From Prevotellaceae bacterium (GTDB lineage: Bacteria; Bacteroidota; Bacteroidia; Bacteroidales; Paludibacteraceae), in NCBI GenBank assembly GCA_031271465.1, contig JAISVR010000030.1, forward strand, positions 7,455 through 71,454: a stretch of DNA of 64,000 nt, read 5' to 3'. A program made the translations under genes and the position numbers. Positions 1 through 64,000 of the stretch are shown one piece after another. How positions within the stretch are numbered: position 1 is the first letter of the stretch; every line of letters begins with the position of its first letter. A model generated the notes under the pieces. That model had not been told where the DNA came from. It saw only the letters and a program-made list of their open reading frames with translations, and ran no database searches.

Positions 1-1714
1 TCCTTCCGAAATTCGAGCTCCGCTTGGTACGCTTGGCGGTGTGTCCGGATTTCAGGTGCATTTGGGTGCAACTCGCGTTTATACACCCGGTGATGATGCC
101 GATGTTATGGTAATAATGAATCCTGCTGCCTTGAAAGTGAATGCTAAGAGCATTAAAAAAGGCGGAATAATCATTTTTGATGTAGATACCTTTCAGCCGG
201 CTGACCTCGAAAAAGCAGGCTTCAGCAGCGAAAATCCTTTTGAAGAATTAGGTTTGTCGGAAACCGTTCAATTGGTACCTGCGCCGCTTACTTCACTTAC
301 TAAAAAATCGCTCGAAGGTTTCGGATTGGATACTAAATCGGTGTTGCGCAGCAAAAACATGTTTGCTCTCGGTTTGGTATGTTATCTTTTTGGTCGTCCG
401 ATAGAGCAGGCTGTGCATTTCCTTGAAAATAAATTCAAGAAAAAAGCTGCCGTGTTGCAAGCCAATACTAAAGTGCTGGTCGATGGTTTTAATTACGGAC
501 AAAATATTGATGCGTCGATATCGCGTTTTCAAATAGGAAAATCGACCAATATTGAAAAAGGGCGTTATACTATAATCAGTGGCAACAAATCGACCGCTTG
601 GGGATTAATTGCTGCTGCACAAAAAGCGGGTTTGAAATTATTTTTGGGAAGTTATCCCATCACGCCTGCTACGGACATTCTCCACGAATTGGCTTTACGC
701 AAAGATATGGGTGTAATTACCGTACAGGCGGAAGATGAGATTGCAGGAATTTGCACTGCTATCGGTGCATCGTTTGCAGGAGATTTAGCTGCTACGAGTA
801 CTTCGGGACCGGGTTTGGCTTTAAAATCGGAAGCAATAGGATTGGCGGTAATGGCGGAACTTCCGTTGGTGGTGATTGATGTAATGCGTAGCGGACCATC
901 GACAGGTATGCCTACTAAAACCGAACAGACCGACTTGTTGCAGGCTCTTTATGGACGCAACGGAGAAAGTCCTGTTGTGGTGATTGCTGCAAGCACTCCC
1001 GATAATTGTTTCGACTACACTTTTGCCGCTTCAAAAATTGCATTGGAGCACATGACGCCTGTTATTCTACTTTCCGATGCTTTTATCGGAAACGGCTGTG
1101 CTTTGTGGAAATTGCCGAAATTAGCGGAATTACCCGAAATAAAACCCAATTTCGCGAAACCTGAAATGAAGGGTAATATACGAGTAACTTCGCGTGATGA
1201 AGATACGAAAGTGCGCTACTGGTCGGTGCCCGGAATGGAAGGATTTATGCACCGCAATGGCGGACTGGAAAAAGACAGGGAAAAAGGAGCGATTTCTACC
1301 GACGCAAAAAATCACCAAACGATGACCAATATTCGTCAGGAAAAAATTGACAATATAGTTCGTTTTATTCCCGAGCAAAAGCTGGAAGGAAATCCCGATG
1401 CTGATTTGCTTGTAATTGGTTGGGGAGGTACGCATGGACATCTTATTTCGGCGGTGAACAAACTCAATAACGAGGGCAAGAAAGTAGCTTTAGCGCATTT
1501 CAATTACATCAATCCGTTGCCCGCAAACACGGAAGCATTGATACGGAAATTCAAAAAAGTGATTGTATGCGAATTGAATAGTGGGCAATTTGTGTCTTTC
1601 CTTCGTTCAAAAATAGAAGGGGTTTCGTTTGAACAATACAATAAAGTAGAAGGGCAACCTTTCACGGTAGCAGAATTAACGGAGAGATTTACAAAAATTT
1701 TGGAGGAAAAATAA
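1..1714 (+). CDS. korA: 2-oxoacid:ferredoxin oxidoreductase subunit alpha (5'-truncated by window edge)
   Basis: The reading frame stays open from position 2 (PSEIRAPLGTLGG precedes the GTG at 41), so the gene starts upstream of the window. The ...EIRAP.GT..GVSGFQ... and GSYPITPATDILHEL regions are typical of KorA/OorA-type alpha subunits. The TPP-binding beta subunit follows directly. Confidence 0.9.
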   Translation, partial: PSEIRAPLGTLGGVSGFQVHLGATRVYTPGDDADVMVIMNPAALKVNAKSIKKGGIIIFDVDTFQPADLEKAGFSSENPFEELGLSETVQLVPAPLTSLTKKSLEGFGLDTKSVLRSKNMFALGLVCYLFGRPIEQAVHFLENKFKKKAAVLQANTKVLVDGFNYGQNIDASISRFQIGKSTNIEKGRYTIISGNKSTAWGLIAAAQKAGLKLFLGSYPITPATDILHELALRKDMGVITVQAEDEIAGICTAIGASFAGDLAATSTSGPGLALKSEAIGLAVMAELPLVVIDVMRSGPSTGMPTKTEQTDLLQALYGRNGESPVVVIAASTPDNCFDYTFAASKIALEHMTPVILLSDAFIGNGCALWKLPKLAELPEIKPNFAKPEMKGNIRVTSRDEDTKVRYWSVPGMEGFMHRNGGLEKDREKGAISTDAKNHQTMTNIRQEKIDNIVRFIPEQKLEGNPDADLLVIGWGGTHGHLISAVNKLNNEGKKVALAHFNYINPLPANTEALIRKFKKVIVCELNSGQFVSFLRSKIEGVSFEQYNKVEGQPFTVAELTERFTKILEEK

Positions 1715-2725
1715 ATGGCAGATATAAAATATACCGCAAACGATTTTAAAAGCGACCAATATGTGCGATTCTGCCCCGGCTGTGGCGACCATGGCGCGCT
1801 TACTTCATTGCAGCGGGCAATGGCAGAGTTGGGTGTAGCTCCGCATGAAACCGTAGTGATTTCGGGTATTGGCTGCTCGTCGCGTTCGCCCTACTACATG
1901 AATACTTACGGCTTTCACACCATTCATGGGCGTGGTGCGGCTATTGCTACGGGTGTAAAAGTGGCAAATCCCGAGCTTACCGTGTGGCAAATTACCGGCG
2001 ATGGCGATTGTCTTGCTATCGGAGGAAATCACTTTATCCACAGTGTTCGCCGTAACATTGATTTGAATGTATTGTTGTTTAACAACCAAATTTATGGTCT
2101 AACCAAAGGGCAATATTCGCCAACTACCACCAAAGGCTTTGCGAGCAAAAGTTCGCCCTTCGGTACGGTGGAACGACCATTTCGTCCTGCGGAATTAACT
2201 TTCGGTGCACGCGGAACATTCTTTGCCCGCTGTCTCGATATTGATGTAAAAAATTCGACAGAGGCAATGGTAGCTGCCGCTCGTCATAAAGGGACTTCGG
2301 TAGTAGAAGTGCTGGTTAATTGTATTATTTTTAATGATGGAGCACACGGCTGGATTGCTTCGAAAGAAACCCGCGCTGAGCGTACTATCCAGCTTCGCCA
2401 TGGGCAGCCAATGCTTTTTGGCAATAACAATGAAAAAGGTTTGGTGCTCGATGGTTTTTCACTGAAGGTAGTAACACTCGGCGAAAACGGCATCACTGAA
2501 AAAGATATTTTGGTGCATGATGCTACCACACACGACAGCACTTTACACAATTTGCTTGCCAACATGGAAGGACCGGATATGCCTATTGCTATGGGAGTTA
2601 TCCGCGATGTGGAGGAAGAAACCTATAACGAGGCGGTGCATAATCAAATTACCGAGGTACAAGCTACAACCACTATCCGAAGTTTCGACGAATTGATTGA
2701 TGCGATGGAAAACTGGAATATGTAA
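1715..2725 (+). CDS. korB: 2-oxoacid:ferredoxin oxidoreductase subunit beta (TPP-binding)
   Basis: The ATG abuts the korA stop. The protein has an FCPGCGDH cysteine motif and a TPP-binding GDGD...NNQIYGLTKGQ motif. 336-aa ORF. Confidence 0.92.
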   Translation: MADIKYTANDFKSDQYVRFCPGCGDHGALTSLQRAMAELGVAPHETVVISGIGCSSRSPYYMNTYGFHTIHGRGAAIATGVKVANPELTVWQITGDGDCLAIGGNHFIHSVRRNIDLNVLLFNNQIYGLTKGQYSPTTTKGFASKSSPFGTVERPFRPAELTFGARGTFFARCLDIDVKNSTEAMVAAARHKGTSVVEVLVNCIIFNDGAHGWIASKETRAERTIQLRHGQPMLFGNNNEKGLVLDGFSLKVVTLGENGITEKDILVHDATTHDSTLHNLLANMEGPDMPIAMGVIRDVEEETYNEAVHNQITEVQATTTIRSFDELIDAMENWNM

Positions 2726-2752
2726 GATAATCTTTAACAAAATCTTGACGAG

Positions 2753-2787
2753 ATGCAGACCAACGGGGTTTGCATTTCGTTTTTTTT
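2753..2787 (+). terminator. rho-independent terminator after korB
   Basis: A 9-bp stem atgcagacc/ggtttgcat (one G-U pair) with loop aacgg is followed by ttcgtttttttt. Confidence 0.7.
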
Positions 2788-2824
2788 GTCAATTTAAATC
2801 AATTTCTCATTTCTTTAATTTTTA

Positions 2825-2854
2825 TTTGTATTTCAAAAAACATTTGTATATTTG
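2825..2854 (+). promoter_or_regulatory. Bacteroidota sigma-AB type promoter motif (TTTG-N18-TATATTTG)
   Basis: TTTG at 2825-2828 and TATATTTG at 2847-2854 match the TTTG / TAnnTTTG consensus and spacing. No CDS begins within the next 430 nt. Confidence 0.5.
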
Positions 2855-2866
2855 CTGTGCAATAAA

Positions 2867-3003
2867 CTGAAAATGGAAAGTTGAAAACTGAAAATTAAAC
2901 GAACAACTGTTATTACTTCCATTGGTCATGATTGCTAATTACAGGCTTGACCCGCAATAACGACGATATTTCACTGTCCACTTTCAGTTCTCAGTTTTCA
3001 ACT
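2867..3003. repeat. Inverted arrays of GTTGAAA/CTGAAAA-type heptads flanking an ~80-bp core
   Basis: Left arm is ctgaaaatggaaagttgaaaactgaaaat (2867-2895). Right arm is cactttcagttctcagttttcaact (2979-3003), its reverse-complement counterpart. The core carries ccattggtcatgattgctaattacagg and caggcttgacccgcaat, both of which recur elsewhere in the window. Confidence 0.75.
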
Positions 3004-3094
3004 AAATAAATTTTCCACTAAAAAAGAATATGCAGTGTGTCCCAAAACATATCACTTTTAACAACTACAATTTGCGAGGCTCGCAGATTGTGTT

Positions 3095-3136
<42 letters not shown>

Positions 3137-3192
3137 CGTGCGCGCGTAAGTGTATCGAAAAACAGCAATTTAAAAACATATTTTCATTTTTT

Positions 3193-3233
3193 GCCTTCCG
3201 GTGAAACTCAACAGTTTCGCCGGGAGGCTTTTT
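3193..3233 (+). terminator. strong terminator-like hairpin, plus-strand specific
   Basis: A 16-bp stem gccttccggtgaaact/agtttcgccgggaggc with loop caac is followed by ttttt. Its two G-U pairs would be A-C mismatches on the minus strand. Confidence 0.6.
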
Positions 3234-3284
3234 GTATTTATACAATTTTAATATTCAATATGTTTCAATTTAATTCTTTATTTT

Positions 3285-4526
3285 ATGTTTAAAAATTATT
3301 TCAAATGGAGGAATGTGGTTGCGATAGCAATCTGCCTCGCAGGTTTTACAATGTTCAACGCATGCAGCGACGACGACAAAGGCGATGATGGCAATAATAA
3401 CAATGGTGGTAACGGCGGAAGCGCAGGAATAACTGCCAATAACTGGCAACAGACAGTAAAGAACAGCTACGGTGTAAACCTCAACCTGCCTGCCGATTGG
3501 TCGTTTAAAGAAGGAGCGCAGTTGGGTAGCGGCATTTATGTTACGCAAGACATTCAGTTTACGACTACTGCCGACGATTTCGATGCCACTTTTATGACTT
3601 GTGCCCAACAGGTTTTTAATGCTACAGAAACGGCTTCAAGCCGATATGGAAATTTCAGTGCAACAGCAAGTAATCCCTCTGCAATAGAAAACACGCTTAA
3701 CGCGCTTCCCGTAATGATAGGCACGGTTATTGAACCTTGGTATTTTGCGAAGAGCGATGGCAGGGTAATTCAATGCACGGTAAGTGGTACTTCGGCAACA
3801 AAGACAATCCAACTGTCTTTCATTACAACGGTAGGAGTAATAACCGGTGGCGGCGGTGGCAATCAAGAAGGTACACCTACAGTTGTGCGAAACCTCAAGG
3901 CAACGATGGGCTACGAACAGTTTACAGTTATCTGGGAAGCTCCGACAGGCAACGGAGGAGCAGAAATTACAGGTTACGAAATAACGATGGACAACTGGGT
4001 AACTAAAGTAAGCAAATCGGCAAATGAGCTTTCGCATACCTACACCGGGCTTACCAACGGCAGAATGTACTCTTTCGCAGTGCGTGCGGTTAATGCCAAC
4101 GGCGCGGGAGAAGCAGAAATCAGGTCGGAATACCTGAAAGGACATGTTATCATACAAGGCTTGCCCTTTGACAACCTTGGCATGAGCGTAAATGACTACT
4201 ACAATGGGTTGTATATATACGACTGGAATGGCAGCAGTATCACAACACAGATGCAACTTATGAACATCATACAACAACTCAATTTCGCTAATATCGCTGC
4301 AAATGAGAATCAGATACGCTCAACGGTAATCCCGTTGCAGAATGGAAGCAATCCCGATAACTTTACAGGAACAGGAACTTTTCTGGTGGAACTTTTTGTT
4401 TATAATCCAAAGACAGGAAGGTTGGATACCCGGTTTAAAACTGGCGTTCAATTTGTCAACGGTATGATAACTACGCCTATCAATTTTGACGAAATGACTT
4501 GGGAAAGCGATTTACCTTTATATTAA
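3285..4526 (+). CDS. lipoprotein with fibronectin type III-like domain
   Basis: Signal peptide with lipobox (AGFTMFNAC), then a G/N/D-rich linker. The central segment looks FN3-like (FTVIWEAP...GYEITM...YSFAVRAVNANGAGE). 413 aa. Confidence 0.8.
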   Translation: MFKNYFKWRNVVAIAICLAGFTMFNACSDDDKGDDGNNNNGGNGGSAGITANNWQQTVKNSYGVNLNLPADWSFKEGAQLGSGIYVTQDIQFTTTADDFDATFMTCAQQVFNATETASSRYGNFSATASNPSAIENTLNALPVMIGTVIEPWYFAKSDGRVIQCTVSGTSATKTIQLSFITTVGVITGGGGGNQEGTPTVVRNLKATMGYEQFTVIWEAPTGNGGAEITGYEITMDNWVTKVSKSANELSHTYTGLTNGRMYSFAVRAVNANGAGEAEIRSEYLKGHVIIQGLPFDNLGMSVNDYYNGLYIYDWNGSSITTQMQLMNIIQQLNFANIAANENQIRSTVIPLQNGSNPDNFTGTGTFLVELFVYNPKTGRLDTRFKTGVQFVNGMITTPINFDEMTWESDLPLY

Positions 4527-4545
4527 CATGTTAATTTTTTTACTT

Positions 4546-5553
4546 ATGACTAAAAACAGATTTTGGAGGAATGTGGTTGCGATAGCAATCTACCTCGCAG
4601 GTTTTACGGTGTTCAATGCTTGCAGTGACGACGACAAAGAAGGCGGCAATGGCGGTAACGGTGGCAATGGCGGTCCCGCGGTATTACCAACACAGGAACA
4701 GTTAAATGCTGCCGGAATATCTACAGCGGTGCCGGATATGACGGGAACCCTTATTGCGTCTGATTACAGCGAAGGCATTACACTTAAATGGTCGAATTCT
4801 CAGGAATTAAGTTATTCCGCTATTTGCACCTGGCTTGTTGGTGGAAATGGCTACAGCTACAACGACGAATACGAGAGCGCGACCTATTTAATGTATGAGG
4901 CAGAAAAAACGGTAAACTCCGTTAGTTATGTTGCAACGGTTATCTATTTTATGGAAAATACAAACCTTGGGCAACTTTCAGGCAAGGAAGGTGAAGTGCT
5001 TCTGGTTATTGAGCAGGGAGAAGGCGGGAATGTGCCCGATCCGGACGGGGGATTTGGCGACTACACATTGCCCGAAAACCTGAAAATTGTTTATAAATCG
5101 GCAAATGCCAATGACCAAACCACGGTGATAAAAGTAGGCAATGACTACTACTGCACTGCTCTCAAAAATTCCGGACTTACAAATTCCCTGAATTACCTGA
5201 GATATGACCAAGCGACAGGCACTTGGAACCATTACGCAAGAACTACCGGTGTTGTAAACTCTTCCTGGTCCGATGGCGAACCTGTTACAGCTGAAGCGAT
5301 AGAAAGCCTATTGGCGAGCGGTAGTTTTTACGGTTTTGTTCTCACTTTTGGCAGTTATTTCAATGAAACCGGAACGGATACTTATTTATCAAGACCGGTA
5401 ACGCTTTATTCTAATGGAGGAACTACGGTTTCTGTGGACAATCAGTATGGCATTGTTTTGAAATCTTCCGATACATACGGGCTTCAAAATAAGCAAGTAA
5501 ACGAAATCACTACTGTGGCTGATTTCAGCGGAATTGAACTGCCGAGCAATTAA
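4546..5553 (+). CDS. paralogous lipoprotein, function unknown
   Basis: I prefer the start at MTKNRFW (4546) over the ORF-track start at 4528. The signal peptide and lipobox region (RNVVAIAIYLAGFTVFNACSDDDK) is nearly identical to the upstream gene at nucleotide level. The mature part is unrelated. Confidence 0.75.
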   Translation: MTKNRFWRNVVAIAIYLAGFTVFNACSDDDKEGGNGGNGGNGGPAVLPTQEQLNAAGISTAVPDMTGTLIASDYSEGITLKWSNSQELSYSAICTWLVGGNGYSYNDEYESATYLMYEAEKTVNSVSYVATVIYFMENTNLGQLSGKEGEVLLVIEQGEGGNVPDPDGGFGDYTLPENLKIVYKSANANDQTTVIKVGNDYYCTALKNSGLTNSLNYLRYDQATGTWNHYARTTGVVNSSWSDGEPVTAEAIESLLASGSFYGFVLTFGSYFNETGTDTYLSRPVTLYSNGGTTVSVDNQYGIVLKSSDTYGLQNKQVNEITTVADFSGIELPSN

Positions 5554-5554
5554 T

Positions 5555-5690
5555 TTTCGGAATTATCCCATTTAGGCTTGTAAAGCAAACACTATCCGTC
5601 ATTGCGAGGAGTTACGACGAAGCAATCTCCAATAAGGTGCAACTCCAAGATTGCTTCGTACCTCGCAATGACGGACAAGCCTCAAAGGAA
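5555..5690. mobile_element. MITE/REP-like palindromic element, family 1 (cgtcattgcgagg...cctcgcaatgacg)
   Basis: Internal palindrome: ccgtcattgcgaggagttacgacgaagcaatct ... agattgcttcgtacctcgcaatgacgg. About 75 nt (ttcggaattat..aggcttgtaaagcaaacactatccgtcattgcgaggagttacgacgaa) match the reverse complement of the copy at 39426-39575. Confidence 0.8.
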
Positions 5691-5748
5691 TAAGATAGAA
5701 TTAATTTAAACCAACATTCTAATCAATTCATATTAAATTCAAATAATT

Positions 5749-6144
5749 ATGTCAGTACCCTATGTATTAGTAGAGCGGAAAAATCCGCAAAAGCCCGATG
5801 AGGTACCCAAAGTGTATGCCCAAGCCAAAAGCTCCGGTGAACTAACCTTGAGAAGACTCGGCAAGGAAATTGCCGAAGGTTCAACCACTGTAAGCGATAC
5901 CGATGTGTTGGCAGTATTAAACGATTTGGTTAAATTTATGCGCCGGCATTTAGATAACGGCGAAATTGTCCGTTTCGGCGATTTCGGTTCGTTCCAAATA
6001 AGTGTCAGTTCGCAAGGAGCCGAATCGGAAGAAAAATTCAACGCAGCCCTAATCCATTCCCCCAAGGTAAATTTCCGTCCGGGAATCGATTTGAAAGAAA
6101 TGCTCAATAACCTGAAATACACCAAAGTGAAATCAGAGCAATAA
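5749..6144 (+). CDS. Bacteroidales-type HU-like DNA-binding protein
   Basis: 131 aa. The pattern ...GELTLRRLGKEIAEGSTTVSDTDVLAVLNDL...GEIVRFGDFGSFQIS...VNFRPG resembles the histone-like HU fold family common in Bacteroidales. It is a paralog of 24569-24943. Confidence 0.8.
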   Translation: MSVPYVLVERKNPQKPDEVPKVYAQAKSSGELTLRRLGKEIAEGSTTVSDTDVLAVLNDLVKFMRRHLDNGEIVRFGDFGSFQISVSSQGAESEEKFNAALIHSPKVNFRPGIDLKEMLNNLKYTKVKSEQ

Positions 6145-6159
6145 ACGCTTGCAGGTAAT

Positions 6160-6247
6160 GCAAAAGGGGCGTTCCTTTCGAGCAAAAGGGGCGCCCCTTT
6201 TCTGTGAAAGGAGCGTCCCTTTTTTGCAGGAAGAGCGTTCCTTTTTG
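6160..6247 (+). repeat. four tandem mini-palindromes AAAGG-N6-CCTTT(T)
   Basis: The units are gcaaaaggggcgttcctttcga, gcaaaaggggcgccccttttctgt, gaaaggagcgtcccttttttgca and ggaagagcgttcctttttgtca. They repeat with a ~22-24 nt period directly after the HU-like gene stop. Confidence 0.85.
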
Positions 6248-6322
6248 TCATTAGCGACTGATATTCGACAATGAAAACATTTAAAAATATTAAATAATTG
6301 TTTTAAACATTAAAAAATATTG

Positions 6323-6330
6323 TACATTTG
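6323..6330 (+). promoter_or_regulatory. TAnnTTTG -7 promoter motif (TACATTTG)
   Basis: Exact match to the consensus, 47 nt upstream of the 6378 ATG. Confidence 0.45.
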
Positions 6331-6377
6331 TTCTCCGATTAAGCAAAATAACTGACAAGTAAAAATATTCAATCCAA

Positions 6378-7082
6378 ATGAAAAAGTACATTTTTGCAAA
6401 GTTATGCTTGTTGCTTGCAATAAGTTTTGCCGTAGCAATGTTTACTTTCTGTACCAAGGACGATGATTCGGATGGCGGCGGTAGCAATCGGGGTATAGCG
6501 GAGCCAACAATAACAACCGATCCGGGTGTAAAAATAAACGGTGTAACTTGGGCAACGCGCAATGTTGAGGATGTGGGTACTTTTGCCGACACACCCGAAA
6601 GCCCCGGCTGTTTTTTCCAATGGAACCGGAAAACCGCTTGGAGTGCCACTACTCCCGAAGCCGATATAGCCATCGGCGAGGCGGGCGGTTGGGACAACAC
6701 GGTTCCCGAAGGCACCGCATGGCTAAAAGCAAACGACCCCAGTCCGCTGGGTTGGCGCATACCTACTTTGGATGAAATTCGATCTCTGCTCGACACCGAC
6801 AAGGTAAGCAACGAATGGATAACTCAAAACGGCGTTGTCGGCAGGAAATTTACTGATAAAACAACCAATGCAAGTCTTTTCCTGCCTGCGGCGGGCTACC
6901 GTCTTCGCGAGAACGGAATGCTTAGCAATGCCGGCGTATATGGCTTTTATTGGAGCAGTGCGCAGTACGAAGGTTATCCCGGCACCCATGCTTGCAGCCT
7001 GTATTTCGAAGATAGCTTTGCCGCCAGCTGGCACGGCGATAACCGTCATCGAGGTCAGCTTGTGCGCTCTGTGGTAGAATAA
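6378..7082 (+). CDS. FISUMP (Fibrobacter succinogenes major paralogous) domain lipoprotein
   Basis: Lipoprotein signal (AMFTFC). Family motifs are present: INGVTWATRN, FFQWNR, GWRIPTLDEIRSLL, FLPAAGYR, YWSS. Confidence 0.85.
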   Translation: MKKYIFAKLCLLLAISFAVAMFTFCTKDDDSDGGGSNRGIAEPTITTDPGVKINGVTWATRNVEDVGTFADTPESPGCFFQWNRKTAWSATTPEADIAIGEAGGWDNTVPEGTAWLKANDPSPLGWRIPTLDEIRSLLDTDKVSNEWITQNGVVGRKFTDKTTNASLFLPAAGYRLRENGMLSNAGVYGFYWSSAQYEGYPGTHACSLYFEDSFAASWHGDNRHRGQLVRSVVE

Positions 7083-7108
7083 TCTAAGCCAATCAGAGTT
7101 TTTTCAAT

Positions 7109-7146
7109 AAAAAAATCTTGCCCCAATGAAAGGCAAGATTTTTTGT
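7109..7146. terminator. bidirectional rho-independent terminator
   Basis: aaaaaaatcttgcc-ccaatgaaa-ggcaagatttttt: an 8-bp stem flanked by an A-run and a T-run. It lies between the convergent FISUMP gene and tRNA-Phe. Confidence 0.75.
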
Positions 7147-7148
7147 TG

Positions 7149-7221
7149 TGGTACCACCAGGAATCGAACCGGGGACACAAGGATTTTCAGTCCTTTGCTC
7201 TACCAACTGAGCTATGGTACC
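7149..7221 (-). tRNA. tRNA-Phe (GAA)
   Basis: The reverse complement reads GGTACCATAGCTCAGTTGGTAGAGCAAAGGACTGAAAATCCTTGTGTCCCCGGTTCGATTCCTGGTGGTACCA. It has a 7-bp acceptor stem, anticodon loop CTGAAAA and T-loop GGTTCGATTCC. The CCA tail is not encoded. Confidence 0.95.
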
Positions 7222-7364
7222 ATAGCTTTTTCCTGTAAAAGCGGGGGCAAAGGTAGATAATATTTTCAATTTAACAAGCATTTAAAAAGAATTTTTCTTG
7301 TTTTTTGAAAAATCGCTTATATTTGCGCTATTGAAAATTAAATCTAAAAACCTCTTAACTCTTA

Positions 7365-8489
7365 ATGGAAAATTCGCTCGACACTCCCACTTCGCAAGTT
7401 CGGAACAACATCGTAAAATTTATCGGCAGAGGCTCCGAACTCTTTGCTATCGACTTGGTTAATATTATTCTCACCGTTCTTACTATCGGCTTGTATTACC
7501 CTTGGGCAAAGGCGCGCAAACTGAAATATGTGTTTCAACACACAGAGTTGGCTGGCAGCCGCTTCGATTTTCTCGGCACGGGGAAAGAAATCTTTCGCGG
7601 TTTTATCAAAGCTTTTTTTATCATACTCGGCTTTTATGTGCTGTATCTGATAGTTGTTTTTTTCATTGGCGATATTGCGCAACATGAAATCGTACTTGGC
7701 GTAACTATTGCTGTGTTTGTTTTAGCTTTCGGTGTCGGATTACCTCTGTTTATTGCATACGCTATTTACGGCACCTTCCGCTATCGTGCGGCGCGTACCT
7801 CGTGGCGGGGTATTTTAGCAGGCTTCCGGGCAAACAAGCGCGAGTTTATCACCACTTACCTCAAAGGCTACTACCTTGTTTTCGGTTCGATGCTTTTGTT
7901 CTACGCTCCGGCAATTATTGTTGCCTTTGTAGAACAGGGCAACAGCGAACCCTCTCCTCTCTCAGTACTCGTTATGTTGCTAATGTTTCCTGCAATGATT
8001 GCCATACTGTTCGCTTCGGCATGGTATCAAACCAAACTCTACAAAATTACCTACGGAAATCTGCGTTTGGGAAATTTGCAACTGCATTTCACCGGAAAAG
8101 TGAAGGAATTGTTTGGCATTATGGTCGTTGGGAGCATATTGTCGGGATTGACATTTGGAATTTACCTTTTTTGGTATTACAAAAATCTGTATAATTTCTT
8201 GATAGAAAATTTGTATGCCGAACAAGAGGGCGTACAATACCGCATGCGTTCCAATATTTCGGGAGGCAAAGTGTTTCGTCTCGAAATTGGGAATGCGCTG
8301 CTGCTTATCTTCACACTTGGCTTGGCTTATTCGTGGACATATTGCCGCACCGCGCGTTTTTTTGCCGATAACCTCGTGTTGCCCGAAGGCATCGACCTCG
8401 ACAAAATTGAACAAACCGAACATGGCTACTCCGATACCACCGGCGAAGGTATGGCAGACATGATGGATTTGGGCGGAATATTCTTCTAA
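7365..8489 (+). CDS. DUF898 (YjgN-like) multi-pass membrane protein
   Basis: 374 aa with many TM segments. The LTIGLYYPWAKARKLKY and LGLAYSWTYCRTARF signatures repeat. A TATATTTG motif lies at 7318-7325. Confidence 0.75.
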   Translation: MENSLDTPTSQVRNNIVKFIGRGSELFAIDLVNIILTVLTIGLYYPWAKARKLKYVFQHTELAGSRFDFLGTGKEIFRGFIKAFFIILGFYVLYLIVVFFIGDIAQHEIVLGVTIAVFVLAFGVGLPLFIAYAIYGTFRYRAARTSWRGILAGFRANKREFITTYLKGYYLVFGSMLLFYAPAIIVAFVEQGNSEPSPLSVLVMLLMFPAMIAILFASAWYQTKLYKITYGNLRLGNLQLHFTGKVKELFGIMVVGSILSGLTFGIYLFWYYKNLYNFLIENLYAEQEGVQYRMRSNISGGKVFRLEIGNALLLIFTLGLAYSWTYCRTARFFADNLVLPEGIDLDKIEQTEHGYSDTTGEGMADMMDLGGIFF

Positions 8490-8573
8490 GTCATCTGTCA
8501 TTGCAGGCTTGACTCGCAATTTCCTTTAGAGAGAATACTGGAATACATTCAGTATGACGAAAAAAATAAAAAA

Positions 8574-9665
8574 ATGCAAACATTTACCGCTCGATACAGC
8601 AACGGACAAAGTTCGCGACTCTACGCTGCCGAAATTTCTTTTCGTCCGCAAGCATTGCTTATTACCTACACCGATGATTACGGAACGCAGCAAACGCGAC
8701 TGTGGCATCTCAACGAGATAAATACCGACCGTTTCGGTTATTCGTTTGAATATAAACTCACCTACGGTAAATTTCCTTTCGAAAGCATTGAGGTAGATGA
8801 GGCTTTTTTCAATAGCTTTCATGCCCAATATCCGCAAATTAAATTAAGCAATCGAAACATTGAAATTATCCGCCGCAAAACATGGCGTACTATCGCTGTT
8901 GCGTTTACGGTTGTGGCGGTATTTTGCTCGCTGGTGTATTTTTTTGTGATACCTGCCGTGGCAGACAGCGTTGCAATGGCTATCCCCGTGAGTGTAGAAA
9001 CACAACTTGGTGAAAAAATCTACCGGCAAAATATGCTGCCGTTTACTGTTGAGGATGAGCAAACAAAGTTGGTGAACGACTACTATGCTCAACTCGGTGT
9101 GGAGAGCGAATATCCCGTTCAAATTACCGTGGTAAACTACGACGAGGTAAATGCTTTTGCCATGCCGGGTGGACACATTGTTGTGTTTAGCGGCATGCTC
9201 GACCGCATGAACCGGCACGAAGAATTGGCGGGCGTGCTTGCACACGAATATGCTCATATCCATTACCGGCACTCGTTGCGTACTATTGTGCGCAGTTTGG
9301 CAAATTACGCCATTATTTCGATAGTAATAGGCGATGTGAGCGGCATATCGGGATTGATACTCGAAAATGCCGACAACCTGCGCGCTTTGCAATATTCGCG
9401 CGAGTTGGAAAAACAGGCAGACGAATACGCATTCAGTCTCCTGCGCGAAAAAGGCATCAACCCGCAGGGTATGATTTGGCTTTTTGAAACGCTGCAACGC
9501 CTGCAAGAGCACAGCGAAATAAATGTCACTATACCCGAATTTATGAGCAGCCACCCCGATACCAAAAACCGTATTGAAGCGATGAAAATGCTGCTCGAAA
9601 CCGAGCCTTTTACGCCTGCTTCCGACGATGAATTACAGGTTATTTGGGGGAAAATAAAACGCTGA
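8574..9665 (+). CDS. M48 family zinc metallopeptidase
   Basis: HEXXH motif (HEYAHIHYRH) and downstream E...SHPD motif, with a TM segment after the N-terminal domain. 363 aa. Confidence 0.85.
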   Translation: MQTFTARYSNGQSSRLYAAEISFRPQALLITYTDDYGTQQTRLWHLNEINTDRFGYSFEYKLTYGKFPFESIEVDEAFFNSFHAQYPQIKLSNRNIEIIRRKTWRTIAVAFTVVAVFCSLVYFFVIPAVADSVAMAIPVSVETQLGEKIYRQNMLPFTVEDEQTKLVNDYYAQLGVESEYPVQITVVNYDEVNAFAMPGGHIVVFSGMLDRMNRHEELAGVLAHEYAHIHYRHSLRTIVRSLANYAIISIVIGDVSGISGLILENADNLRALQYSRELEKQADEYAFSLLREKGINPQGMIWLFETLQRLQEHSEINVTIPEFMSSHPDTKNRIEAMKMLLETEPFTPASDDELQVIWGKIKR

Positions 9666-9764
9666 AAAATTTTCTTGAACGGGAAATAAGTGTATTTTTG
9701 TGTCGCAAAAAAATCGACCCATAAGAATTATCAAAACAAATATTTAACTATAAAAATTGTAACT

Positions 9765-10706
9765 ATGTCAAAAGTAACAGTTGTAGGTGCCGGAAATGTA
9801 GGCGCCACTTGTGCAAATGTGTTGACTATTAATGAAGTAGCCAACGAAGTAGTAATGCTCGATGTAAAAGAAGGCGTTGCCGAAGGAAAAGCAATGGATA
9901 TTAACCAAACGGCGCAATTGCTCGGTTTCGATACCAAACTTACCGGCGTAACCAACGATTATGCCGCTACTGCGGGTAGCGATGTGGTAGTAATCACTTC
10001 GGGTTTGCCCCGCAAACCGGGCATGACGCGCGAAGAGCTTATCGGCGTTAACGCAGGCATCGTAAAAAGCGTGGCGGAAAGTATCTTGAAATATTCGCCC
10101 AAAGCTATTTTGCTTATCGTTTCCAACCCGATGGATACGATGACTTACCTTGCGTTGAAAGCTACCGGATTGCCGAAAAACAGAGTATTCGGTATGGGCG
10201 GTGCGCTCGACAGCTCGCGCTTTAAATACAACTTGAGCCACGCTCTCGGTGCGAATGCCAACGAGGTGGAAGGCTTGGTTATCGGCGGACACGGCGATAC
10301 TACCATGATTCCGCTTATTCGCTACGCTTCGTATAAAGGCTTGGCAGTGTCGAAACTGTTGCCTACCGACAAGCAGGAAGAAATCGTGAAAGCTACCATG
10401 GTGGGCGGTGCTACGCTTACTTCGCTGTTGGGAACTTCGGCTTGGTATGCGCCCGGCGCGGCAGCTGCTTTTGTTGCCGAGTCGATTATTCGTGACCAAA
10501 AGAAACTGATACCAAGCTGTGTGTACTTGGACGGCGAATATGGACAGAAAGATATTTGTATCGGTGTGCCTGCGGTGATTGGTAAAAACGGTGTGGAAAA
10601 AATTGTTGAGTTCGACCTTAATGCCGACGAAAAAGCGTTGTTCGAAAAAAGTGCTGCCGCTGTGCGCAATATGAACGATGTTCTCGGCGAAATGAAACTC
10701 GTTTAA
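9765..10706 (+). CDS. mdh: malate dehydrogenase (LDH-like family)
   Basis: I chose the start at MSKVTVVGAGNVGAT (Rossmann GxGxxG) rather than the 25 upstream codons in the ORF track. Also present: SGLPRKPGMTREEL, VSNPMD and GGHGDTM motifs. Confidence 0.93.
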   Translation: MSKVTVVGAGNVGATCANVLTINEVANEVVMLDVKEGVAEGKAMDINQTAQLLGFDTKLTGVTNDYAATAGSDVVVITSGLPRKPGMTREELIGVNAGIVKSVAESILKYSPKAILLIVSNPMDTMTYLALKATGLPKNRVFGMGGALDSSRFKYNLSHALGANANEVEGLVIGGHGDTTMIPLIRYASYKGLAVSKLLPTDKQEEIVKATMVGGATLTSLLGTSAWYAPGAAAAFVAESIIRDQKKLIPSCVYLDGEYGQKDICIGVPAVIGKNGVEKIVEFDLNADEKALFEKSAAAVRNMNDVLGEMKLV

Positions 10707-10725
10707 ATTTTTAGAGATAATTTTT

Positions 10726-10801
10726 CGTCATGTCGAACGAAGTGGAAACATCGCATTAATCGATCTGTTAGTGAGATATTTCCGCTACGGTTGGCATGAC
10801 G
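10726..10801. repeat. palindromic REP-like element, diverged variant of family 1
   Basis: cgtcatgtcgaacgaagtggaaacatc ... gatatttccgctacggttggcatgacg. The right arm supplies the spurious ATG at 10796. Confidence 0.65.
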
Positions 10802-10822
10802 AAACTTTTTTCATTTCATGAA

Positions 10823-11185
10823 ATGAAAATTCTACTCATCATCTTTGGTTCATTGTCGCTGGGATTAGGCATTATCGGGATATTTGTTCCCGGACTGCCG
10901 GTAACGCCTTTTGTGCTGCTTGCGGCGGGTTGCTATGTGCGAAGTTCCAACAGGTTGTATGAGAAACTGATTGCCAATAAATTGCTTGGAAAATACATTG
11001 TCGATTTCAACGAGAAAAAAGGTATGAGCCGAAAAGCAAAAATACAGGCTATCGTTTTGATGTGGACAATGATACTCCTTTCAACTATTTTCTTAATAGA
11101 TAATTCAACCGTTCGAATAGTTGTTCTTGCCTTGGGTGTTGTAGGTGCTGTAGTAGTAGGATTTTGTGTCCGAACTGTAGAATAA
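10823..11185 (+). CDS. DUF454 / YbaN family inner membrane protein
   Basis: MKILLIIFGSLSLGLGIIGIFVPGLPVTPFVLLAAGCYVRSS aligns with the YbaN N-terminus. The earlier ATG at 10796 lies inside a repeat arm. Confidence 0.8.
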   Translation: MKILLIIFGSLSLGLGIIGIFVPGLPVTPFVLLAAGCYVRSSNRLYEKLIANKLLGKYIVDFNEKKGMSRKAKIQAIVLMWTMILLSTIFLIDNSTVRIVVLALGVVGAVVVGFCVRTVE

Positions 11186-11219
11186 AAAAACCGAAAGCAA
11201 TTCGCTTTCGGTTTTTTTA
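11184..11219. terminator. bidirectional rho-independent terminator
   Basis: aaaaaaaccgaaagc-aattc-gctttcggttttttt, between convergent genes. Confidence 0.8.
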
Positions 11220-11233
11220 TTCCTGTTATTTTC

Positions 11234-12085
11234 TTATTTTTCAATTCCCAGCAATTCAACCTCAAAAATCAGAGTTGAAAATGGAGGAATTGGATTCTGA
11301 CTGCGCGCCCCGTAAGCCAATTCTTGTGGAATATAAAGTTTCCATTTCGAACCAACAGGCATCAACAGGAGAGCTTCAGTCCAACCTTTAATAACCTGAC
11401 CTACACCAAATACGGCAGGCTCTTTGCGGTCGATAGAACTATCGAATTTTGTGCCGTCAATCAGCGTACCGGTGTAATGTACTTTCACGCGGCTTTCGGC
11501 AGTAGGTTTCGCGCCTTTGCCTTCTTTGATAATTTCGTATTGCAAGCCGCTTACGGTAGTTATTACACCTTTTTTGCCTTTGTTTTCGGCAAGGAATTTT
11601 TCACCTTCAGCTTTCACCTCGCCAAATTGCTTTTCGAGTTGTTCGGCTTGTTTTTTTTCCACAATACTTTGTAAAAAGATATTTGCTTGTTCGTCGGTGA
11701 TTTGCAACTGTTTTTTAGAAATAGCAGTTACCAACGCATTTTTCACAATATCGAGATTCATTATAAGTGAAGAATCGCCGGCTAATCCTTTTTCGGCATC
11801 GGTTCTTATTTGTTGCCCGATGTTCAAGCCTAAAGCATAAAGCGCAAGGGTAGAATCTTTACTGCCGATGCCTTTGTCCAAGCCTTTCATAAAGGCATCA
11901 AATTCGGAACCAACAGAGTCGCCGTTCAAATAATTAGCCGATATATGATTTCCGTAGCCAACCCCGTAGCAATAGCTGATAGAGTCAATTTCGTTTGTCA
12001 ATTTCACTTCGCCGCCCATTTTGTTGCACGAAGAGAAAATACCTGCTGCCAGAGCAAGCGTTGTAATAAAAGCGATTTTTTTCAT
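11234..12085 (-). CDS. FKBP-type peptidyl-prolyl cis-trans isomerase, lipoprotein (FkpA-like)
   Basis: Signal with lipobox (GIFSSC). The C-terminal FKBP domain reads [16 protein letters not shown]...[25 protein letters not shown]. Confidence 0.9.
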
Positions 12086-12152
12086 TTCTTTGTTAATTTA
12101 TAAAGTTCGTAAAGATTTTCAAGCAATGAGCCGTTGCGGCACATTCCCCCAT

Positions 12153-12839
12153 TTATTTTATTTCTAAAAGTTGTACATCAAAAATAAGAGTCGAGTTAGG
12201 AGGAATGTTACCCATAGGCTGCGCACCATAACCAAGCTCGGCAGGAATATAAAGTTTATAGGTAGAACCTACGGTCATGTGTTGTACACCTTCCGTCCAG
12301 CCGGGAATTACGCGGTTGAGCGGAAACTCAATTGCTTCGCCGCGCTGAATAGAACTGTCAAACACGGTGCCGTCAATCAACTTTCCTTCGTAATGCACTT
12401 TTACAATGCTGGTATCGGCAGGATGTGCCCCGTCGGAAGGAATAATCACTTCGTACTGCAATCCGCTTGGCAAACTCACGATGCCTTGCTTTTTAGCATT
12501 TTCAGTGAGGAATTTTTTATTATCATCGATGTATTTTTGCTCGCGTTGAGCCTGATTTGCCTGAACATAATTTTGCACAAGACTGTCGGCTGTTGCACCG
12601 GTAATAGCCGCGTCCGTACCACGCAAAGAAGCTTGAAAACCTTGAAGAATAAGCTCAGTGTTTTGTTGCCCATCCATCAATTGATTGAGTTGTTTGCTGA
12701 AATCGCGTCCCACAGCCACACCAATAGCGTAGCTTACAGTGTCAATTTCAGTTTTCATAACCGGAGCTTTCGGTTTTTTTGCAGCAAAGCCGAGCGAACT
12801 CAACATACAAGCTGCGAGAATAAATGCTGTTTTTTTCAT
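12153..12839 (-). CDS. FKBP-type peptidyl-prolyl cis-trans isomerase, secreted
   Basis: Signal peptide, FKBP_N-like helical part and FKBP_C domain (VHYEGKLIDGTVFDSS...VIPGWTEGV...YKLYIPAELGYG). Confidence 0.9.
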   Translation of the reverse strand: MKKTAFILAACMLSSLGFAAKKPKAPVMKTEIDTVSYAIGVAVGRDFSKQLNQLMDGQQNTELILQGFQASLRGTDAAITGATADSLVQNYVQANQAQREQKYIDDNKKFLTENAKKQGIVSLPSGLQYEVIIPSDGAHPADTSIVKVHYEGKLIDGTVFDSSIQRGEAIEFPLNRVIPGWTEGVQHMTVGSTYKLYIPAELGYGAQPMGNIPPNSTLIFDVQLLEIK

Positions 12840-12875
12840 AATATTTTTTTGAATTTATAAAGTTGAAAATTTATT

Positions 12876-13457
12876 TTATTGAACCTCAAGTAATTCTACC
12901 TCGAAAATGAGTGTTGAGTGTGGTGGAATAGAACCTGCGCCCTGTGCTCCGTAAGCAAGTTCGGAAGGGATAAACAGTTTCCATTTCGAACCGGCAGGCA
13001 TCAACTGCAATGCCTCCACCCAACCGCGGATTACTTGATTTACGCCGAATGTGGCAGGTTGTCCGCGGAGCACAGAACTGTCGAACACTGTACCGTCAAT
13101 TAATGTGCCGTGGTAATGGCATTTCACTTTTTGCGAGGCAGCAGGTTTTGCCCCTGTGCCTGTTGTGATAATTTCGTATTGTAATCCGCTGGGTAGAGTA
13201 GTAACACCTTCGCGTTTGGCGTTTTCTGCCAAAAATTCGTTTCCGGCTTTGCTTTGTTCTTCAGCTTGGCGACTTTGCAGTTCGGTAAAGAAATCGTTGA
13301 GCAACTGTTGCGCTTCCTGATTGCTGATGTCTTGTTTGTTACCCTGCAAAGCGTCTTTCACGCCTTTGGCGAATGTTTCTAAGTCGAGATCTTTAATGCC
13401 TGCGCCCAACAAATTGTTGCCGATATTTAAGCCCAAGGCGTAACTGATTTTTGTCAT
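12876..13457 (-). CDS. FKBP-type peptidyl-prolyl cis-trans isomerase, no signal peptide
   Basis: Start set at [13 protein letters not shown] (13457), dropping 23 upstream codons. The FKBP_C domain reads CHYHGTLIDGTVFDSS...VIRGWVEAL...WKLFIPSELAYG. Confidence 0.88.
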   Translation of the reverse strand: MTKISYALGLNIGNNLLGAGIKDLDLETFAKGVKDALQGNKQDISNQEAQQLLNDFFTELQSRQAEEQSKAGNEFLAENAKREGVTTLPSGLQYEIITTGTGAKPAASQKVKCHYHGTLIDGTVFDSSVLRGQPATFGVNQVIRGWVEALQLMPAGSKWKLFIPSELAYGAQGAGSIPPHSTLIFEVELLEVQ

Positions 13458-13575
13458 AATATTTTTTAGATTGAAAAATTTTGTCGCAAAGATACAATTT
13501 GTTTCCGAAAATAAATACAAACACAAAAAAGCCCCAAGAAATTTCTCGAGGCTTTTTTTGAAAAAGTTCTAATTT

Positions 13576-14151
13576 TTAGAATTTGTAAACGAAACCAACT
13601 TGAAGATTGTTGGTGTTATACAAATCGTTAGCATCTAAACCTAAACCAAAATGTGTGCCGGCATCGCCTCCGTCAGGAGTATAAGAGCTGAATCCGAGAG
13701 CAAAGCAATTCAGTTGAGTAAACAAAACCCAGTTTTCTGTCAAGTTGTAAGCCAAAATTGGAGTTACATTAAGACCAAAACCGGTTCCTTTTAATTCATT
13801 ACCTGCTGGATCCTCTTGTTTATCGCCTTCGAAATAAATTTGAGCTTTACCGATTACCTCAAATTTTCCGAATTGAAGGAAAGAGTAGCGAGCATAAGGA
13901 GCAATTGCCCAACTGTTTCCTTTAGCATCATTGTGGTATTTTTCAGTACTGAATGAAAAATCCAAACCAACATCAAATTTTTCGCTGAGATAGAAACCTA
14001 TTTCAGGAGAAATAGTAAATTGATTTTTCAATGCGGATCCTGATTCCTCATTGTAAGAATCGAAACCAAGGCTACCGCCCACATAAATTTGTGCATTTGC
14101 ACCAATCATTGTTGCAACAGCTAAAGCTGCAGTTAAAAGTAATTTTTTCAT
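13576..14151 (-). CDS. small outer-membrane beta-barrel (porin-family) protein
   Basis: Signal peptide (ATMIGANAQ), alternating beta-strand pattern and a C-terminal aromatic residue (VGFVYKF). 191 aa. Confidence 0.8.
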   Translation of the reverse strand: MKKLLLTAALAVATMIGANAQIYVGGSLGFDSYNEESGSALKNQFTISPEIGFYLSEKFDVGLDFSFSTEKYHNDAKGNSWAIAPYARYSFLQFGKFEVIGKAQIYFEGDKQEDPAGNELKGTGFGLNVTPILAYNLTENWVLFTQLNCFALGFSSYTPDGGDAGTHFGLGLDANDLYNTNNLQVGFVYKF

Positions 14152-14452
14152 ATTACATAAAGTTTTTAATTTGCCTACTCTTAGGGTTTTCGGCTTCGCC
14201 CATAGTTTTATCGGGGCAAAGATAAAATGATTTTTTAATATTCGTTTTTATTTTTTCGTTTTTTTCGCTGTTTTGTATGAAATAAATTAAATACGAACAC
14301 GGAAAGTGATTGATACTCTGCATTTCAAGTGGCAATAAAATAGTTATCAACAGTTTTATTTTTTTGTAGAAAATGCTTTTTTTGTGGCTTTTTTGCTGTG
14401 TGTTTTCCATATTTTTAATATCTTTGTCGGGTATTTTTCAATTTTCATCTAA

Positions 14453-15976
14453 ATGATTGATAATAAGAGGATTAAAACGGCGCTGGTATCGGTTTATCAT
14501 AAAGATAAACTCGATATAATAGTTAAATTGCTCGCAGAGCAGGGTGTAAAATTTATTTCTACAGGAGGAACGCAGGAATTCATTGAGTCGCTGGGTTTTG
14601 AGTGTCAAGCTGTAGAGTCGCTTACAGGCTACCCTTCCATTTTGGGTGGACGCGTGAAAACGCTGCATCCGAAAATTTTTGGTGGAATCCTTACCCGCCG
14701 CGATAATGCGACTGATAACGAACAGATTGCTCAATACGAAATACCCGAAATAGACCTTGTAATTGTAGATTTATATCCCTTTGAAGATACGGTGGCTTCG
14801 GGAGCTGACGCGCAAAGCATTATTGAAAAAATCGACATCGGCGGCATTTCGCTTATTCGTGCGGCGGCAAAAAATTTCAAAGATGTAGTGATTGTTGCTT
14901 CGCAGGCGCAATACGAACCTCTTGCCGAATTATTGGCAGAAAAAGGAGCAGAAACCACGCTCGAAGATCGTCGCTGGTTTGCCAAAGAGGCATTTGCGGT
15001 ATCGTCGGGTTACGATTCGGCAATATTTAACTGGTTCGACGGCGAGAGCAATTCTTACCTGCGTTATACCGAAAACGAAGAAAAAGCACTGCGCTACGGT
15101 GAAAATCCGCATCAATCGGCACTGTTTTTTGGTAAGTTCGACGAATTGTTTGAACAGCTGCAAGGAAAGGAAATTTCGTATAACAATTTGTTGGATATCG
15201 ACGCTGCAGTAAATCTTATTGCCGATTTCGAAGATATAACTTTTGCCATTTTAAAGCACAACAATGCTTGCGGATTGGCATCTCGCCCCGTATTGCTCGA
15301 TGCGTGGAACGCCGCTTTGGCGGGCGACCCTGTGTCGGCTTTTGGCGGAGTGCTTATTACCAACGCGATAGTTGATAAAGCTACGGCAGAGGAAATAAAC
15401 AAACTCTTTTTTGAGGTGATTATTGCGCCCGATTACGATATAGATGCACTCGAAATTTTGACTCAAAAGAAAAATCGTATCATTTTGATACAAAAACAGG
15501 CAAAGCTGAAAAAACGACAGATTCGCACGGTACTCAACGGAGTGCTTGTGCAAGATAAAGATACTAAAACCGAAACGCCCGACGATTTGAAAGTTGTAAC
15601 CACTCTTGCTCCCGATGCCGCGCAGGTAGACGATTTGCTTTTTGCCAACAAATTGGTGAAGCACAGCAAATCGAACGCTATTGTTTTGGCAAAAAATCGT
15701 CAGCTTTTGGCAAGCGGAGTGGGGCAAACTTCACGCGTAGATGCGCTTAAGCAGGCTATCGAAAAGGCAGGAACTTTTGGTTTCGACCTTAATGGCGCGG
15801 TAATGGCTTCGGATGCGTTTTTTCCTTTTCCCGACTGTGTGGAAATTGCGGACAAGGCAGGCATAACAGCTGTTATTCAGCCCGGAGGCTCTATTAAAGA
15901 CCAGCTCAGTATTGATTATTGCAACGAACATGGTATGGCAATGGTTGTTACGGGATTTAGGCATTTTAAACATTAA
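14453..15976 (+). CDS. purH: bifunctional AICAR transformylase / IMP cyclohydrolase
   Basis: Full-length 507 aa with MGS-like N-domain (ALVSVYHKDKL...STGGT) and AICARFT domain (YGENPHQ, ILKHNNACG). TATCTTTG motif at 14419-14426. Confidence 0.95.
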   Translation: MIDNKRIKTALVSVYHKDKLDIIVKLLAEQGVKFISTGGTQEFIESLGFECQAVESLTGYPSILGGRVKTLHPKIFGGILTRRDNATDNEQIAQYEIPEIDLVIVDLYPFEDTVASGADAQSIIEKIDIGGISLIRAAAKNFKDVVIVASQAQYEPLAELLAEKGAETTLEDRRWFAKEAFAVSSGYDSAIFNWFDGESNSYLRYTENEEKALRYGENPHQSALFFGKFDELFEQLQGKEISYNNLLDIDAAVNLIADFEDITFAILKHNNACGLASRPVLLDAWNAALAGDPVSAFGGVLITNAIVDKATAEEINKLFFEVIIAPDYDIDALEILTQKKNRIILIQKQAKLKKRQIRTVLNGVLVQDKDTKTETPDDLKVVTTLAPDAAQVDDLLFANKLVKHSKSNAIVLAKNRQLLASGVGQTSRVDALKQAIEKAGTFGFDLNGAVMASDAFFPFPDCVEIADKAGITAVIQPGGSIKDQLSIDYCNEHGMAMVVTGFRHFKH

Positions 15977-15999
15977 AAATTTAACAGAAGATAAAATTT

Positions 16000-17019
16000 A
16001 TGGGATTATTTTCATTTACCCAAGAAATTGCGATTGACTTGGGAACTGCCAATACTATTATCATTAGTAACGATAAAATTGTGGTGGACGAACCTTCGGT
16101 AGTAGCACTCGACCGTCGCACGGACAAACTGATTGCCATTGGCGAAAAAGCCCGCCAAATGCACGGTAAAACACACGAAAATATCCGTACCGTGCGTCCT
16201 TTGCGCGATGGTGTGATAGCCGATTTCTATGCTGCCGAACAAATGATTCGCGGCATGATAGCGATGATAAACAATAAGCCGCGGTTATTTTCGCCCTCGT
16301 TGAAAATGGTGGTTTGTATCCCTTCGGGTTCGACTGAGGTGGAAATTCGTGCTGTGCGCGACTCGGCAGAGCATGCCGGCGGACGAGAGGTATATATGAT
16401 TTACGAACCTATGGCGGCAGCTATCGGTATTGGTATTGATGTGGAAGCTCCCGAAGGTAATATGGTGGTGGATATTGGCGGTGGTTCGACTGAGATTGCA
16501 GTAATTTCGCTTGGTGGCATCGTGAGTAATAAATCTATCCGAATTGCGGGCGATGACCTTACGGCTGATATTATGGAGTATATGGGTCGCCAGCATAATA
16601 TTCGCGTAGGAGAACGCACGGCGGAGCTTATCAAAATAAATGTAGGTGCTGCTTTGACCAGCCTTGAAGATGCTCCGGAAGATTATGTTGTGCATGGACC
16701 GAATCGCATGACGGCATTGCCTATTGAGGTGCCTGTGTCGTATCAGGAAATTGCACATTGTTTGGAGAAATCGATTTCTAAAATCGAAGTTGCTATTTTG
16801 AGTGCGCTCGAACAAACTCCTCCCGAACTGTATGCCGATATTGTAAAAAAAGGTATTTGGCTGGCAGGTGGCGGTGCTTTGCTGCGCGGTTTGGATAAAC
16901 GCTTGAGTGACAAAATCAATATTCCATTCCATATTGCCGAAGATCCGCTGCGCGCAGTGGCTCGCGGAACAGGTGTGGCATTGAAAAATGTAGACAAATT
17001 CTCGTTCTTGATGAGATAA
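16000..17019 (+). CDS. mreB: rod shape-determining protein MreB
   Basis: Actin-like ATPase motifs (IDLGTANT, VVDIGGGSTE, GGGALLRGLD). Heads the mreBCD-mrdA-rodA cluster. Confidence 0.96.
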   Translation: MGLFSFTQEIAIDLGTANTIIISNDKIVVDEPSVVALDRRTDKLIAIGEKARQMHGKTHENIRTVRPLRDGVIADFYAAEQMIRGMIAMINNKPRLFSPSLKMVVCIPSGSTEVEIRAVRDSAEHAGGREVYMIYEPMAAAIGIGIDVEAPEGNMVVDIGGGSTEIAVISLGGIVSNKSIRIAGDDLTADIMEYMGRQHNIRVGERTAELIKINVGAALTSLEDAPEDYVVHGPNRMTALPIEVPVSYQEIAHCLEKSISKIEVAILSALEQTPPELYADIVKKGIWLAGGGALLRGLDKRLSDKINIPFHIAEDPLRAVARGTGVALKNVDKFSFLMR

Positions 17020-17092
17020 TGCAGTGATGAGCTAACAGCTAATAGTGATGAGTGTTTTTACTATTAGCTTGTAGCTATTAGCTATTAGCTGA

Positions 17093-17965
17093 ATGAAAAA
17101 CTTAATCCGATTTTTTGTAAACTACGGCATTTATTTTCTTTTTATTATATTGGAAATAAGCGCATTACTGCTGGTGGTGAATAATAATAGCTTTCAGCAG
17201 AGTGTGTTTTGGCAGTCGTGTAACAATGTGAACGGAAAGGTTTACGCTTGGAATCGCTCCGTATGGGATTATTTCAGCTTGAAGCAGGTAAACAAAGACC
17301 TTGCGGTAGAAAATGCCGAACTGCGTAACAAGCTTGCGCTGTACGACAACCAATATCACAGTATGCTGGCAGATTCACTTCAACCAAGTGTTTTTGTGTT
17401 GAGTCCCGAGCGGGAATACAGCTGCCTGTCGGCAAAGGTGATAAATAACAGCACCAATAAACTTCAAAATTATATTACTCTCAACAAAGGGCAGGCAGAT
17501 GGTGTTCGCCGGGAGATGAGCGTGGTCAATTCGCAAGGCGTAATAGGGATAGTGAAAGCAGTATCGGAGCGTTTTTCGGTAGTGATGCCTATTCTGAATC
17601 CGAAACTGCAAGTGAGTTGCAAAATCAAGCGTAACGGCAATACGGCAAATACACTGGGACAGATAAAAGACATCGGTTCGCTTGTGTGGGACGGTACTGA
17701 TTACCGTTTTGCCGATATGCTGCAGGTGCCGCGCCATGTACCTATCAAGAAAGGCGACACGGTAGTAACGAGCGGCTATTCCGATTATTTTCCCGAAGGA
17801 ATTTTGATAGGTAGAATCGAAGAATTTACCAAAGCGTCGGACGATAACTACTATAATATTAAGGTGCGGCTGGCAGTTAATTTCCGCACCATATCTTATG
17901 TGTATGTACTTGAATACCGGCACCGTGAAGAACAGCAAAAACTCGAACAACAAGTAGCAAAATGA
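17093..17965 (+). CDS. mreC: rod shape-determining protein MreC
   Basis: N-terminal TM segment, a coiled coil (ENAELRNKL) and a beta-rich C-domain. Sits in the conserved position after mreB. Confidence 0.88.
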   Translation: MKNLIRFFVNYGIYFLFIILEISALLLVVNNNSFQQSVFWQSCNNVNGKVYAWNRSVWDYFSLKQVNKDLAVENAELRNKLALYDNQYHSMLADSLQPSVFVLSPEREYSCLSAKVINNSTNKLQNYITLNKGQADGVRREMSVVNSQGVIGIVKAVSERFSVVMPILNPKLQVSCKIKRNGNTANTLGQIKDIGSLVWDGTDYRFADMLQVPRHVPIKKGDTVVTSGYSDYFPEGILIGRIEEFTKASDDNYYNIKVRLAVNFRTISYVYVLEYRHREEQQKLEQQVAK

Positions 17966-18468
17966 ATTTAATACTTCAAAATATAGTGCGCTACCTTGTG
18001 TTGGTGTTAGTACAGGTATTAATACTCAATAATATACATTTCTTGGGTTTCGTTAATCCGTATCTGTATGTATTGTTTATTCTTGCCTTGCCGCTCAATA
18101 TGTCGCGTTCGTTGCTGCTGGTGTTGGCATTTGTGCTGGGATTGAGTATCGATACCTTTGTCGGCACGCCCGGAGTTCATGCTTTTGCTTGTGTATTTGT
18201 TGCCTTTGTGCGCGAACCTTTGCTTAAATTGCTGCTGCCTCGCGACGATAATCACGAATTGTTTACGCCTTCGATGCGCTCGTTGGGCGAAGGCGTTTAT
18301 CTAAAATATGCCGTACTCATGGTGTTTATTCACCACATTGTGCTGTTTTTGATAGAAGCATTTTCGTTTCAACATTTCGGGTTTCTTTTGCTGCGTATTG
18401 TGGCAAGCTCACTGTTTACCCTTGTACTTTTGCTTGGAATAGAACGATTAAAGCTACATAATCGGTAA
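17962..18468 (+). CDS. mreD: rod shape-determining protein MreD
   Basis: 168-aa polytopic membrane protein. It overlaps the mreC stop and abuts mrdA. Confidence 0.8.
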   Translation: MNLILQNIVRYLVLVLVQVLILNNIHFLGFVNPYLYVLFILALPLNMSRSLLLVLAFVLGLSIDTFVGTPGVHAFACVFVAFVREPLLKLLLPRDDNHELFTPSMRSLGEGVYLKYAVLMVFIHHIVLFLIEAFSFQHFGFLLLRIVASSLFTLVLLLGIERLKLHNR

Positions 18469-20318
18469 TGATAAACGACAATTTGCAAAATCGGAAGTCG
18501 GTATTGATAAAAATGATGATTTTTGTCTTTGTCGTTTTTGTCTGTCAATTGATTAATTTGCAGATAATCAATAAGTCGTACAAAGAAAGTGCCGACAGTA
18601 ATGCTTTTCTAAAAAAAATAAAATATCCTGCTCGCGGATTGATATACGACCGCAATGGCAAGTTGTTGGTATACAATAAACCTGCCTACGATGTGATGGT
18701 GGTAATGAAAGAGGTACAAGAGTTTGACACGCTCGATTTTTGTCGTACTATGAAAATAGACAAGGCAAAATTCCACAAGCTCATGAAGGCTACCAAAAAC
18801 CGCTTGGGATATTCGGATTATACACCGCAACAGTTTATTGCAGGTATCGACAGTGTAGAGGTATATGCCGTATTGCGGGAAAAACTATCCAATTTCCCCG
18901 GATTTCATTTGCAAGACCGCACCTTACGCGGTTATCGTTTCCCTTGTGCGGCTCATGCGTTTGGCTCGGTAGGAGAGGTGTCGAAATCGGACATTGAAAA
19001 AGACCCCTACTATATACAAGGCGAGTACATCGGTAAAAACGGAGTAGAAAAATTCTACGAAAAAGAATTGCGCGGGGTAAAAGGAGTAGAGATACTTATG
19101 CGCGACTCGCGCGGAAGAGTGAAAGGCTCGTACGAAAACGGTGCGCTCGACATTATGCCCGAATCAGGCAACAATATCACCCTTTCGCTCGACATTGAAT
19201 TGCAGGAATACGGCGAAAAGCTCATGCAGGGGAAAATAGGCAGCATAGTAGCCATCGAACCTGCTACGGGCGAAATTTTGGCGCTGGTAAGCAGTCCATC
19301 GTTCGACCCGTCGGTGCTGGTAGGACAGTCGCGGACAGAGAATTTCAATCAGCTAAATTCAAGTGCATTAAAACCCCTGCTCGATCGTCCGCTGCAGGCG
19401 CGTTATCCGCCCGGGTCGACTTTCAAGGTGGTTAATTCGCTTATTTTCCAGCAAGAGGGAATTATTAACGAGCACACTCGTTACCCTTGTCATGGAGGCT
19501 TCGTGGCAGGCGGCTTGCGTGTAGGTTGCCATAGTCATGTTTCGCCGCTCGATTTGCCGCACTCCTTGCAGCATTCCTGCAATGCCTATTATTGCTATGC
19601 GTTGCGCGCTATGATAGACAACAACAAATACGGTTCGGTGCAAAATGCGTTGGAAACATGGAAGGACCATATTGTTTCGTTTGGTTTCGGCTATAAGCTG
19701 GGGGTAGATTTTCCTACCGAAAACAGGGGTTATATACCCAATGCCGAAGTATACGACAAAGTATACGGCAAGCGCGGCTGGCGCGGACTTACCATTATTT
19801 CTATTGCCATCGGGCAGGGAGAGGTGATTTCTACGCCTATTCAAACAGCCAATTTGGCAGCTATTATCGCAAATCGCGGGTATTGGTACACCCCGCATAT
19901 TGTGAAAAAGATACAAGGCGGGCACATAGATTCGCTTTATACCCGCAAACGCGTTACCTCGGTAGAAAGGCGGTATTTTGAACCCGCTGTCGAAGGAATG
20001 GAACTGGCGGTGTTGGGTGGAACAGCCCGTATTGCTTCATTGGCGGCAGACAACATTGTGGTGTGTGGAAAAACCGGTACGGCACAAAATCCGCATGGAA
20101 AAGACCACTCCATTTTTATGGCATTCGCTCCGAAGGATAATCCTAAAATAGCTATTGCCGTGTTTGTGGAAAATGCAGGTTTTGGAGCTACCTGGGCAGG
20201 ACCTATTGCCAGCCTGATGATGGAAAAATATTTGAAGAAAGAAATAGCTCCAACCAGAAAGTATTTGGAAGAAAGAATGTTTAACACAAGTTTAATGCCC
20301 CTTGCAGCGAAACATTAA
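18468..20318 (+). CDS. mrdA: penicillin-binding protein 2 (elongasome transpeptidase)
   Basis: N-terminal TM and PBP dimerisation domain. Transpeptidase motifs STFK, SCN and KTGTA are present. Confidence 0.93.
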   Translation: MINDNLQNRKSVLIKMMIFVFVVFVCQLINLQIINKSYKESADSNAFLKKIKYPARGLIYDRNGKLLVYNKPAYDVMVVMKEVQEFDTLDFCRTMKIDKAKFHKLMKATKNRLGYSDYTPQQFIAGIDSVEVYAVLREKLSNFPGFHLQDRTLRGYRFPCAAHAFGSVGEVSKSDIEKDPYYIQGEYIGKNGVEKFYEKELRGVKGVEILMRDSRGRVKGSYENGALDIMPESGNNITLSLDIELQEYGEKLMQGKIGSIVAIEPATGEILALVSSPSFDPSVLVGQSRTENFNQLNSSALKPLLDRPLQARYPPGSTFKVVNSLIFQQEGIINEHTRYPCHGGFVAGGLRVGCHSHVSPLDLPHSLQHSCNAYYCYALRAMIDNNKYGSVQNALETWKDHIVSFGFGYKLGVDFPTENRGYIPNAEVYDKVYGKRGWRGLTIISIAIGQGEVISTPIQTANLAAIIANRGYWYTPHIVKKIQGGHIDSLYTRKRVTSVERRYFEPAVEGMELAVLGGTARIASLAADNIVVCGKTGTAQNPHGKDHSIFMAFAPKDNPKIAIAVFVENAGFGATWAGPIASLMMEKYLKKEIAPTRKYLEERMFNTSLMPLAAKH

Positions 20319-21756
20319 TATCATACAAACAATAGACTGGACCAGTGTAGTGCTATATCTATTGCTGGTTTTTATGGGTTGGATAAGTGTGTACGGCGCA
20401 AGCTACGACTTTGAAAACACAAGTATTTTAGACTTCGACCAGCGAGCCGGGAAGCAGTTGTTGTGGATAGTTTGCAGCTTTGGGCTTGGCATACTGCTGT
20501 TGATGATAGACAGTCGTATATACGATGTGTTTGCCTATTTTATTTATGCTGCGGTAATACTACTGTTGATAGCCACCATTTTTCTGGCTCCCGAGATAAA
20601 AGGTTCGCGTTCGTGGCTGGTGCTCGGACCGGTGAGTCTTCAGTCTGCCGAGCTGGCAAAATTTGCTACAGGATTGGCGCTGGCAAAATACATGAGCCGT
20701 TATAATTTCAAACTGCACGGTATTCGTGCCTATCTGCCCGTACTGTTTATCATTTTATTACCCGTGCTGTGTATCCTTATGCAGAATGAAACGGGGTCGG
20801 CATTGGTATTCCTGGCATTTTTCCTTGTACTGTATCGCGAAGGTATGTCGGGAGTATTGCTCTATATGGGCTTATGCTTTGTGCTGCTGTTTATAGTGGT
20901 AGTACGATTTGGCGACACCATGATTCAGGTAGACAGGGGTACCCTCGGAATGGTGTTGGCGCAAGCATTTATCATCGTATCGCAATTGGGCTTTATTGCT
21001 GTTTTCGAAAAGAATTTCAAGCTGATAAAGCTTTTCCTGCAAGTCTATGCCGGTATTATTGTGCTTGCAGTAGTACTCAATTTCTTCCTGAAAATAAACT
21101 ACGAATATGTTGGCTATTTTGCTATTGCGCTATCGGGAGGCTATCTTGTTTTCAAATCAATCAGTCTGCACCGGAAAAGCTATTTTCTCATCACCCTATT
21201 TATGCTGCTGTGCGTAGGCTACTCGTTTTCGGCAGACTATATCATCGATCGCGTGCTCGAACCACACCAGCAAAGCCGAATCCGCGTAGTATTGGGTATG
21301 GAAGACGACCCGTCCGGAACAGGCTACAATGTCAATCAATCGAAAATTGCTATCGGTTCGGGACAATTTTTGGGCAAAGGCTTTCTTAACGGCACACAAA
21401 CCAAACTCAAATATGTGCCCGAACAAGACACCGATTTCATCTTTTGCACCGTAGGCGAAGAACACGGTTTTTGGGGAGCAGTATTGGTACTGAGCATCTA
21501 CCTCGCGCTGATGTTGCGCCTGCTCATGCTTGCCGAACGACAGCGCGAGCCGTTCAGCCGTATTTACGGTTACTCGGTAGCGGCAATTCTGTTTTTTCAC
21601 TTCACCATCAATATCGGCATGGTGCTTGGTTTAGCACCGGTTATCGGTATACCGCTGCCGTTTTTCAGCTATGGCGGCTCGTCGCTTTGGGGATTCACCA
21701 TCCTGCTGTTTATCTTTTTGCGCCTCGACGCTGCCCGACTGGGTATTATGCGATAA
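20302..21756 (+). CDS. rodA: SEDS-family peptidoglycan glycosyltransferase RodA
   Basis: FtsW/RodA/SpoVE signatures (QSAELAKF, PEQDTDFIF, GLAPVIGIPLPFFSYGGSS). Overlaps the mrdA 3' end. Confidence 0.9.
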   Translation: MQRNINIIQTIDWTSVVLYLLLVFMGWISVYGASYDFENTSILDFDQRAGKQLLWIVCSFGLGILLLMIDSRIYDVFAYFIYAAVILLLIATIFLAPEIKGSRSWLVLGPVSLQSAELAKFATGLALAKYMSRYNFKLHGIRAYLPVLFIILLPVLCILMQNETGSALVFLAFFLVLYREGMSGVLLYMGLCFVLLFIVVVRFGDTMIQVDRGTLGMVLAQAFIIVSQLGFIAVFEKNFKLIKLFLQVYAGIIVLAVVLNFFLKINYEYVGYFAIALSGGYLVFKSISLHRKSYFLITLFMLLCVGYSFSADYIIDRVLEPHQQSRIRVVLGMEDDPSGTGYNVNQSKIAIGSGQFLGKGFLNGTQTKLKYVPEQDTDFIFCTVGEEHGFWGAVLVLSIYLALMLRLLMLAERQREPFSRIYGYSVAAILFFHFTINIGMVLGLAPVIGIPLPFFSYGGSSLWGFTILLFIFLRLDAARLGIMR

Positions 21757-21910
21757 AGATGTAGGGGCGTATTGCATACGCCCTCTTGCATACCCCATTG
21801 CATACGCCCTCTTGCCTACACCCCATTGCCCATGCCCTGTATCGCTATTCCCGTCATTGCGAGGAACGAAGCAATCTTAGAGTCTTGTATCAGATTGCTT
21901 CGTGGTATTT
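21757..21910. repeat. composite of short interspersed repeats (family 2 hairpin plus truncated family 1 element)
   Basis: The hairpin aggggcgtattgcatacgccct lies at 21763-21784, followed by degenerate cattgcatacgccctcttgcc units. Next comes ccgtcattgcgaggaacgaagcaatct...agattgcttcg (21851-21905), which lacks the right outer arm. Confidence 0.75.
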
Positions 21911-21922
21911 GCTTTACACAAC

Positions 21923-22576
21923 TCAACGAGATTGATTCCGAAAAGCATCAAAATTCACAGAAATCTGCTCCGCTAAAGCCTCTATTGAAATATTCTTTTG
22001 AAGAGCAAACTGTCGGTAAATCTCCGCTATCGGCTTGTTGCCGTCGTCGGTTTCGAGGAAAATCCGGTTAAGAGGAACCGCCTGTATTGTATCGTGCAAT
22101 TGCTCAATACCTTTGCCAAACGACAAATAAAACCCCTGTTCAATCAACTGCCTCGCCTGCATTACTCTACCCCGAAAACCGTGGATAAGCCATGCCTGTT
22201 TCGGACAAAGCTTGTTGTGCAGGCTGGCAATTTCATTAAAAGCGCGCACACAGTGTATTATCACAGGCTTTTGTACCTGCTCGGCAATAGCAACATGTCG
22301 ACGAAAAACCATTCCCTGCAGTTCGAGCGGCGTGTCGCACACCCTGTCCAAGCCTGTTTCGCCGATTGCCACAACCCGTTCGTGCGCAGCAATGCCCGCT
22401 ACAACTTGCAGCTTCTCCTCCCAATCGGCATCAATCATCCATGGATGTAAACCCACGGAACAAAGCTGTTCGTCGTTTTTTTCGATAAACCGCTCTACTT
22501 CCTCGGGAAAGCAATTCACAACGCTAAGCACATTGCTTGCCGGGTGGTGGCTATGTATGTCGATAAAAGCAGTCAT
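21923..22576 (-). CDS. TatD-family metal-dependent hydrolase
   Basis: N-terminal IDIHSHH, plus GETGLD and HCVRAF motifs. Overlaps the yidD stop in the conserved rnpA-yidD-tatD order. Confidence 0.82.
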
Positions 22577-22791
22577 GGTACCGGGTCGTAGCCGTGCCCG
22601 CCCCAGGGATGGCAGCGAGCCAGGCGTTTAATAGTGAGCCATACACCTTTAAGCCCGTATTTTTTCACCGCCTCGATAGCATATTGCGAGCACGAGGGCG
22701 TATAGCGGCAACTCTGTGGCAGCATGGGCGAAATCAGTGCGCGGTAGGTGTACACCGGAAAAAGCACTATGGCAGTAAATAATTTGTTCAT
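22573..22791 (-). CDS. yidD: membrane protein insertion efficiency factor YidD
   Basis: 72 aa with the [11 protein letters not shown]...[13 protein letters not shown] signature. Confidence 0.93.
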
Positions 22792-23174
22792 GCAGGCAAT
22801 TGTTCGGCAATACGGGCAAGCGCTTCTTGCATCTTTGCCTCAATCAGTTTAAAAGGCAATTCGTCGTTTGCCACATAATTAATACCAATATTCAGCGAAT
22901 AACTCTTCCCGTCAAGCAACGAAAACAGCGGAGATTTATGCAACCGGTAAGCCTCGCGTATTCGCCGTTTAAGCAAGTTGCGCGAAACAGCCCGTTTCCG
23001 TCGTTTCTTAGGCACACTTATTACAATGCGCGCATTTGCCGTTTCAAGCTTTTCGTCGGGCAAATACAACACCCGCAACGGATAGACAATAAAAGCCTTA
23101 CCTTCGGTAAACAAACGGGCAATGCGGATTTCACCCGTGAGCCGTTGCGATTTGGGAAACGAAAAATCAGTCAT
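22788..23174 (-). CDS. rnpA: ribonuclease P protein component
   Basis: Start set at [12 protein letters not shown] (23174). Basic RNR-like motif [17 protein letters not shown]. The 41 upstream codons in the ORF track run into repeat DNA. Confidence 0.88.
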
Positions 23175-23196
23175 TTGTTTTTGTAGAAATATAATA

Positions 23197-23687
23197 GGGG
23201 CGGAATTAGCAATCACGACCAACGGGAGTAAAAAAAACTCCGCCCAATAACAGGGTCGAGGCACAAAAGTAAAAAGAAAAGGCAAGAAATCGTACAAAAA
23301 ACGGAATTATTTAATTAGTGGAAAGTGGAAAGTTGAAAGTTGAAAGTTGAAAACGGCGCGGCGTATCGCCTGCCGCTACCCTTGCGTTCGGCGTAGGGGC
23401 GTATTGCATACGCCCTGTTCTGTAATTGTATTTGCGAAAATTTGCGTTTTTTTGTGTCATTTGCGTTCTTTTGCGAGAGCCTCTCTTGCTACGCCCTGTA
23501 TCGCCTGCGCCCTTTTGCCTGCGCCCTCTTTCTCCCGCCCTGCACAAAATAACCCCATGCCACAAGCGCAGCACGGGGTTAAACGGACAATAAGTCCGCG
23601 TCGGCATCGGGGAATACGGGCGTATACAATACGCCTACTGCAATTATCTACTATCCAATTAAATATTAAATATTAATTTATTAATTA
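23197..23687. repeat. mosaic of at least five short repeat families
   Basis: Components: ggggcggaattagcaatcacgaccaacgg (23197-23225); five GTGGAAA/GTTGAAA heptads (23318-23352); family 2 hairpin aggggcgtattgcatacgccct (~23395-23416); phased TTGCG decamers (23431-23480); gcgccct repeats; gggcgtatacaatacgcc; and an AT-rich ttaat tract. Confidence 0.8.
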
Positions 23688-24125
23688 TTAATTAATCAAA
23701 GCCGTTCTCACATCGTAAGCCTTTTTGGCAAGAATGTTTTTTTCTACCATGTCATCTTTACAATTGTAGATTATATCCTGTAAAGAGAATGTCTTTTCAA
23801 GGGCAGAAATCAGTTTCTTATTCAAACAGCGATTCTCTTCAAGTGCCTCATAATATTTTTGTTTGTATTCTTCATCCGGTTGGTGCTCCAACAACATACT
23901 ACCTCTTCCGGTCAATAACCAGTCGGGACTAATATCTTCGTAATAAAATACGATTTTTTGTATGATATCCTCCCCTAACGAACCTTTATTTTTGTACATT
24001 TTGCTAAAATAACTGTTGCTGACACCTATTTTTATAGCCAATTGATTAAAATTATATCCCTGACAATCAAGAAAATACTTCAACCTATCAATTATTTTCG
24101 TAAAATTTTCAACATTTTCTTGCAT
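23688..24125 (-). CDS. phage CI/Cro-like helix-turn-helix transcriptional regulator
   Basis: Start set at MQENVENF (24125). The HTH reads FNQLAIKIGVSNSYFSKMYKNKG, followed by the DWLLTGRG motif typical of CI-repressor-type HTH proteins. The C-terminal half looks like a coiled coil. Confidence 0.75.
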   Translation of the reverse strand: MQENVENFTKIIDRLKYFLDCQGYNFNQLAIKIGVSNSYFSKMYKNKGSLGEDIIQKIVFYYEDISPDWLLTGRGSMLLEHQPDEEYKQKYYEALEENRCLNKKLISALEKTFSLQDIIYNCKDDMVEKNILAKKAYDVRTALIN

Positions 24126-24444
24126 AATTCGTAAAGTAGTTAGATATTTGCGCTGCGAATTATTTCGCAAAAAAGAAAAACGATTCGCTCATATTTGTAA
24201 TATGAGTTACGAGTCAGACCAAGATTTATGCTACAAATATAGCAATCGTTTTTAATTAATGTTCAGAAAAGAATAAAAATTCATTACAAAGCGTTAAAAG
24301 ACAAAGCTCTTTAAACGGTTAAAAGGCATGAAAAGTCGGAAATCATAAGGGCTTATGTTTGTTGTGTTTAAACATAATAAAAACTGTAAAAACAGTCGAA
24401 AAAAGAATTAACTATTAAAAAGTATTTTTTCATCGAGAGGGAAG

Positions 24445-24506
24445 GAAATTTTCCTCAAGTGGTACGAAAATTTTCCTCAAGTGAAAAAAATATTTTCCTC
24501 AAGTGG
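24445..24506 (+). promoter_or_regulatory. three direct repeats TTTTCCTCAAGTG with exact 22-bp spacing
   Basis: Cores lie at 24449-24461, 24471-24483 and 24493-24505. They sit 64 nt upstream of the HU-like ATG, in the divergent intergenic region shared with the HTH regulator. Confidence 0.7.
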
Positions 24507-24568
24507 AAAATTCATTCAAATTAAATATTAACCCCGCAGGCAAAAAGCCTGCATAAAAAAAACAAGTT

Positions 24569-24943
24569 ATGAAGTATAAATTAATTCAAAAGGTGCACCC
24601 CACTCAACCGGACGCACCCAGAAAGCATTACGCAATACCTGTAAACGCAGGTAAGTTCACGCTAAGAAATTTGTCGGAAGAAATTGCCGCGCGCACATCA
24701 CTCTCGCGAGGCGATATCGAAAATGTACTCACCACGCTGGTAGAAACAATGCCCGTAATGCTCAAAGTAGGCTTAAGCATCAAGTTGGGTAACTTCGGCA
24801 CCTTTAGACTGAATCTTGCAAGCGAAGGCGTAGACAATGCCGACGAATTTACAACAGCAAACATCAAAGGTGTAAAAATAATTTTTACCCCGAGCGCAGA
24901 AATGAAACAATCGTTGAAAGCTACCCCGCTCGAACAAGCATAA
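24569..24943 (+). CDS. Bacteroidales-type HU-like DNA-binding protein (second paralog)
   Basis: 124 aa with the same architecture as 5749-6144 (GKFTLRNLSEEIAARTSLSRGDIENVLTTLVE...GNFGTFRLNL...IIFTPS). Confidence 0.8.
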   Translation: MKYKLIQKVHPTQPDAPRKHYAIPVNAGKFTLRNLSEEIAARTSLSRGDIENVLTTLVETMPVMLKVGLSIKLGNFGTFRLNLASEGVDNADEFTTANIKGVKIIFTPSAEMKQSLKATPLEQA

Positions 24944-24987
24944 AAATTTCATACAGTAATTTTTTTTGATTGACTTTCATGTTGAAC

Positions 24988-25080
24988 TCAACACTTGTCC
25001 GTTATGTAGAACAGAATTGACACATTGCATTAGGTCTTGTGCAATGTGTCCGAATTCGTTTAATGTAACGGACATTGTTG
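24988..25080 (+). other. long two-tier imperfect hairpin
   Basis: Inner perfect 11-bp stem gacacattgca/tgcaatgtgtc (25019-25029 / 25040-25050), extendable via gaatt/aattc. Outer stem tgtccgtta/taacggaca (24996-25004 / 25066-25074) plus caaca/tgttg. Confidence 0.7.
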
Positions 25081-25143
25081 TGTTTAGACATCTCCCGATG
25101 TAAAACAAACTAAAAAATGGAAGCATCCCTGTTAAGTCGTATT

Positions 25144-25770
25144 TGTCATTGCAAAGAAACCGTATTCGTCATTGCCACACACCCCGTCATTGCGAGGAAA
25201 CCGTATTCGTCACTGCAAAGAAGGAACGACAACGCAATCTCGACGCGCATCGTCATTGCGAGGAGGAACGACGAAGCAATCTCAGTACAGAGAATGGATT
25301 GCTTCGTACCTCGCAATGACGGGAACCCGAGCACCGTGCCGTCACAGCAAAGAAGAACGACGACGCAATTGCGACGCACCCCGTCACAGCGAAGAAGGAA
25401 CGACAACGCAATCGTTACGCACATCGTCATTGCGAGGAGGAACGACGAAGCAATCTCAGTACAGAGAATGGATTGCTTCGTACCTCGCAATGACGGGAAC
25501 CCGAACATCGTGCCGTCACAGCAAAGAAGAACGACGAAGCAATCGCGACGCACCCCGTCATTGCGAGGAGGAACGACGAAGCAATCTCGAAAAAAGCCAT
25601 ATTCGTCATTGCAAAGAAGAACGACGAAGCAATCTGATACGAGATTCCAAGATTGCTTCATTCCTCGCAATGACGGGAACCCGAACACCGTGCCGTCATT
25701 GCGACCGCGAGGAACGAGCGGGAAGCAATCTCAGTACAAGAATGGACTGCGGCGTAACTCGCTCATAACA
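25144..25770. repeat. tandem array of family 1 palindromic units with a 174-bp higher-order period
   Basis: About 13 cgtcaYWgcRaRga...gcaat units of 42-43 or ~89 nt. The complete palindromes at 25251-25323 and 25425-25497 are identical and 174 bp apart. A third full palindrome starts at 25604. Confidence 0.9.
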
Positions 25771-25876
25771 GCAACAGGTTGCTCTACAAGTCAAAAACCT
25801 GTAATCCCCCAAAAACATACACTACCTACAATATATAAATCAACATTTCAAAAAAAAATTAATTAATTATTTAAAC

Positions 25877-28800
25877 ATGAACAAAAATCAACCAAAACAG
25901 AAGCCTCGAAATCGCTTTCGCTGGCTTCTACTGCTTGCGTCTATCTTTATGACTCTGGCAGGACAAAACGCCATGGCACAAAACGACTTGAGCGAAACTG
26001 TCGTTCCCGAAGCGGTAGTGCGAATGGGCGACAATCTTAGCTTTACCGTAGATGTAGCTTCGAGCGCGGGTCTCACCAATGCGCAGCTGGAAGTTGCCGC
26101 GCCGGCAGGCTTCGAATTCGTAGCCGGACAGCCGGGGCTTATTGCCGGCTCGCTGAGCGGCGACAGGCGCACGGCTCGTTTTACGGTAAATGTGCCGCAA
26201 GGCAACAAACGCCCGGTAGCATTTCAGGTAAAAGCCTTGTGCGAATCGGTGGAAAAAACAAAGATGACCTACACTCTTTATGCTGCCGACGGAACAACAG
26301 TACTTGTTGCGGCTAAAAGCGGAAATGAGATTGCGAATTTCATCAATCCGATTTTATTGACAACCTATCCGGCTCCGGTAGATGTTACTTTAGGCGTTGC
26401 TGCTACCCGGATTATAACGATGGAGCAAACGGCAGCTTTGTCGCACGCCAACAATATTCAAATAAATGCCGTTTGCACCGATAAAACAGGTATTGCCGTT
26501 ACCAAACTTGAGGTAAGCAGTACGGGAACAGGCGGCTGGATAGATATTACCGCAACCGGACTTGACGCCTCAAAAGCCGATAGATATGTATATACTTTGA
26601 CACGCGCCAATACATTTACGCCCTTGTCTTATGCGGGCAGTCAATTGCGCGAAGGGTCAAAAATCTATATCCGCGAAACGCTTGTTCTATCCAAATGTAC
26701 AGCCGGTACGATTAACTATGCCGTAGCATTTGGCGATGGCACTACTTTTTGCGCTCCGCTTCCGGCTTCGGCAGGAAATGCCGTGTTGAATGTAGCAGAC
26801 CAGGCGTTTAACCCTGTTATGTCTGTTGCTGTTACGAAAAATCCTACTTCGCCGACCGATTGGGGCAAGCACACTTATACCGTGAGCAACAGCTCTGCTA
26901 CGGCTACCCTAAACGATATTTACACTACTTGGAACACAACAGCTCGTAGAATATACGAAAAAGCTTTCTTTTCCGATGCGAGCGGAGAGCCTGTATTATT
27001 AGCCGGCGATACGGTTTTTGTTACCACTACTGCCGCAAGCAATACCGGTACTACCACTTTTGGAACAGGTACCGCTACAGACCTGACTTTGCGGGATTAT
27101 TACAGGGCAAGAGGTTTTATTGCCACTGCCGGCGACTCTGTGTATAACGACCTGCCTGCAGGAAAAACCATTTATATCACGCAACTGTGGAATCTTAATT
27201 TCAGCAGTTTAGCTGCCAATTGTCCCATGCAAATAAATGGCGGATTTGCCCATGTATTTGAGTTCTATTATTACAACCAGTGCGGCACTCGCTTGATGCG
27301 ACCTAATATTTACGGTTCGGGCAGTACGAATTCTTATGTTGATGGATATGAAGGATTAACCTTATCTTCTTTGGAAGTACAACCATCGATGTTGAATGTC
27401 GGTGAATCTGCAAAGGTGTATTTTATGACAAGGTTGGGTCATGGTTTCCCGGCAGCTAATGTGGCGGCGGGTACAAGTTCTCATTTTATAAAAATAACCC
27501 TGCCTGCCGGATTGGATTTCGACCCTGCGGCAGCTTTCCCTGTTAGAATACTATCTGCTTCAAAAGGAGCATTGACCAACGGAAATGTCGATATGGCTTC
27601 GGGACGAATCCAGGTGATAGACAACCAGCACATCATTGTGCAAAATATAGCAAATACCAATGCATTAAACCATTGTGTGGAAGTTGCCGTAAAACCCAAC
27701 GGCACAGTAAGCACCGTGCAGCCTCAAATAGCTGTCGAGCAGGCGTTAGATTGGGGTAATACAGGCACGCAATATCGCTTTGGCTGTTCTACCGGGAATA
27801 TAAACTTTGTTGTAAAAACCCCTTGTTCCGAAATTGAAGCAATCGATTTCAGCATTGACCGTACTTCGATGGGGTGGACAAACATCAGCAAAACAGCCCA
27901 CATCAGCAAAGCCGACGGCGCAAATACAAAAGTAATTTACGCCAACGACAATGTAAGCATCACCTCCAAAATGAAGATAAACTATGCTTCTCCGCTTACG
28001 ATTACGGCTGCCGACAAACTTATGACGGTAACATCTTATACGGGCACTCAATACCTGATAAAAAATCCCGACCGAGTTAGTGCCGGCACATTAATTTACT
28101 ACGATGTCAGCGCCGGCAATGTGCATACCATTCCGGTGGCTGCTACCGATATAACATACAGAAACAGTGCAGGAATCCAATTTATGGAAATGGATATGGC
28201 GCCGCTGTTGCTTAACGAAGGAATTACTGCTTTGCGCGGCAATGACTCCATACGCCTCGAACTCTTTATGCGCACACAGCAAAACTTGCCGGTGCTAAAT
28301 AGAGAAGGTTTGAGAGATGTGCAATTTGAAGTCTATCGTGAGTCGGGCGCCGATACATACCAATGCTACTCCTTGCTCGATCAGGTTACTTTCGTACAAA
28401 GCCCTATGAATTCCCTTCGGGCAAGAAATGCGGATTCCAGCTATGATTGGCGCGAAAATGCCGTTATAAACCAGAATAACTTCTGGTGGGGAGGTTCAAA
28501 AAATACGAACGGCGGCAATCTGTTAACTGCCGGCGAATACCGCCCCAACTTGGATTCGATTTCCCGTCTTTATATGGAAATCAACTCACTGGTCAAAATC
28601 AATACTATTTCTACGACATTGAGCGGTAGGGTAATGGGTAATGAGTTGAACAGGACTTTAACCGGCGTTACCTTGCAATTAGGAAAAGCTCCCGAAGACT
28701 ATTCTGCGCAGGAAATAGCAGATGAAACCGGATTGACCCAAGCCGATTTCAACAAACTGGGATATCATATTTGGTATAAAGACGGAAGAACATTCTTGCG

Positions 28801-31800
28801 GGTCGATTCCTTGAAAGACGCGATGTTGAATTCTGCTGAAAGATCTTGGGAAGATTATAACCTAACCTTCAACTACCAGGGTGTAAATATGTACTCGATG
28901 ATTAATAATGCTACATTCAGTACCAATGCCAACGAAAAGAATGTTACGGTTAGCGGTCTGGACTATCCGACTTCCGCAGCACCCGTACGAAGAAGCTGGA
29001 CGAAGCAAAATATTGGATTTAATATAAATACACCTCTGTTTTACAGCATTGGGTTGAATAGCCCTGCACCGGAGCAAAATCCTATGACCAATATTGTAGA
29101 GTGGTCCCTCACCATATCCAATAACAGCGTTTGGGCAAGTACCGATGGCGTTTTGCCTAATACCTGGCTTGCTTTTGAGTGCCCTACGGGTATAAAACCT
29201 TATAAACTTATAGCTCCGGGCGGTGCGGCAATAGCCGATATCAGTACTGCCGGTTTCCTCGAATACGACCAAGACGGTATTACATACTATTGGGTAAAAG
29301 TAGGCAATGTAAACGCCTCTACTCCGCAAACCTATCGTTTGCAGTGTACTTACACGGCTTGTGCCGGACAACCGGGCTTAACCATAAAATGTGGCGCAAG
29401 CAAATCCGATTATCCGCAAGACCCCTATATGAGTTTTGCACAGCAACCGTATAATTCGCCTCAAATGCCGATACGCGGCGTGGTTAGCACAGCAGTAAAA
29501 TTTAATCCGCCTGTTATCGCTTTCTCGGGCGACCTTGCCTACATTCCTCACAATATGCCGCAAGGAACCATCAACTATTGTGAAGCGGTTGACTTTGTGG
29601 GCAATGCGTATAACGGTACCGCCGCCGAGGTGTATAATGTAAAATACCGCATTGAGCTGCCCGACGGAATGAACTTCAACGCAGCGGTAACGCCTAAGGT
29701 AACTTACAACGGCGTTACTACCAATGCTTCCGCCGCTTATCAAGCAGGTCGCGAGGTATTTATCGAACTCGGCGCAGGCATTAAACTCAATGCCTACGAC
29801 GGTATAGACGGCGGCAGCGACGAAGCCCGAGTTACCTTCTCGCTTAAAACCTCTTGCGGATTTAGCAACCGAAGTATTATTTACGCCAATGTAACCGGCG
29901 AGAGCGGTTGCGGCGCTGTGGGCGAGAATGTGTTGCTTAGCAGCCAGCCCGTTATGATTGAAGGCGTGGCAGATGTGCCCGTTTACCAGATTACGCAGTT
30001 ACAGGTAAATCAAAGCGCGTACAGCTACTCGGCAACAAACAGCCGCAACCTGATAGTACAGGGACAATATACCCTGGCAGCTATCAGCGGAGCCACGGCA
30101 AGCAACATGGCAATGATAGACATTCCTGCCAATATGACTTTGGTAAACTCGACTATGACCAGCAGCAAAGGTACTACAAGCAGCTTTACGCAAAACGGTA
30201 CCTTGCTGGAAGCGCCGTTCAACAACTTTATCGCCGCCGGCGATGTGAACAACGGTGCCTTTGGCGATACCTATACCTATACTATCGAGTTGCGTCCCGA
30301 CAATCCCGCCCAGCTTTCGTGCGACGAAATAGCAGTGCGCGCCTATTCGGGTGTAACTACCGAAGTATGGTGTTCGGCAACAAGCAGCATGTGTACCCTT
30401 GTGAACCCTGCCGATGTTGACCAGACGGTAAGCACCACGATAGACCAGCTTGCCCTGGAGTTTGCCAATATCACTGCCACCGGTAGCTACGGCGGCTCCA
30501 ACACGGAGCATGTGGTTATCTCGGGCGAATTGCATAACACAGGCACCGTAGACGCCGGAAAAATGAACATCGATGTGTATTATTTCGATGGCGTACAGTA
30601 TGTACCCGTTGCCGATGCCAACCTGCGCAATATTCAAAGCAATATCATTTTGGCGGGCGGTACCACATCGTTCACTATGGAGGGTAACATCGTTTATCCC
30701 GAAAGCGTTTGCCAGCTCAAACTGGTGTTGAGCCGCGACAATGCCGCCAACGCTTCGGGCAATGCTTACCTCTGCTACGACTTTGAGGTAGAAGTACCAA
30801 CCCCTGCATACTCGGTTCAAAATCCGCTTATCGAAAACATTTGTCCGATGAGCGTAAACACGCCAATCGGCGAAGGCTCCCTGCCCCGTTATACCTACGA
30901 ATGGAGTCCTTCCGATTACCTGAACAATGCTGCCATAGCCAATCCGCTGTTTAGCTACGACTATGAAAACAACCCCAAACCGAATGGCGATGTGCTTGTC
31001 TACAACCTTACGGTTACCCGTCCGGGCTGTACGCCTGTGAGCAATCAGGTAACGGTACATGTAAAAGGCTTACCCTCGGTACAAGTAAGCGACCGTGTTG
31101 TTTGTCCGAACGCAAGCGTGAATATTCCGCTTAGCGACCCGACAAACACTACGCCCGGCACCCCAACAACTTATACCTGGAGCGTAGAAACCGATATGGG
31201 TACGGGCTTGCCTGTCGGTGGAACGGGCAATACCATATTTGCGGCAAGCGTTGCAAACAACACAACCGATACCATTACAACGGTTTATTTGGTAACCCCC
31301 ATGAAAGACGGTTGTACCGGAGTAACACAACGATTTACGGTAAAAATTGCGCCTAAGCCTACGCTTGCTGTCAAGGCGCTGACCCCTATCTGTCTGGGTG
31401 CAAGCATCGATTTGGCTACTGCAATCACAGCCTCTCCGGGTTTAACCGTGGCGTATTTCGACGACAACTACAACGAATTGCCTTCGAGCACGGTTATCCC
31501 AACCGCTACCGGTACCCAAACCTATTATGCACAGGCAACAGCCACGGCAGCGCCCTCGTGCACAGGCGATTTCTATAAGATCATAGTCAGAGTACAGGCG
31601 GCAACCACCATTAATGTACAACCTGTTGGCGCGGCAATCTGTTTGGGCAGCAGCTATACATTACATGTAACAGCCGGCGGCGAAGGCGTCCTGTCTTATG
31701 TTTGGAAACGCGGCGCCACCGTAGTAGGCGGCAACACCTCCAGCTATACCATTAGCAGCGCTACCGCAGCCGATTTCGGCGACTATACGGTAGAAGTAAC

Positions 31801-34800
31801 CGGAGCTTGCGGTACAGCAGTAATCAGCAGCAAAGCAACAATCAGCCAAAAAGCCGAAACAGCTATCAGCACCCAGCCCCTTGGCGGCGCCATCTGTGCC
31901 GGCAACGGCTTGCCGATGAGCGTAGTAGCCACCGGTGAATTGCCATTAACTTATCAGTGGAAGAAAAACGGCTTGAATATTACAGGCGCCATGTCTGCCT
32001 CTTATACCGCTTTCGAAGCCGGCACCTACAGCGTAGATGTAACGGGAACTTGCGGCGTAGCCCTGCCAAGCAGCAATGCCGTTGTAACGCTGAAAGCCGC
32101 TACCCAAATCAGCATGCAGCCGCAAGGCGGCGCAATATGCGCGGGAGCTAACCTGCCGTTGAGCGTTAGCGCTACCGGCGAAGGCACATTGACTTACGAA
32201 TGGTTATTCAACGGTATAGCCGCTCCGGGTGTCAACAACCTGTCAACCTACTCGGCAACTGCTGCAGGCGCCTACAGCGTGCGTGTAACAGGCGAGTGCG
32301 GTACACCCGTGTTGAGCGATATAGCAGTTGTAAGCCTTAAAGCTACTACTCAAATCATTGACCAACCCGTTGGCGGCGCCCTTTGTACCGGCAGCAACCT
32401 CCGCCTAAGCGTTGAAGCTACCGGCGAAGGAATCCTTTCCTATCAATGGAAACACGACGGCAACCCGATAACAGGCGCTAGCAATGCCAACTACAACATC
32501 AGCAACGCCCAACTTGCCGACGCAGGCAACTATACGGTTGATGTAAGCGATGCTTGTGGTATAACCGTAAGCAGCTCGGTAGCAGTAGTTACCATTAAAG
32601 CGGCAACCGCTATCAGCACCCAACCCGTTGGCGGTGCGATATGTTCCGGCGACGGCTTACCGATAAGCGTAGTAGCTACGGGCGAAGCTCCATTGACCTA
32701 TCAATGGAAGAAAAACGGCTTGAATATCACGGGCGCCATGTCTGCCACCTACACCGCTTTCGAAGCCGGTACCTACAGCGTAGATGTAACAGGCGCTTGC
32801 GGCACAGCCGTACCGAGCGACAATGCTGTGGTAACGCTGAATGCGGAAACAAAAATCAATACCCAGCCACAAGGCGGTGCCATCTGCGCCGGCGATAACC
32901 TGACATTGAATGTTGACGCCGGTGGTCAAGGTACCTTAACTTACGAATGGCGTTTGAACGGCGCGGCAGCTCCGGGCGTAAACAATACGGCAAGCTATAC
33001 CGCCACCGCAGCAGGCAGCTACACGGTAGTAGTAACCGGCGCTTGCGGCGCATCAGTAACCAGTGCTCCGGCGGTGGTTACGCTTAAGGCGGCAACCGTT
33101 ATTAATATCCAGCCTGTTGGCGGCGCGATATGTGCCGGCAGCGGTTTACCGATGAGCGTAGTAGCCACCGGCGAAGGAACATTAAATTACCAATGGAAAT
33201 TAGACGGAGCCAATGTTGGCGGCAACAGCGCAAGCTATACCGCTTTGGCAGCAGGCAGCTACACCGTAGAAGTAACGGGCGTTTGCGGCGCAGCCGTGCC
33301 GAGCAATGCAGCAGTAGTTACGCTTAAAGCGGCAACAGCCATTACTACCCAGCCGGCAGCAAGCTCAAGCATTTGTTTGGGCGAAGGCGCAGCGCTAAGC
33401 GTAGTAGCTACGGGCGAAGCTCCATTGACCTATCAGTGGAAGAAAAACGGCTTGAATATCACAGGCGCCATGTCTGCCACTTATACCGCTTTCGAAGCCG
33501 GCACTTACAGCGTAGATGTAACAGGCGCTTGCGGCACAGCCGTACCGAGCGACAATGCTGTGGTAACGCTGAAAGCGGAAACAAAAATCAGCATGCAGCC
33601 ACAGGGCGGAGCAATCTGCGCGGGCACTAACCTGCCGATGAGCGTTAGCGCTACCGGCGAAGGCACATTGACCTACGAATGGCTGTTCAACGGCATAGCC
33701 GCTCCGGGTATCAACAACCTGCCTACTTACACGGCAAGCGTTGCGGGCAACTACAGCGTGCGTGTAACAGGCGAATGCGGCAGTCCCGTGTTGAGCGAAA
33801 CGGCAGTGCTTACAATTAAAGCAGCTACTCAAATTATTGAGCAGCCTGTTGGCGCAGCCCTTTGCCCGGGCAGCAACCTTCGCTTAAGCGTTGAAGCTAC
33901 CGGCGAAGGAATCCTGTCCTATCAATGGAAACACGACGGTAACCCGATAACAGGCGCCGCCAATGCCAACTACAGCATCAACAACGCCCAATTTGCCGAT
34001 GCCGGCAACTATACGGTTGATGTAAGCGATGCTTGCGGCACAACAGTAAGCAGTACCGTAGCAGCAGTTACGGTCGACGAACTTGAACTTACACTGAGCA
34101 CGACCCGGGCAGCTATATGTCTTGGCGGTTCCTACGATTTGAGTTCGGCAGTGGGTAGCACTACCGGCGGTACCCGCTTAAGCTATATCGTTAACGGTGT
34201 GGAAACAAACAGTCCGTTTGTTCAACCAGCCGAAGCCGGCACTTATGCCTACGATGTGGTGTTGCACTCTGCTCACTGTGCAAGTCTGCCTCAAACCTTC
34301 ACGCTCATCGTTGAAGACCTTCCCAGCGCTTTGCTCCTGGGTGGCGATGTATGCGTAGGTGGAAATGTACAGTTCAATGCGCATACAACACCTGCCAACG
34401 GCAGCGGCGCGTGGTACAGTACCAATTCTTCCGTCGCCACGGTTAATATCGCTACCGGCGAAGTAAGCGGAGTATCCGCAGGCGTGTTTGAACTTGTCTA
34501 CCGTCATACAAGCGATGCCGGCTGTATGTCCGAAACCAAAAGTTCTACCTTCAATGTATATCCGTTGCCTACCGTTAGCGTTAAAGATATGACGGTTTGT
34601 TCGGGTAGCGTTGTTCATATGGCAGACTTGGTATCGAATATTCACAACGGCGATAAATACGAGATTTACGATGCAGCCGTCGGCGGCAACCTGCTTGGCG
34701 CAAGCATCACGGTAAGCACTACCACTACTTACTATGTAGAAGGTATTATGACGGGCGTAAACTGCTTCAGTGCAGCACGCGTGCCTGTTACGGTTACGGT

Positions 34801-37618
34801 AGTCGATATGCCGGTCTTTACACTGGACGCAAGCGAAGTAGGTGTTTGTAACGGTACAAACGCCGGACACATCGATTTGGCGAGCTTAATCACAGCCGGA
34901 AGCGTAAACATCTCTAACTACACCGTAGAAGTATACGGAGAAGACGGCAAGCTTGTTACAGGCACCGTTGTTACGCCAAGCAACAACACCGAGATTTACA
35001 ACATTCGTATCGTATCCAACGATGTGAGCAGTTGTACAAGTGACTTCCAAAGCGTTCGGGTAAATCGTGGTTCCGTACAGTATGTAAGCTTGAACGACAG
35101 CGAAGGCGCTTACGAATTCTGTGCCGGCGAAATCGTAACCCTTAGTCCAAGCATTACGCCTGTAAACAGCATCAATGTACTTTGGACAAGCAGCAACCCT
35201 GCCGTGGCATCGGTTGATAATACCGGTAAGGTAACAGCCATTTCGAGCGGACAAGCTATTATCAGCTACAGCCATACCGAAAGCGAAGGTTGCCACAGCG
35301 AAGGTTCGCGCGCCATTATTGTCAACTCCTTGCCGCAACTGACTAATGTTAGCCACTTTGCCGCTTGCGAGGGCGAAACAGTAATGTTCAGTGAATTGGC
35401 AAGCAGCAATGCGGGCAACAAGCTGAACTTCTACCTCAACGGCAACGCCACGGCAGAAACTGCCGACCGTGTAGTGATGGGCACAAGCAACCTTGTTTAC
35501 ACTATCGAAGCGGAAGATATGCATACCGGTTGCGTGAGTGCAGCTCACACCGTTACCGTAACGGCAAATGCCAAACCAACATTCACCTTGCCGGCTACCG
35601 CCTCGATTTGCAAGGGTGAGAACCTCGATTTGGCAAGCCTTGCAACAGGCGTTAGCGCTATCGACCACAACCTGATCGTAGAAGATGTAGCGGGCAATAC
35701 ATTACAGGGAAGCATTGTTACACCGGTGGTTTCAACAAGCTATCGCGTGCGTGCTATCGATAATACAACGGGCTGCATAAGCCTTCAACAGTTGATAACT
35801 GTTACGGTGAAAGAAAAACCTGTGTTGGCAGTAGAAGACCTGACGGCTTGTGCCGGTACAACGGTCGATTTGAACACTGCCGTAGCAGCAGGTGCAAGCG
35901 CACTGAAATTCTACCGCGATGCTCAAGCTATGACTTTGGTTAGCAATCCGTCAGCCGTTGTTGCTGTCGCCGGAACTACAACCTACTATGTGCAAGGCGA
36001 AGAAAACGGTTGTTTGAGTGAAATCCACCCGATAGCCGTACTCGGCGAGGCAATGCCTGTGTTTGAGATTACCGAAGGTAAATTTACCGTTTGCGAAGGC
36101 GAACAGATGGTAGAATATCTGGCTCCGGCAAACTTCTCCAACTATACCTGGACAGTTGTGGGCGGCACGATTGCCAACCAAACGGGCAACAAAGTGTTTG
36201 TCGATTGGGCTGCGGCAGGTTACGGCAGTATCGCTGTTAGCTACGAAACTGCTTCGGGCTGTGGTGTCGGATTACCGCCGGTAAGCCACGCGGTGCTTAT
36301 TCAGGCAAGCCCTGATGCTTCGTTTGCTATCCACGACAATACAGGCGCTACCGTAGCGGCGGTGTGTGCAGGCAGCGAGTTAATGCTCTCGCCGCTTACC
36401 ACCGGCGGTACATGGACTGTAACGCCAAGTGCCCTGGCAAGCGTCAGCGGTAATACACTGACGGCGTTGAGCACCATCACTTCCGTGCAAACCATTGATG
36501 TAAGTTACACGCTGACAAACAGCAACGGTTGTTCTTCAACGCTTACACAGCAGCTTAGCATCAATCCGCTACCTGTTAGCGCACTTGCAAACCTTACAAC
36601 CGATGTTGCTACCGTTTGCCCGGGCGGCTCTGTTGAACTCACGGCTACTTATACAGGCGTTGCTCCTTGGAGTATCGTTTATACCGACGGTACGCTTACC
36701 GGCACACTCACCGATGCGCTTAGCTCGGTAACAATTCCGGTAAACGCAACAAGTATCTACTCGGTACTGAGCATTACCGACGGTAACGGCTGTGCCAACA
36801 CTGCGATAAGCGGCGCAAACACGCAGGCTATGGTAACGCTCGAAGCTCCGGTAGTTATCACCGAGCAACCTCAAAGTGTGGCTATGTGTAAGCAAGACGA
36901 CGAAAGTGTAACACTGTCCGTGTCGGCAGTAAATGCTGTCGCTTATCAGTGGTACAACGCCGAAGGCAAGATAACGGGCGAAACGGCAGAAACGCTGGAC
37001 TTGACTCCGGCGACAGCCAACAGCGCATACTACTATGTAGAAGTTATCGGCAAGTGCGAAACCTTGACTTCCAAGCGGGTAAGCATACAACTTCAATTGC
37101 CGGTTATTGAGCAGAAACGCAACCACACGCTGTGGGTAAACAATAACCCGGACAACAACGGCGGTTACAGCTTTACTCACTATACTTGGTTGAAAGACGG
37201 TGTGCAGTTGCAACAGGGAAGCCATGACAATAACATGGGCGTTCATTACATCGACGGCAGCGATTTGGTTGTAGATGCGATGTATCAAGTGATGCTCACT
37301 ACGACCGATGGACGAAAATTCATGAGCTGTCCGTACAGCTACATTCCGCAGAACTCAGGTGCAAGCCTAAGAGCGTATCCGAATCCGCTTGTTAGGAGCG
37401 CAGCTAAACAAGTATCTGTAGATGTAGAAATTGACGACACTACCGTGTTGAACGATGCTACGATTCTGATTTACAGCTCCGACGGTAAATATATCGGTAA
37501 AGTTCGCTGCGAAGGACGCCGCATTACTCCGGTAGAGATGCCTTCCGTATCGGGAGTATACATCCTCAAATTCGTTTCTTCGGAAATTGAAAAGGAAATT
37601 AAAATTATTGTAGAATAA
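25877..37618 (+). CDS. giant (3913 aa) T9SS-sorted cell-surface adhesin-like protein
   Basis: A single uninterrupted 11.7-kb ORF with an N-terminal signal peptide (LLLLASIFMTLAGQNAMAQ). About 1600 aa have no motif I recognise. Then come PKD/Ig-like Cys-containing modules, ten Y-x-W Ig-like repeats and Big_2-like segments. The C-terminus is a Por_Secre_tail-type CTD (LRAYPNPL...GVYILKF...IKIIVE). Confidence 0.9.
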   Translation: MNKNQPKQKPRNRFRWLLLLASIFMTLAGQNAMAQNDLSETVVPEAVVRMGDNLSFTVDVASSAGLTNAQLEVAAPAGFEFVAGQPGLIAGSLSGDRRTARFTVNVPQGNKRPVAFQVKALCESVEKTKMTYTLYAADGTTVLVAAKSGNEIANFINPILLTTYPAPVDVTLGVAATRIITMEQTAALSHANNIQINAVCTDKTGIAVTKLEVSSTGTGGWIDITATGLDASKADRYVYTLTRANTFTPLSYAGSQLREGSKIYIRETLVLSKCTAGTINYAVAFGDGTTFCAPLPASAGNAVLNVADQAFNPVMSVAVTKNPTSPTDWGKHTYTVSNSSATATLNDIYTTWNTTARRIYEKAFFSDASGEPVLLAGDTVFVTTTAASNTGTTTFGTGTATDLTLRDYYRARGFIATAGDSVYNDLPAGKTIYITQLWNLNFSSLAANCPMQINGGFAHVFEFYYYNQCGTRLMRPNIYGSGSTNSYVDGYEGLTLSSLEVQPSMLNVGESAKVYFMTRLGHGFPAANVAAGTSSHFIKITLPAGLDFDPAAAFPVRILSASKGALTNGNVDMASGRIQVIDNQHIIVQNIANTNALNHCVEVAVKPNGTVSTVQPQIAVEQALDWGNTGTQYRFGCSTGNINFVVKTPCSEIEAIDFSIDRTSMGWTNISKTAHISKADGANTKVIYANDNVSITSKMKINYASPLTITAADKLMTVTSYTGTQYLIKNPDRVSAGTLIYYDVSAGNVHTIPVAATDITYRNSAGIQFMEMDMAPLLLNEGITALRGNDSIRLELFMRTQQNLPVLNREGLRDVQFEVYRESGADTYQCYSLLDQVTFVQSPMNSLRARNADSSYDWRENAVINQNNFWWGGSKNTNGGNLLTAGEYRPNLDSISRLYMEINSLVKINTISTTLSGRVMGNELNRTLTGVTLQLGKAPEDYSAQEIADETGLTQADFNKLGYHIWYKDGRTFLRVDSLKDAMLNSAERSWEDYNLTFNYQGVNMYSMINNATFSTNANEKNVTVSGLDYPTSAAPVRRSWTKQNIGFNINTPLFYSIGLNSPAPEQNPMTNIVEWSLTISNNSVWASTDGVLPNTWLAFECPTGIKPYKLIAPGGAAIADISTAGFLEYDQDGITYYWVKVGNVNASTPQTYRLQCTYTACAGQPGLTIKCGASKSDYPQDPYMSFAQQPYNSPQMPIRGVVSTAVKFNPPVIAFSGDLAYIPHNMPQGTINYCEAVDFVGNAYNGTAAEVYNVKYRIELPDGMNFNAAVTPKVTYNGVTTNASAAYQAGREVFIELGAGIKLNAYDGIDGGSDEARVTFSLKTSCGFSNRSIIYANVTGESGCGAVGENVLLSSQPVMIEGVADVPVYQITQLQVNQSAYSYSATNSRNLIVQGQYTLAAISGATASNMAMIDIPANMTLVNSTMTSSKGTTSSFTQNGTLLEAPFNNFIAAGDVNNGAFGDTYTYTIELRPDNPAQLSCDEIAVRAYSGVTTEVWCSATSSMCTLVNPADVDQTVSTTIDQLALEFANITATGSYGGSNTEHVVISGELHNTGTVDAGKMNIDVYYFDGVQYVPVADANLRNIQSNIILAGGTTSFTMEGNIVYPESVCQLKLVLSRDNAANASGNAYLCYDFEVEVPTPAYSVQNPLIENICPMSVNTPIGEGSLPRYTYEWSPSDYLNNAAIANPLFSYDYENNPKPNGDVLVYNLTVTRPGCTPVSNQVTVHVKGLPSVQVSDRVVCPNASVNIPLSDPTNTTPGTPTTYTWSVETDMGTGLPVGGTGNTIFAASVANNTTDTITTVYLVTPMKDGCTGVTQRFTVKIAPKPTLAVKALTPICLGASIDLATAITASPGLTVAYFDDNYNELPSSTVIPTATGTQTYYAQATATAAPSCTGDFYKIIVRVQAATTINVQPVGAAICLGSSYTLHVTAGGEGVLSYVWKRGATVVGGNTSSYTISSATAADFGDYTVEVTGACGTAVISSKATISQKAETAISTQPLGGAICAGNGLPMSVVATGELPLTYQWKKNGLNITGAMSASYTAFEAGTYSVDVTGTCGVALPSSNAVVTLKAATQISMQPQGGAICAGANLPLSVSATGEGTLTYEWLFNGIAAPGVNNLSTYSATAAGAYSVRVTGECGTPVLSDIAVVSLKATTQIIDQPVGGALCTGSNLRLSVEATGEGILSYQWKHDGNPITGASNANYNISNAQLADAGNYTVDVSDACGITVSSSVAVVTIKAATAISTQPVGGAICSGDGLPISVVATGEAPLTYQWKKNGLNITGAMSATYTAFEAGTYSVDVTGACGTAVPSDNAVVTLNAETKINTQPQGGAICAGDNLTLNVDAGGQGTLTYEWRLNGAAAPGVNNTASYTATAAGSYTVVVTGACGASVTSAPAVVTLKAATVINIQPVGGAICAGSGLPMSVVATGEGTLNYQWKLDGANVGGNSASYTALAAGSYTVEVTGVCGAAVPSNAAVVTLKAATAITTQPAASSSICLGEGAALSVVATGEAPLTYQWKKNGLNITGAMSATYTAFEAGTYSVDVTGACGTAVPSDNAVVTLKAETKISMQPQGGAICAGTNLPMSVSATGEGTLTYEWLFNGIAAPGINNLPTYTASVAGNYSVRVTGECGSPVLSETAVLTIKAATQIIEQPVGAALCPGSNLRLSVEATGEGILSYQWKHDGNPITGAANANYSINNAQFADAGNYTVDVSDACGTTVSSTVAAVTVDELELTLSTTRAAICLGGSYDLSSAVGSTTGGTRLSYIVNGVETNSPFVQPAEAGTYAYDVVLHSAHCASLPQTFTLIVEDLPSALLLGGDVCVGGNVQFNAHTTPANGSGAWYSTNSSVATVNIATGEVSGVSAGVFELVYRHTSDAGCMSETKSSTFNVYPLPTVSVKDMTVCSGSVVHMADLVSNIHNGDKYEIYDAAVGGNLLGASITVSTTTTYYVEGIMTGVNCFSAARVPVTVTVVDMPVFTLDASEVGVCNGTNAGHIDLASLITAGSVNISNYTVEVYGEDGKLVTGTVVTPSNNTEIYNIRIVSNDVSSCTSDFQSVRVNRGSVQYVSLNDSEGAYEFCAGEIVTLSPSITPVNSINVLWTSSNPAVASVDNTGKVTAISSGQAIISYSHTESEGCHSEGSRAIIVNSLPQLTNVSHFAACEGETVMFSELASSNAGNKLNFYLNGNATAETADRVVMGTSNLVYTIEAEDMHTGCVSAAHTVTVTANAKPTFTLPATASICKGENLDLASLATGVSAIDHNLIVEDVAGNTLQGSIVTPVVSTSYRVRAIDNTTGCISLQQLITVTVKEKPVLAVEDLTACAGTTVDLNTAVAAGASALKFYRDAQAMTLVSNPSAVVAVAGTTTYYVQGEENGCLSEIHPIAVLGEAMPVFEITEGKFTVCEGEQMVEYLAPANFSNYTWTVVGGTIANQTGNKVFVDWAAAGYGSIAVSYETASGCGVGLPPVSHAVLIQASPDASFAIHDNTGATVAAVCAGSELMLSPLTTGGTWTVTPSALASVSGNTLTALSTITSVQTIDVSYTLTNSNGCSSTLTQQLSINPLPVSALANLTTDVATVCPGGSVELTATYTGVAPWSIVYTDGTLTGTLTDALSSVTIPVNATSIYSVLSITDGNGCANTAISGANTQAMVTLEAPVVITEQPQSVAMCKQDDESVTLSVSAVNAVAYQWYNAEGKITGETAETLDLTPATANSAYYYVEVIGKCETLTSKRVSIQLQLPVIEQKRNHTLWVNNNPDNNGGYSFTHYTWLKDGVQLQQGSHDNNMGVHYIDGSDLVVDAMYQVMLTTTDGRKFMSCPYSYIPQNSGASLRAYPNPLVRSAAKQVSVDVEIDDTTVLNDATILIYSSDGKYIGKVRCEGRRITPVEMPSVSGVYILKFVSSEIEKEIKIIVE
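31598..34077 (+). repeat. ten tandem ~81-83-aa Ig-like coding repeats arranged in triplet blocks
   Basis: Unit consensus is QP.GG.IC.G..L.LSV.ATGEG.LTY.W..NG...G....SYTA..AG.Y.V.VTG.CG..V.S..AVVTLKA. Blocks A-B-C (~31860-32595) and A''-B''-C'' (~33325-34070) are visibly about 90% identical at nucleotide level. A' and A'' sit 732 nt apart. Confidence 0.9.
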
Positions 37619-37667
37619 ACCTTTAATTAGAAGATAAAAGTCTTATTTGAATTTAACCATTCCTGAG

Positions 37668-37706
37668 TTTCTCTCGTGTTTGCCGGCTGGAGCAGCACGA
37701 GAGAAA
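37668..37706 (+). other. intergenic stem-loop between the giant gene and the OmpA-family gene
   Basis: Perfect 11-bp stem tttctctcgtg/cacgagagaaa with a 17-nt loop. No U-run follows. Confidence 0.6.
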
Positions 37707-37732
37707 TAAAGGAATTAAAAAGAAAACATTTT

Positions 37733-39343
37733 ATGAAACGACAAATAAAAACGATTATGCTGCTAATTGCGGGTTTAAGTATATTAAGCAGCGTTCAGGC
37801 ACAGGATACTTTGCAGTTTTCCTACGAGGAAATTGCCGTTGATACGGTAATTGTTGTCGAAGATTCTCTTGTTGCCGATGAACAGATCTTGGTTGAAGAG
37901 CTTGTAGTAACAGATTCGGCTGTAACAGCTACACCTGTACAAGAACCTCAATCACAGGAAGAAAAAGCACCCAAAACCTATTGCCCTCACGAAATAGGCG
38001 TTTGGCTTTCGGGCGGTGTGTCCGAGTTGCTCTATTCGAGCAGTTTCGGCAACGAATCGCTTGGTTGGGGCGGTGCTTTCGGCGTGGGTTACACATGGTT
38101 TTTTCACAAGAACTGGGGTGTCGGCTTGGGTGCAGAGCTGGCTCTGTATCAGGGACAAATCCGCATCGACGGTTTAACGGATACCTATCAAACGCAAGAC
38201 CAGGACGGTCATGATATTCATTATTCCGCCCGTTTTGATAACTACAAAGAATATCAATACCTGGGTAATGTAAATATCCCGTTGAACATTATGTTCCAAA
38301 CCAACATGCGCGGTAACAACAAGTTTTACACTTCGCTGGCGTTCAAATTGGGCGTTCCCATTTGGAGCCAATACAGCAGTAAAAGTGCGGAACTCACTAC
38401 CTGGGGCTATTATCCTCATGTAAACCAAACGCTTACGCAGCAGCAAGATTTGGGTTACGGCAACTTTAAGGGCATCAATACAAAGGGGACAATACCGTTC
38501 GACCTGTCGTATATGGGGCAGATAGAAATGGGTTTCAAATGGCATGTAGCTCCCGGAAGAGATTTGTACACAGGCGTGTATGCCGAGTATGCGTTCAACG
38601 ATGTGGTTAAAGGTGCTCCCGAAGACCGCTTCATTGCCTACAACAGCGAAAATCCCTCGGCTTTTCTCAGCAATGGTGTATTGACCTCCGAATACCGCCG
38701 ATATGGAACAAGCTCTGCTTTCACCGATAAGGTGGCGTTGCTGGGCGTGGGCATAAAATTGAAACTCGGTTTTTCTGTTGGTTGCAGCGAGTTGCTTGCC
38801 GCCGAGCGGGTAGCAAAAGAGCCTCAGCAAGAACCTCTGCCGGAACCTGTCAATCCAAATCTTGAGATAGCTCGTCAGTATGCCGAAGCGGCTCGCGCCG
38901 CAGCTGAGCAGGCTCGCATTGAAGCCGAGCGTGCCCGCCAAGAGCGCGATGCGTATTTACGCGATGCCGAAGCGCGCCGTGCAAATTTCGAGCGCAATGT
39001 AGTGCGTCCCAACAGGCATTTGGAGATGGACAACTACAACCTCGCTATCGTAACGCTGAATCCTGTTCAGAAAAGCGAATTGGATGTCTACATCGCACAG
39101 TTGCAGTCGGATGAAAATACGACCGTGCGTATTACCGGTCATACCTGCGACCTCGGCTCCGAGGAGTTGAATATGCGCATCGGTCAAGAGCGCGCCGACC
39201 TCGCCAAAGATTATATGGTAGAGAACGGCATCTCGCCCGGTCGGATAACAACTTTCTCAGAAGGCGAATCAAGCCCGATTTTCCCGAATAATAATGCCGT
39301 GAACAGGAAGAAAAACAGACGCTTGGAGATAGAGATTAGATAA
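37733..39343 (+). CDS. OmpA-family outer membrane protein (beta-barrel, coiled coil and OmpA C-terminal domain)
   Basis: Start set at MKRQIKTIMLLIAGLSILSSVQAQ (signal peptide). Beta-barrel-like middle region, A/R/E-rich helix (AARAAAEQARIEAERARQERD) and OmpA_C motifs (ITGHTCDLGSEELNMRIGQERA...NRRLEIEI). Confidence 0.88.
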   Translation: MKRQIKTIMLLIAGLSILSSVQAQDTLQFSYEEIAVDTVIVVEDSLVADEQILVEELVVTDSAVTATPVQEPQSQEEKAPKTYCPHEIGVWLSGGVSELLYSSSFGNESLGWGGAFGVGYTWFFHKNWGVGLGAELALYQGQIRIDGLTDTYQTQDQDGHDIHYSARFDNYKEYQYLGNVNIPLNIMFQTNMRGNNKFYTSLAFKLGVPIWSQYSSKSAELTTWGYYPHVNQTLTQQQDLGYGNFKGINTKGTIPFDLSYMGQIEMGFKWHVAPGRDLYTGVYAEYAFNDVVKGAPEDRFIAYNSENPSAFLSNGVLTSEYRRYGTSSAFTDKVALLGVGIKLKLGFSVGCSELLAAERVAKEPQQEPLPEPVNPNLEIARQYAEAARAAAEQARIEAERARQERDAYLRDAEARRANFERNVVRPNRHLEMDNYNLAIVTLNPVQKSELDVYIAQLQSDENTTVRITGHTCDLGSEELNMRIGQERADLAKDYMVENGISPGRITTFSEGESSPIFPNNNAVNRKKNRRLEIEIR

Positions 39344-39360
39344 AATACAAGGATTGAAAC

Positions 39361-39392
39361 AAAAAAGGGGAGGTTCGAAAACCTCCCTTTTT
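39361..39392 (+). terminator. rho-independent terminator after the OmpA-family gene
   Basis: aaaaaag-gggaggtt-cgaa-aacctccc-ttttt: an 8-bp GC-rich stem followed by a T-run. Confidence 0.85.
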
Positions 39393-39425
39393 GTTTGCTT
39401 AAAGCATTAGTTGCTAATTTAAAGA

Positions 39426-39575
39426 TTTTCGGGATTATCCCTTTTAACCGAGTTCGTCATTGCGAGGAACGAAGCAATCTCAGAAACGGTAATCGTATTC
39501 GAAGATTGTTTCGTCGTAACTCCTCGCAATGACGGATAGTGTTTGCTTTACAAGCCTAAAAGTATAATTCCGAAA
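39426..39575. mobile_element. MITE/REP-like palindromic element, family 1, with terminal inverted repeats
   Basis: The ends ttttcgggattatcc and ggaattatac (reverse complement) are inverted. The core is gttcgtcattgcgaggaacgaagcaatct...cgtcgtaactcctcgcaatgacgg. This copy is in reverse orientation relative to 5555-5690. Confidence 0.8.
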
Positions 39576-39610
39576 GAATTTTAAATCGCATTCCGATGTT
39601 GAAACACAGC

Positions 39611-40369
39611 TTATTTCTTTATTCCTTTTTGATTTTCTTTCAAGTAAAAATCAAGGGCGGAAGTCATGGACGAAAATTGTGGTTGAGGCACTTCCAAATC
39701 GAGGCGTAACCCGGCTTCGGAAACGGCTTGTGCGGTTTTCTGCCCAAAACAGGCAATGCGAATATCGCCTTGCTCGAAATCGGGGAAGTTTTTTAGCAAC
39801 GACGAAATGCCCGAAGGGCTGAAAAACACCAGCATGTCGTAATCAAACTCTTCTTCGGGAGTAAAATCGTTGCTTACCGTACGATACATCACACCTTTGG
39901 AGTAGTTGAATTTATGCTTGTCGAGCAGTACGATAATCTCGTCATTATGAACATCGGTACAGGCAAGCAGGAATTTTTCCGCGTTGTGTTTTTGCATCAC
40001 CGTCATCAACTCGGGCAATTTACCCGAATTGCTGTAAAATACCTTGCGCTTACGATATTGAATATATTTTTGCAGATACAATGCAACGCTTTCCGAAATA
40101 CAATAATAGTGCATATCTTCGGGCACTGTAACACGCATTTCCTGACATAAACGGAAAAAATTGTCGATACCGGTTCGGGCAGTAAAAATAATACCGGAAT
40201 GGTCTAGAATAGACACTTTTTGTTGACGAAAATCTTTCGCTAAAACAGGTTCTACCTTGATAAAAGGTCTGAAATCAATCTTGACTCCATACTTTTCTAT
40301 AATGTCGAAATAGGGAGATTTTTCACTCTCAGGTTTTGGTTGTGATACCAGAATTCTCTTAATTTTCAA
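39611..40369 (-). CDS. uroporphyrinogen-III synthase family (HemD-like) protein
   Basis: 252 aa. The N-terminus ILVSQPKPESEKSPYFDIIEKYGVKIDFRPFI is typical of the Bacteroidota HemD-like family, which pairs with DUF4271. Confidence 0.75.
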   Translation of the reverse strand: MKIKRILVSQPKPESEKSPYFDIIEKYGVKIDFRPFIKVEPVLAKDFRQQKVSILDHSGIIFTARTGIDNFFRLCQEMRVTVPEDMHYYCISESVALYLQKYIQYRKRKVFYSNSGKLPELMTVMQKHNAEKFLLACTDVHNDEIIVLLDKHKFNYSKGVMYRTVSNDFTPEEEFDYDMLVFFSPSGISSLLKNFPDFEQGDIRIACFGQKTAQAVSEAGLRLDLEVPQPQFSSMTSALDFYLKENQKGIKK

Positions 40370-40393
40370 AACAATAACCCCTTAATTTTTTGG

Positions 40394-41197
40394 TTAAGCA
40401 ATCACTTTTAGCACGATCAAAATAGGTAAAATTTCGAGGGCACAAAGATACAACATTATATAGAAAAAAGAAGAATATTTATGCAGAAATATTTGCAAAG
40501 TCTTGTAAATCATTAAAAAAAACGCAACAATACAAAGGAAAAGAGCCAGTATAAGAAAACTTTGATGCAAGGATGGAGGCATATAAATTAATCCCACCGT
40601 GAGCGGAAAAAGCAGTAAGCCCAAGCCGAAAAGAATGGAGAAATAACTTTTGATAAACAACCGGCTTAGGTTTTGTTCGAAAAAAATAAATCCGATTACT
40701 TTAAAAATAAGAAGTTTAATGCCAATAAAAGCAAGTGTAGCAATGGCGAATAAGCCGAGATAATATAATTCGCAAGTATTTCTTGCGTAAAAAAACAAAC
40801 TGTATAGAAACAAACTGACCGACCCTACAAATAACAGCACAAAACTTGTACTCATTTGAGCCATGTTAGCTGTGGATTCGATAAAAATGCTCGACCGTTC
40901 TTTGAGGTAGAAAAAATCCTTTACGGTTTCGGTTAAAAGTTTCCGCCAATGGGTGAAAATGTAGCCGGTAAGGAAAAACAGCAACAATAGTAAAACGGGG
41001 ATAAGCGGACTTGCTCCAAGCGGTGCGTGCAGCGGTGTGCCTGTAAAGCCCGATGTTGCTTTGGCTACTTGTGCAAGCGAATCGGCAACCACATCGGCGC
41101 GTTGCAGTGCGTGGAGCGAATCGCGCAGACGAGCTATTGCGGCAAATTCGAGCGTGTCGGGCTGTAGAATGATGTTGTCGTTTACTATTGTCGGCAT
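40394..41197 (-). CDS. DUF4271-like polytopic membrane protein
   Basis: Start set at MPTIVNDNII (41197). At least six TM segments. Sits in the conserved position upstream of the HemD-like gene. Confidence 0.65.
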   Translation of the reverse strand: MPTIVNDNIILQPDTLEFAAIARLRDSLHALQRADVVADSLAQVAKATSGFTGTPLHAPLGASPLIPVLLLLLFFLTGYIFTHWRKLLTETVKDFFYLKERSSIFIESTANMAQMSTSFVLLFVGSVSLFLYSLFFYARNTCELYYLGLFAIATLAFIGIKLLIFKVIGFIFFEQNLSRLFIKSYFSILFGLGLLLFPLTVGLIYMPPSLHQSFLILALFLCIVAFFLMIYKTLQIFLHKYSSFFYIMLYLCALEILPILIVLKVIA

Positions 41198-41244
41198 AAT
41201 GGCTATAAAGACGAATGTGCAAAGGTAATTTTTCCGCCGAAAAT

Positions 41245-42342
41245 CTACAATTTTTCCTTCAAATACCGTCCTGTGTACGACGATTTGCATTTCACCAACT
41301 CTTCGGGACTTCCTGCAAATACAAGGTTTCCGCCTGCCGTTCCTCCTTCGGGACCGAGGTCAATAATGTGGTCGGCACATTTTATCACATCCAGGTTGTG
41401 TTCGATAATCACTACCGTATGTCCTTTCTCAATCAACGCATTGAAAGCGTGCATAAGGGTTTTAATGTCGTGAAAATGTAAGCCTGTGGTAGGTTCGTCG
41501 AACACGAAAATGGTCGGTTCCGATTTTTCGCCTGCGAGGAAAAACGCGAGTTTTACCCGCTGACTTTCGCCGCCCGAAAGCGTACTGCTGCTTTGTCCAA
41601 GCTTGACATATCCCAACCCGACATCTTGCAAGGGTTTCAATCGTTTTACGATTTTGCGGCAGGTAGAGTTATCTTTTTGTTCGGAGAAAAATTCAATTGC
41701 TTGATTAACGGTCATTTCTAAAACATCGTAAATGTTCTTTTCCTTAAAAAGCACATCGAGAATGTCGCTTTTGAAACGCTTACCGTGGCAGCTTTCACAT
41801 TCGAGCACGAGGTCTGCCATAAATTGCATTTCCACCGTTACCGTGCCCTCGCCCTGACATTCCTCGCACCTGCCGCCCTCTACATTAAACGAGAAATATG
41901 CAGGCGTAAAGCCCATTTGCTTGCTCAACTGCTGGTCGGCATAAAGTTTACGAATTTCGTCGTAGGCTTTCAAATAAGTTACAGGGTTCGAGCGCGAGGA
42001 TCGACCGATAGGGTTTTGGTCTACAAACTCGATGTCTTTTGCCAAGTGCATGCTGCCTTGCAGCGACCCGAAAGCTCCCGTTCGGTCTGCTACGCCGCCA
42101 TAGTATTTCTTCAGTGCAGCATAGAAAACATCGCGTACCAGCGACGATTTTCCCGAGCCGCTCACACCTGTTACTACTGTGATTATTCCTAATGGAAAGC
42201 GTACATCAATGCCTTTCAAATTGTTTTCGCTCGCGCCAAGCACTTCGATGTAGTTATTCCAGCGGCGGCGAGTAGCAGGCATTTCGATTTTTTCTTCGCC
42301 GCTAAGATAGGCGAGGGTATAAGAATGGAGAGTTGTGTTCAT
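41245..42342 (-). CDS. uvrA: excinuclease ABC subunit A, C-terminal half (ABC module II) as a separate ORF
   Basis: 365 aa. Begins MNTTLHSYTLAYLSGEEKIEMP, matching the E. coli UvrA linker [17 protein letters not shown]. Walker A GVSGSGKSS, zinc module GGRCEECQGEG/CESCHGKRF, signature [12 protein letters not shown] and Walker B FVFDEPTTGLH are all intact. Confidence 0.9.
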   Translation of the reverse strand: MNTTLHSYTLAYLSGEEKIEMPATRRRWNNYIEVLGASENNLKGIDVRFPLGIITVVTGVSGSGKSSLVRDVFYAALKKYYGGVADRTGAFGSLQGSMHLAKDIEFVDQNPIGRSSRSNPVTYLKAYDEIRKLYADQQLSKQMGFTPAYFSFNVEGGRCEECQGEGTVTVEMQFMADLVLECESCHGKRFKSDILDVLFKEKNIYDVLEMTVNQAIEFFSEQKDNSTCRKIVKRLKPLQDVGLGYVKLGQSSSTLSGGESQRVKLAFFLAGEKSEPTIFVFDEPTTGLHFHDIKTLMHAFNALIEKGHTVVIIEHNLDVIKCADHIIDLGPEGGTAGGNLVFAGSPEELVKCKSSYTGRYLKEKL

Positions 42343-42944
42343 TCAATTAAATCTTCGTTATTGTTTCGTTGCCGTTCGGTAAAAAATCCAATTCGGCGGC
42401 GTGGTTTGTTAGGCAATGGTTTGCGTACTTGCATTTCGGCAAGCGTACGATTTATTTGTTCGAATTGCAACCTTGTGTCTTCGTTAATATCGTTGTAATC
42501 GGCAAAAACTTCTTCTACATATTCTTGTAGTTGGACAACCTCCCGTTGTAACTGTGTAACATTGTCATTGCTAACAGGTAATGGGTTGAGTATCAGTTGG
42601 CGCATAGCGATAAAGGCACGAACTATCAAAATATTTGTTTCTATGGCAACATCGCTTCTAAGAACGCTCGAAAGCATCGTAACATCGTGTTCGGTAAAAG
42701 CTAATGGTAAAGCCATTTTAGGGCGTTTATTGCGCGATGTCATCACAAATTGTGATGACATAGTTTTCCATTCCTCCTGTGTTAATTGGAACATAAAATC
42801 GGTTGGAAACCGCTTTGCGTTATGCTTCACCGCTTGATTTAGCACTCGTGTTTCTACTTGATACAAGAAAGCCAAATCAAAGTCCAGCATTATTTTTTGT
42901 CCTCTGATTTCGTAAATTAAGTTTTTTATCGGTAGCAAATCCAT
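42339..42944 (-). CDS. ORF6N (KilA-N-related) DNA-binding domain protein inserted within uvrA
   Basis: Start set at MDLLPIKNLIYEIRGQKIMLDFDLAFLYQVETRVLNQAVKHNAKRFPTDFMFQLT, the ORF6N signature. The C-terminal part is helical. Its TGA overlaps the ATG of the uvrA C-half (ATGA at 42339-42342). Confidence 0.8.
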   Translation of the reverse strand: MDLLPIKNLIYEIRGQKIMLDFDLAFLYQVETRVLNQAVKHNAKRFPTDFMFQLTQEEWKTMSSQFVMTSRNKRPKMALPLAFTEHDVTMLSSVLRSDVAIETNILIVRAFIAMRQLILNPLPVSNDNVTQLQREVVQLQEYVEEVFADYNDINEDTRLQFEQINRTLAEMQVRKPLPNKPRRRIGFFTERQRNNNEDLIE

Positions 42945-42963
42945 TTTCAAAATTTTCACGACA

Positions 42964-42971
42964 CAAAAATA
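42964..42971 (-). promoter_or_regulatory. TAnnTTTG -7 motif (TATTTTTG) ahead of the ORF6N gene
   Basis: The minus strand reads gattgTATTTTTGtgtcgtgaaaattttgaaaATG. The motif lies in the 50-nt gap after the uvrA N-half stop. Confidence 0.4.
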
Positions 42972-42994
42972 CAATCATTATCCTTCGTTTTAAA

Positions 42995-44692
42995 TCACTT
43001 TTTCGGCACTTCTCCTGCATAAACCACCTCGCCGCCATGACGACCGGCTTCGGGACCGATGTCGATAATGTAGTCGGCGGCACGGATAATTTCCTCGTCA
43101 TGCTCTACCACCACTACGGTATTACCGAGGTCGCGAAGCTGTTTCAATACTTTAATTAGCAGGTCGGTGTCGCGCGAGTGGAGCCCAATGCTCGGTTCGT
43201 CGAGAATATAAAGCGAGCCTACCAGACTACTGCCAAGCGATGTTGCCAAATTGATGCGCTGACTTTCGCCGCCCGAAAGCGTGTTGCTCAACCGGTTGAG
43301 CGTGAGGTAACCCAGTCCCACATCGAGCAGGAATTGCAGGCGGCTGTTTATTTCCGTCATCAACCTTTTAGCGGTAGCGGCTTCGGAGGCTGTGAGATGG
43401 AGTTTTTCGAAAAAAAGCTTCAACTCTGTGAGAGGCATTTCTACCAGTTCCGAAATGTTTTTTCCGCCCACGCGTACATAATTTGCTTGCGGTCGCAAGC
43501 GCGAACCATGACACACGGGACAAATGGTTTTTCCGCGATAGCGTGCCAACATTACGCGGTACTGTATTTTGTACTGACCTTCTTCCAAGTGTTGAAAAAA
43601 AGCGTCCAAGCCATGAAAATACCGGTTGCCAGTCCACAGCAGGCGTTTCTGTTCGTCGGTGAGTTGATAGTAAGGTTTGTGAACAGGAAAATCGAATTTG
43701 TCTGCCGCACGAATCAGTGCGCGTTTCCATTCGCTCATCGTTTCGCCTTTCCAGCAGGCAATAGCATCTTCGTAAACCGACAGCGACTTGTTTGGAATTA
43801 CCAAATTTTCGTCGATGCCGATAACGCGCCCGAAACCTTCGCAGTTCGGACAGGCACCAAGCGGATTATTAAAACTGAAAAGCTGTTCCGACGGAACTTC
43901 AAATACGATACCGTCTGCCTCAAATGTGTTTGAAAAATGTTTTCGTATGGTTTTTTCTTCGCTGTAAATAAGCAAATAACAACTGTTCTTCCCCTCGAAA
44001 AATGCGGTTTCTACCGAATCGGTGGTGCGGCTGCGTGTAGCAGGGTCGGGTTGTACCGTAAGACGGTCGATAACCAGAAACACCTTGTCTGCCTTTACCT
44101 GCGTGGGATTATTGATGACATCGGCTATACGCAGAATTTCGCCTTTCAGCTCTACGCGACTAAAACCTTGTTGTTGCAACAACTGTAATTGCTGCGCCAA
44201 ATCGCGACCTTCGGGCACAACGACAGGTGCAAGTACTACAAAACGGGTGCCTTCGGGATAGCTTAAAATATAATTTACCACATCTTCGGGCGTGTGTTTT
44301 TTCACCACTTCGCCCGATATGGGCGAGTAGGTTTTGCCTATGCGGGCAAAAAGCAGTTTCACATATTCGTACACTTCTGTGCTTGTTCCCACTGTGGAGC
44401 GCGGATTGCGTGTGTTCACCTTTTGCTCAATGGCAATGGCAGGCGGAATACCTTTAATGTAATCGACTTCGGGTTTGCTCATGCGCCCCAAAAACTGTCG
44501 TGCATACGCCGAAAGGCTTTCTACATATCGACGCTGCCCTTCGGCATACAGCGTATCGAATGCAAGCGATGATTTGCCTGAGCCGGATAATCCCGTGATA
44601 ACGACCAGTTTATTGCGCGGAATTTCGACATCAATATTTTTCAGGTTGTGTACCCGTGCGCCTTTTATCAGTATGTTTCCCTGTTTAGCCAT
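42995..44692 (-). CDS. uvrA: excinuclease ABC subunit A, N-terminal half (ABC module I) as a separate ORF
   Basis: Start set at [20 protein letters not shown] (44692). Walker [10 protein letters not shown], zinc modules CPNCEGFG and CPVCHGSRL, signature LSGGESQR, Walker [13 protein letters not shown]. It ends ...[14 protein letters not shown]-stop, where intact UvrA proteins continue. Confidence 0.9.
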
Positions 44693-44706
44693 TTTTAAAT
44701 TTTTTG

Positions 44707-44714
44707 CAAAGGTA
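44707..44714 (-). promoter_or_regulatory. TAnnTTTG -7 motif (TACCTTTG) upstream of uvrA
   Basis: The minus strand reads cccTACCTTTGcaaaaaatttaaaaATG. Confidence 0.45.
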
Positions 44715-44886
44715 GGGATTTGAGGATAAAAAGTGCAGAGAATTTGTTTTTTTACATTTCGGTGAATTGTAGCATTAAATTTAAGAGGTATAATTTTGTA
44801 GCGATAGAGTAACATTACATCTGTAAAAGTCCTTTTCAAGCATATCGTCATTATTACTTCCTTTCGGTCGGTGATTTACAATTCTT

Positions 44887-44915
44887 GTTAGTCGTGATGG
44901 CTAATTCCGCCTCCC
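44887..44915. repeat. copy of the aattagcaatcacgac motif family
   Basis: gttagtcgtgatggctaattccgcctccc is the reverse complement of 23197-23225, with a few mismatches. It is also related to 2919-2945. Confidence 0.65.
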
Positions 44916-44937
44916 TATAAATCTTAGATCTAAATTA

Positions 44938-44968
44938 GACCTGTCAGGTTTTGAAAACCTGACAGGTC
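44938..44968. repeat. perfect 13-bp REP-like hairpin
   Basis: gacctgtcaggtt-ttgaa-aacctgacaggtc. A second hairpin (gataccgcttcaagcgcggtatgacgg type) follows at ~44985-45012. Confidence 0.7.
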
Positions 44969-45030
44969 TCGATGAAAATCCCTTCCGTCATACCGCGCTT
45001 GAAGCGGTATCGTAGAAAACAAAATGTAAA

Positions 45031-45201
45031 ATGGAACGCTTCTGGAAAACCTTAAATGAAGATTTTATTGAAGAGGCATTATATGAAAATTTGGACGATT
45101 TGAAAAATGAACTGTTGGGCTTTTTAATCTATTATAACGAGCACAGACCACATTCGGCAATTAACGGACTAACTCCAAAACTAAAAGCTAAAAACATGTA
45201 A
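45031..45201 (+). pseudogene. remnant of a DDE (rve-type, IS3/IS481-like) transposase C-terminus
   Basis: The 56-codon ORF MERFWKTLNEDFIEEALYENLDDLKNELLGFLIYYNEHRPHSAINGLTPKLKAKNM matches the conserved end of the integrase core (ERF..TLK.E...YN..RPH.A..G.TP). No upstream catalytic region is present. Confidence 0.7.
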
Positions 45202-45684
45202 CGAATCGGTTGACTTATATAATTTTATATGTCTTTTAAATTGTGTTTAAATGCCTGTTTCGCTTATTTTTTCTTTTATGCTACAATGTAAAAATATTTT
45301 TTGAATACAATAGAGTTTTTTATTTCTTGCCACAACAATACAGCACAGCGAAAAAGAGAATTAAAAAAATATTGTTCCCTTTGTGATTTTTATTAAAAAA
45401 AATTATGTTTTTGACATGCGACATAGTTTCTTGATTTTTTAGGCTTTGCGAATGTAGAAAAAGATTTGACAAAATAAACAAATGGGTGAAAACAATGCGG
45501 AATAATCTCTTTTAGACTTGTAAAACAAGGATTTGTCATAGCCGTGCTTGGTATATTAATCGCAGATAAAGCACTTAATCGTTATTTTTCCCGAGGAAAG
45601 TAGCCTTTTGTTTTTTTGTGTTTGCAGAGAGGAATAAAAGTTATATCTTCGTGGCGGAAAAATAACCTGTAATTTTGTTGAACT

Positions 45685-46248
45685 ATGATAGAAATAAAAG
45701 ATTTTTTAAATGCAGCGCAGGAAGAAATGGAAGCAAGCATTCTTTTTCTCGACGATGCTTTGGCGCGTATTCGTGCCGGAAAAGCCAATGTGCGCATTTT
45801 GGATAATGTAAAAGTAGATTATTATGGCAGCCTTTCGCCTCTAAGCAGTGTGGCTACGCTTACCACGCCCGATGCAAAAACCATCAATATTCAGGTATGG
45901 GAAAAATCGATGTTGCCTGTGGTGGAAAAGGCTATTATAAATTCTGAGGTTGGTATTATGCCTATGAATAATGGCGAGATGATTCGTCTTCAAATGCCGC
46001 CCGTAACCGAGGAGCGTCGTCGCGATTTGGTAAAACAGGCAAAGCATGAAGTAGAGGAAGCCAAAATCAGCATTCGAAACGCCCGCCGCGAAACTATCGA
46101 GAAGTTGAAAAAAGAGCAAAAAGCCGGCACTATGTCCGAAGATTTGGAAAAAGACGGCGAAGCAGCTATTCAAAAGCTTCACGATAAATATATCAAAAAA
46201 GTGGAAGATATGTTTGCCGAAAAGGAAAAAGAAATTATGACAGTGTAA
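45685..46248 (+). CDS. frr: ribosome recycling factor
   Basis: 187 aa, full-length match to the RRF pattern (RIRAGKANVRILD...LTTPDAKTINIQVWEK...PPVTEERRRDLVK). Confidence 0.95.
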   Translation: MIEIKDFLNAAQEEMEASILFLDDALARIRAGKANVRILDNVKVDYYGSLSPLSSVATLTTPDAKTINIQVWEKSMLPVVEKAIINSEVGIMPMNNGEMIRLQMPPVTEERRRDLVKQAKHEVEEAKISIRNARRETIEKLKKEQKAGTMSEDLEKDGEAAIQKLHDKYIKKVEDMFAEKEKEIMTV

Positions 46249-46337
46249 CACAGAAAATATATTATACATTTTCATTTTAAAGTTCAAGGTTCAATCGTTG
46301 TAAAATGATAACTTTGAACTTTATTCTTTGAATTTTC

Positions 46338-47264
46338 ATGAGGGGTTTAGTAATTAAAAATACAGGTAGTTGGTACACGGTGATGCCCGATGGCGAAACT
46401 GTTACCGTTGAATGCAAAATAAAAGGCACTTTCCGGCTTAAAGGAATTCGGAGTACAAACCCGATTGCTATTGGCGACCGTGTGCAATACGACATAACGC
46501 CCGATGGCTATGGGTTGATTTCCGAAATCGAAGACCGGCGGAATTATATTGTTCGCCGATCATCGAATTTATCCAAACATTCGCATATTATTGCCGCTAA
46601 TCTTGACCAGGTTTTTTTGGTGGTTACAATCAATTATCCCGAAACTTCTACTATGTTTATCGATCGCTTTCTTGCTACTGCCGAAGCATATCGCGTTCCT
46701 GCCAAATTGATTTTCAATAAAATAGATTTGTATTCGGACGAAGAAAAAGAATATTTGGACATGTTGATTTATTTATATGAAAATATTGGTTATCCGTGTT
46801 TCAAGGTATCTGCTACAAAAAATATTGGCATTGAAGAAATTAAAACCGAGTTGAAAGATAAAATTACATTGCTTTCGGGACATTCGGGTGTAGGAAAATC
46901 GACTTTAATAAATGCTATAGACCCAACATTGAAAGCGAAAACGAGCGAAATATCGGATTATCATAACAAAGGAATGCACACAACCACATTTTCCGAAATG
47001 TTTCCGCTTGCCGGTGGCGGTTATTTGGCAGATACGCCGGGAATAAAGGGCTTTGGTACCATTGATATGAAGCCCGAAGAAGTTTCGCACTATTTCCGTG
47101 AAATTTTCGCTGTATCCAAAAATTGCCGTTTCGGTAATTGTACGCATCGTCATGAACCGGGTTGTGCTGTGCGAGAAGCAGTGGAACGACACGAAATAAG
47201 CCAATCGCGCTATACTAATTATTTGAGTATTTTGGAAGACGGTGTGAATGGGAAATATCGGTAA
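46338..47264 (+). CDS. rsgA: ribosome small-subunit-dependent GTPase A
   Basis: OB-fold N-terminus, circularly permuted GTPase motifs ([18 protein letters not shown]) and C-terminal zinc motif [14 protein letters not shown]. Confidence 0.93.
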
Positions 47265-47281
47265 ATCAAATAGAATAACAA

Positions 47282-48433
47282 ATGAAATTTCAACAATTCA
47301 AATCCATACTAATTATTGTTGCTGCTGCGATTGTACTTTCGGCAATGTATATCAGCAACCGGATGATTGCCAAGCTGTCTGAACAGGAAACGCACAGCAT
47401 GGAAATTTGGGCGGAAGCAACGAGGCAACTCGTTGTTTACGAGGGAAGTATCGATTTGGATTTGGTATTTAAAATCTTGAATGAAAATAAAACTATTCCC
47501 GCCATTTTGGTCGATGCCAACGACAAACCGATTGACCTCGAATATGGTATTCGCAATATTAATTTGCCCGAAAATCCGAAAGAACAGGAAGAATTTATTC
47601 GTAAAAAAATTCAAGAACTTAAAACTGTCAATACGCCTATTGTAGTTCAAATAGATGGTCAAACCAAGCATTTTGTGTATTACGATCAATCTTCGATAAT
47701 AAAGAATTTACGGTGGTTTTCATACATTTTGTTTATCGTAGTAGCTCTGTTTTTAATCGTGGCATTTATGATTTTTACACAAGTGAAAAAAGCGGAGCAA
47801 AACCAAGTGTGGATAGGGCTTTCGAGAGAAACGGCACATCAACTCGGAACGCCTATTTCATCGCTTTTAGCTTGGGTTGAAATACTGAAAGATAAACAGT
47901 TGGATACAAAATTCACCAACGAAATAAGCAAAGATGTAAACCGTTTGCGGATTATTGCCGAACGATTTTCTAAAATCGGTTCAAAACCTGATTTAGAGCC
48001 TGTTAATTTTGTCGATGTGCTTGAAAATGCCGTTGCTTACCTGCGTGGACGCACTTCCAATAAAATTGTTATTACCACACATTATCAAACGGATAATATC
48101 AATTTAAAATTGAATGTTCCATTATTCGAATGGGTAGTTGAAAATCTTTGTAAAAATGCTATGGATGCCATGGATGGCGAAGGTAAAATTGATATTACCG
48201 TTTCGGAACATAACGATTCGTACTATATTGATTTCCAAGATACCGGCAAAGGAATTCCGAAATCGAAATACAAAACAGTGTTCAATCCCGGATATACAAC
48301 TAAAAAGCGTGGTTGGGGACTTGGTTTATCGCTCGTAAAACGAATTGTAGAGGAATATCACAAAGGAAAAATCTTTGTAAAACAGTCGGAAATAGGTAAG
48401 GGAACGACTTTTCGCATCCTTTTGAAAAAATAA
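47282..48433 (+). CDS. sensor histidine kinase (no cognate response regulator in window)
   Basis: Two TM segments flank a ~130-aa extracytoplasmic region. H-box SRETAHQLGTPISSL. HATPase_c N, G1 and G2 boxes (NLCKNAMDAM, DTGKGI, GWGLGLS). Confidence 0.85.
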   Translation: MKFQQFKSILIIVAAAIVLSAMYISNRMIAKLSEQETHSMEIWAEATRQLVVYEGSIDLDLVFKILNENKTIPAILVDANDKPIDLEYGIRNINLPENPKEQEEFIRKKIQELKTVNTPIVVQIDGQTKHFVYYDQSSIIKNLRWFSYILFIVVALFLIVAFMIFTQVKKAEQNQVWIGLSRETAHQLGTPISSLLAWVEILKDKQLDTKFTNEISKDVNRLRIIAERFSKIGSKPDLEPVNFVDVLENAVAYLRGRTSNKIVITTHYQTDNINLKLNVPLFEWVVENLCKNAMDAMDGEGKIDITVSEHNDSYYIDFQDTGKGIPKSKYKTVFNPGYTTKKRGWGLGLSLVKRIVEEYHKGKIFVKQSEIGKGTTFRILLKK

Positions 48434-48554
48434 ATTTTATACATAATGATTTAAAAAACAGCAGATTAAACATTTTTTTCAAAAAAAACGCATGGATTTT
48501 TTATTGCTATGATAAAATGTGTAACTTTGTGCCGTTTTTTCTAAGCCGAATTTT

Positions 48555-49121
48555 GTGGGGAAATTTGATTTGTATAAAATTCAACTGAAATCTCTTTTGG
48601 AGGAAAATTATTCTTTTCAATATGAATTGAATAACGATTTCTTTGAGAAAATAGACAGTCCCGAAGTGCAAAAAGGTAGCGTAACAGCTATCGTTACGCT
48701 GAGCAAAAAGGCAAATACATTCGAGCTCAATTTTGTTTTGGAAGGCGTTGTGATAGTAGCTTGCGATCGCTGTTTGGACGAAATGGAGCAGCCGATAAAT
48801 TATCGGGGAAAGATGATTGTGAAATTCGGTAAAGAATTTTCGCAGGAAGATGATGATATCGTGATTGTTCCCGAAGCAGAAGGAGAAATAAACATAGCAT
48901 GGTTTTTGTACGAGTTCATCGTGTTGAGCATTCCTGCAAAATGTATTCATGCACCGGGCAAATGTAACAAAATCATGGCGTCGAAACTCAGAAAACACTT
49001 GGTGCTCGACCATGATGACGATGAGAATGAGAATTTTGACGAAGTTGATTTAACCGGCGAAGACAATGAAACAACAGTCGACCCGCGATGGGACGGACTA
49101 AGAAATATAATAAATAATTAA
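48555..49121 (+). CDS. YceD/DUF177 family 23S rRNA accumulation protein
   Basis: 188 aa with a CDRC...C..PGKC cysteine pattern. Sits in the conserved position immediately upstream of rpmF. Confidence 0.8.
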   Translation: MGKFDLYKIQLKSLLEENYSFQYELNNDFFEKIDSPEVQKGSVTAIVTLSKKANTFELNFVLEGVVIVACDRCLDEMEQPINYRGKMIVKFGKEFSQEDDDIVIVPEAEGEINIAWFLYEFIVLSIPAKCIHAPGKCNKIMASKLRKHLVLDHDDDENENFDEVDLTGEDNETTVDPRWDGLRNIINN

Positions 49122-49132
49122 AGGTCAAAAAA

Positions 49133-49318
49133 ATGGCACATCCAAAGAGAAGACAATCGAAAAGAAGAACCGCAGCGCGCAGAACGCACGATAAAGCGGT
49201 AGCTCCTGCGTTGGCAGTATGTTCAAACTGTGGCGCAATGCACATTTATCACACTGTATGTGGCGAATGTGGTTATTACAAAGGTAAATTGGCAATTGAA
49301 AAAGTTGCAGTAGCTTAA
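49133..49318 (+). CDS. rpmF: 50S ribosomal protein L32
   Basis: MAHPKRRQSKRRTAARRTH... with a CxxC...CxxC zinc ribbon. 61 aa. Confidence 0.95.
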   Translation: MAHPKRRQSKRRTAARRTHDKAVAPALAVCSNCGAMHIYHTVCGECGYYKGKLAIEKVAVA

Positions 49319-49441
49319 AAAAGTTATTTTCCAGCCCGACATTTTATAAAAATATTCGGTAAAATAAAAAAAGGTATTGCCCTGAAAGAGTATTTTGGGG
49401 CAACTTTTTTAAAAATACCTGAATTAATATAGAACACCATC

Positions 49442-50446
49442 ATGAAACAAGCTGCAATTACCGGTATTGGCGGATATGTCCCCGATTACATTCTTGATAA
49501 CGACGAAATCAGTCGTATGGTAGATACTACCGACGAATGGATAATGACCCGCATTGGCATCAAAGAGCGCCGCATACTGAAAGGAGAGGGGCTTGGCTCC
49601 TCATTTATGGGCGAAAAAGCAGTGCGTCAATTGCTTGAAAAAACCGGCACTCGTCCTGAGGAAATTGAAGTGTTGATTTGTGCGACCACTACCCCTGACC
49701 ATTTTTTCCCAAATACAGCTTCTATTATTGCTGAAAAAAACGGAATCAAAAATACGATAGCTTTTGATATGGCAGCCGCTTGTTCGGGTTTTCTATTTGC
49801 TCTCGAAACGGGTGCGAATTTTATTGCTTCGGGCAAATATAAGAAAGTGATAGTAGTAGCTGCTGAAAAAATGTCGTCGATAACCGATTATACCGATCGA
49901 ACTACTTGTCCGCTTTTTGGCGATGCTGCCGCTGCGGTGTTGTTGGAGCCTTCCGAAGATGGCTTTGGTTTGATGGACAGCATACTTCGAACAGACGGAG
50001 TGGGTTCTTCACATCTGTATATGAAAGCGGGAGGTTCAGCCTATCCGGCAACTATTGAAACGGTTACAAAGCGTGAACACTTTATCTATCAAGAAGGACA
50101 AGCAGTGTTTAAATACGCTGTAACCAATATGGCAGATGTTTCGGCTGAAATAATGGAGCGCAATCATCTCTCGAAAGATGATGTAGCATGGTTTGTGCCG
50201 CATCAAGCAAATTTGCGAATTATCGATGCCGCAGTAAAACGCACAGGTGTGGATTACGATAAAGTGATGATAAACATTCAGCGTTATGGAAATACTTCAG
50301 GTGTGTCTATTCCGCTTTGTCTTTGGGAATGGGAGCCTAAACTCAAAAAAGGAGACAATGTTATTTGTGCAGCTTTTGGCGCAGGATTCACTTGGGGTTC
50401 GGTTTATCTTAAATGGGCTTACGACGGCGAAAAATTTGCAAAATAA
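49442..50446 (+). CDS. fabH: beta-ketoacyl-ACP synthase III
   Basis: Active-site context AAACSGF, plus HQAN and GNTS motifs. 334 aa. Confidence 0.94.
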
Positions 50447-50473
50447 CTTAGATATTAAATTAAAATAGAAATT

Positions 50474-51040
50474 ATGGCTACTACGGCAGATATTAAAAAT
50501 GGCATGTGTCTTGATATTGATGGACAATATTATTTTATTGTGGAATTCCTCCATGTAAAACCGGGCAAAGGACCCGCTTTTGTTCGCACAAAAATGAAAA
50601 ATGTGGTAACAGGTAGAATTCTCGAGCGGACTTTCAATGCTGGAGTGCGTGTAGAAGAAGTGCGAATCGAACGCCGTCCGCATCAGTTTCTTTACAAGGA
50701 AGGCGATGATGCCTATACTCTTATGGATAACGAAAGTTACGAGCAAATTACCGTAGGAAAATCAACAATTAACGGTGTGGATTTCATGAAAGAAGGCGAT
50801 GTGGTAGAAGTGGTTGTAAAAGCCGGCGACGAAACAGTGCTGTATATTGATATGCCTGTGAGTACCGTGCTTGAAATAACCTACACCGAACCCGGTTTAA
50901 AAGGCGATACCGCTACCAATGCTACAAAACCTGCCACCGTAGAAACGGGCGCCACAGTGCGTGTGCCTCTGTTTATCAATACGGGGGAGAAAATCAAGGT
51001 GGATACTCGTGACGGTTCGTATGTAGAACGAGTGAAATAA
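50474..51040 (+). CDS. efp: elongation factor P
   Basis: 188 aa, with [16 protein letters not shown] and the three-domain EF-P pattern. Confidence 0.95.
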
Positions 51041-51126
51041 AAAAAACTCTTGTTTGAATTTAAAAGAGTGTAAACCACATTGTTTGCACTTTTTTTATGT
51101 TTCAATGAAAAATATTTTTGAAAACA

Positions 51127-51157
51127 TTTGTGGATAAAAATAAAGATTGTATCTTTG
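51127..51157 (+). promoter_or_regulatory. TTTG-N19-TATCTTTG promoter upstream of rpsL
   Basis: TTTG at 51127-51130 and TATCTTTG at 51150-51157, about 50 nt before the rpsL ATG. Confidence 0.55.
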
Positions 51158-51209
51158 CAGCCCAATTTATAAAATTGTACCTATAAATAAAGTTTAAAAA
51201 CAAAGAAAA

Positions 51210-51611
51210 ATGCCTACTATTCAGCAATTAGTAAGAAAAGGAAGAACGGAACTGACTGAGAAAAGCAAGTCGCCTGCGCTGGATTCTTGCCCTCAACGGA
51301 GAGGTGTTTGTGTGCGTGTATATACAACTACGCCCAAAAAACCAAACTCTGCGATGCGTAAAGTTGCCCGTGTACGCCTTACCAATCAAAAAGAAGTAAA
51401 TGCCTATATCCCGGGCGAAGGACACAATCTGCAAGAACACTCAATTGTGTTAGTGCGTGGTGGTCGTGTAAAAGACCTTCCGGGTGTTCGTTATCACATT
51501 GTTCGTGGAACACTGGATACCGCCGGAGTAAATGGTCGTACTCAACGCCGTTCTAAATACGGAGCAAAACGCCCAAAACCGGGACAAGCTCCGGCAAAAG
51601 GTAAAAAATAA
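51210..51611 (+). CDS. rpsL: 30S ribosomal protein S12
   Basis: [12 protein letters not shown]...[11 protein letters not shown]... Conserved sequence and str-operon position. Confidence 0.97.
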
Positions 51612-51712
51612 ATTTATAAAATAGAAAAATAAATTCTTGTCAATATTTAAGTTGAGTAAACCGCTCGGTGGAGTAGTTGAAGACTAAGACAGCTAAAAAA
51701 AATATTTAACTA

Positions 51713-52189
51713 ATGAGAAAGTCAAAACCTAAAAAACGGGTTATCCTCCCGGATCCTGTTTTTAATGAGGTGTCTGTTACCAGATTTGTAAACCATCTTA
51801 TGTATGATGGTAAAAAAAGTGTCGCATTCGATATCTTCTATAGTTCGCTTGACACAGTAAAGACTAAACTTCCCAACGAAGAATCACTTCCTCTTGATAT
51901 TTGGAAGAGAGCTCTCGACAATATCACACCTCAAGTAGAGGTGAAATCTCGTCGTATCGGTGGTGCAACATTCCAAGTTCCTACCGAAATCCGTCCCGAC
52001 CGTAAAGAGTCGATTTCAATGAAAAATCTTATTCAATATGCCCGCAAACGCAGTGGTCGCTCGATGGCTGATAAGCTGGCTGCCGAAATCGTTGATGCCT
52101 TTAATAGCCAAGGAGGAGCATATAAACGCAAAGAGGATATGCACCGTATGGCTGAAGCAAACCGTGCATTTGCTCATTTTAAATTTTAA
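51713..52189 (+). CDS. rpsG: 30S ribosomal protein S7
   Basis: Conserved S7 sequence, positioned between rpsL and fusA. Confidence 0.97.
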
Positions 52190-52207
52190 TTTAGGAGAAG
52201 AACAAAA

Positions 52208-54325
52208 ATGGCAAAAGGCGATTTAAGTTATACAAGAAATATTGGTATCATGGCTCACATTGATGCCGGAAAAACAACCACATCAGAGCGTATTCTTTTT
52301 TATACCGGTTTGACACACAAAATCGGTGAAGTACACGATGGTGCCGCTACGATGGACTGGATGGAGCAAGAGCAAGAGCGTGGAATTACCATTACCTCTG
52401 CAGCAACAACAGCGCGCTGGAAATATAACAACGACGAATATAAAATCAACTTGATTGACACTCCGGGGCATGTGGACTTTACCGTAGAAGTAGAGCGTTC
52501 GCTTCGTATCCTTGACGGAGCTGTAGCTGCATTCTGTGCCGTAGGTGGTGTAGAGCCTCAATCGGAAACCGTTTGGCGTCAAGCAGACAAATATGAAGTT
52601 CCTCGTATCGGTTATGTAAACAAAATGGACCGTTCGGGAGCTAACTTCTTTGAGGTAGTTCGTCAAGTAAAAGAAGTATTGGGAGCAAATCCATGTCCGA
52701 TTCAAATTCCAATCGGTGCCGAAGAAAAATTCAAAGGTATTGTGGATTTGGTAACTATGAAAGCATACTTCTGGCCCGATGAGGCTATGGGAGCTAACTA
52801 TGTTATCGAAGAAATCCCTGCCGAATTCAAAGCCGAAGCCGAAGAATGGAGAGAAAAAATGTTGGAGAAAATTGCAGAATGTGATGATACATTGATGGAG
52901 AAATATTTCGATGACCCATCAACCATCACCGAAGCTGAAATTATGACAGCTATCCGCAAAGGAACAATTGCAATGCAAATTAACCCTATGATTTGCGGTT
53001 CTTCATTTAAAAATAAAGGAGTACAATGTTTGCTCGATGCAGTATGTAAATACTTGCCAAGTCCGCTTGATATCGATGCAATCAGAGGTACAGACCCACG
53101 CAACCCTGAAAAAGAAATCACACGCAAACCGGATGCAAGCGAGCCATTGACAGCTCTTGCATTTAAAATTGCGACAGACCCATTTGTAGGTCGTTTGTGT
53201 TTCTTCCGTGTATATTCAGGTAAATTGGAAGCAGGTTCGTATGTGTACAACGCGCGTTCGGACAAAAAAGAGCGTATTTCGCGCATCTTCCAAATGCACT
53301 CAAACAAACAAAATCCGGTTGAAGTAATTTCAGCAGGAGATATAGGTGCCGGAGTAGGTTTCAAAGACATTCGCACCGGCGATACGCTTTGCGACGAAAA
53401 AGCTCCCATCGTTCTTGAATCAATGGACTTCCCGGATCCTGTAATCGGTATCTCTGTAGAGCCTAAAACTCAAAAAGATATGGATAAATTAGGCTTAGGT
53501 TTGTCTAAATTAGCAGAAGAAGATCCGACATTCCGCGTAAAAACAAACGAAGAAACAGGTCAAACTGTTATCGAAGGGATGGGTGAGCTTCACTTGGAAA
53601 TCATCATCGACCGCTTGAAACGCGAGTTTAAAGTAGAATGCAACCAAGGTCGTCCACAAGTAGCCTATAAAGAAACGATTACTCAAACAGTAGAACTTCG
53701 TGAAGTGTACAAAAAACAATCCGGAGGTCGCGGTAAATTTGCCGATATCATTGTAAAAGTAGGTCCTGTGGACGAAGGTTTCGAAGGCGGATTGCAATTT
53801 ATTGACGAAGTAAAAGGAGGTAACATTCCAAAAGAATTTATCCCATCCGTACAAAAAGGTTTCGCAGCCGCTATGAAAAATGGTGTGTTGGCAGGCTTTA
53901 CAGTGGAGCAATTAAAAGTGGTTTTGGTAGATGGTTCTTTCCACCCTGTGGATTCCGACCAATTATCATTCGAAATCTGTGCGCAAATTGCATTTAAAAC
54001 AGCCTGCGCTAAAGCTCGTCCGGTATTGTTAGAACCAATTATGAAATTGGAAGTAGTAACGCCGGAAGAAAACATGGGAGATGTAATCGGCGACTTAAAC
54101 AAACGCCGCGGTCAAGTAGAAGGAATGGAATCAAGTCGTTCCGGTGCTCGTATCGTAAAAGCAAAAGTGCCTTTGGCAGAATTGTTTGGATATGTAACCG
54201 CACTTCGTACCATTACTTCAGGTCGTGCAACTTCATCAATGGAGTTTTCACACTATGCAGAAGTTTCTACTTCAATAGCTAAAGAAGTAGTTGCCGAAGC
54301 AAAAGGAAAAGTAGAACTTTTGTAA
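52208..54325 (+). CDS. fusA: elongation factor G
   Basis: GTPase G1-G4 motifs ([18 protein letters not shown]). 705 aa, full five-domain length. Confidence 0.97.
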
Positions 54326-54393
54326 ATAATCTTTCGGAGTTAGAAAATGACTCTTAATTCCGAAAAAACAATAATGTATAATTAACAAAAAAG

Positions 54394-54699
54394 ATGAGTC
54401 AAAAAATTAGAATTAAACTAAAATCTTACGACCACAATTTGGTTGACAAATCAGCCGAAAAAATCGTAAAAACAGTAAAAGCTACCGGAGCAGCAGTAAG
54501 CGGACCCATTCCATTGCCAACGCACAAACGCATTTTCACGGTAAACCGTGCAACATTCGTAAACAAAAAATCGCGCGAGCAATTTGAATTGTCATCTTAC
54601 AAAAGATTAATCGACATCTACAGCTCAACAGCAAAAACAGTAGATGCTTTGATGAAACTTGAATTACCAAGCGGTGTAGAAGTAGAAATCAAAGTCTAA
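54394..54699 (+). CDS. rpsJ: 30S ribosomal protein S10
   Basis: Conserved sequence. First gene of the S10 operon order. Confidence 0.97.
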
Positions 54700-54735
54700 G
54701 AAAATAAAAAACTAACATTATTAATAAAAATTGAA

Positions 54736-55356
54736 ATGCCAGGATTAATAGGAAAAAAAATCGGAATGACATCCGTTTTCAGTGCCGAGGGTAAAAATAT
54801 ACCATGCACTGTTATCGAAGCTGGTCCTTGTGTTGTTACGCAAATCAAGACTGTGGAAACCGACGGTTATTCGTCGTTGCAGTTGGGTTTCTCCGAAAAA
54901 AAGGAAAAACACACTACAAAGCCCGAATTGGGTCATGCCAAAAAGGCAGGCGTAGCACCTCAGCGACACTTGGTTGAGTTCAAGGGTTTTGAAAACGAAT
55001 ACAAGCTCGGCGATGCTATTGCTGCTGCCGATTTGTTTGAAGAAGCCGACTGGGTAGATGTGGTAGGCACATCGAAAGGTAAAGGTTTTCAAGGGGTGGT
55101 AAAACGCCACGGTTTTGGTGGAGTAGGTCAGTCTACTCACGGTCAGCACAACCGATTGCGTGCTCCGGGTTCTGTCGGTGCAGCATCATATCCCGCGAAA
55201 GTAGTAAAAGGTATGCGCATGGCAGGTCGCATGGGTGGTGACAAAGTTACCGTTCAAAACTTGCAAGTGTTAAAAGTAATTCCCGAACACAATTTATTGC
55301 TGGTCAAAGGTTCGGTTCCGGGAGCAAAAGGTTCAATCGTAATCATCAATAAGTAA
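54736..55356 (+). CDS. rplC: 50S ribosomal protein L3
   Basis: Conserved sequence and operon order. Confidence 0.97.
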
Positions 55357-55357
55357 T

Positions 55358-55987
55358 ATGGAACTCAGTGTATTAGACATAACCGGAAAAGACACCGGAA
55401 AAAAAGTAGTATTGAATGATGCTATTTATGGTATTGAGCCAAACGACCATGCTATTTATTTAGATGTAAAACAGTATTTGGCAAATCAGCGACAAGGTAC
55501 GCATAAAGCGAAACAACGCAGTGAAATGTCGGGTAGTACGAAAAAACTTGGTCGTCAAAAAGGTGGCGGCGGTGCTCGTCGAGGCGATATTAACTCGCCT
55601 GTATTAGTGGGTGGCGCTCGCGTATTTGGACCTGTTCCGCGCGATTATGGATTCAAGTTGAATAAAAAAGTAAAACAACTGGCGCGTAAATCGGCTTTGT
55701 CTTATAAGGCAAAAGAAGAGAGTATCGTGGTAGTGGATAATATCAACTTTGAAGTTCCAAAGACAAAAGAATTTATTGCTTTGACAAATAATTTGAAAAT
55801 TTCCGATGAAAAATTGCTTATTGTGTTGTCGGAAGTGAATAAAAATGTATATTTGTCGGCTCGTAATTTAAAAAATGCAGAGGTGATAACTGCTTCAGAA
55901 TTAAATACATATAAAATTTTGAATGCAAAATCGCTTGTAATGACAGAGGGTTCTGTTGCTGCTGTTGAACAAATTTTTAACGCATAA
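55358..55987 (+). CDS. rplD: 50S ribosomal protein L4
   Basis: Conserved sequence and operon order. Confidence 0.97.
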
Positions 55988-55999
55988 GGAGATTACACA

Positions 56000-56290
56000 A
56001 TGGCAATAATCATTAAACCTATCGTCACAGAGAAGATGACGCAATTGACGGATAAACTTAACAGATACGGTTTTCGTGTAGATAAAAACGCGAATAAAAT
56101 TGAAATTAAGAATGCCGTTCAAGATATGTACAATGTAACCGTAGTGGCTGTAAATACAGCGGTTATACCGGGTAAGAAAAAATCGCGCTATACTAAAGGC
56201 GGTCTTATCAAGGGAGCTACCAGCGACTATAAAAAAGCAATCGTTACATTGAAAGAAGGAGAACAAATAGATTTTTATAGCAATATTTAA
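56000..56290 (+). CDS. rplW: 50S ribosomal protein L23
   Basis: Conserved sequence and operon order. Confidence 0.96.
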   Translation: MAIIIKPIVTEKMTQLTDKLNRYGFRVDKNANKIEIKNAVQDMYNVTVVAVNTAVIPGKKKSRYTKGGLIKGATSDYKKAIVTLKEGEQIDFYSNI

Positions 56291-56296
56291 AAGAAA

Positions 56297-57121
56297 ATGG
56301 CTGTACGCAAATTAAGACCTACAACACCGGGTCAGAGACACAAAATTATCGGAACATTCGACACAATTACTTCCAGTGTTCCGGAGAAATCTCTTGTAGT
56401 TGGCGTGTCCAAATCGGGCGGGCGCAACAGTGATGGCAAGATGACCATGCGCTATATCGGCGGTGGGCACAAGAGAAAATATAGAGTAATTGATTTCAAA
56501 AGAAATAAAGACGGTGTTCCAGCAGTAGTAAAAACCATCGAATACGACCCAAATCGTTCGGCTCGCATTGCATTGTTGTTTTACGCTGATGGTGAAAAAC
56601 GATACATCTTGGCTCCAAATGGACTCCAAGTTGGTCAAACTCTCATGTCGGGAGCCGATGCAGCTCCTGAAGTTGGAAACGCATTGCCTTTGAGCGAAAT
56701 ACCACTGGGTACGGTTATCCACAACATTGAAATGAATCCCGGACAGGGAGCCGCTTTGGTGCGCTCGGCAGGTACTTTTGCTCAGTTGGCTTCTCGTGAA
56801 GGCAATTACGCAATTATCAAACTACCTTCGGGTGAAGTGCGTAAAATTCTTTCGGCTTGCAAAGCTACCGTGGGTAGTGTAGGTAATTCCGACCACGCGT
56901 TGGAGCGTTCGGGTAAAGCCGGTCGTTCGCGTTGGCAAGGTCGTCGCCCACGAGTTCGTGGTGTGGTAATGAACCCTGTAGATCACCCAATGGGCGGTGG
57001 TGAAGGTCGTGCCTCGGGTGGACATCCTCGTTCGCGCAAAGGCTTGTTGGCTAAAGGTTACAAAACTCGTGCTCCTAAAAAAGCTTCGAGCAAGTATATT
57101 ATTGAAAGAAAGAAAAAATAA
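56297..57121 (+). CDS. rplB: 50S ribosomal protein L2
   Basis: Conserved sequence ([19 protein letters not shown]) and operon order. Confidence 0.97.
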
Positions 57122-57143
57122 TCGATTAAATTAAGTAGATAAT

Positions 57144-57413
57144 ATGAGTCGTTCATTAAAAAAAGGACCCTACATCAACCTGAAGCTCGAAAAGAAAGTG
57201 TTGGACATGAATGAAAACGGCAAAAAAACCGTAGTAAAAACATGGGCGCGCGCTTCGATGATTTCACCTGATTTCGTAGGACATACAATTGCAGTTCACA
57301 ACGGAAATAAATTTATCCCTGTTTACATCACCGAAAATATGGTAGGACACAAATTGGGCGAATTTTCACCCACTCGCAACTTCCGCGGTCATGCAGGTAA
57401 TAAGAAAAAATAA
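57144..57413 (+). CDS. rpsS: 30S ribosomal protein S19
   Basis: [10 protein letters not shown]...HNG..F... Conserved sequence and operon order. Confidence 0.97.
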
Positions 57414-57454
57414 ACCGTTGAATAACAGATAAAAAATAAAAATATCTAAATAAA

Positions 57455-57862
57455 ATGGGTAAAAGAAAACATATTTCTGCAGAAGAAAGAAAAGAAGCTC
57501 AAAAAAGCCTTTACTTCGCCAAATTGAACAATGTGCCTTCGTCGCCGCGCAAAATGCGCTTGTTGGCAGATTTGATTCGTGGAATGGAAGTTAGTAAAGC
57601 TCTCGGAGTATTGAAATTCTCCACCAAAGAAGCTTCTGGAAAATTGGAAAAGCTTTTGCGTTCGGCAATAGCTAACTGGGAACAAAAAACAGAGCAAAAA
57701 GCAGAGGATGCTACGCTTTATGTAAGCTCTATTTCTGTCGATTCGGCACGAATGCTTAAACGCCTTCGTCCCGCTCCACAAGGAAGAGGTTATCGCATTC
57801 GCAAGCGTTCAAACCATGTAACTCTGTTTGTCGATACAAAAAATACTAACGAACAAAATTAA
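57455..57862 (+). CDS. rplV: 50S ribosomal protein L22
   Basis: Conserved sequence and operon order. Confidence 0.96.
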
Positions 57863-57869
57863 TAGCTAA

Positions 57870-58604
57870 ATGGGACAGAAAGTAAATCCAATAAGTAATC
57901 GTCTGGGTATTATCAGAGGTTGGGATTCCAACTGGTACGGAGGAAACAACTACGGCGATACTCTGCTGGAAGACAGCAAAATCAGGAAATACCTGAATGC
58001 TCGTTTAGCAAAAGCAAGTGTAGCTCGCATCGTTATTGAAAGAACTCTCAAATTGGTTACTATCACCGTTTGCACTGCTCGTCCGGGTATCATCATCGGA
58101 AAAGGTGGACAAGAGGTAGATAAACTGAAAGAAGAGTTGAAGAAAATTACCGATAAAGATGTACAAATCAACATATTCGAAATTAAGCGTCCCGAACTTG
58201 ATGCCGTTATCGTAGCGAATAATATCGCCCGTCAGGTGGAAGGAAAAATTGCTTACCGTCGCGCCGTAAAAATGGCTATCGCATCAACAATGCGTATGGG
58301 TGCCGAAGGTATCAAAATCTTGGTTTCGGGAAGGTTGAATGGAGCCGAAATGGCTCGCTCGGAAATGTATAAAGAAGGAAGAACTCCTTTGCATACCCTC
58401 CGTGCCGACATCGATTATGCTCATGGTGAAGCCTTGACTAAAGTAGGTTTGATTGGTATTAAAGTGTGGATTTGTCGTGGAGAAGTTTACGGCAAAAAAG
58501 ACTTGGCACCTAACTTTACTTCGGATAAAGCATCTTCCCATTCATCGGGCAGTGAGCGTCGCGATGGAGCCCCTAAGGGTTTCAGAAAAAGAAAAAATAA
58601 ATAA
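57870..58604 (+). CDS. rpsC: 30S ribosomal protein S3
   Basis: [14 protein letters not shown] domain, and operon order. Confidence 0.97.
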
Positions 58605-58625
58605 TTAAATTGAATTGTAAAAATC

Positions 58626-59060
58626 ATGTTACAACCAAAGAAGACTAAATTCAGAAGACAACAGAAAGGTCGTATGAAGGGTAATGCCCAACGAGGCAAC
58701 CAATTGGCTTTTGGTTCTTTTGGCATAAAATCGTTAGAGACAAAATGGATAACCGGTCGTCAGATTGAAGCTGCCCGTATTGCTGTAACTCGTTATATGC
58801 AAAGACAAGGACAAATTTGGATACGAATTTTTCCCGACAAACCTATAACTAAAAAGCCGGCAGAAGTGCGTATGGGTAAAGGTAAAGGTTCGCCTGAGGG
58901 TTTTGTTGCTCCCATAACGCCTGGACGCATAATTATTGAAGTAGAAGGCGTAGCTTTCGATATTGCCAAAGAAGCATTGCGCTTGGCAGCTCAGAAATTG
59001 CCCGTTACTACAAAATTCGTTATCAGGAGAGATTATGACACAACTTCTTTAAATGCGTAG
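58626..59060 (+). CDS. rplP: 50S ribosomal protein L16
   Basis: [16 protein letters not shown]... Conserved sequence and operon order. Confidence 0.97.
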
Positions 59061-59064
59061 GATT

Positions 59065-59262
59065 ATGAAAACAAGAGAAATCAAAGAATTATCAACGACT
59101 GAAATTGAAGAACAGTTGGACAACAACCGGGTTTTGTTGAATCGCCTGACCTTGAACCACAGTATTTCTCCGCTTGACAATCCGATGCAGATTAAAGCAA
59201 TGAGAAAAACGATTGCTAAAATGAAAACGGAATTGCGTCAGCGAGAAATTAACCAACAATAA
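59065..59262 (+). CDS. rpmC: 50S ribosomal protein L29
   Basis: Start set at [11 protein letters not shown] (59065), four codons inside the ORF-track start. Operon order supports the call. Confidence 0.93.
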
Positions 59263-59275
59263 TAATTATATTGTA

Positions 59276-59533
59276 ATGGAAACAAGAAATTTAAGAAAAG
59301 AACGCTCGGGTATTGTTTCAAGCAACAAAATGGATAAAACCATTACCGTTGCAGTGAAATGGAAAGAAAAACACCCGATATACGGTAAATTCGTTAATAA
59401 AACGAAGAAATTTCATGCTCACGATGAGAAAAACGAATGCAACATAGGAGATATTGTACGCATTATGGAAACTCGTCCGCTGAGTAAAACAAAAAGATGG
59501 AGATTAGTAGAAATAATCGAAAGAGTTAAGTAA
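59276..59533 (+). CDS. rpsQ: 30S ribosomal protein S17
   Basis: Conserved sequence and operon order. Confidence 0.96.
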
Positions 59534-59535
59534 TT

Positions 59536-59901
59536 ATGATACAACCAGAATCAAGATTAGTTGTTGCAGACAACAGCGGAGCCAAAGAAGCATTGTGTAT
59601 TCGCGTTCTCGGTGGTACCGGTAAGCGTTACGCTACTGTAGGCGATGTTATCGTAGTAACCGTAAAGCACACCATACCTGCAAGTGATGTAAAAAAAGGA
59701 GCAGTTTCAAAAGCTGTTATTGTTCGCACCAAAAAAGAAGTGCGTCGCCAAGATGGGTCATACATCCGTTTTGACGATAATGCCTGTGTCCTTTTAAACA
59801 ACGCGGGTGAAATTCGTGGAAGCCGTATTTTTGGACCGGTAGCGCGCGAACTTCGTGCCACAAATATGAAAATCATTTCGCTTGCGCCGGAAGTACTTTA
59901 A
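59536..59901 (+). CDS. rplN: 50S ribosomal protein L14
   Basis: [15 protein letters not shown]... Conserved sequence and operon order. Confidence 0.97.
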
Positions 59902-59922
59902 TCTTCGTAAAAAAAATCAGAA

Positions 59923-60258
59923 ATGAGCAAACTACATGTAAAGAAAGGTGATAATGTTATTGTAACGATAGCAGGTCACGATAAGAAAAATGGACAATGG
60001 CAGCCACATCGTGTTTTGAGCGTAGATGTGAAAAAACAAAAAGCTATCGTGGAAGGCGTTAATATGGTATCAAAAAGCACCAAGCCCAATGCCAAAAATC
60101 CTCAAGGTGGAATTGTGAAGCAAGAAGCACCTATTCACATTTCGAACCTCATGCTGGTTGACCCCAAAACGGGTGCACCTACCCGTATCGGTCGCCGCCT
60201 CAATGAAAAAGGAGAATTGGTGCGTTACGCTAAAAAATCAGGGGAGGAAATCAAATAA
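59923..60258 (+). CDS. rplX: 50S ribosomal protein L24
   Basis: KOW motif (VKKGDNVIV) and operon order. Confidence 0.95.
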
Positions 60259-60803
60259 TGAATACAGCAAGCATGAAAGCCGATTACAAAGAACGCATCG
60301 TTCCGGCTTTAAAGAAAGAATTTGGCTATAGTTCAATAATGCAAGTTCCTCAACTCGAGAAAATAGTTTTGAATCAAGGGTTGGGTATTGCCGTAGCCGA
60401 TAAAAAAATTATCGAAGTAGCAATTAATGAAATGACCGCTATTGCAGGACAAAAAGCAGTTGCAACCGTATCAAAAAAAGATATTTCGAACTTCAAATTG
60501 CGTAAAAAAATGCCTATCGGTGTGCGAGTTACACTTCGCGGTGAGAAAATGTATGAATTTCTTGAAAGATTGATTCGTGTTGCCTTACCTCGTATTCGCG
60601 ACTTCAAAGGAATTGAAAGCAAATTGGACGGAAAAGGAAACTACACTTTTGGTATTCAAGAGCAAATTATCTTTCCCGAAATCAATATCGACAGTGTTCA
60701 ACGCATTGTAGGGATGAATATCACCCTTGTAACCTCTGCTAAAACTGACGAAGAAGGTTTTGCATTATTGAAAGAATTTGGCTTGCCTTTTAAGAAAAAC
60801 TAA
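60258..60803 (+). CDS. rplE: 50S ribosomal protein L5
   Basis: Conserved sequence and operon order. Confidence 0.97.
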
Positions 60804-60822
60804 TTAAAATAAAGAGAGAACA

Positions 60823-61092
60823 ATGGCAAAAGAATCAATGAAAGCCCGCGAGGTAAAACGCGCTAAAATGGTGGCAAAATATGCCGAAAAACGCGCACAA
60901 ATGATTGCCGAAGGAAACTACGAAGGACTACAAAGCATTCCAAAAAATGCATCACCGGTGCGTTTGCATAATCGTTGCAAAATAACCGGTCGTCCCAAGG
61001 GTTATATGCGTCAATTCGGAATCTCGCGTATTCAATTTCGTGAAATGGCTTCCAAAGGGCTTATCCCCGGTGTGAAAAAAGCAAGTTGGTAA
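60823..61092 (+). CDS. rpsN: 30S ribosomal protein S14 (long form)
   Basis: 89 aa, ending ...[21 protein letters not shown]. Operon order supports the call. Confidence 0.96.
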
Positions 61093-61176
61093 TTAAAATA
61101 AAGTTCATAAAGTTACGAGATTCATAAAGTTTTTAAATAAAAAACTTTAAAACGCTCAAACTTTACGAACTTTGTG

Positions 61177-61184
61177 TATCTTTG
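61177..61184 (+). promoter_or_regulatory. TAnnTTTG motif (TATCTTTG) inside the rpsN-rpsH spacer
   Basis: Exact consensus match 66 nt before the rpsH ATG. It lies in a 158-nt spacer that also contains cataaagtt/aactttacg inverted repeats. Confidence 0.4.
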
Positions 61185-61250
61185 CGCGCTGAAATTTTTT
61201 ATTAATTAAATATTGTTCCGGCAGTCGGAATCAATTTAAAAATCATTATC

Positions 61251-61646
61251 ATGACAGATCCAATAGCAGATTATCTGACTCGTTTGCGCAACGCTATCAA
61301 GGCGGGGCATCGGGTTGTTGAGATTCCCGCTTCGAATTTGAAGAAGGAAATCACAAGGATATTGCACGAAAAAGGCTATATCCTGAATTACAAGTTTGTT
61401 GAAGATGGACCACAAGGCAGTATTAAAATTGCCTTGAAATACGATCCGGTCAACAAAGTGAATTCTATTAAAAAACTGGCAAGAGTATCTACTCCAGGTT
61501 TGCGCCAATATGCAGGCAGCAAAGAAATCCCTTCGGTACTTAACGGATTGGGTATTGCAATCCTTTCTACTTCTAAAGGCGTGATGACCGATAAGGAAGC
61601 TCGCGACCTCAAAGTAGGCGGAGAAGTATTATGTTTCATTTATTAA
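61251..61646 (+). CDS. rpsH: 30S ribosomal protein S8
   Basis: [15 protein letters not shown]... Conserved sequence and operon order. Confidence 0.97.
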
Positions 61647-61665
61647 TGCGGAAGGAGAAATTAAC

Positions 61666-62220
61666 ATGTCAAGAATAGGAAAATTGCCAATTAATATCCC
61701 TGCCGGAGTTACTATTTCGATGAATGATTCGGTAGTAACGGTAAAGGGACCCAAAGGAGAACTCAGTCAACAAATAGCCCCGGCTATCGAAGTGAAAGTT
61801 GATGGAAATGTGTGTACTGTAAATCGTCCTAACGATGAAAAGCAAAATCGAGCTTATCATGGTTTGTATCGCTCGTTGATAAACAATATGGTTATTGGCG
61901 TATCGCAAGGTTACAAAAAACAACTCGAACTCGTAGGAGTTGGTTACCGTGTTTCAAACAACGGTCAGATTCTCGAATTTTCACTTGGATTTACACATCA
62001 AATTTTCTTGAGTTTACCCAAGGAAATTAAGGTGGAAACCAAAATGGAAAGAAATCAAAATCCATTAGTGATTTTGGAAAGTGCAGATAAACAGCTTATT
62101 GGTCAAGTATGTGCCAAAATCCGTTCTTTCCGGAAACCGGAACCATACAAAGGTAAAGGGATTAAATTTGTTGGAGAAGTTATTCGTCGTAAAGCCGGAA
62201 AATCGGCAAGTGCTAAATAA
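61666..62220 (+). CDS. rplF: 50S ribosomal protein L6
   Basis: MSRIGKLPI... Conserved sequence and operon order. Confidence 0.97.
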   Translation: MSRIGKLPINIPAGVTISMNDSVVTVKGPKGELSQQIAPAIEVKVDGNVCTVNRPNDEKQNRAYHGLYRSLINNMVIGVSQGYKKQLELVGVGYRVSNNGQILEFSLGFTHQIFLSLPKEIKVETKMERNQNPLVILESADKQLIGQVCAKIRSFRKPEPYKGKGIKFVGEVIRRKAGKSASAK

Positions 62221-62235
62221 TAAACACTAAGAGCT

Positions 62236-62577
62236 ATGTCAAAAATAGAAAGAAGACAAAGAATAAAATTGCATATCCGCAATAAAATTTCGGGTACTGC
62301 TGCGAAGCCTCGTTTAACTGTGTTCAGAAGCAATACGCAAATATATGCACAGATTATCGACGATATACAAGGTAAAACATTAGCGTCAGCCTCATCGTTG
62401 GGAGTCAAAGATAAAGCAACAAAAAAGGAAATCGCCGGCAAAGTAGGCGGACTTATTGCTCAGTCGGCTTTGGCAGCCGGAGTTACTGAGGTTGTCTTTG
62501 ACAGAAGCGGTTATTTGTATCACGGTAGAGTGAGAGAATTAGCTGAAGGCGCACGAAATGGAGGTCTTAAATTTTAA
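62236..62577 (+). CDS. rplR: 50S ribosomal protein L18
   Basis: Conserved sequence and operon order. Confidence 0.96.
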
Positions 62578-62589
62578 AAGAATTAATCA

Positions 62590-63105
62590 ATGAGAACTAA
62601 CAATAGAGTTAAAACGACCAACGATTTAGAGTTGAAAGACAGATTGGTAGCCATTAATCGTGTTACCAAAGTTACCAAAGGAGGTCGTACATTCAGTTTT
62701 TCGGCAATTGTGGTTGTCGGTAACGAAGATGGAATTGTAGGCTGGGGTTTAGGTAAAGCGGGCGAAGTAACTGCAGCTATTGCCAAAGGAGTAGAAGCAG
62801 CAAAAAAGAATCTTGTGCGTGTACCTGTTTTGAAGGGAACAATTCCTCACGAACAATTTGCTAAATTCGGTGGAGCACAGGTATTTTTGAAACCGGCTTC
62901 GCATGGTACCGGAGTAAAAGCCGGTGGTGCGATGCGTGCGGTACTCGAAAGTGTAGGTATTACCGATGTATTAGCTAAATCGAAGGGTTCGTCGAATCCA
63001 CACAATTTGGTGAAGGCTACTATCGAAGCCTTAGGCGAAATGCGTGATGCGCGTACTGTGGCTCAAAATCGTGGTATCAGTTTGGAAAAAGTGTTTAACG
63101 GCTAA
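62590..63105 (+). CDS. rpsE: 30S ribosomal protein S5
   Basis: Conserved sequence ([12 protein letters not shown]) and operon order. Confidence 0.97.
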
Positions 63106-63118
63106 AAACGAAATCCTC

Positions 63119-63295
63119 ATGTCAACAATAAAAATTAAACAAATACGAAGTAAAATCAATTGCCCGCAGGTGCAAAAACTCACTCTCGAGGCACTTGGTT
63201 TACGCAAAATCAACGCCGTTGTTGAGCACGAAGCTACGCCCCAAATTTTGGGTATGGTTGAAAAGGTTAAGCATTTGGTTGAGGTAGTAAAATAA
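63119..63295 (+). CDS. rpmD: 50S ribosomal protein L30
   Basis: Start set at MSTIKIKQIRS (63119). The 25 upstream codons in the ORF track overlap rpsE. Confidence 0.93.
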   Translation: MSTIKIKQIRSKINCPQVQKLTLEALGLRKINAVVEHEATPQILGMVEKVKHLVEVVK

Positions 63296-63325
63296 TTGTA
63301 AAATCTGAATTTATAAAATTAAGAT

Positions 63326-63772
63326 ATGAATTTAAGTAGCTTACAACCCGCAGCGGGTTCTGTAAAAACGAGAAAAAGAATAGGTCGTGGTACCGGATCC
63401 GGCATGGGTGGTACTTCTACCCGTGGGCACAAAGGAGCTAAGTCGCGTTCGGGTTACTCAAGAAAAAATGGGTTTGAAGGAGGACAAATGCCTTTACAGC
63501 GCCGTTTGCCTAAATTCGGCTTTAAAAATATTAACCGTGTAGAATATAAAGCTATCAATTTGGATACCATTCAAGAGTTAGCTACTGCGACTAATGCAGC
63601 TAAAATTGGTGTTGAAGAATTGCGCAGTGCCGGTTTAATTTCAAAAAAACACTTGGTTAAAATTTTAAGTAAGGGTGCTCTTTCGTCAAAATTGACTGTA
63701 GAAGCTCACGCTTTTTCAAAAGCGGCAGAAGAAGCAATTGCAGCACAAGGTGGAACAGCAGTAAAACTCTAA
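63326..63772 (+). CDS. rplO: 50S ribosomal protein L15
   Basis: MNLSSLQPAAGS...GRGTGSGMGGTSTRGHKG. Operon order supports the call. Confidence 0.97.
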   Translation: MNLSSLQPAAGSVKTRKRIGRGTGSGMGGTSTRGHKGAKSRSGYSRKNGFEGGQMPLQRRLPKFGFKNINRVEYKAINLDTIQELATATNAAKIGVEELRSAGLISKKHLVKILSKGALSSKLTVEAHAFSKAAEEAIAAQGGTAVKL

Positions 63773-63776
63773 CAGC

Positions 63777-64000
63777 ATGAAGAAAATAATAGAAACTATA
63801 CGGAATATTTGGAAAATAGAAGAACTTAGAACACGACTTCTCACAACCATTTTGTTTGTGTTGATTTATCGTTTCGGTTCATATATAGTTCTTCCGGGCA
63901 TCAATCCTGCCGACCTTGTCAATTTGCAGGCGCAAACGGCAGGCGGTTTGATGAGCTTGTTGGATATGTTTTCCGGTGGAGCATTTTCGAATGCTTCAAT
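63777..64000 (+). CDS. secY: preprotein translocase subunit SecY (3'-truncated by window edge)
   Basis: ATG at 63777. The translation MKKIIETIRNIWKIEELRTRLLTTILFVLIYRFGSYIVLPGINPADL... matches the SecY N-terminus, in the canonical position after rplO. Confidence 0.9.
   Translation, partial: MKKIIETIRNIWKIEELRTRLLTTILFVLIYRFGSYIVLPGINPADLVNLQAQTAGGLMSLLDMFSGGAFSNAS

Follow-up and report, generated by a model that had tools for sequence, protein, structure and literature searches.

In many ABC systems the two nucleotide-binding modules are on separate chains, and Myles and Sancar are said to have described in 1991 a protease-sensitive hinge in E. coli UvrA that parts it into domains of about 70 kDa and 35 kDa. 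We know of no two-chain UvrA, and a literature search on split uvrA found no paper describing one, in agreement with the initial annotation of this DNA, which could name no precedent. Inteins and introns are known from conserved repair and replication genes. A different way of living with an interrupted gene is found in phage Aeh1, where nrdA is cut by mobE and the pieces reassemble without splicing into an active enzyme (Crona et al. 2010, PMC3045599). Genes with an ORF6N domain belong to a further setting: one has been published among the neighbours of clsB in B. fragilis, its function not being given there, and a member of the candidate defence family PDC-S05, carrying a RhuM domain and coming from another organism, gave E. 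coli a roughly 1000-fold protection against T7 and T5 (bioRxiv 10.1101/2024.09.26.614923).

Here we describe a uvrA gene in two pieces, located on the minus strand of a 64-kb window (the whole stretch of DNA that was analysed). Re-reading of the sequence returned the ORFs, coordinates and junctions exactly as first annotated. The upstream piece, uvrA-N (42995..44692; 565 aa, 63.4 kDa), carries ABC module I of UvrA, including its UvrB-interaction domain and its DNA-binding insertion domain. An AT-rich spacer of 50 nt (42945..42994; GC 24%) leads from its stop to the start of an ORF6N (KilA-N-like) gene (42339..42944; 201 aa, 23.8 kDa; Pfam PF10543), which is followed by uvrA-C (41245..42342; 365 aa, 40.5 kDa) with ABC module II and the zinc module. 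The ORF6N stop and the uvrA-C start overlap in an ATGA (42339..42342, sequence gaATGa), the ATG being composed of the last A of the final ORF6N codon GAA and the TG of its TGA. uvrA-N ends with five non-homologous codons (EVPKK) past the last conserved strand GGEVVYAG, and the N-terminus of uvrA-C is MNTTLHSYTLAYLSGEEKIEMP. Chance can be dismissed for this arrangement, in which complementary halves of one 940-aa family, in order and on one strand, flank a gene with a significant Pfam match. The window is 86% coding, as in a dense, normal and non-decaying genome; the 3' end of uvrA-C shares 46 nt with the 5' end of a DUF4271 gene, and a transposase relic (rve_3, 45031-45201) is found 340 nt upstream.

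The two halves divide the UvrA family profile between them. On the NCBIfam model PRK00349 uvrA-N covers positions 3-580 of 943 (E=1.5e-195) and uvrA-C positions 588-941 (E=3.9e-144), and the alignments to orthologues and to solved UvrA structures also place the break in the inter-module linker, as originally proposed: uvrA-N aligns to 23-594 of 2r6f_A and 3-556 of 3pih_A, uvrA-C to 604-954 and 565-914, respectively. No domain of these structures is cut short, and the gap between the halves amounts to only 8-9 linker residues. Neither half alone reaches the cutoff of PRK00349 (652 and 482 bits vs 1147) or of TIGR00630 (631.5 and 473 bits vs 729.8); instead of the single polypeptide of about 940 aa at equivalog score expected of class I UvrA, 565 + 365 aa are encoded. 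uvrA-N matches the Pfam families PF17760 UvrA_inter (E=1.2e-20) and PF17755 UvrA_DNA-bind (E=2.8e-12). Walker A, the LSGGE signature, Walker B, the H-loop and CxxC pairs are present in each half, with GLSGSGKS (34), LSGGE (472), LYILDEP (494) and EHD (530) in uvrA-N and GVSGSGKS (59), LSGGE (255), IFVFDEP (278) and EHN (314) in uvrA-C. Compared with the intact orthologue P0122, uvrA-N is 84% identical and uvrA-C 86%. The view that both halves are intact is borne out by 394 columns that are near-invariant among 120 UvrA sequences, at which the halves have 0 deviations (mean 1.07 per sequence, maximum 24). Their mean identity to outgroups, 73.6%, is the highest in the clade, so no acceleration of rate is seen. 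GC3 is 0.511 in both uvrA halves vs 0.366 in ORF6N.

In comparison with orthologues, the uvrA homology stops at about 43013 and restarts at about 42309 in blastn against an orthologous locus (L002). Combining blastn, protein alignment and the codon view, the block without recognisable homology to orthologous uvrA extends over 42325..43012 (688 nt), from the tail and stop of the N-half through the spacer and ORF6N to codon 6 of the C-half. It stands in place of about 42 nt (14 codons, NYSDIAEKSKQPND in P0122). The initial annotation had only a few residues replaced; this understates the change, since about 14 orthologue linker residues (NYxDIAEKxKxPND), which are conserved in the sister clade and lost here, are exchanged for 5+6 unrelated ones. 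Two apparent traces of the event were examined and discarded: an 'AEK' in shifted frame before the N-half stop, whose three A-rich codons are too few for a remnant of the old linker, and a resemblance of the ORF6N 5' end to the KIDLP codons of the orthologue, which is in the wrong place for a junction microhomology.

All of the 119 closest orthologues (70-84% identity) are unsplit, with about 935 aa, and among the 120 closest UvrA proteins that of the window is the sole short one. With the intact orthologues as reference, the 688-nt event is an insertion, and it is confined to one Paludibacteraceae-like lineage; recurrent homing to the site is not seen. A search for a stand-alone C-half among 1.84 billion representatives returned mainly duplicated UvrA fusions of 1600-2300 aa. 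The ORF6N protein, scanned against one genome per species and the JGI metagenomes, neither of which includes the source genome, found best matches just 69-70% identical and no other copy embedded in uvrA; in an exact-sequence look-up, this 201-aa protein and P0121 had no record.

Two contigs show the split, the source contig from JGI and one from Logan, and both may stem from the same sample. The Logan contig (L001, 3233 bp; assembled from SRR14710911) reproduces window positions 40047-43279 at 100% identity, crosses both junctions and also encodes the uvrA-C protein. A chimera in which a repeat-like ORF6N copy was misjoined into uvrA could be imagined, in that ORF6N is multi-copy in several Bacteroidales (four MAGs or isolates have two loci each) and paralogues could mislead assemblers. 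We consider such an artefact highly improbable: two assemblies made by different software agree at both junctions, the sequences on either side of ORF6N are the two halves of one gene, correctly ordered and oriented and in frame, and the 64-kb window has no further copy of ORF6N or uvrA.

The possibility that an intein, an intron or excisable DNA is removed to restore a continuous uvrA has its appeal in the occurrence of such elements in genes of this kind, but it too is very unlikely. A stop codon and then 50 nt of non-coding spacer part the ORFs and break the frame; Hint/intein domains and recombinases are absent, and Rfam reports no group I or II intron in the window and no other family at the locus. 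No flanking direct or inverted repeats resembling element ends were found, those detected being short, imperfect and off the block ends. A 15/18 direct repeat at the ORF6N ends was considered as a terminal repeat and set aside as chance: it is not conserved in 135 homologues, whose mean best match (11.7/18) equals the shuffle null (11.4). An IS element or transposon was likewise rejected, with no transposase in the block and no repeats at its ends, as was a homing endonuclease gene, for which a nuclease domain (GIY-YIG, HNH, LAGLIDADG etc.) is lacking. In fact, Pfam (E<=0.01) detects ORF6N alone in the inserted protein and NCBIfam gives no match. The comparison with homing endonucleases made at first thus applies to the outcome only; the mechanism is unsupported because the ORF6N protein has no detectable nuclease, and neither here nor across the homologues are there element-end repeats.

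The inserted gene belongs to the ORF6N family. Residues 9-94 of its product match positions 2-86 of the 86 in Pfam ORF6N PF10543 (E=3.5e-31, 107.8 bits vs a cutoff of 27.8), and the start MDLLPI, giving 201 aa, is backed by homologues with the same beginning. The N-terminal domain is followed by long helices and a basic tail; the helical prediction for this region comes from an AlphaFold2 model of low confidence (mean pLDDT 60.3). Foldseek of the model against the PDB gave nothing at E<=0.001, and phmmer of the protein against the PDB gave chance matches only. The PADLOC profiles of PDC-S05 match strongly (PDLC04869, E=2.1e-48; PDLC04856, E=6.6e-48, positions 12-166 of 177; PDLC04849, E=5.5e-36), as does PHROG 4792, 'anti-repressor' (E=4.5e-33), and 66 predicted viral contigs carry homologues of 40-69% identity. 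Co-directionality with both neighbours is observed at 88 of 132 homologue loci; at 42 loci full-length genes lie within 120 nt on both sides, and the genes flanking these packed homologues include metG, purL, nadE, panE/lgt, lepA, mutS and rpiB/truB. The ORF6N homologue overlaps the downstream start at 9 loci. The nearest homologue (L092), 76% identical at the protein level, ends in GAATGA and overlaps the ATG of an unrelated downstream gene, and several others do the same. The ATGA end is therefore native to the ORF6N subfamily and not particular to the uvrA locus, so that the junction is present as annotated without being special to uvrA.

It had been suggested that ORF6N works together with NER, and a stronger form of this idea is that it was recruited to the two UvrA chains, for example as an NER regulator or as a defence sensor with a UvrA-like ATPase. 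The architecture is tight, and its layout suggests co-transcription and translational coupling; ORF6N falls in a candidate defence family with one member protective in E. coli, some defence systems include UvrA-like ABC proteins, and PADLOC mad3 matches are obtained for both halves. However, these mad3 matches represent generic ABC-ATPase similarity, and this uvrA, with 84% identity to intact orthologues, is the usual housekeeping gene. Moreover, uvrA is the location of 0 of 224 other fetched ORF6N-homologue loci (158 chromosomal, the rest viral); tblastn for uvrA at the 158 new loci found none, the one match, at L064, being to a generic ABC ATPase. The association of ORF6N with uvrA looks incidental, because the homologues adjoin many unrelated housekeeping genes and, at the loci fetched, never uvrA. 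A functional three-part unit is for these reasons improbable, and the suggested cooperation with NER finds no support.

Signals for expression are less distinctive. The spacer contains TATTTTTG (42964-42971, minus strand), a fit to TAnnTTTG, the -7 consensus of Bacteroidetes promoters, so that the promoter-like motif noted initially is there; it is weak evidence, because TANNTTTG is found 82 times in the window vs 69 expected. A scan of the spacer for sigma-70 promoters and terminators gave nothing specific, with no terminator-like hairpin on the coding strand, and the spacer is not homologous to the region 5' of the closest ORF6N homologue. Upstream of uvrA-N, TACCTTTG (44707..44714, minus strand; 15-22 nt 5' of the ATG) fits the TAnnTTTG pattern and is a candidate -7 box of the uvrA promoter.

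The explanation that we favour, with a probability of roughly 0.6, is a tolerated fission leading to a two-chain UvrA, with an outcome like that of nrdA split by mobE. The 688-nt block has replaced the linker of about 14 codons between the ABC-ATPase modules of a housekeeping class I uvrA, bringing a stop five codons past module I, an AT-rich leader and a complete ORF6N gene of PDC-S05 type, whose own stop gives module II an in-frame start codon via ATGA. In this reading the lost linker motif would be dispensable. The uvrA promoter would drive all three ORFs as one transcript, perhaps aided by a promoter in the spacer, and uvrA-C would be translated by termination-reinitiation after ORF6N, the ATGA being the likely site. 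The resulting 63-kDa and 40-kDa chains would associate via the normal module I/II interface to form a working two-chain UvrA; ORF6N would be a passenger, from a phage- or defence-associated family of small genes in co-directional housekeeping operons, rather than an added subunit of NER.

Function is argued best from the position of the break. The linker amounts to 42 of about 2800 nt, or about 1.5% of uvrA; an insertion precisely there, on the same strand (1/2) and offering the downstream half an ATG in frame (1/3), is expected if only tolerated insertions survive and is unlikely for a random unselected hit. Same strand and in-frame restart add to the argument. A functional two-chain UvrA is plausible but unproven. 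The main competitor is a recent inactivation, in which uvrA is dead or its N-half partly active, secondary mutations have not yet appeared, and NER is lost or depends on a second uvrA paralogue, although none is present within the 64-kb window. The want of decay would be seen just as well after a recent insertion, and with the split confined to one lineage no time-calibrated signal of purifying selection after it can be had. The single short UvrA among 120, the want of a comparable case at the 224 ORF6N-homologue loci, and the rve_3 relic, as a sign of other disruptive events nearby, are also in its favour. It is opposed by the rarity with which a random hit would combine position, strand and frame, by the unchanged near-invariant columns and unaccelerated rate, and by the non-degenerate neighbouring genome, and we regard it as possible but doubtful. 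If it were nevertheless a fresh knockout, the locus would be an ordinary insertional pseudogene.

A working two-chain UvrA, on the other hand, would imply that the two ATPase modules of UvrA can do without a covalent link, a point useful for NER mechanism and engineering, and would be the first natural evidence that they function in trans. It would also be a bacterial-chromosome counterpart to the phage 'genes in pieces', caused by a non-nuclease gene. The ORF6N/PDC-S05 genes, wedged co-directionally and nearly without spacers among intact Bacteroidales housekeeping genes, may interest the fields of phage defence and operon evolution in their own right. Tentatively, and with rather low confidence, they may be seen as promoter-poor, phage-derived passengers, possibly with a role in defence, that carry their own stop/restart (ATGA) and colonise the gene or domain boundaries of co-directional Bacteroidales housekeeping operons, one of them having made UvrA two-chain and still working.

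Compared with known systems, the locus shares with Aeh1 nrdA/mobE the division of a conserved enzyme gene, through insertion of a small gene, into two ORFs on the same strand, with intact halves and new short tails at the junction. It differs in its setting, which is a housekeeping NER gene on a bacterial chromosome and not a phage, in the inserted protein, which is of ORF6N/KilA-N type without detectable nuclease, and in the break, which lies at a natural inter-module linker in uvrA and within the catalytic domain in nrdA; the function of the uvrA pieces is putative. With class I UvrA (2r6f, 3pih) it has in common all domains and motifs in normal order and 84-86% identity to intact Paludibacteraceae orthologues, but it consists of two polypeptides (565 and 365 aa), with the linker of about 14 residues replaced and an unrelated gene between them. 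Like the members of PDC-S05 and PHROG 4792, the ORF6N gene is small and stand-alone, with strong profile matches and homologues on viral contigs; this copy, however, lies inside a housekeeping gene and not in a defence island or prophage, the one tested PDC-S05 member is distant and RhuM-bearing, and a defence role of the subfamily found here is putative. Finally, as in the fission and fusion of tandem ABC ATPases, where modules with composite ATP sites are on one chain or two, the split falls at a module boundary; in uvrA it comes from a visible, recent insertion, whereas in those cases it is inferred from ancient phylogeny.

On the minus strand of the window three ORFs abut: uvrA-N (44692 to 42995; 565 aa, 63.4 kDa), an ORF6N gene (42944 to 42339; 606 nt, 201 aa) and uvrA-C (42342 to 41245; 365 aa, 40.5 kDa). 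uvrA-N is counted from MAKQGN, which the alignment shows to be the start used in all orthologues, and a 50-nt spacer of 24% GC separates it from the ORF6N ORF; the ATG of uvrA-C is composed of the last A of the final GAA codon of ORF6N and the TG of its TGA stop (gaATGa). Along the 943 positions of NCBIfam PRK00349, uvrA-N spans 3-580 and uvrA-C spans 588-941. Pfam recognizes UvrA_inter and UvrA_DNA-bind in uvrA-N, and ORF6N (PF10543, E=3.5e-31) is the sole Pfam domain of the middle ORF. Walker A, signature, Walker B, H-loop and CxxC pairs are all present in each uvrA half. By ORF coordinates, NCBIfam, Pfam and motifs, the initial annotation was accurate in describing a uvrA split into two ORFs by a same-strand ORF6N gene. 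The 3' end of uvrA-C overlaps by 46 nt (41245-41290, minus strand) the predicted start of a downstream DUF4271 membrane-protein gene, which is followed by a HemD-like gene; such downstream synteny is absent from L002, the locus of the intact orthologue P0122 (84% identical).

The split is a real event, restricted to one lineage. In the Logan assembly of SRR14710911, window positions 40047-43279, which include both junctions, are matched at 100% identity by a contig of 3233 bp; this run may or may not derive from the same sample as the 79-kb JGI contig carrying P0121, which is uvrA-N as called by JGI. Among the best 120 UvrA matches the window's own protein is the only short one, the other 119 being 925-982 aa long and 70-84% identical, several of them labelled Paludibacter or Paludibacteraceae. 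Scans with the ORF6N protein of one genome per species and of JGI metagenomes returned 158 loci, the best 70% identical, and uvrA adjoins the ORF6N gene in none of them (0 of 158); the search for the same cassette inside uvrA elsewhere, which the initial annotation had proposed, thus found no second case over these loci. Neither a second uvrA nor a second ORF6N gene is present within the 64-kb window.

Alignment of the halves to intact orthologues, all 119 of which are single genes, places the boundaries in the inter-module linker. By blastn against L002, homology is lost at about 43013 and regained at about 42309. The protein of the sister clade reads ...GGEVVxEG-NYxDIAEKxKxPND-S[FY]TIKYL, and the window, after a new tail on the N-half, restarts with MNTTLH-SYTLAYL. 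A block of 688 nt (42325-43012) takes the place of about 14 linker codons (42 nt) and is composed of 18 nt of new tail and stop, the 50-nt spacer, the 606-nt ORF6N ORF and 14 nt that form the first codons of uvrA-C; the ends of this block are approximate at the nucleotide level since no part of uvrA is less conserved than the linker and even the nearest orthologue DNA reaches only 74-77% identity. In structure alignments uvrA-N ends at residue 594 and uvrA-C begins at residue 604 of 2r6f_A, the corresponding residues being 556 and 565 in 3pih_A, and the break cuts no folded domain. GC3 is 0.511 in each uvrA half and 0.366 in ORF6N, a lower value which, together with the 24% GC of the spacer, fits with inserted DNA.

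The split had been proposed not to represent decay, and as far as an old pseudogene is concerned this holds. The joined halves show no deviation at 394 columns that are near-invariant in 120 UvrA sequences (the average sequence has 1.07, the maximum being 24); compared with outgroup UvrAs they average 73.6% identity, the highest value within their own clade, so their rate is not accelerated; and the window is that of a normal compact genome, with 86% coding and 43.7% GC. A young pseudogene is still compatible with these data, and the conservation of the halves accordingly leaves room for a recent knockout of uvrA by the insertion, which we nevertheless consider the less likely reading on account of the position of the insert. 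The linker represents about 1.5% of uvrA, the insert lies within it and on the same strand, and it brings a start codon, ATG, that is in frame with module II. An insertion that is tolerated and survives must combine these three properties, whereas one that is neutral and kills the gene would have no reason to. We infer that this positional argument outweighs intactness as support for function. A working two-chain UvrA, as predicted from the sequence, is the reading we favour, with a probability of roughly 0.6. ABC nucleotide-binding modules often function as separate chains, and a protease-sensitive hinge, reportedly described in E. coli UvrA by Myles and Sancar in 1991, parts domains of roughly 70 and 35 kDa, as compared with the 63.4 and 40.5 kDa of the chains in the window.

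uvrA-N, ORF6N and uvrA-C would likely be carried on a single transcript, with uvrA-C likely translated through reinitiation at the ATGA; an in-frame ATG at uvrA-C residue 21 (EEKIEMP) could provide an alternative start. The coding strand of the spacer contains no terminator-like hairpin. Matches to TAnnTTTG are located 15-22 nt upstream of the uvrA-N ATG (44707-44714) and in the spacer (42964-42971), and neither site is strong evidence, since the window contains hardly more copies of the motif than expected (82 against 69). Further upstream, uvrA-N and frr are separated by 833 nt, in which a 56-aa ORF (45031-45201, plus strand) matches just the C-terminal portion of an rve_3 integrase core (Pfam E=1.2e-12) and is a transposase relic. 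Beside it, some 250 nt before uvrA-N begins, lies a near-perfect 27-nt palindrome, CCTGTCAGGTTTTGAAAACCTGACAGG (44940-44966), which is single-copy in the window and may act as a terminator or mark the end of an element. Elsewhere in the window, a 3913-aa ORF full of Ig-like and PKD repeats (25877-37618, plus strand), probably a giant surface adhesin, is followed by an OmpA-family gene (37733-39343, plus strand), and an Rfam DUF805b RNA motif is found at 14172-14203 (minus strand; 38.3 bits, gathering score 35.6).

Homologues of the ORF6N protein number more than 8000, P0002 being the closest (76% identity), and the family is common to Bacteroidales chromosomes and phages or prophages. Among the candidate defence families of PADLOC the protein matches PDC-S05 (E=2.1e-48), and its PHROG match is 4792, 'anti-repressor' (E=4.5e-33); in IMG/VR, 66 predicted viral contigs (L171-L236) carry homologues of 40-69% identity, many close to contig ends. 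One RhuM-domain representative of PDC-S05 reduced T7 and T5 plating about 1000-fold in E. coli (bioRxiv 10.1101/2024.09.26.614923). One paper that mentions ORF6N names it solely as a neighbouring gene and gives it no function. Pfam and NCBIfam detect no nuclease, recombinase or transposase domain in the protein. Its AlphaFold2 model, which is poor (pLDDT 60.3), starts at the N-terminus with an alpha/beta part and continues in long helices; Foldseek returned no match for this model.

The genomic context of ORF6N homologues was surveyed at 167 loci, 132 of which have two identifiable neighbours. The gene is co-directional with both neighbours in 88 of these 132, lies within 120 nt of them on both sides in about 42 of the 167, and overlaps the start of the downstream gene in 9. 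The packed homologues are 51-70% identical and are joined to their neighbours by gaps of 3-100 nt or by ATGA overlaps (for example L003, L014, L031, L039, L048, L059, L068, L118 and L133); several genomes carry two or more ORF6N/PDC-S05 copies. At the closest homologue locus, L092, the gene also ends in GAATGA and with it overlaps the start codon (ATG) of an unrelated ORF, and nucleotide similarity to the window is limited to the ORF plus 4 upstream bases; no conserved terminal repeats are found at ORF6N genes. The tight co-directional packing and the GAATGA ends indicate that ORF6N genes habitually reside inside operons, carrying their own stop and restart arrangement. Their annotated neighbours, none of which is split, are full-length housekeeping genes: metG followed by an O-glycosylation flippase gene (wzx), purL, nadE, panE followed by lgt, lepA, a gene read from its C-terminal sequence as a class II aminoacyl-tRNA synthetase followed by cysS, mutS, rpiB followed by truB, and an rsmF-like gene entered via an ATGA overlap. 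So many unrelated contexts suggest that ORF6N/PDC-S05 genes are operon-embedded passengers, a habit that the paper naming ORF6N as a neighbouring gene does not describe. The uvrA split is this same habit, at the boundary between two domains rather than between two genes, and it would be of greater interest with function demonstrated, or should the operon habit turn out to be a general mobile strategy.

Literature searches on split uvrA found no paper that describes one. Many public proteins of 1600-2300 aa (P0241-P0390) consist of UvrA duplicated and fused in tandem (6-9 matched stretches), the reverse of the fission in the window. Among known inserted elements, an intein or intron is excluded by the stop codon and spacer and because neither a Hint domain nor an intron match in Rfam is present, and an IS element by the lack of a transposase, terminal inverted repeats and a target-site duplication. 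The likeness to homing-endonuclease genes that had been drawn holds for the outcome and not for class membership, since the ORF6N protein contains no nuclease domain. In phage Aeh1, nrdA is split by mobE and its pieces reassemble into an active enzyme (PMC3045599); the uvrA of the window is alike in outcome to these phage 'genes in pieces', reassembly being proven for Aeh1. Fission of a gene by an inserted selfish or defence-type gene is a known kind of event, of which we rate the uvrA case as a new variant.
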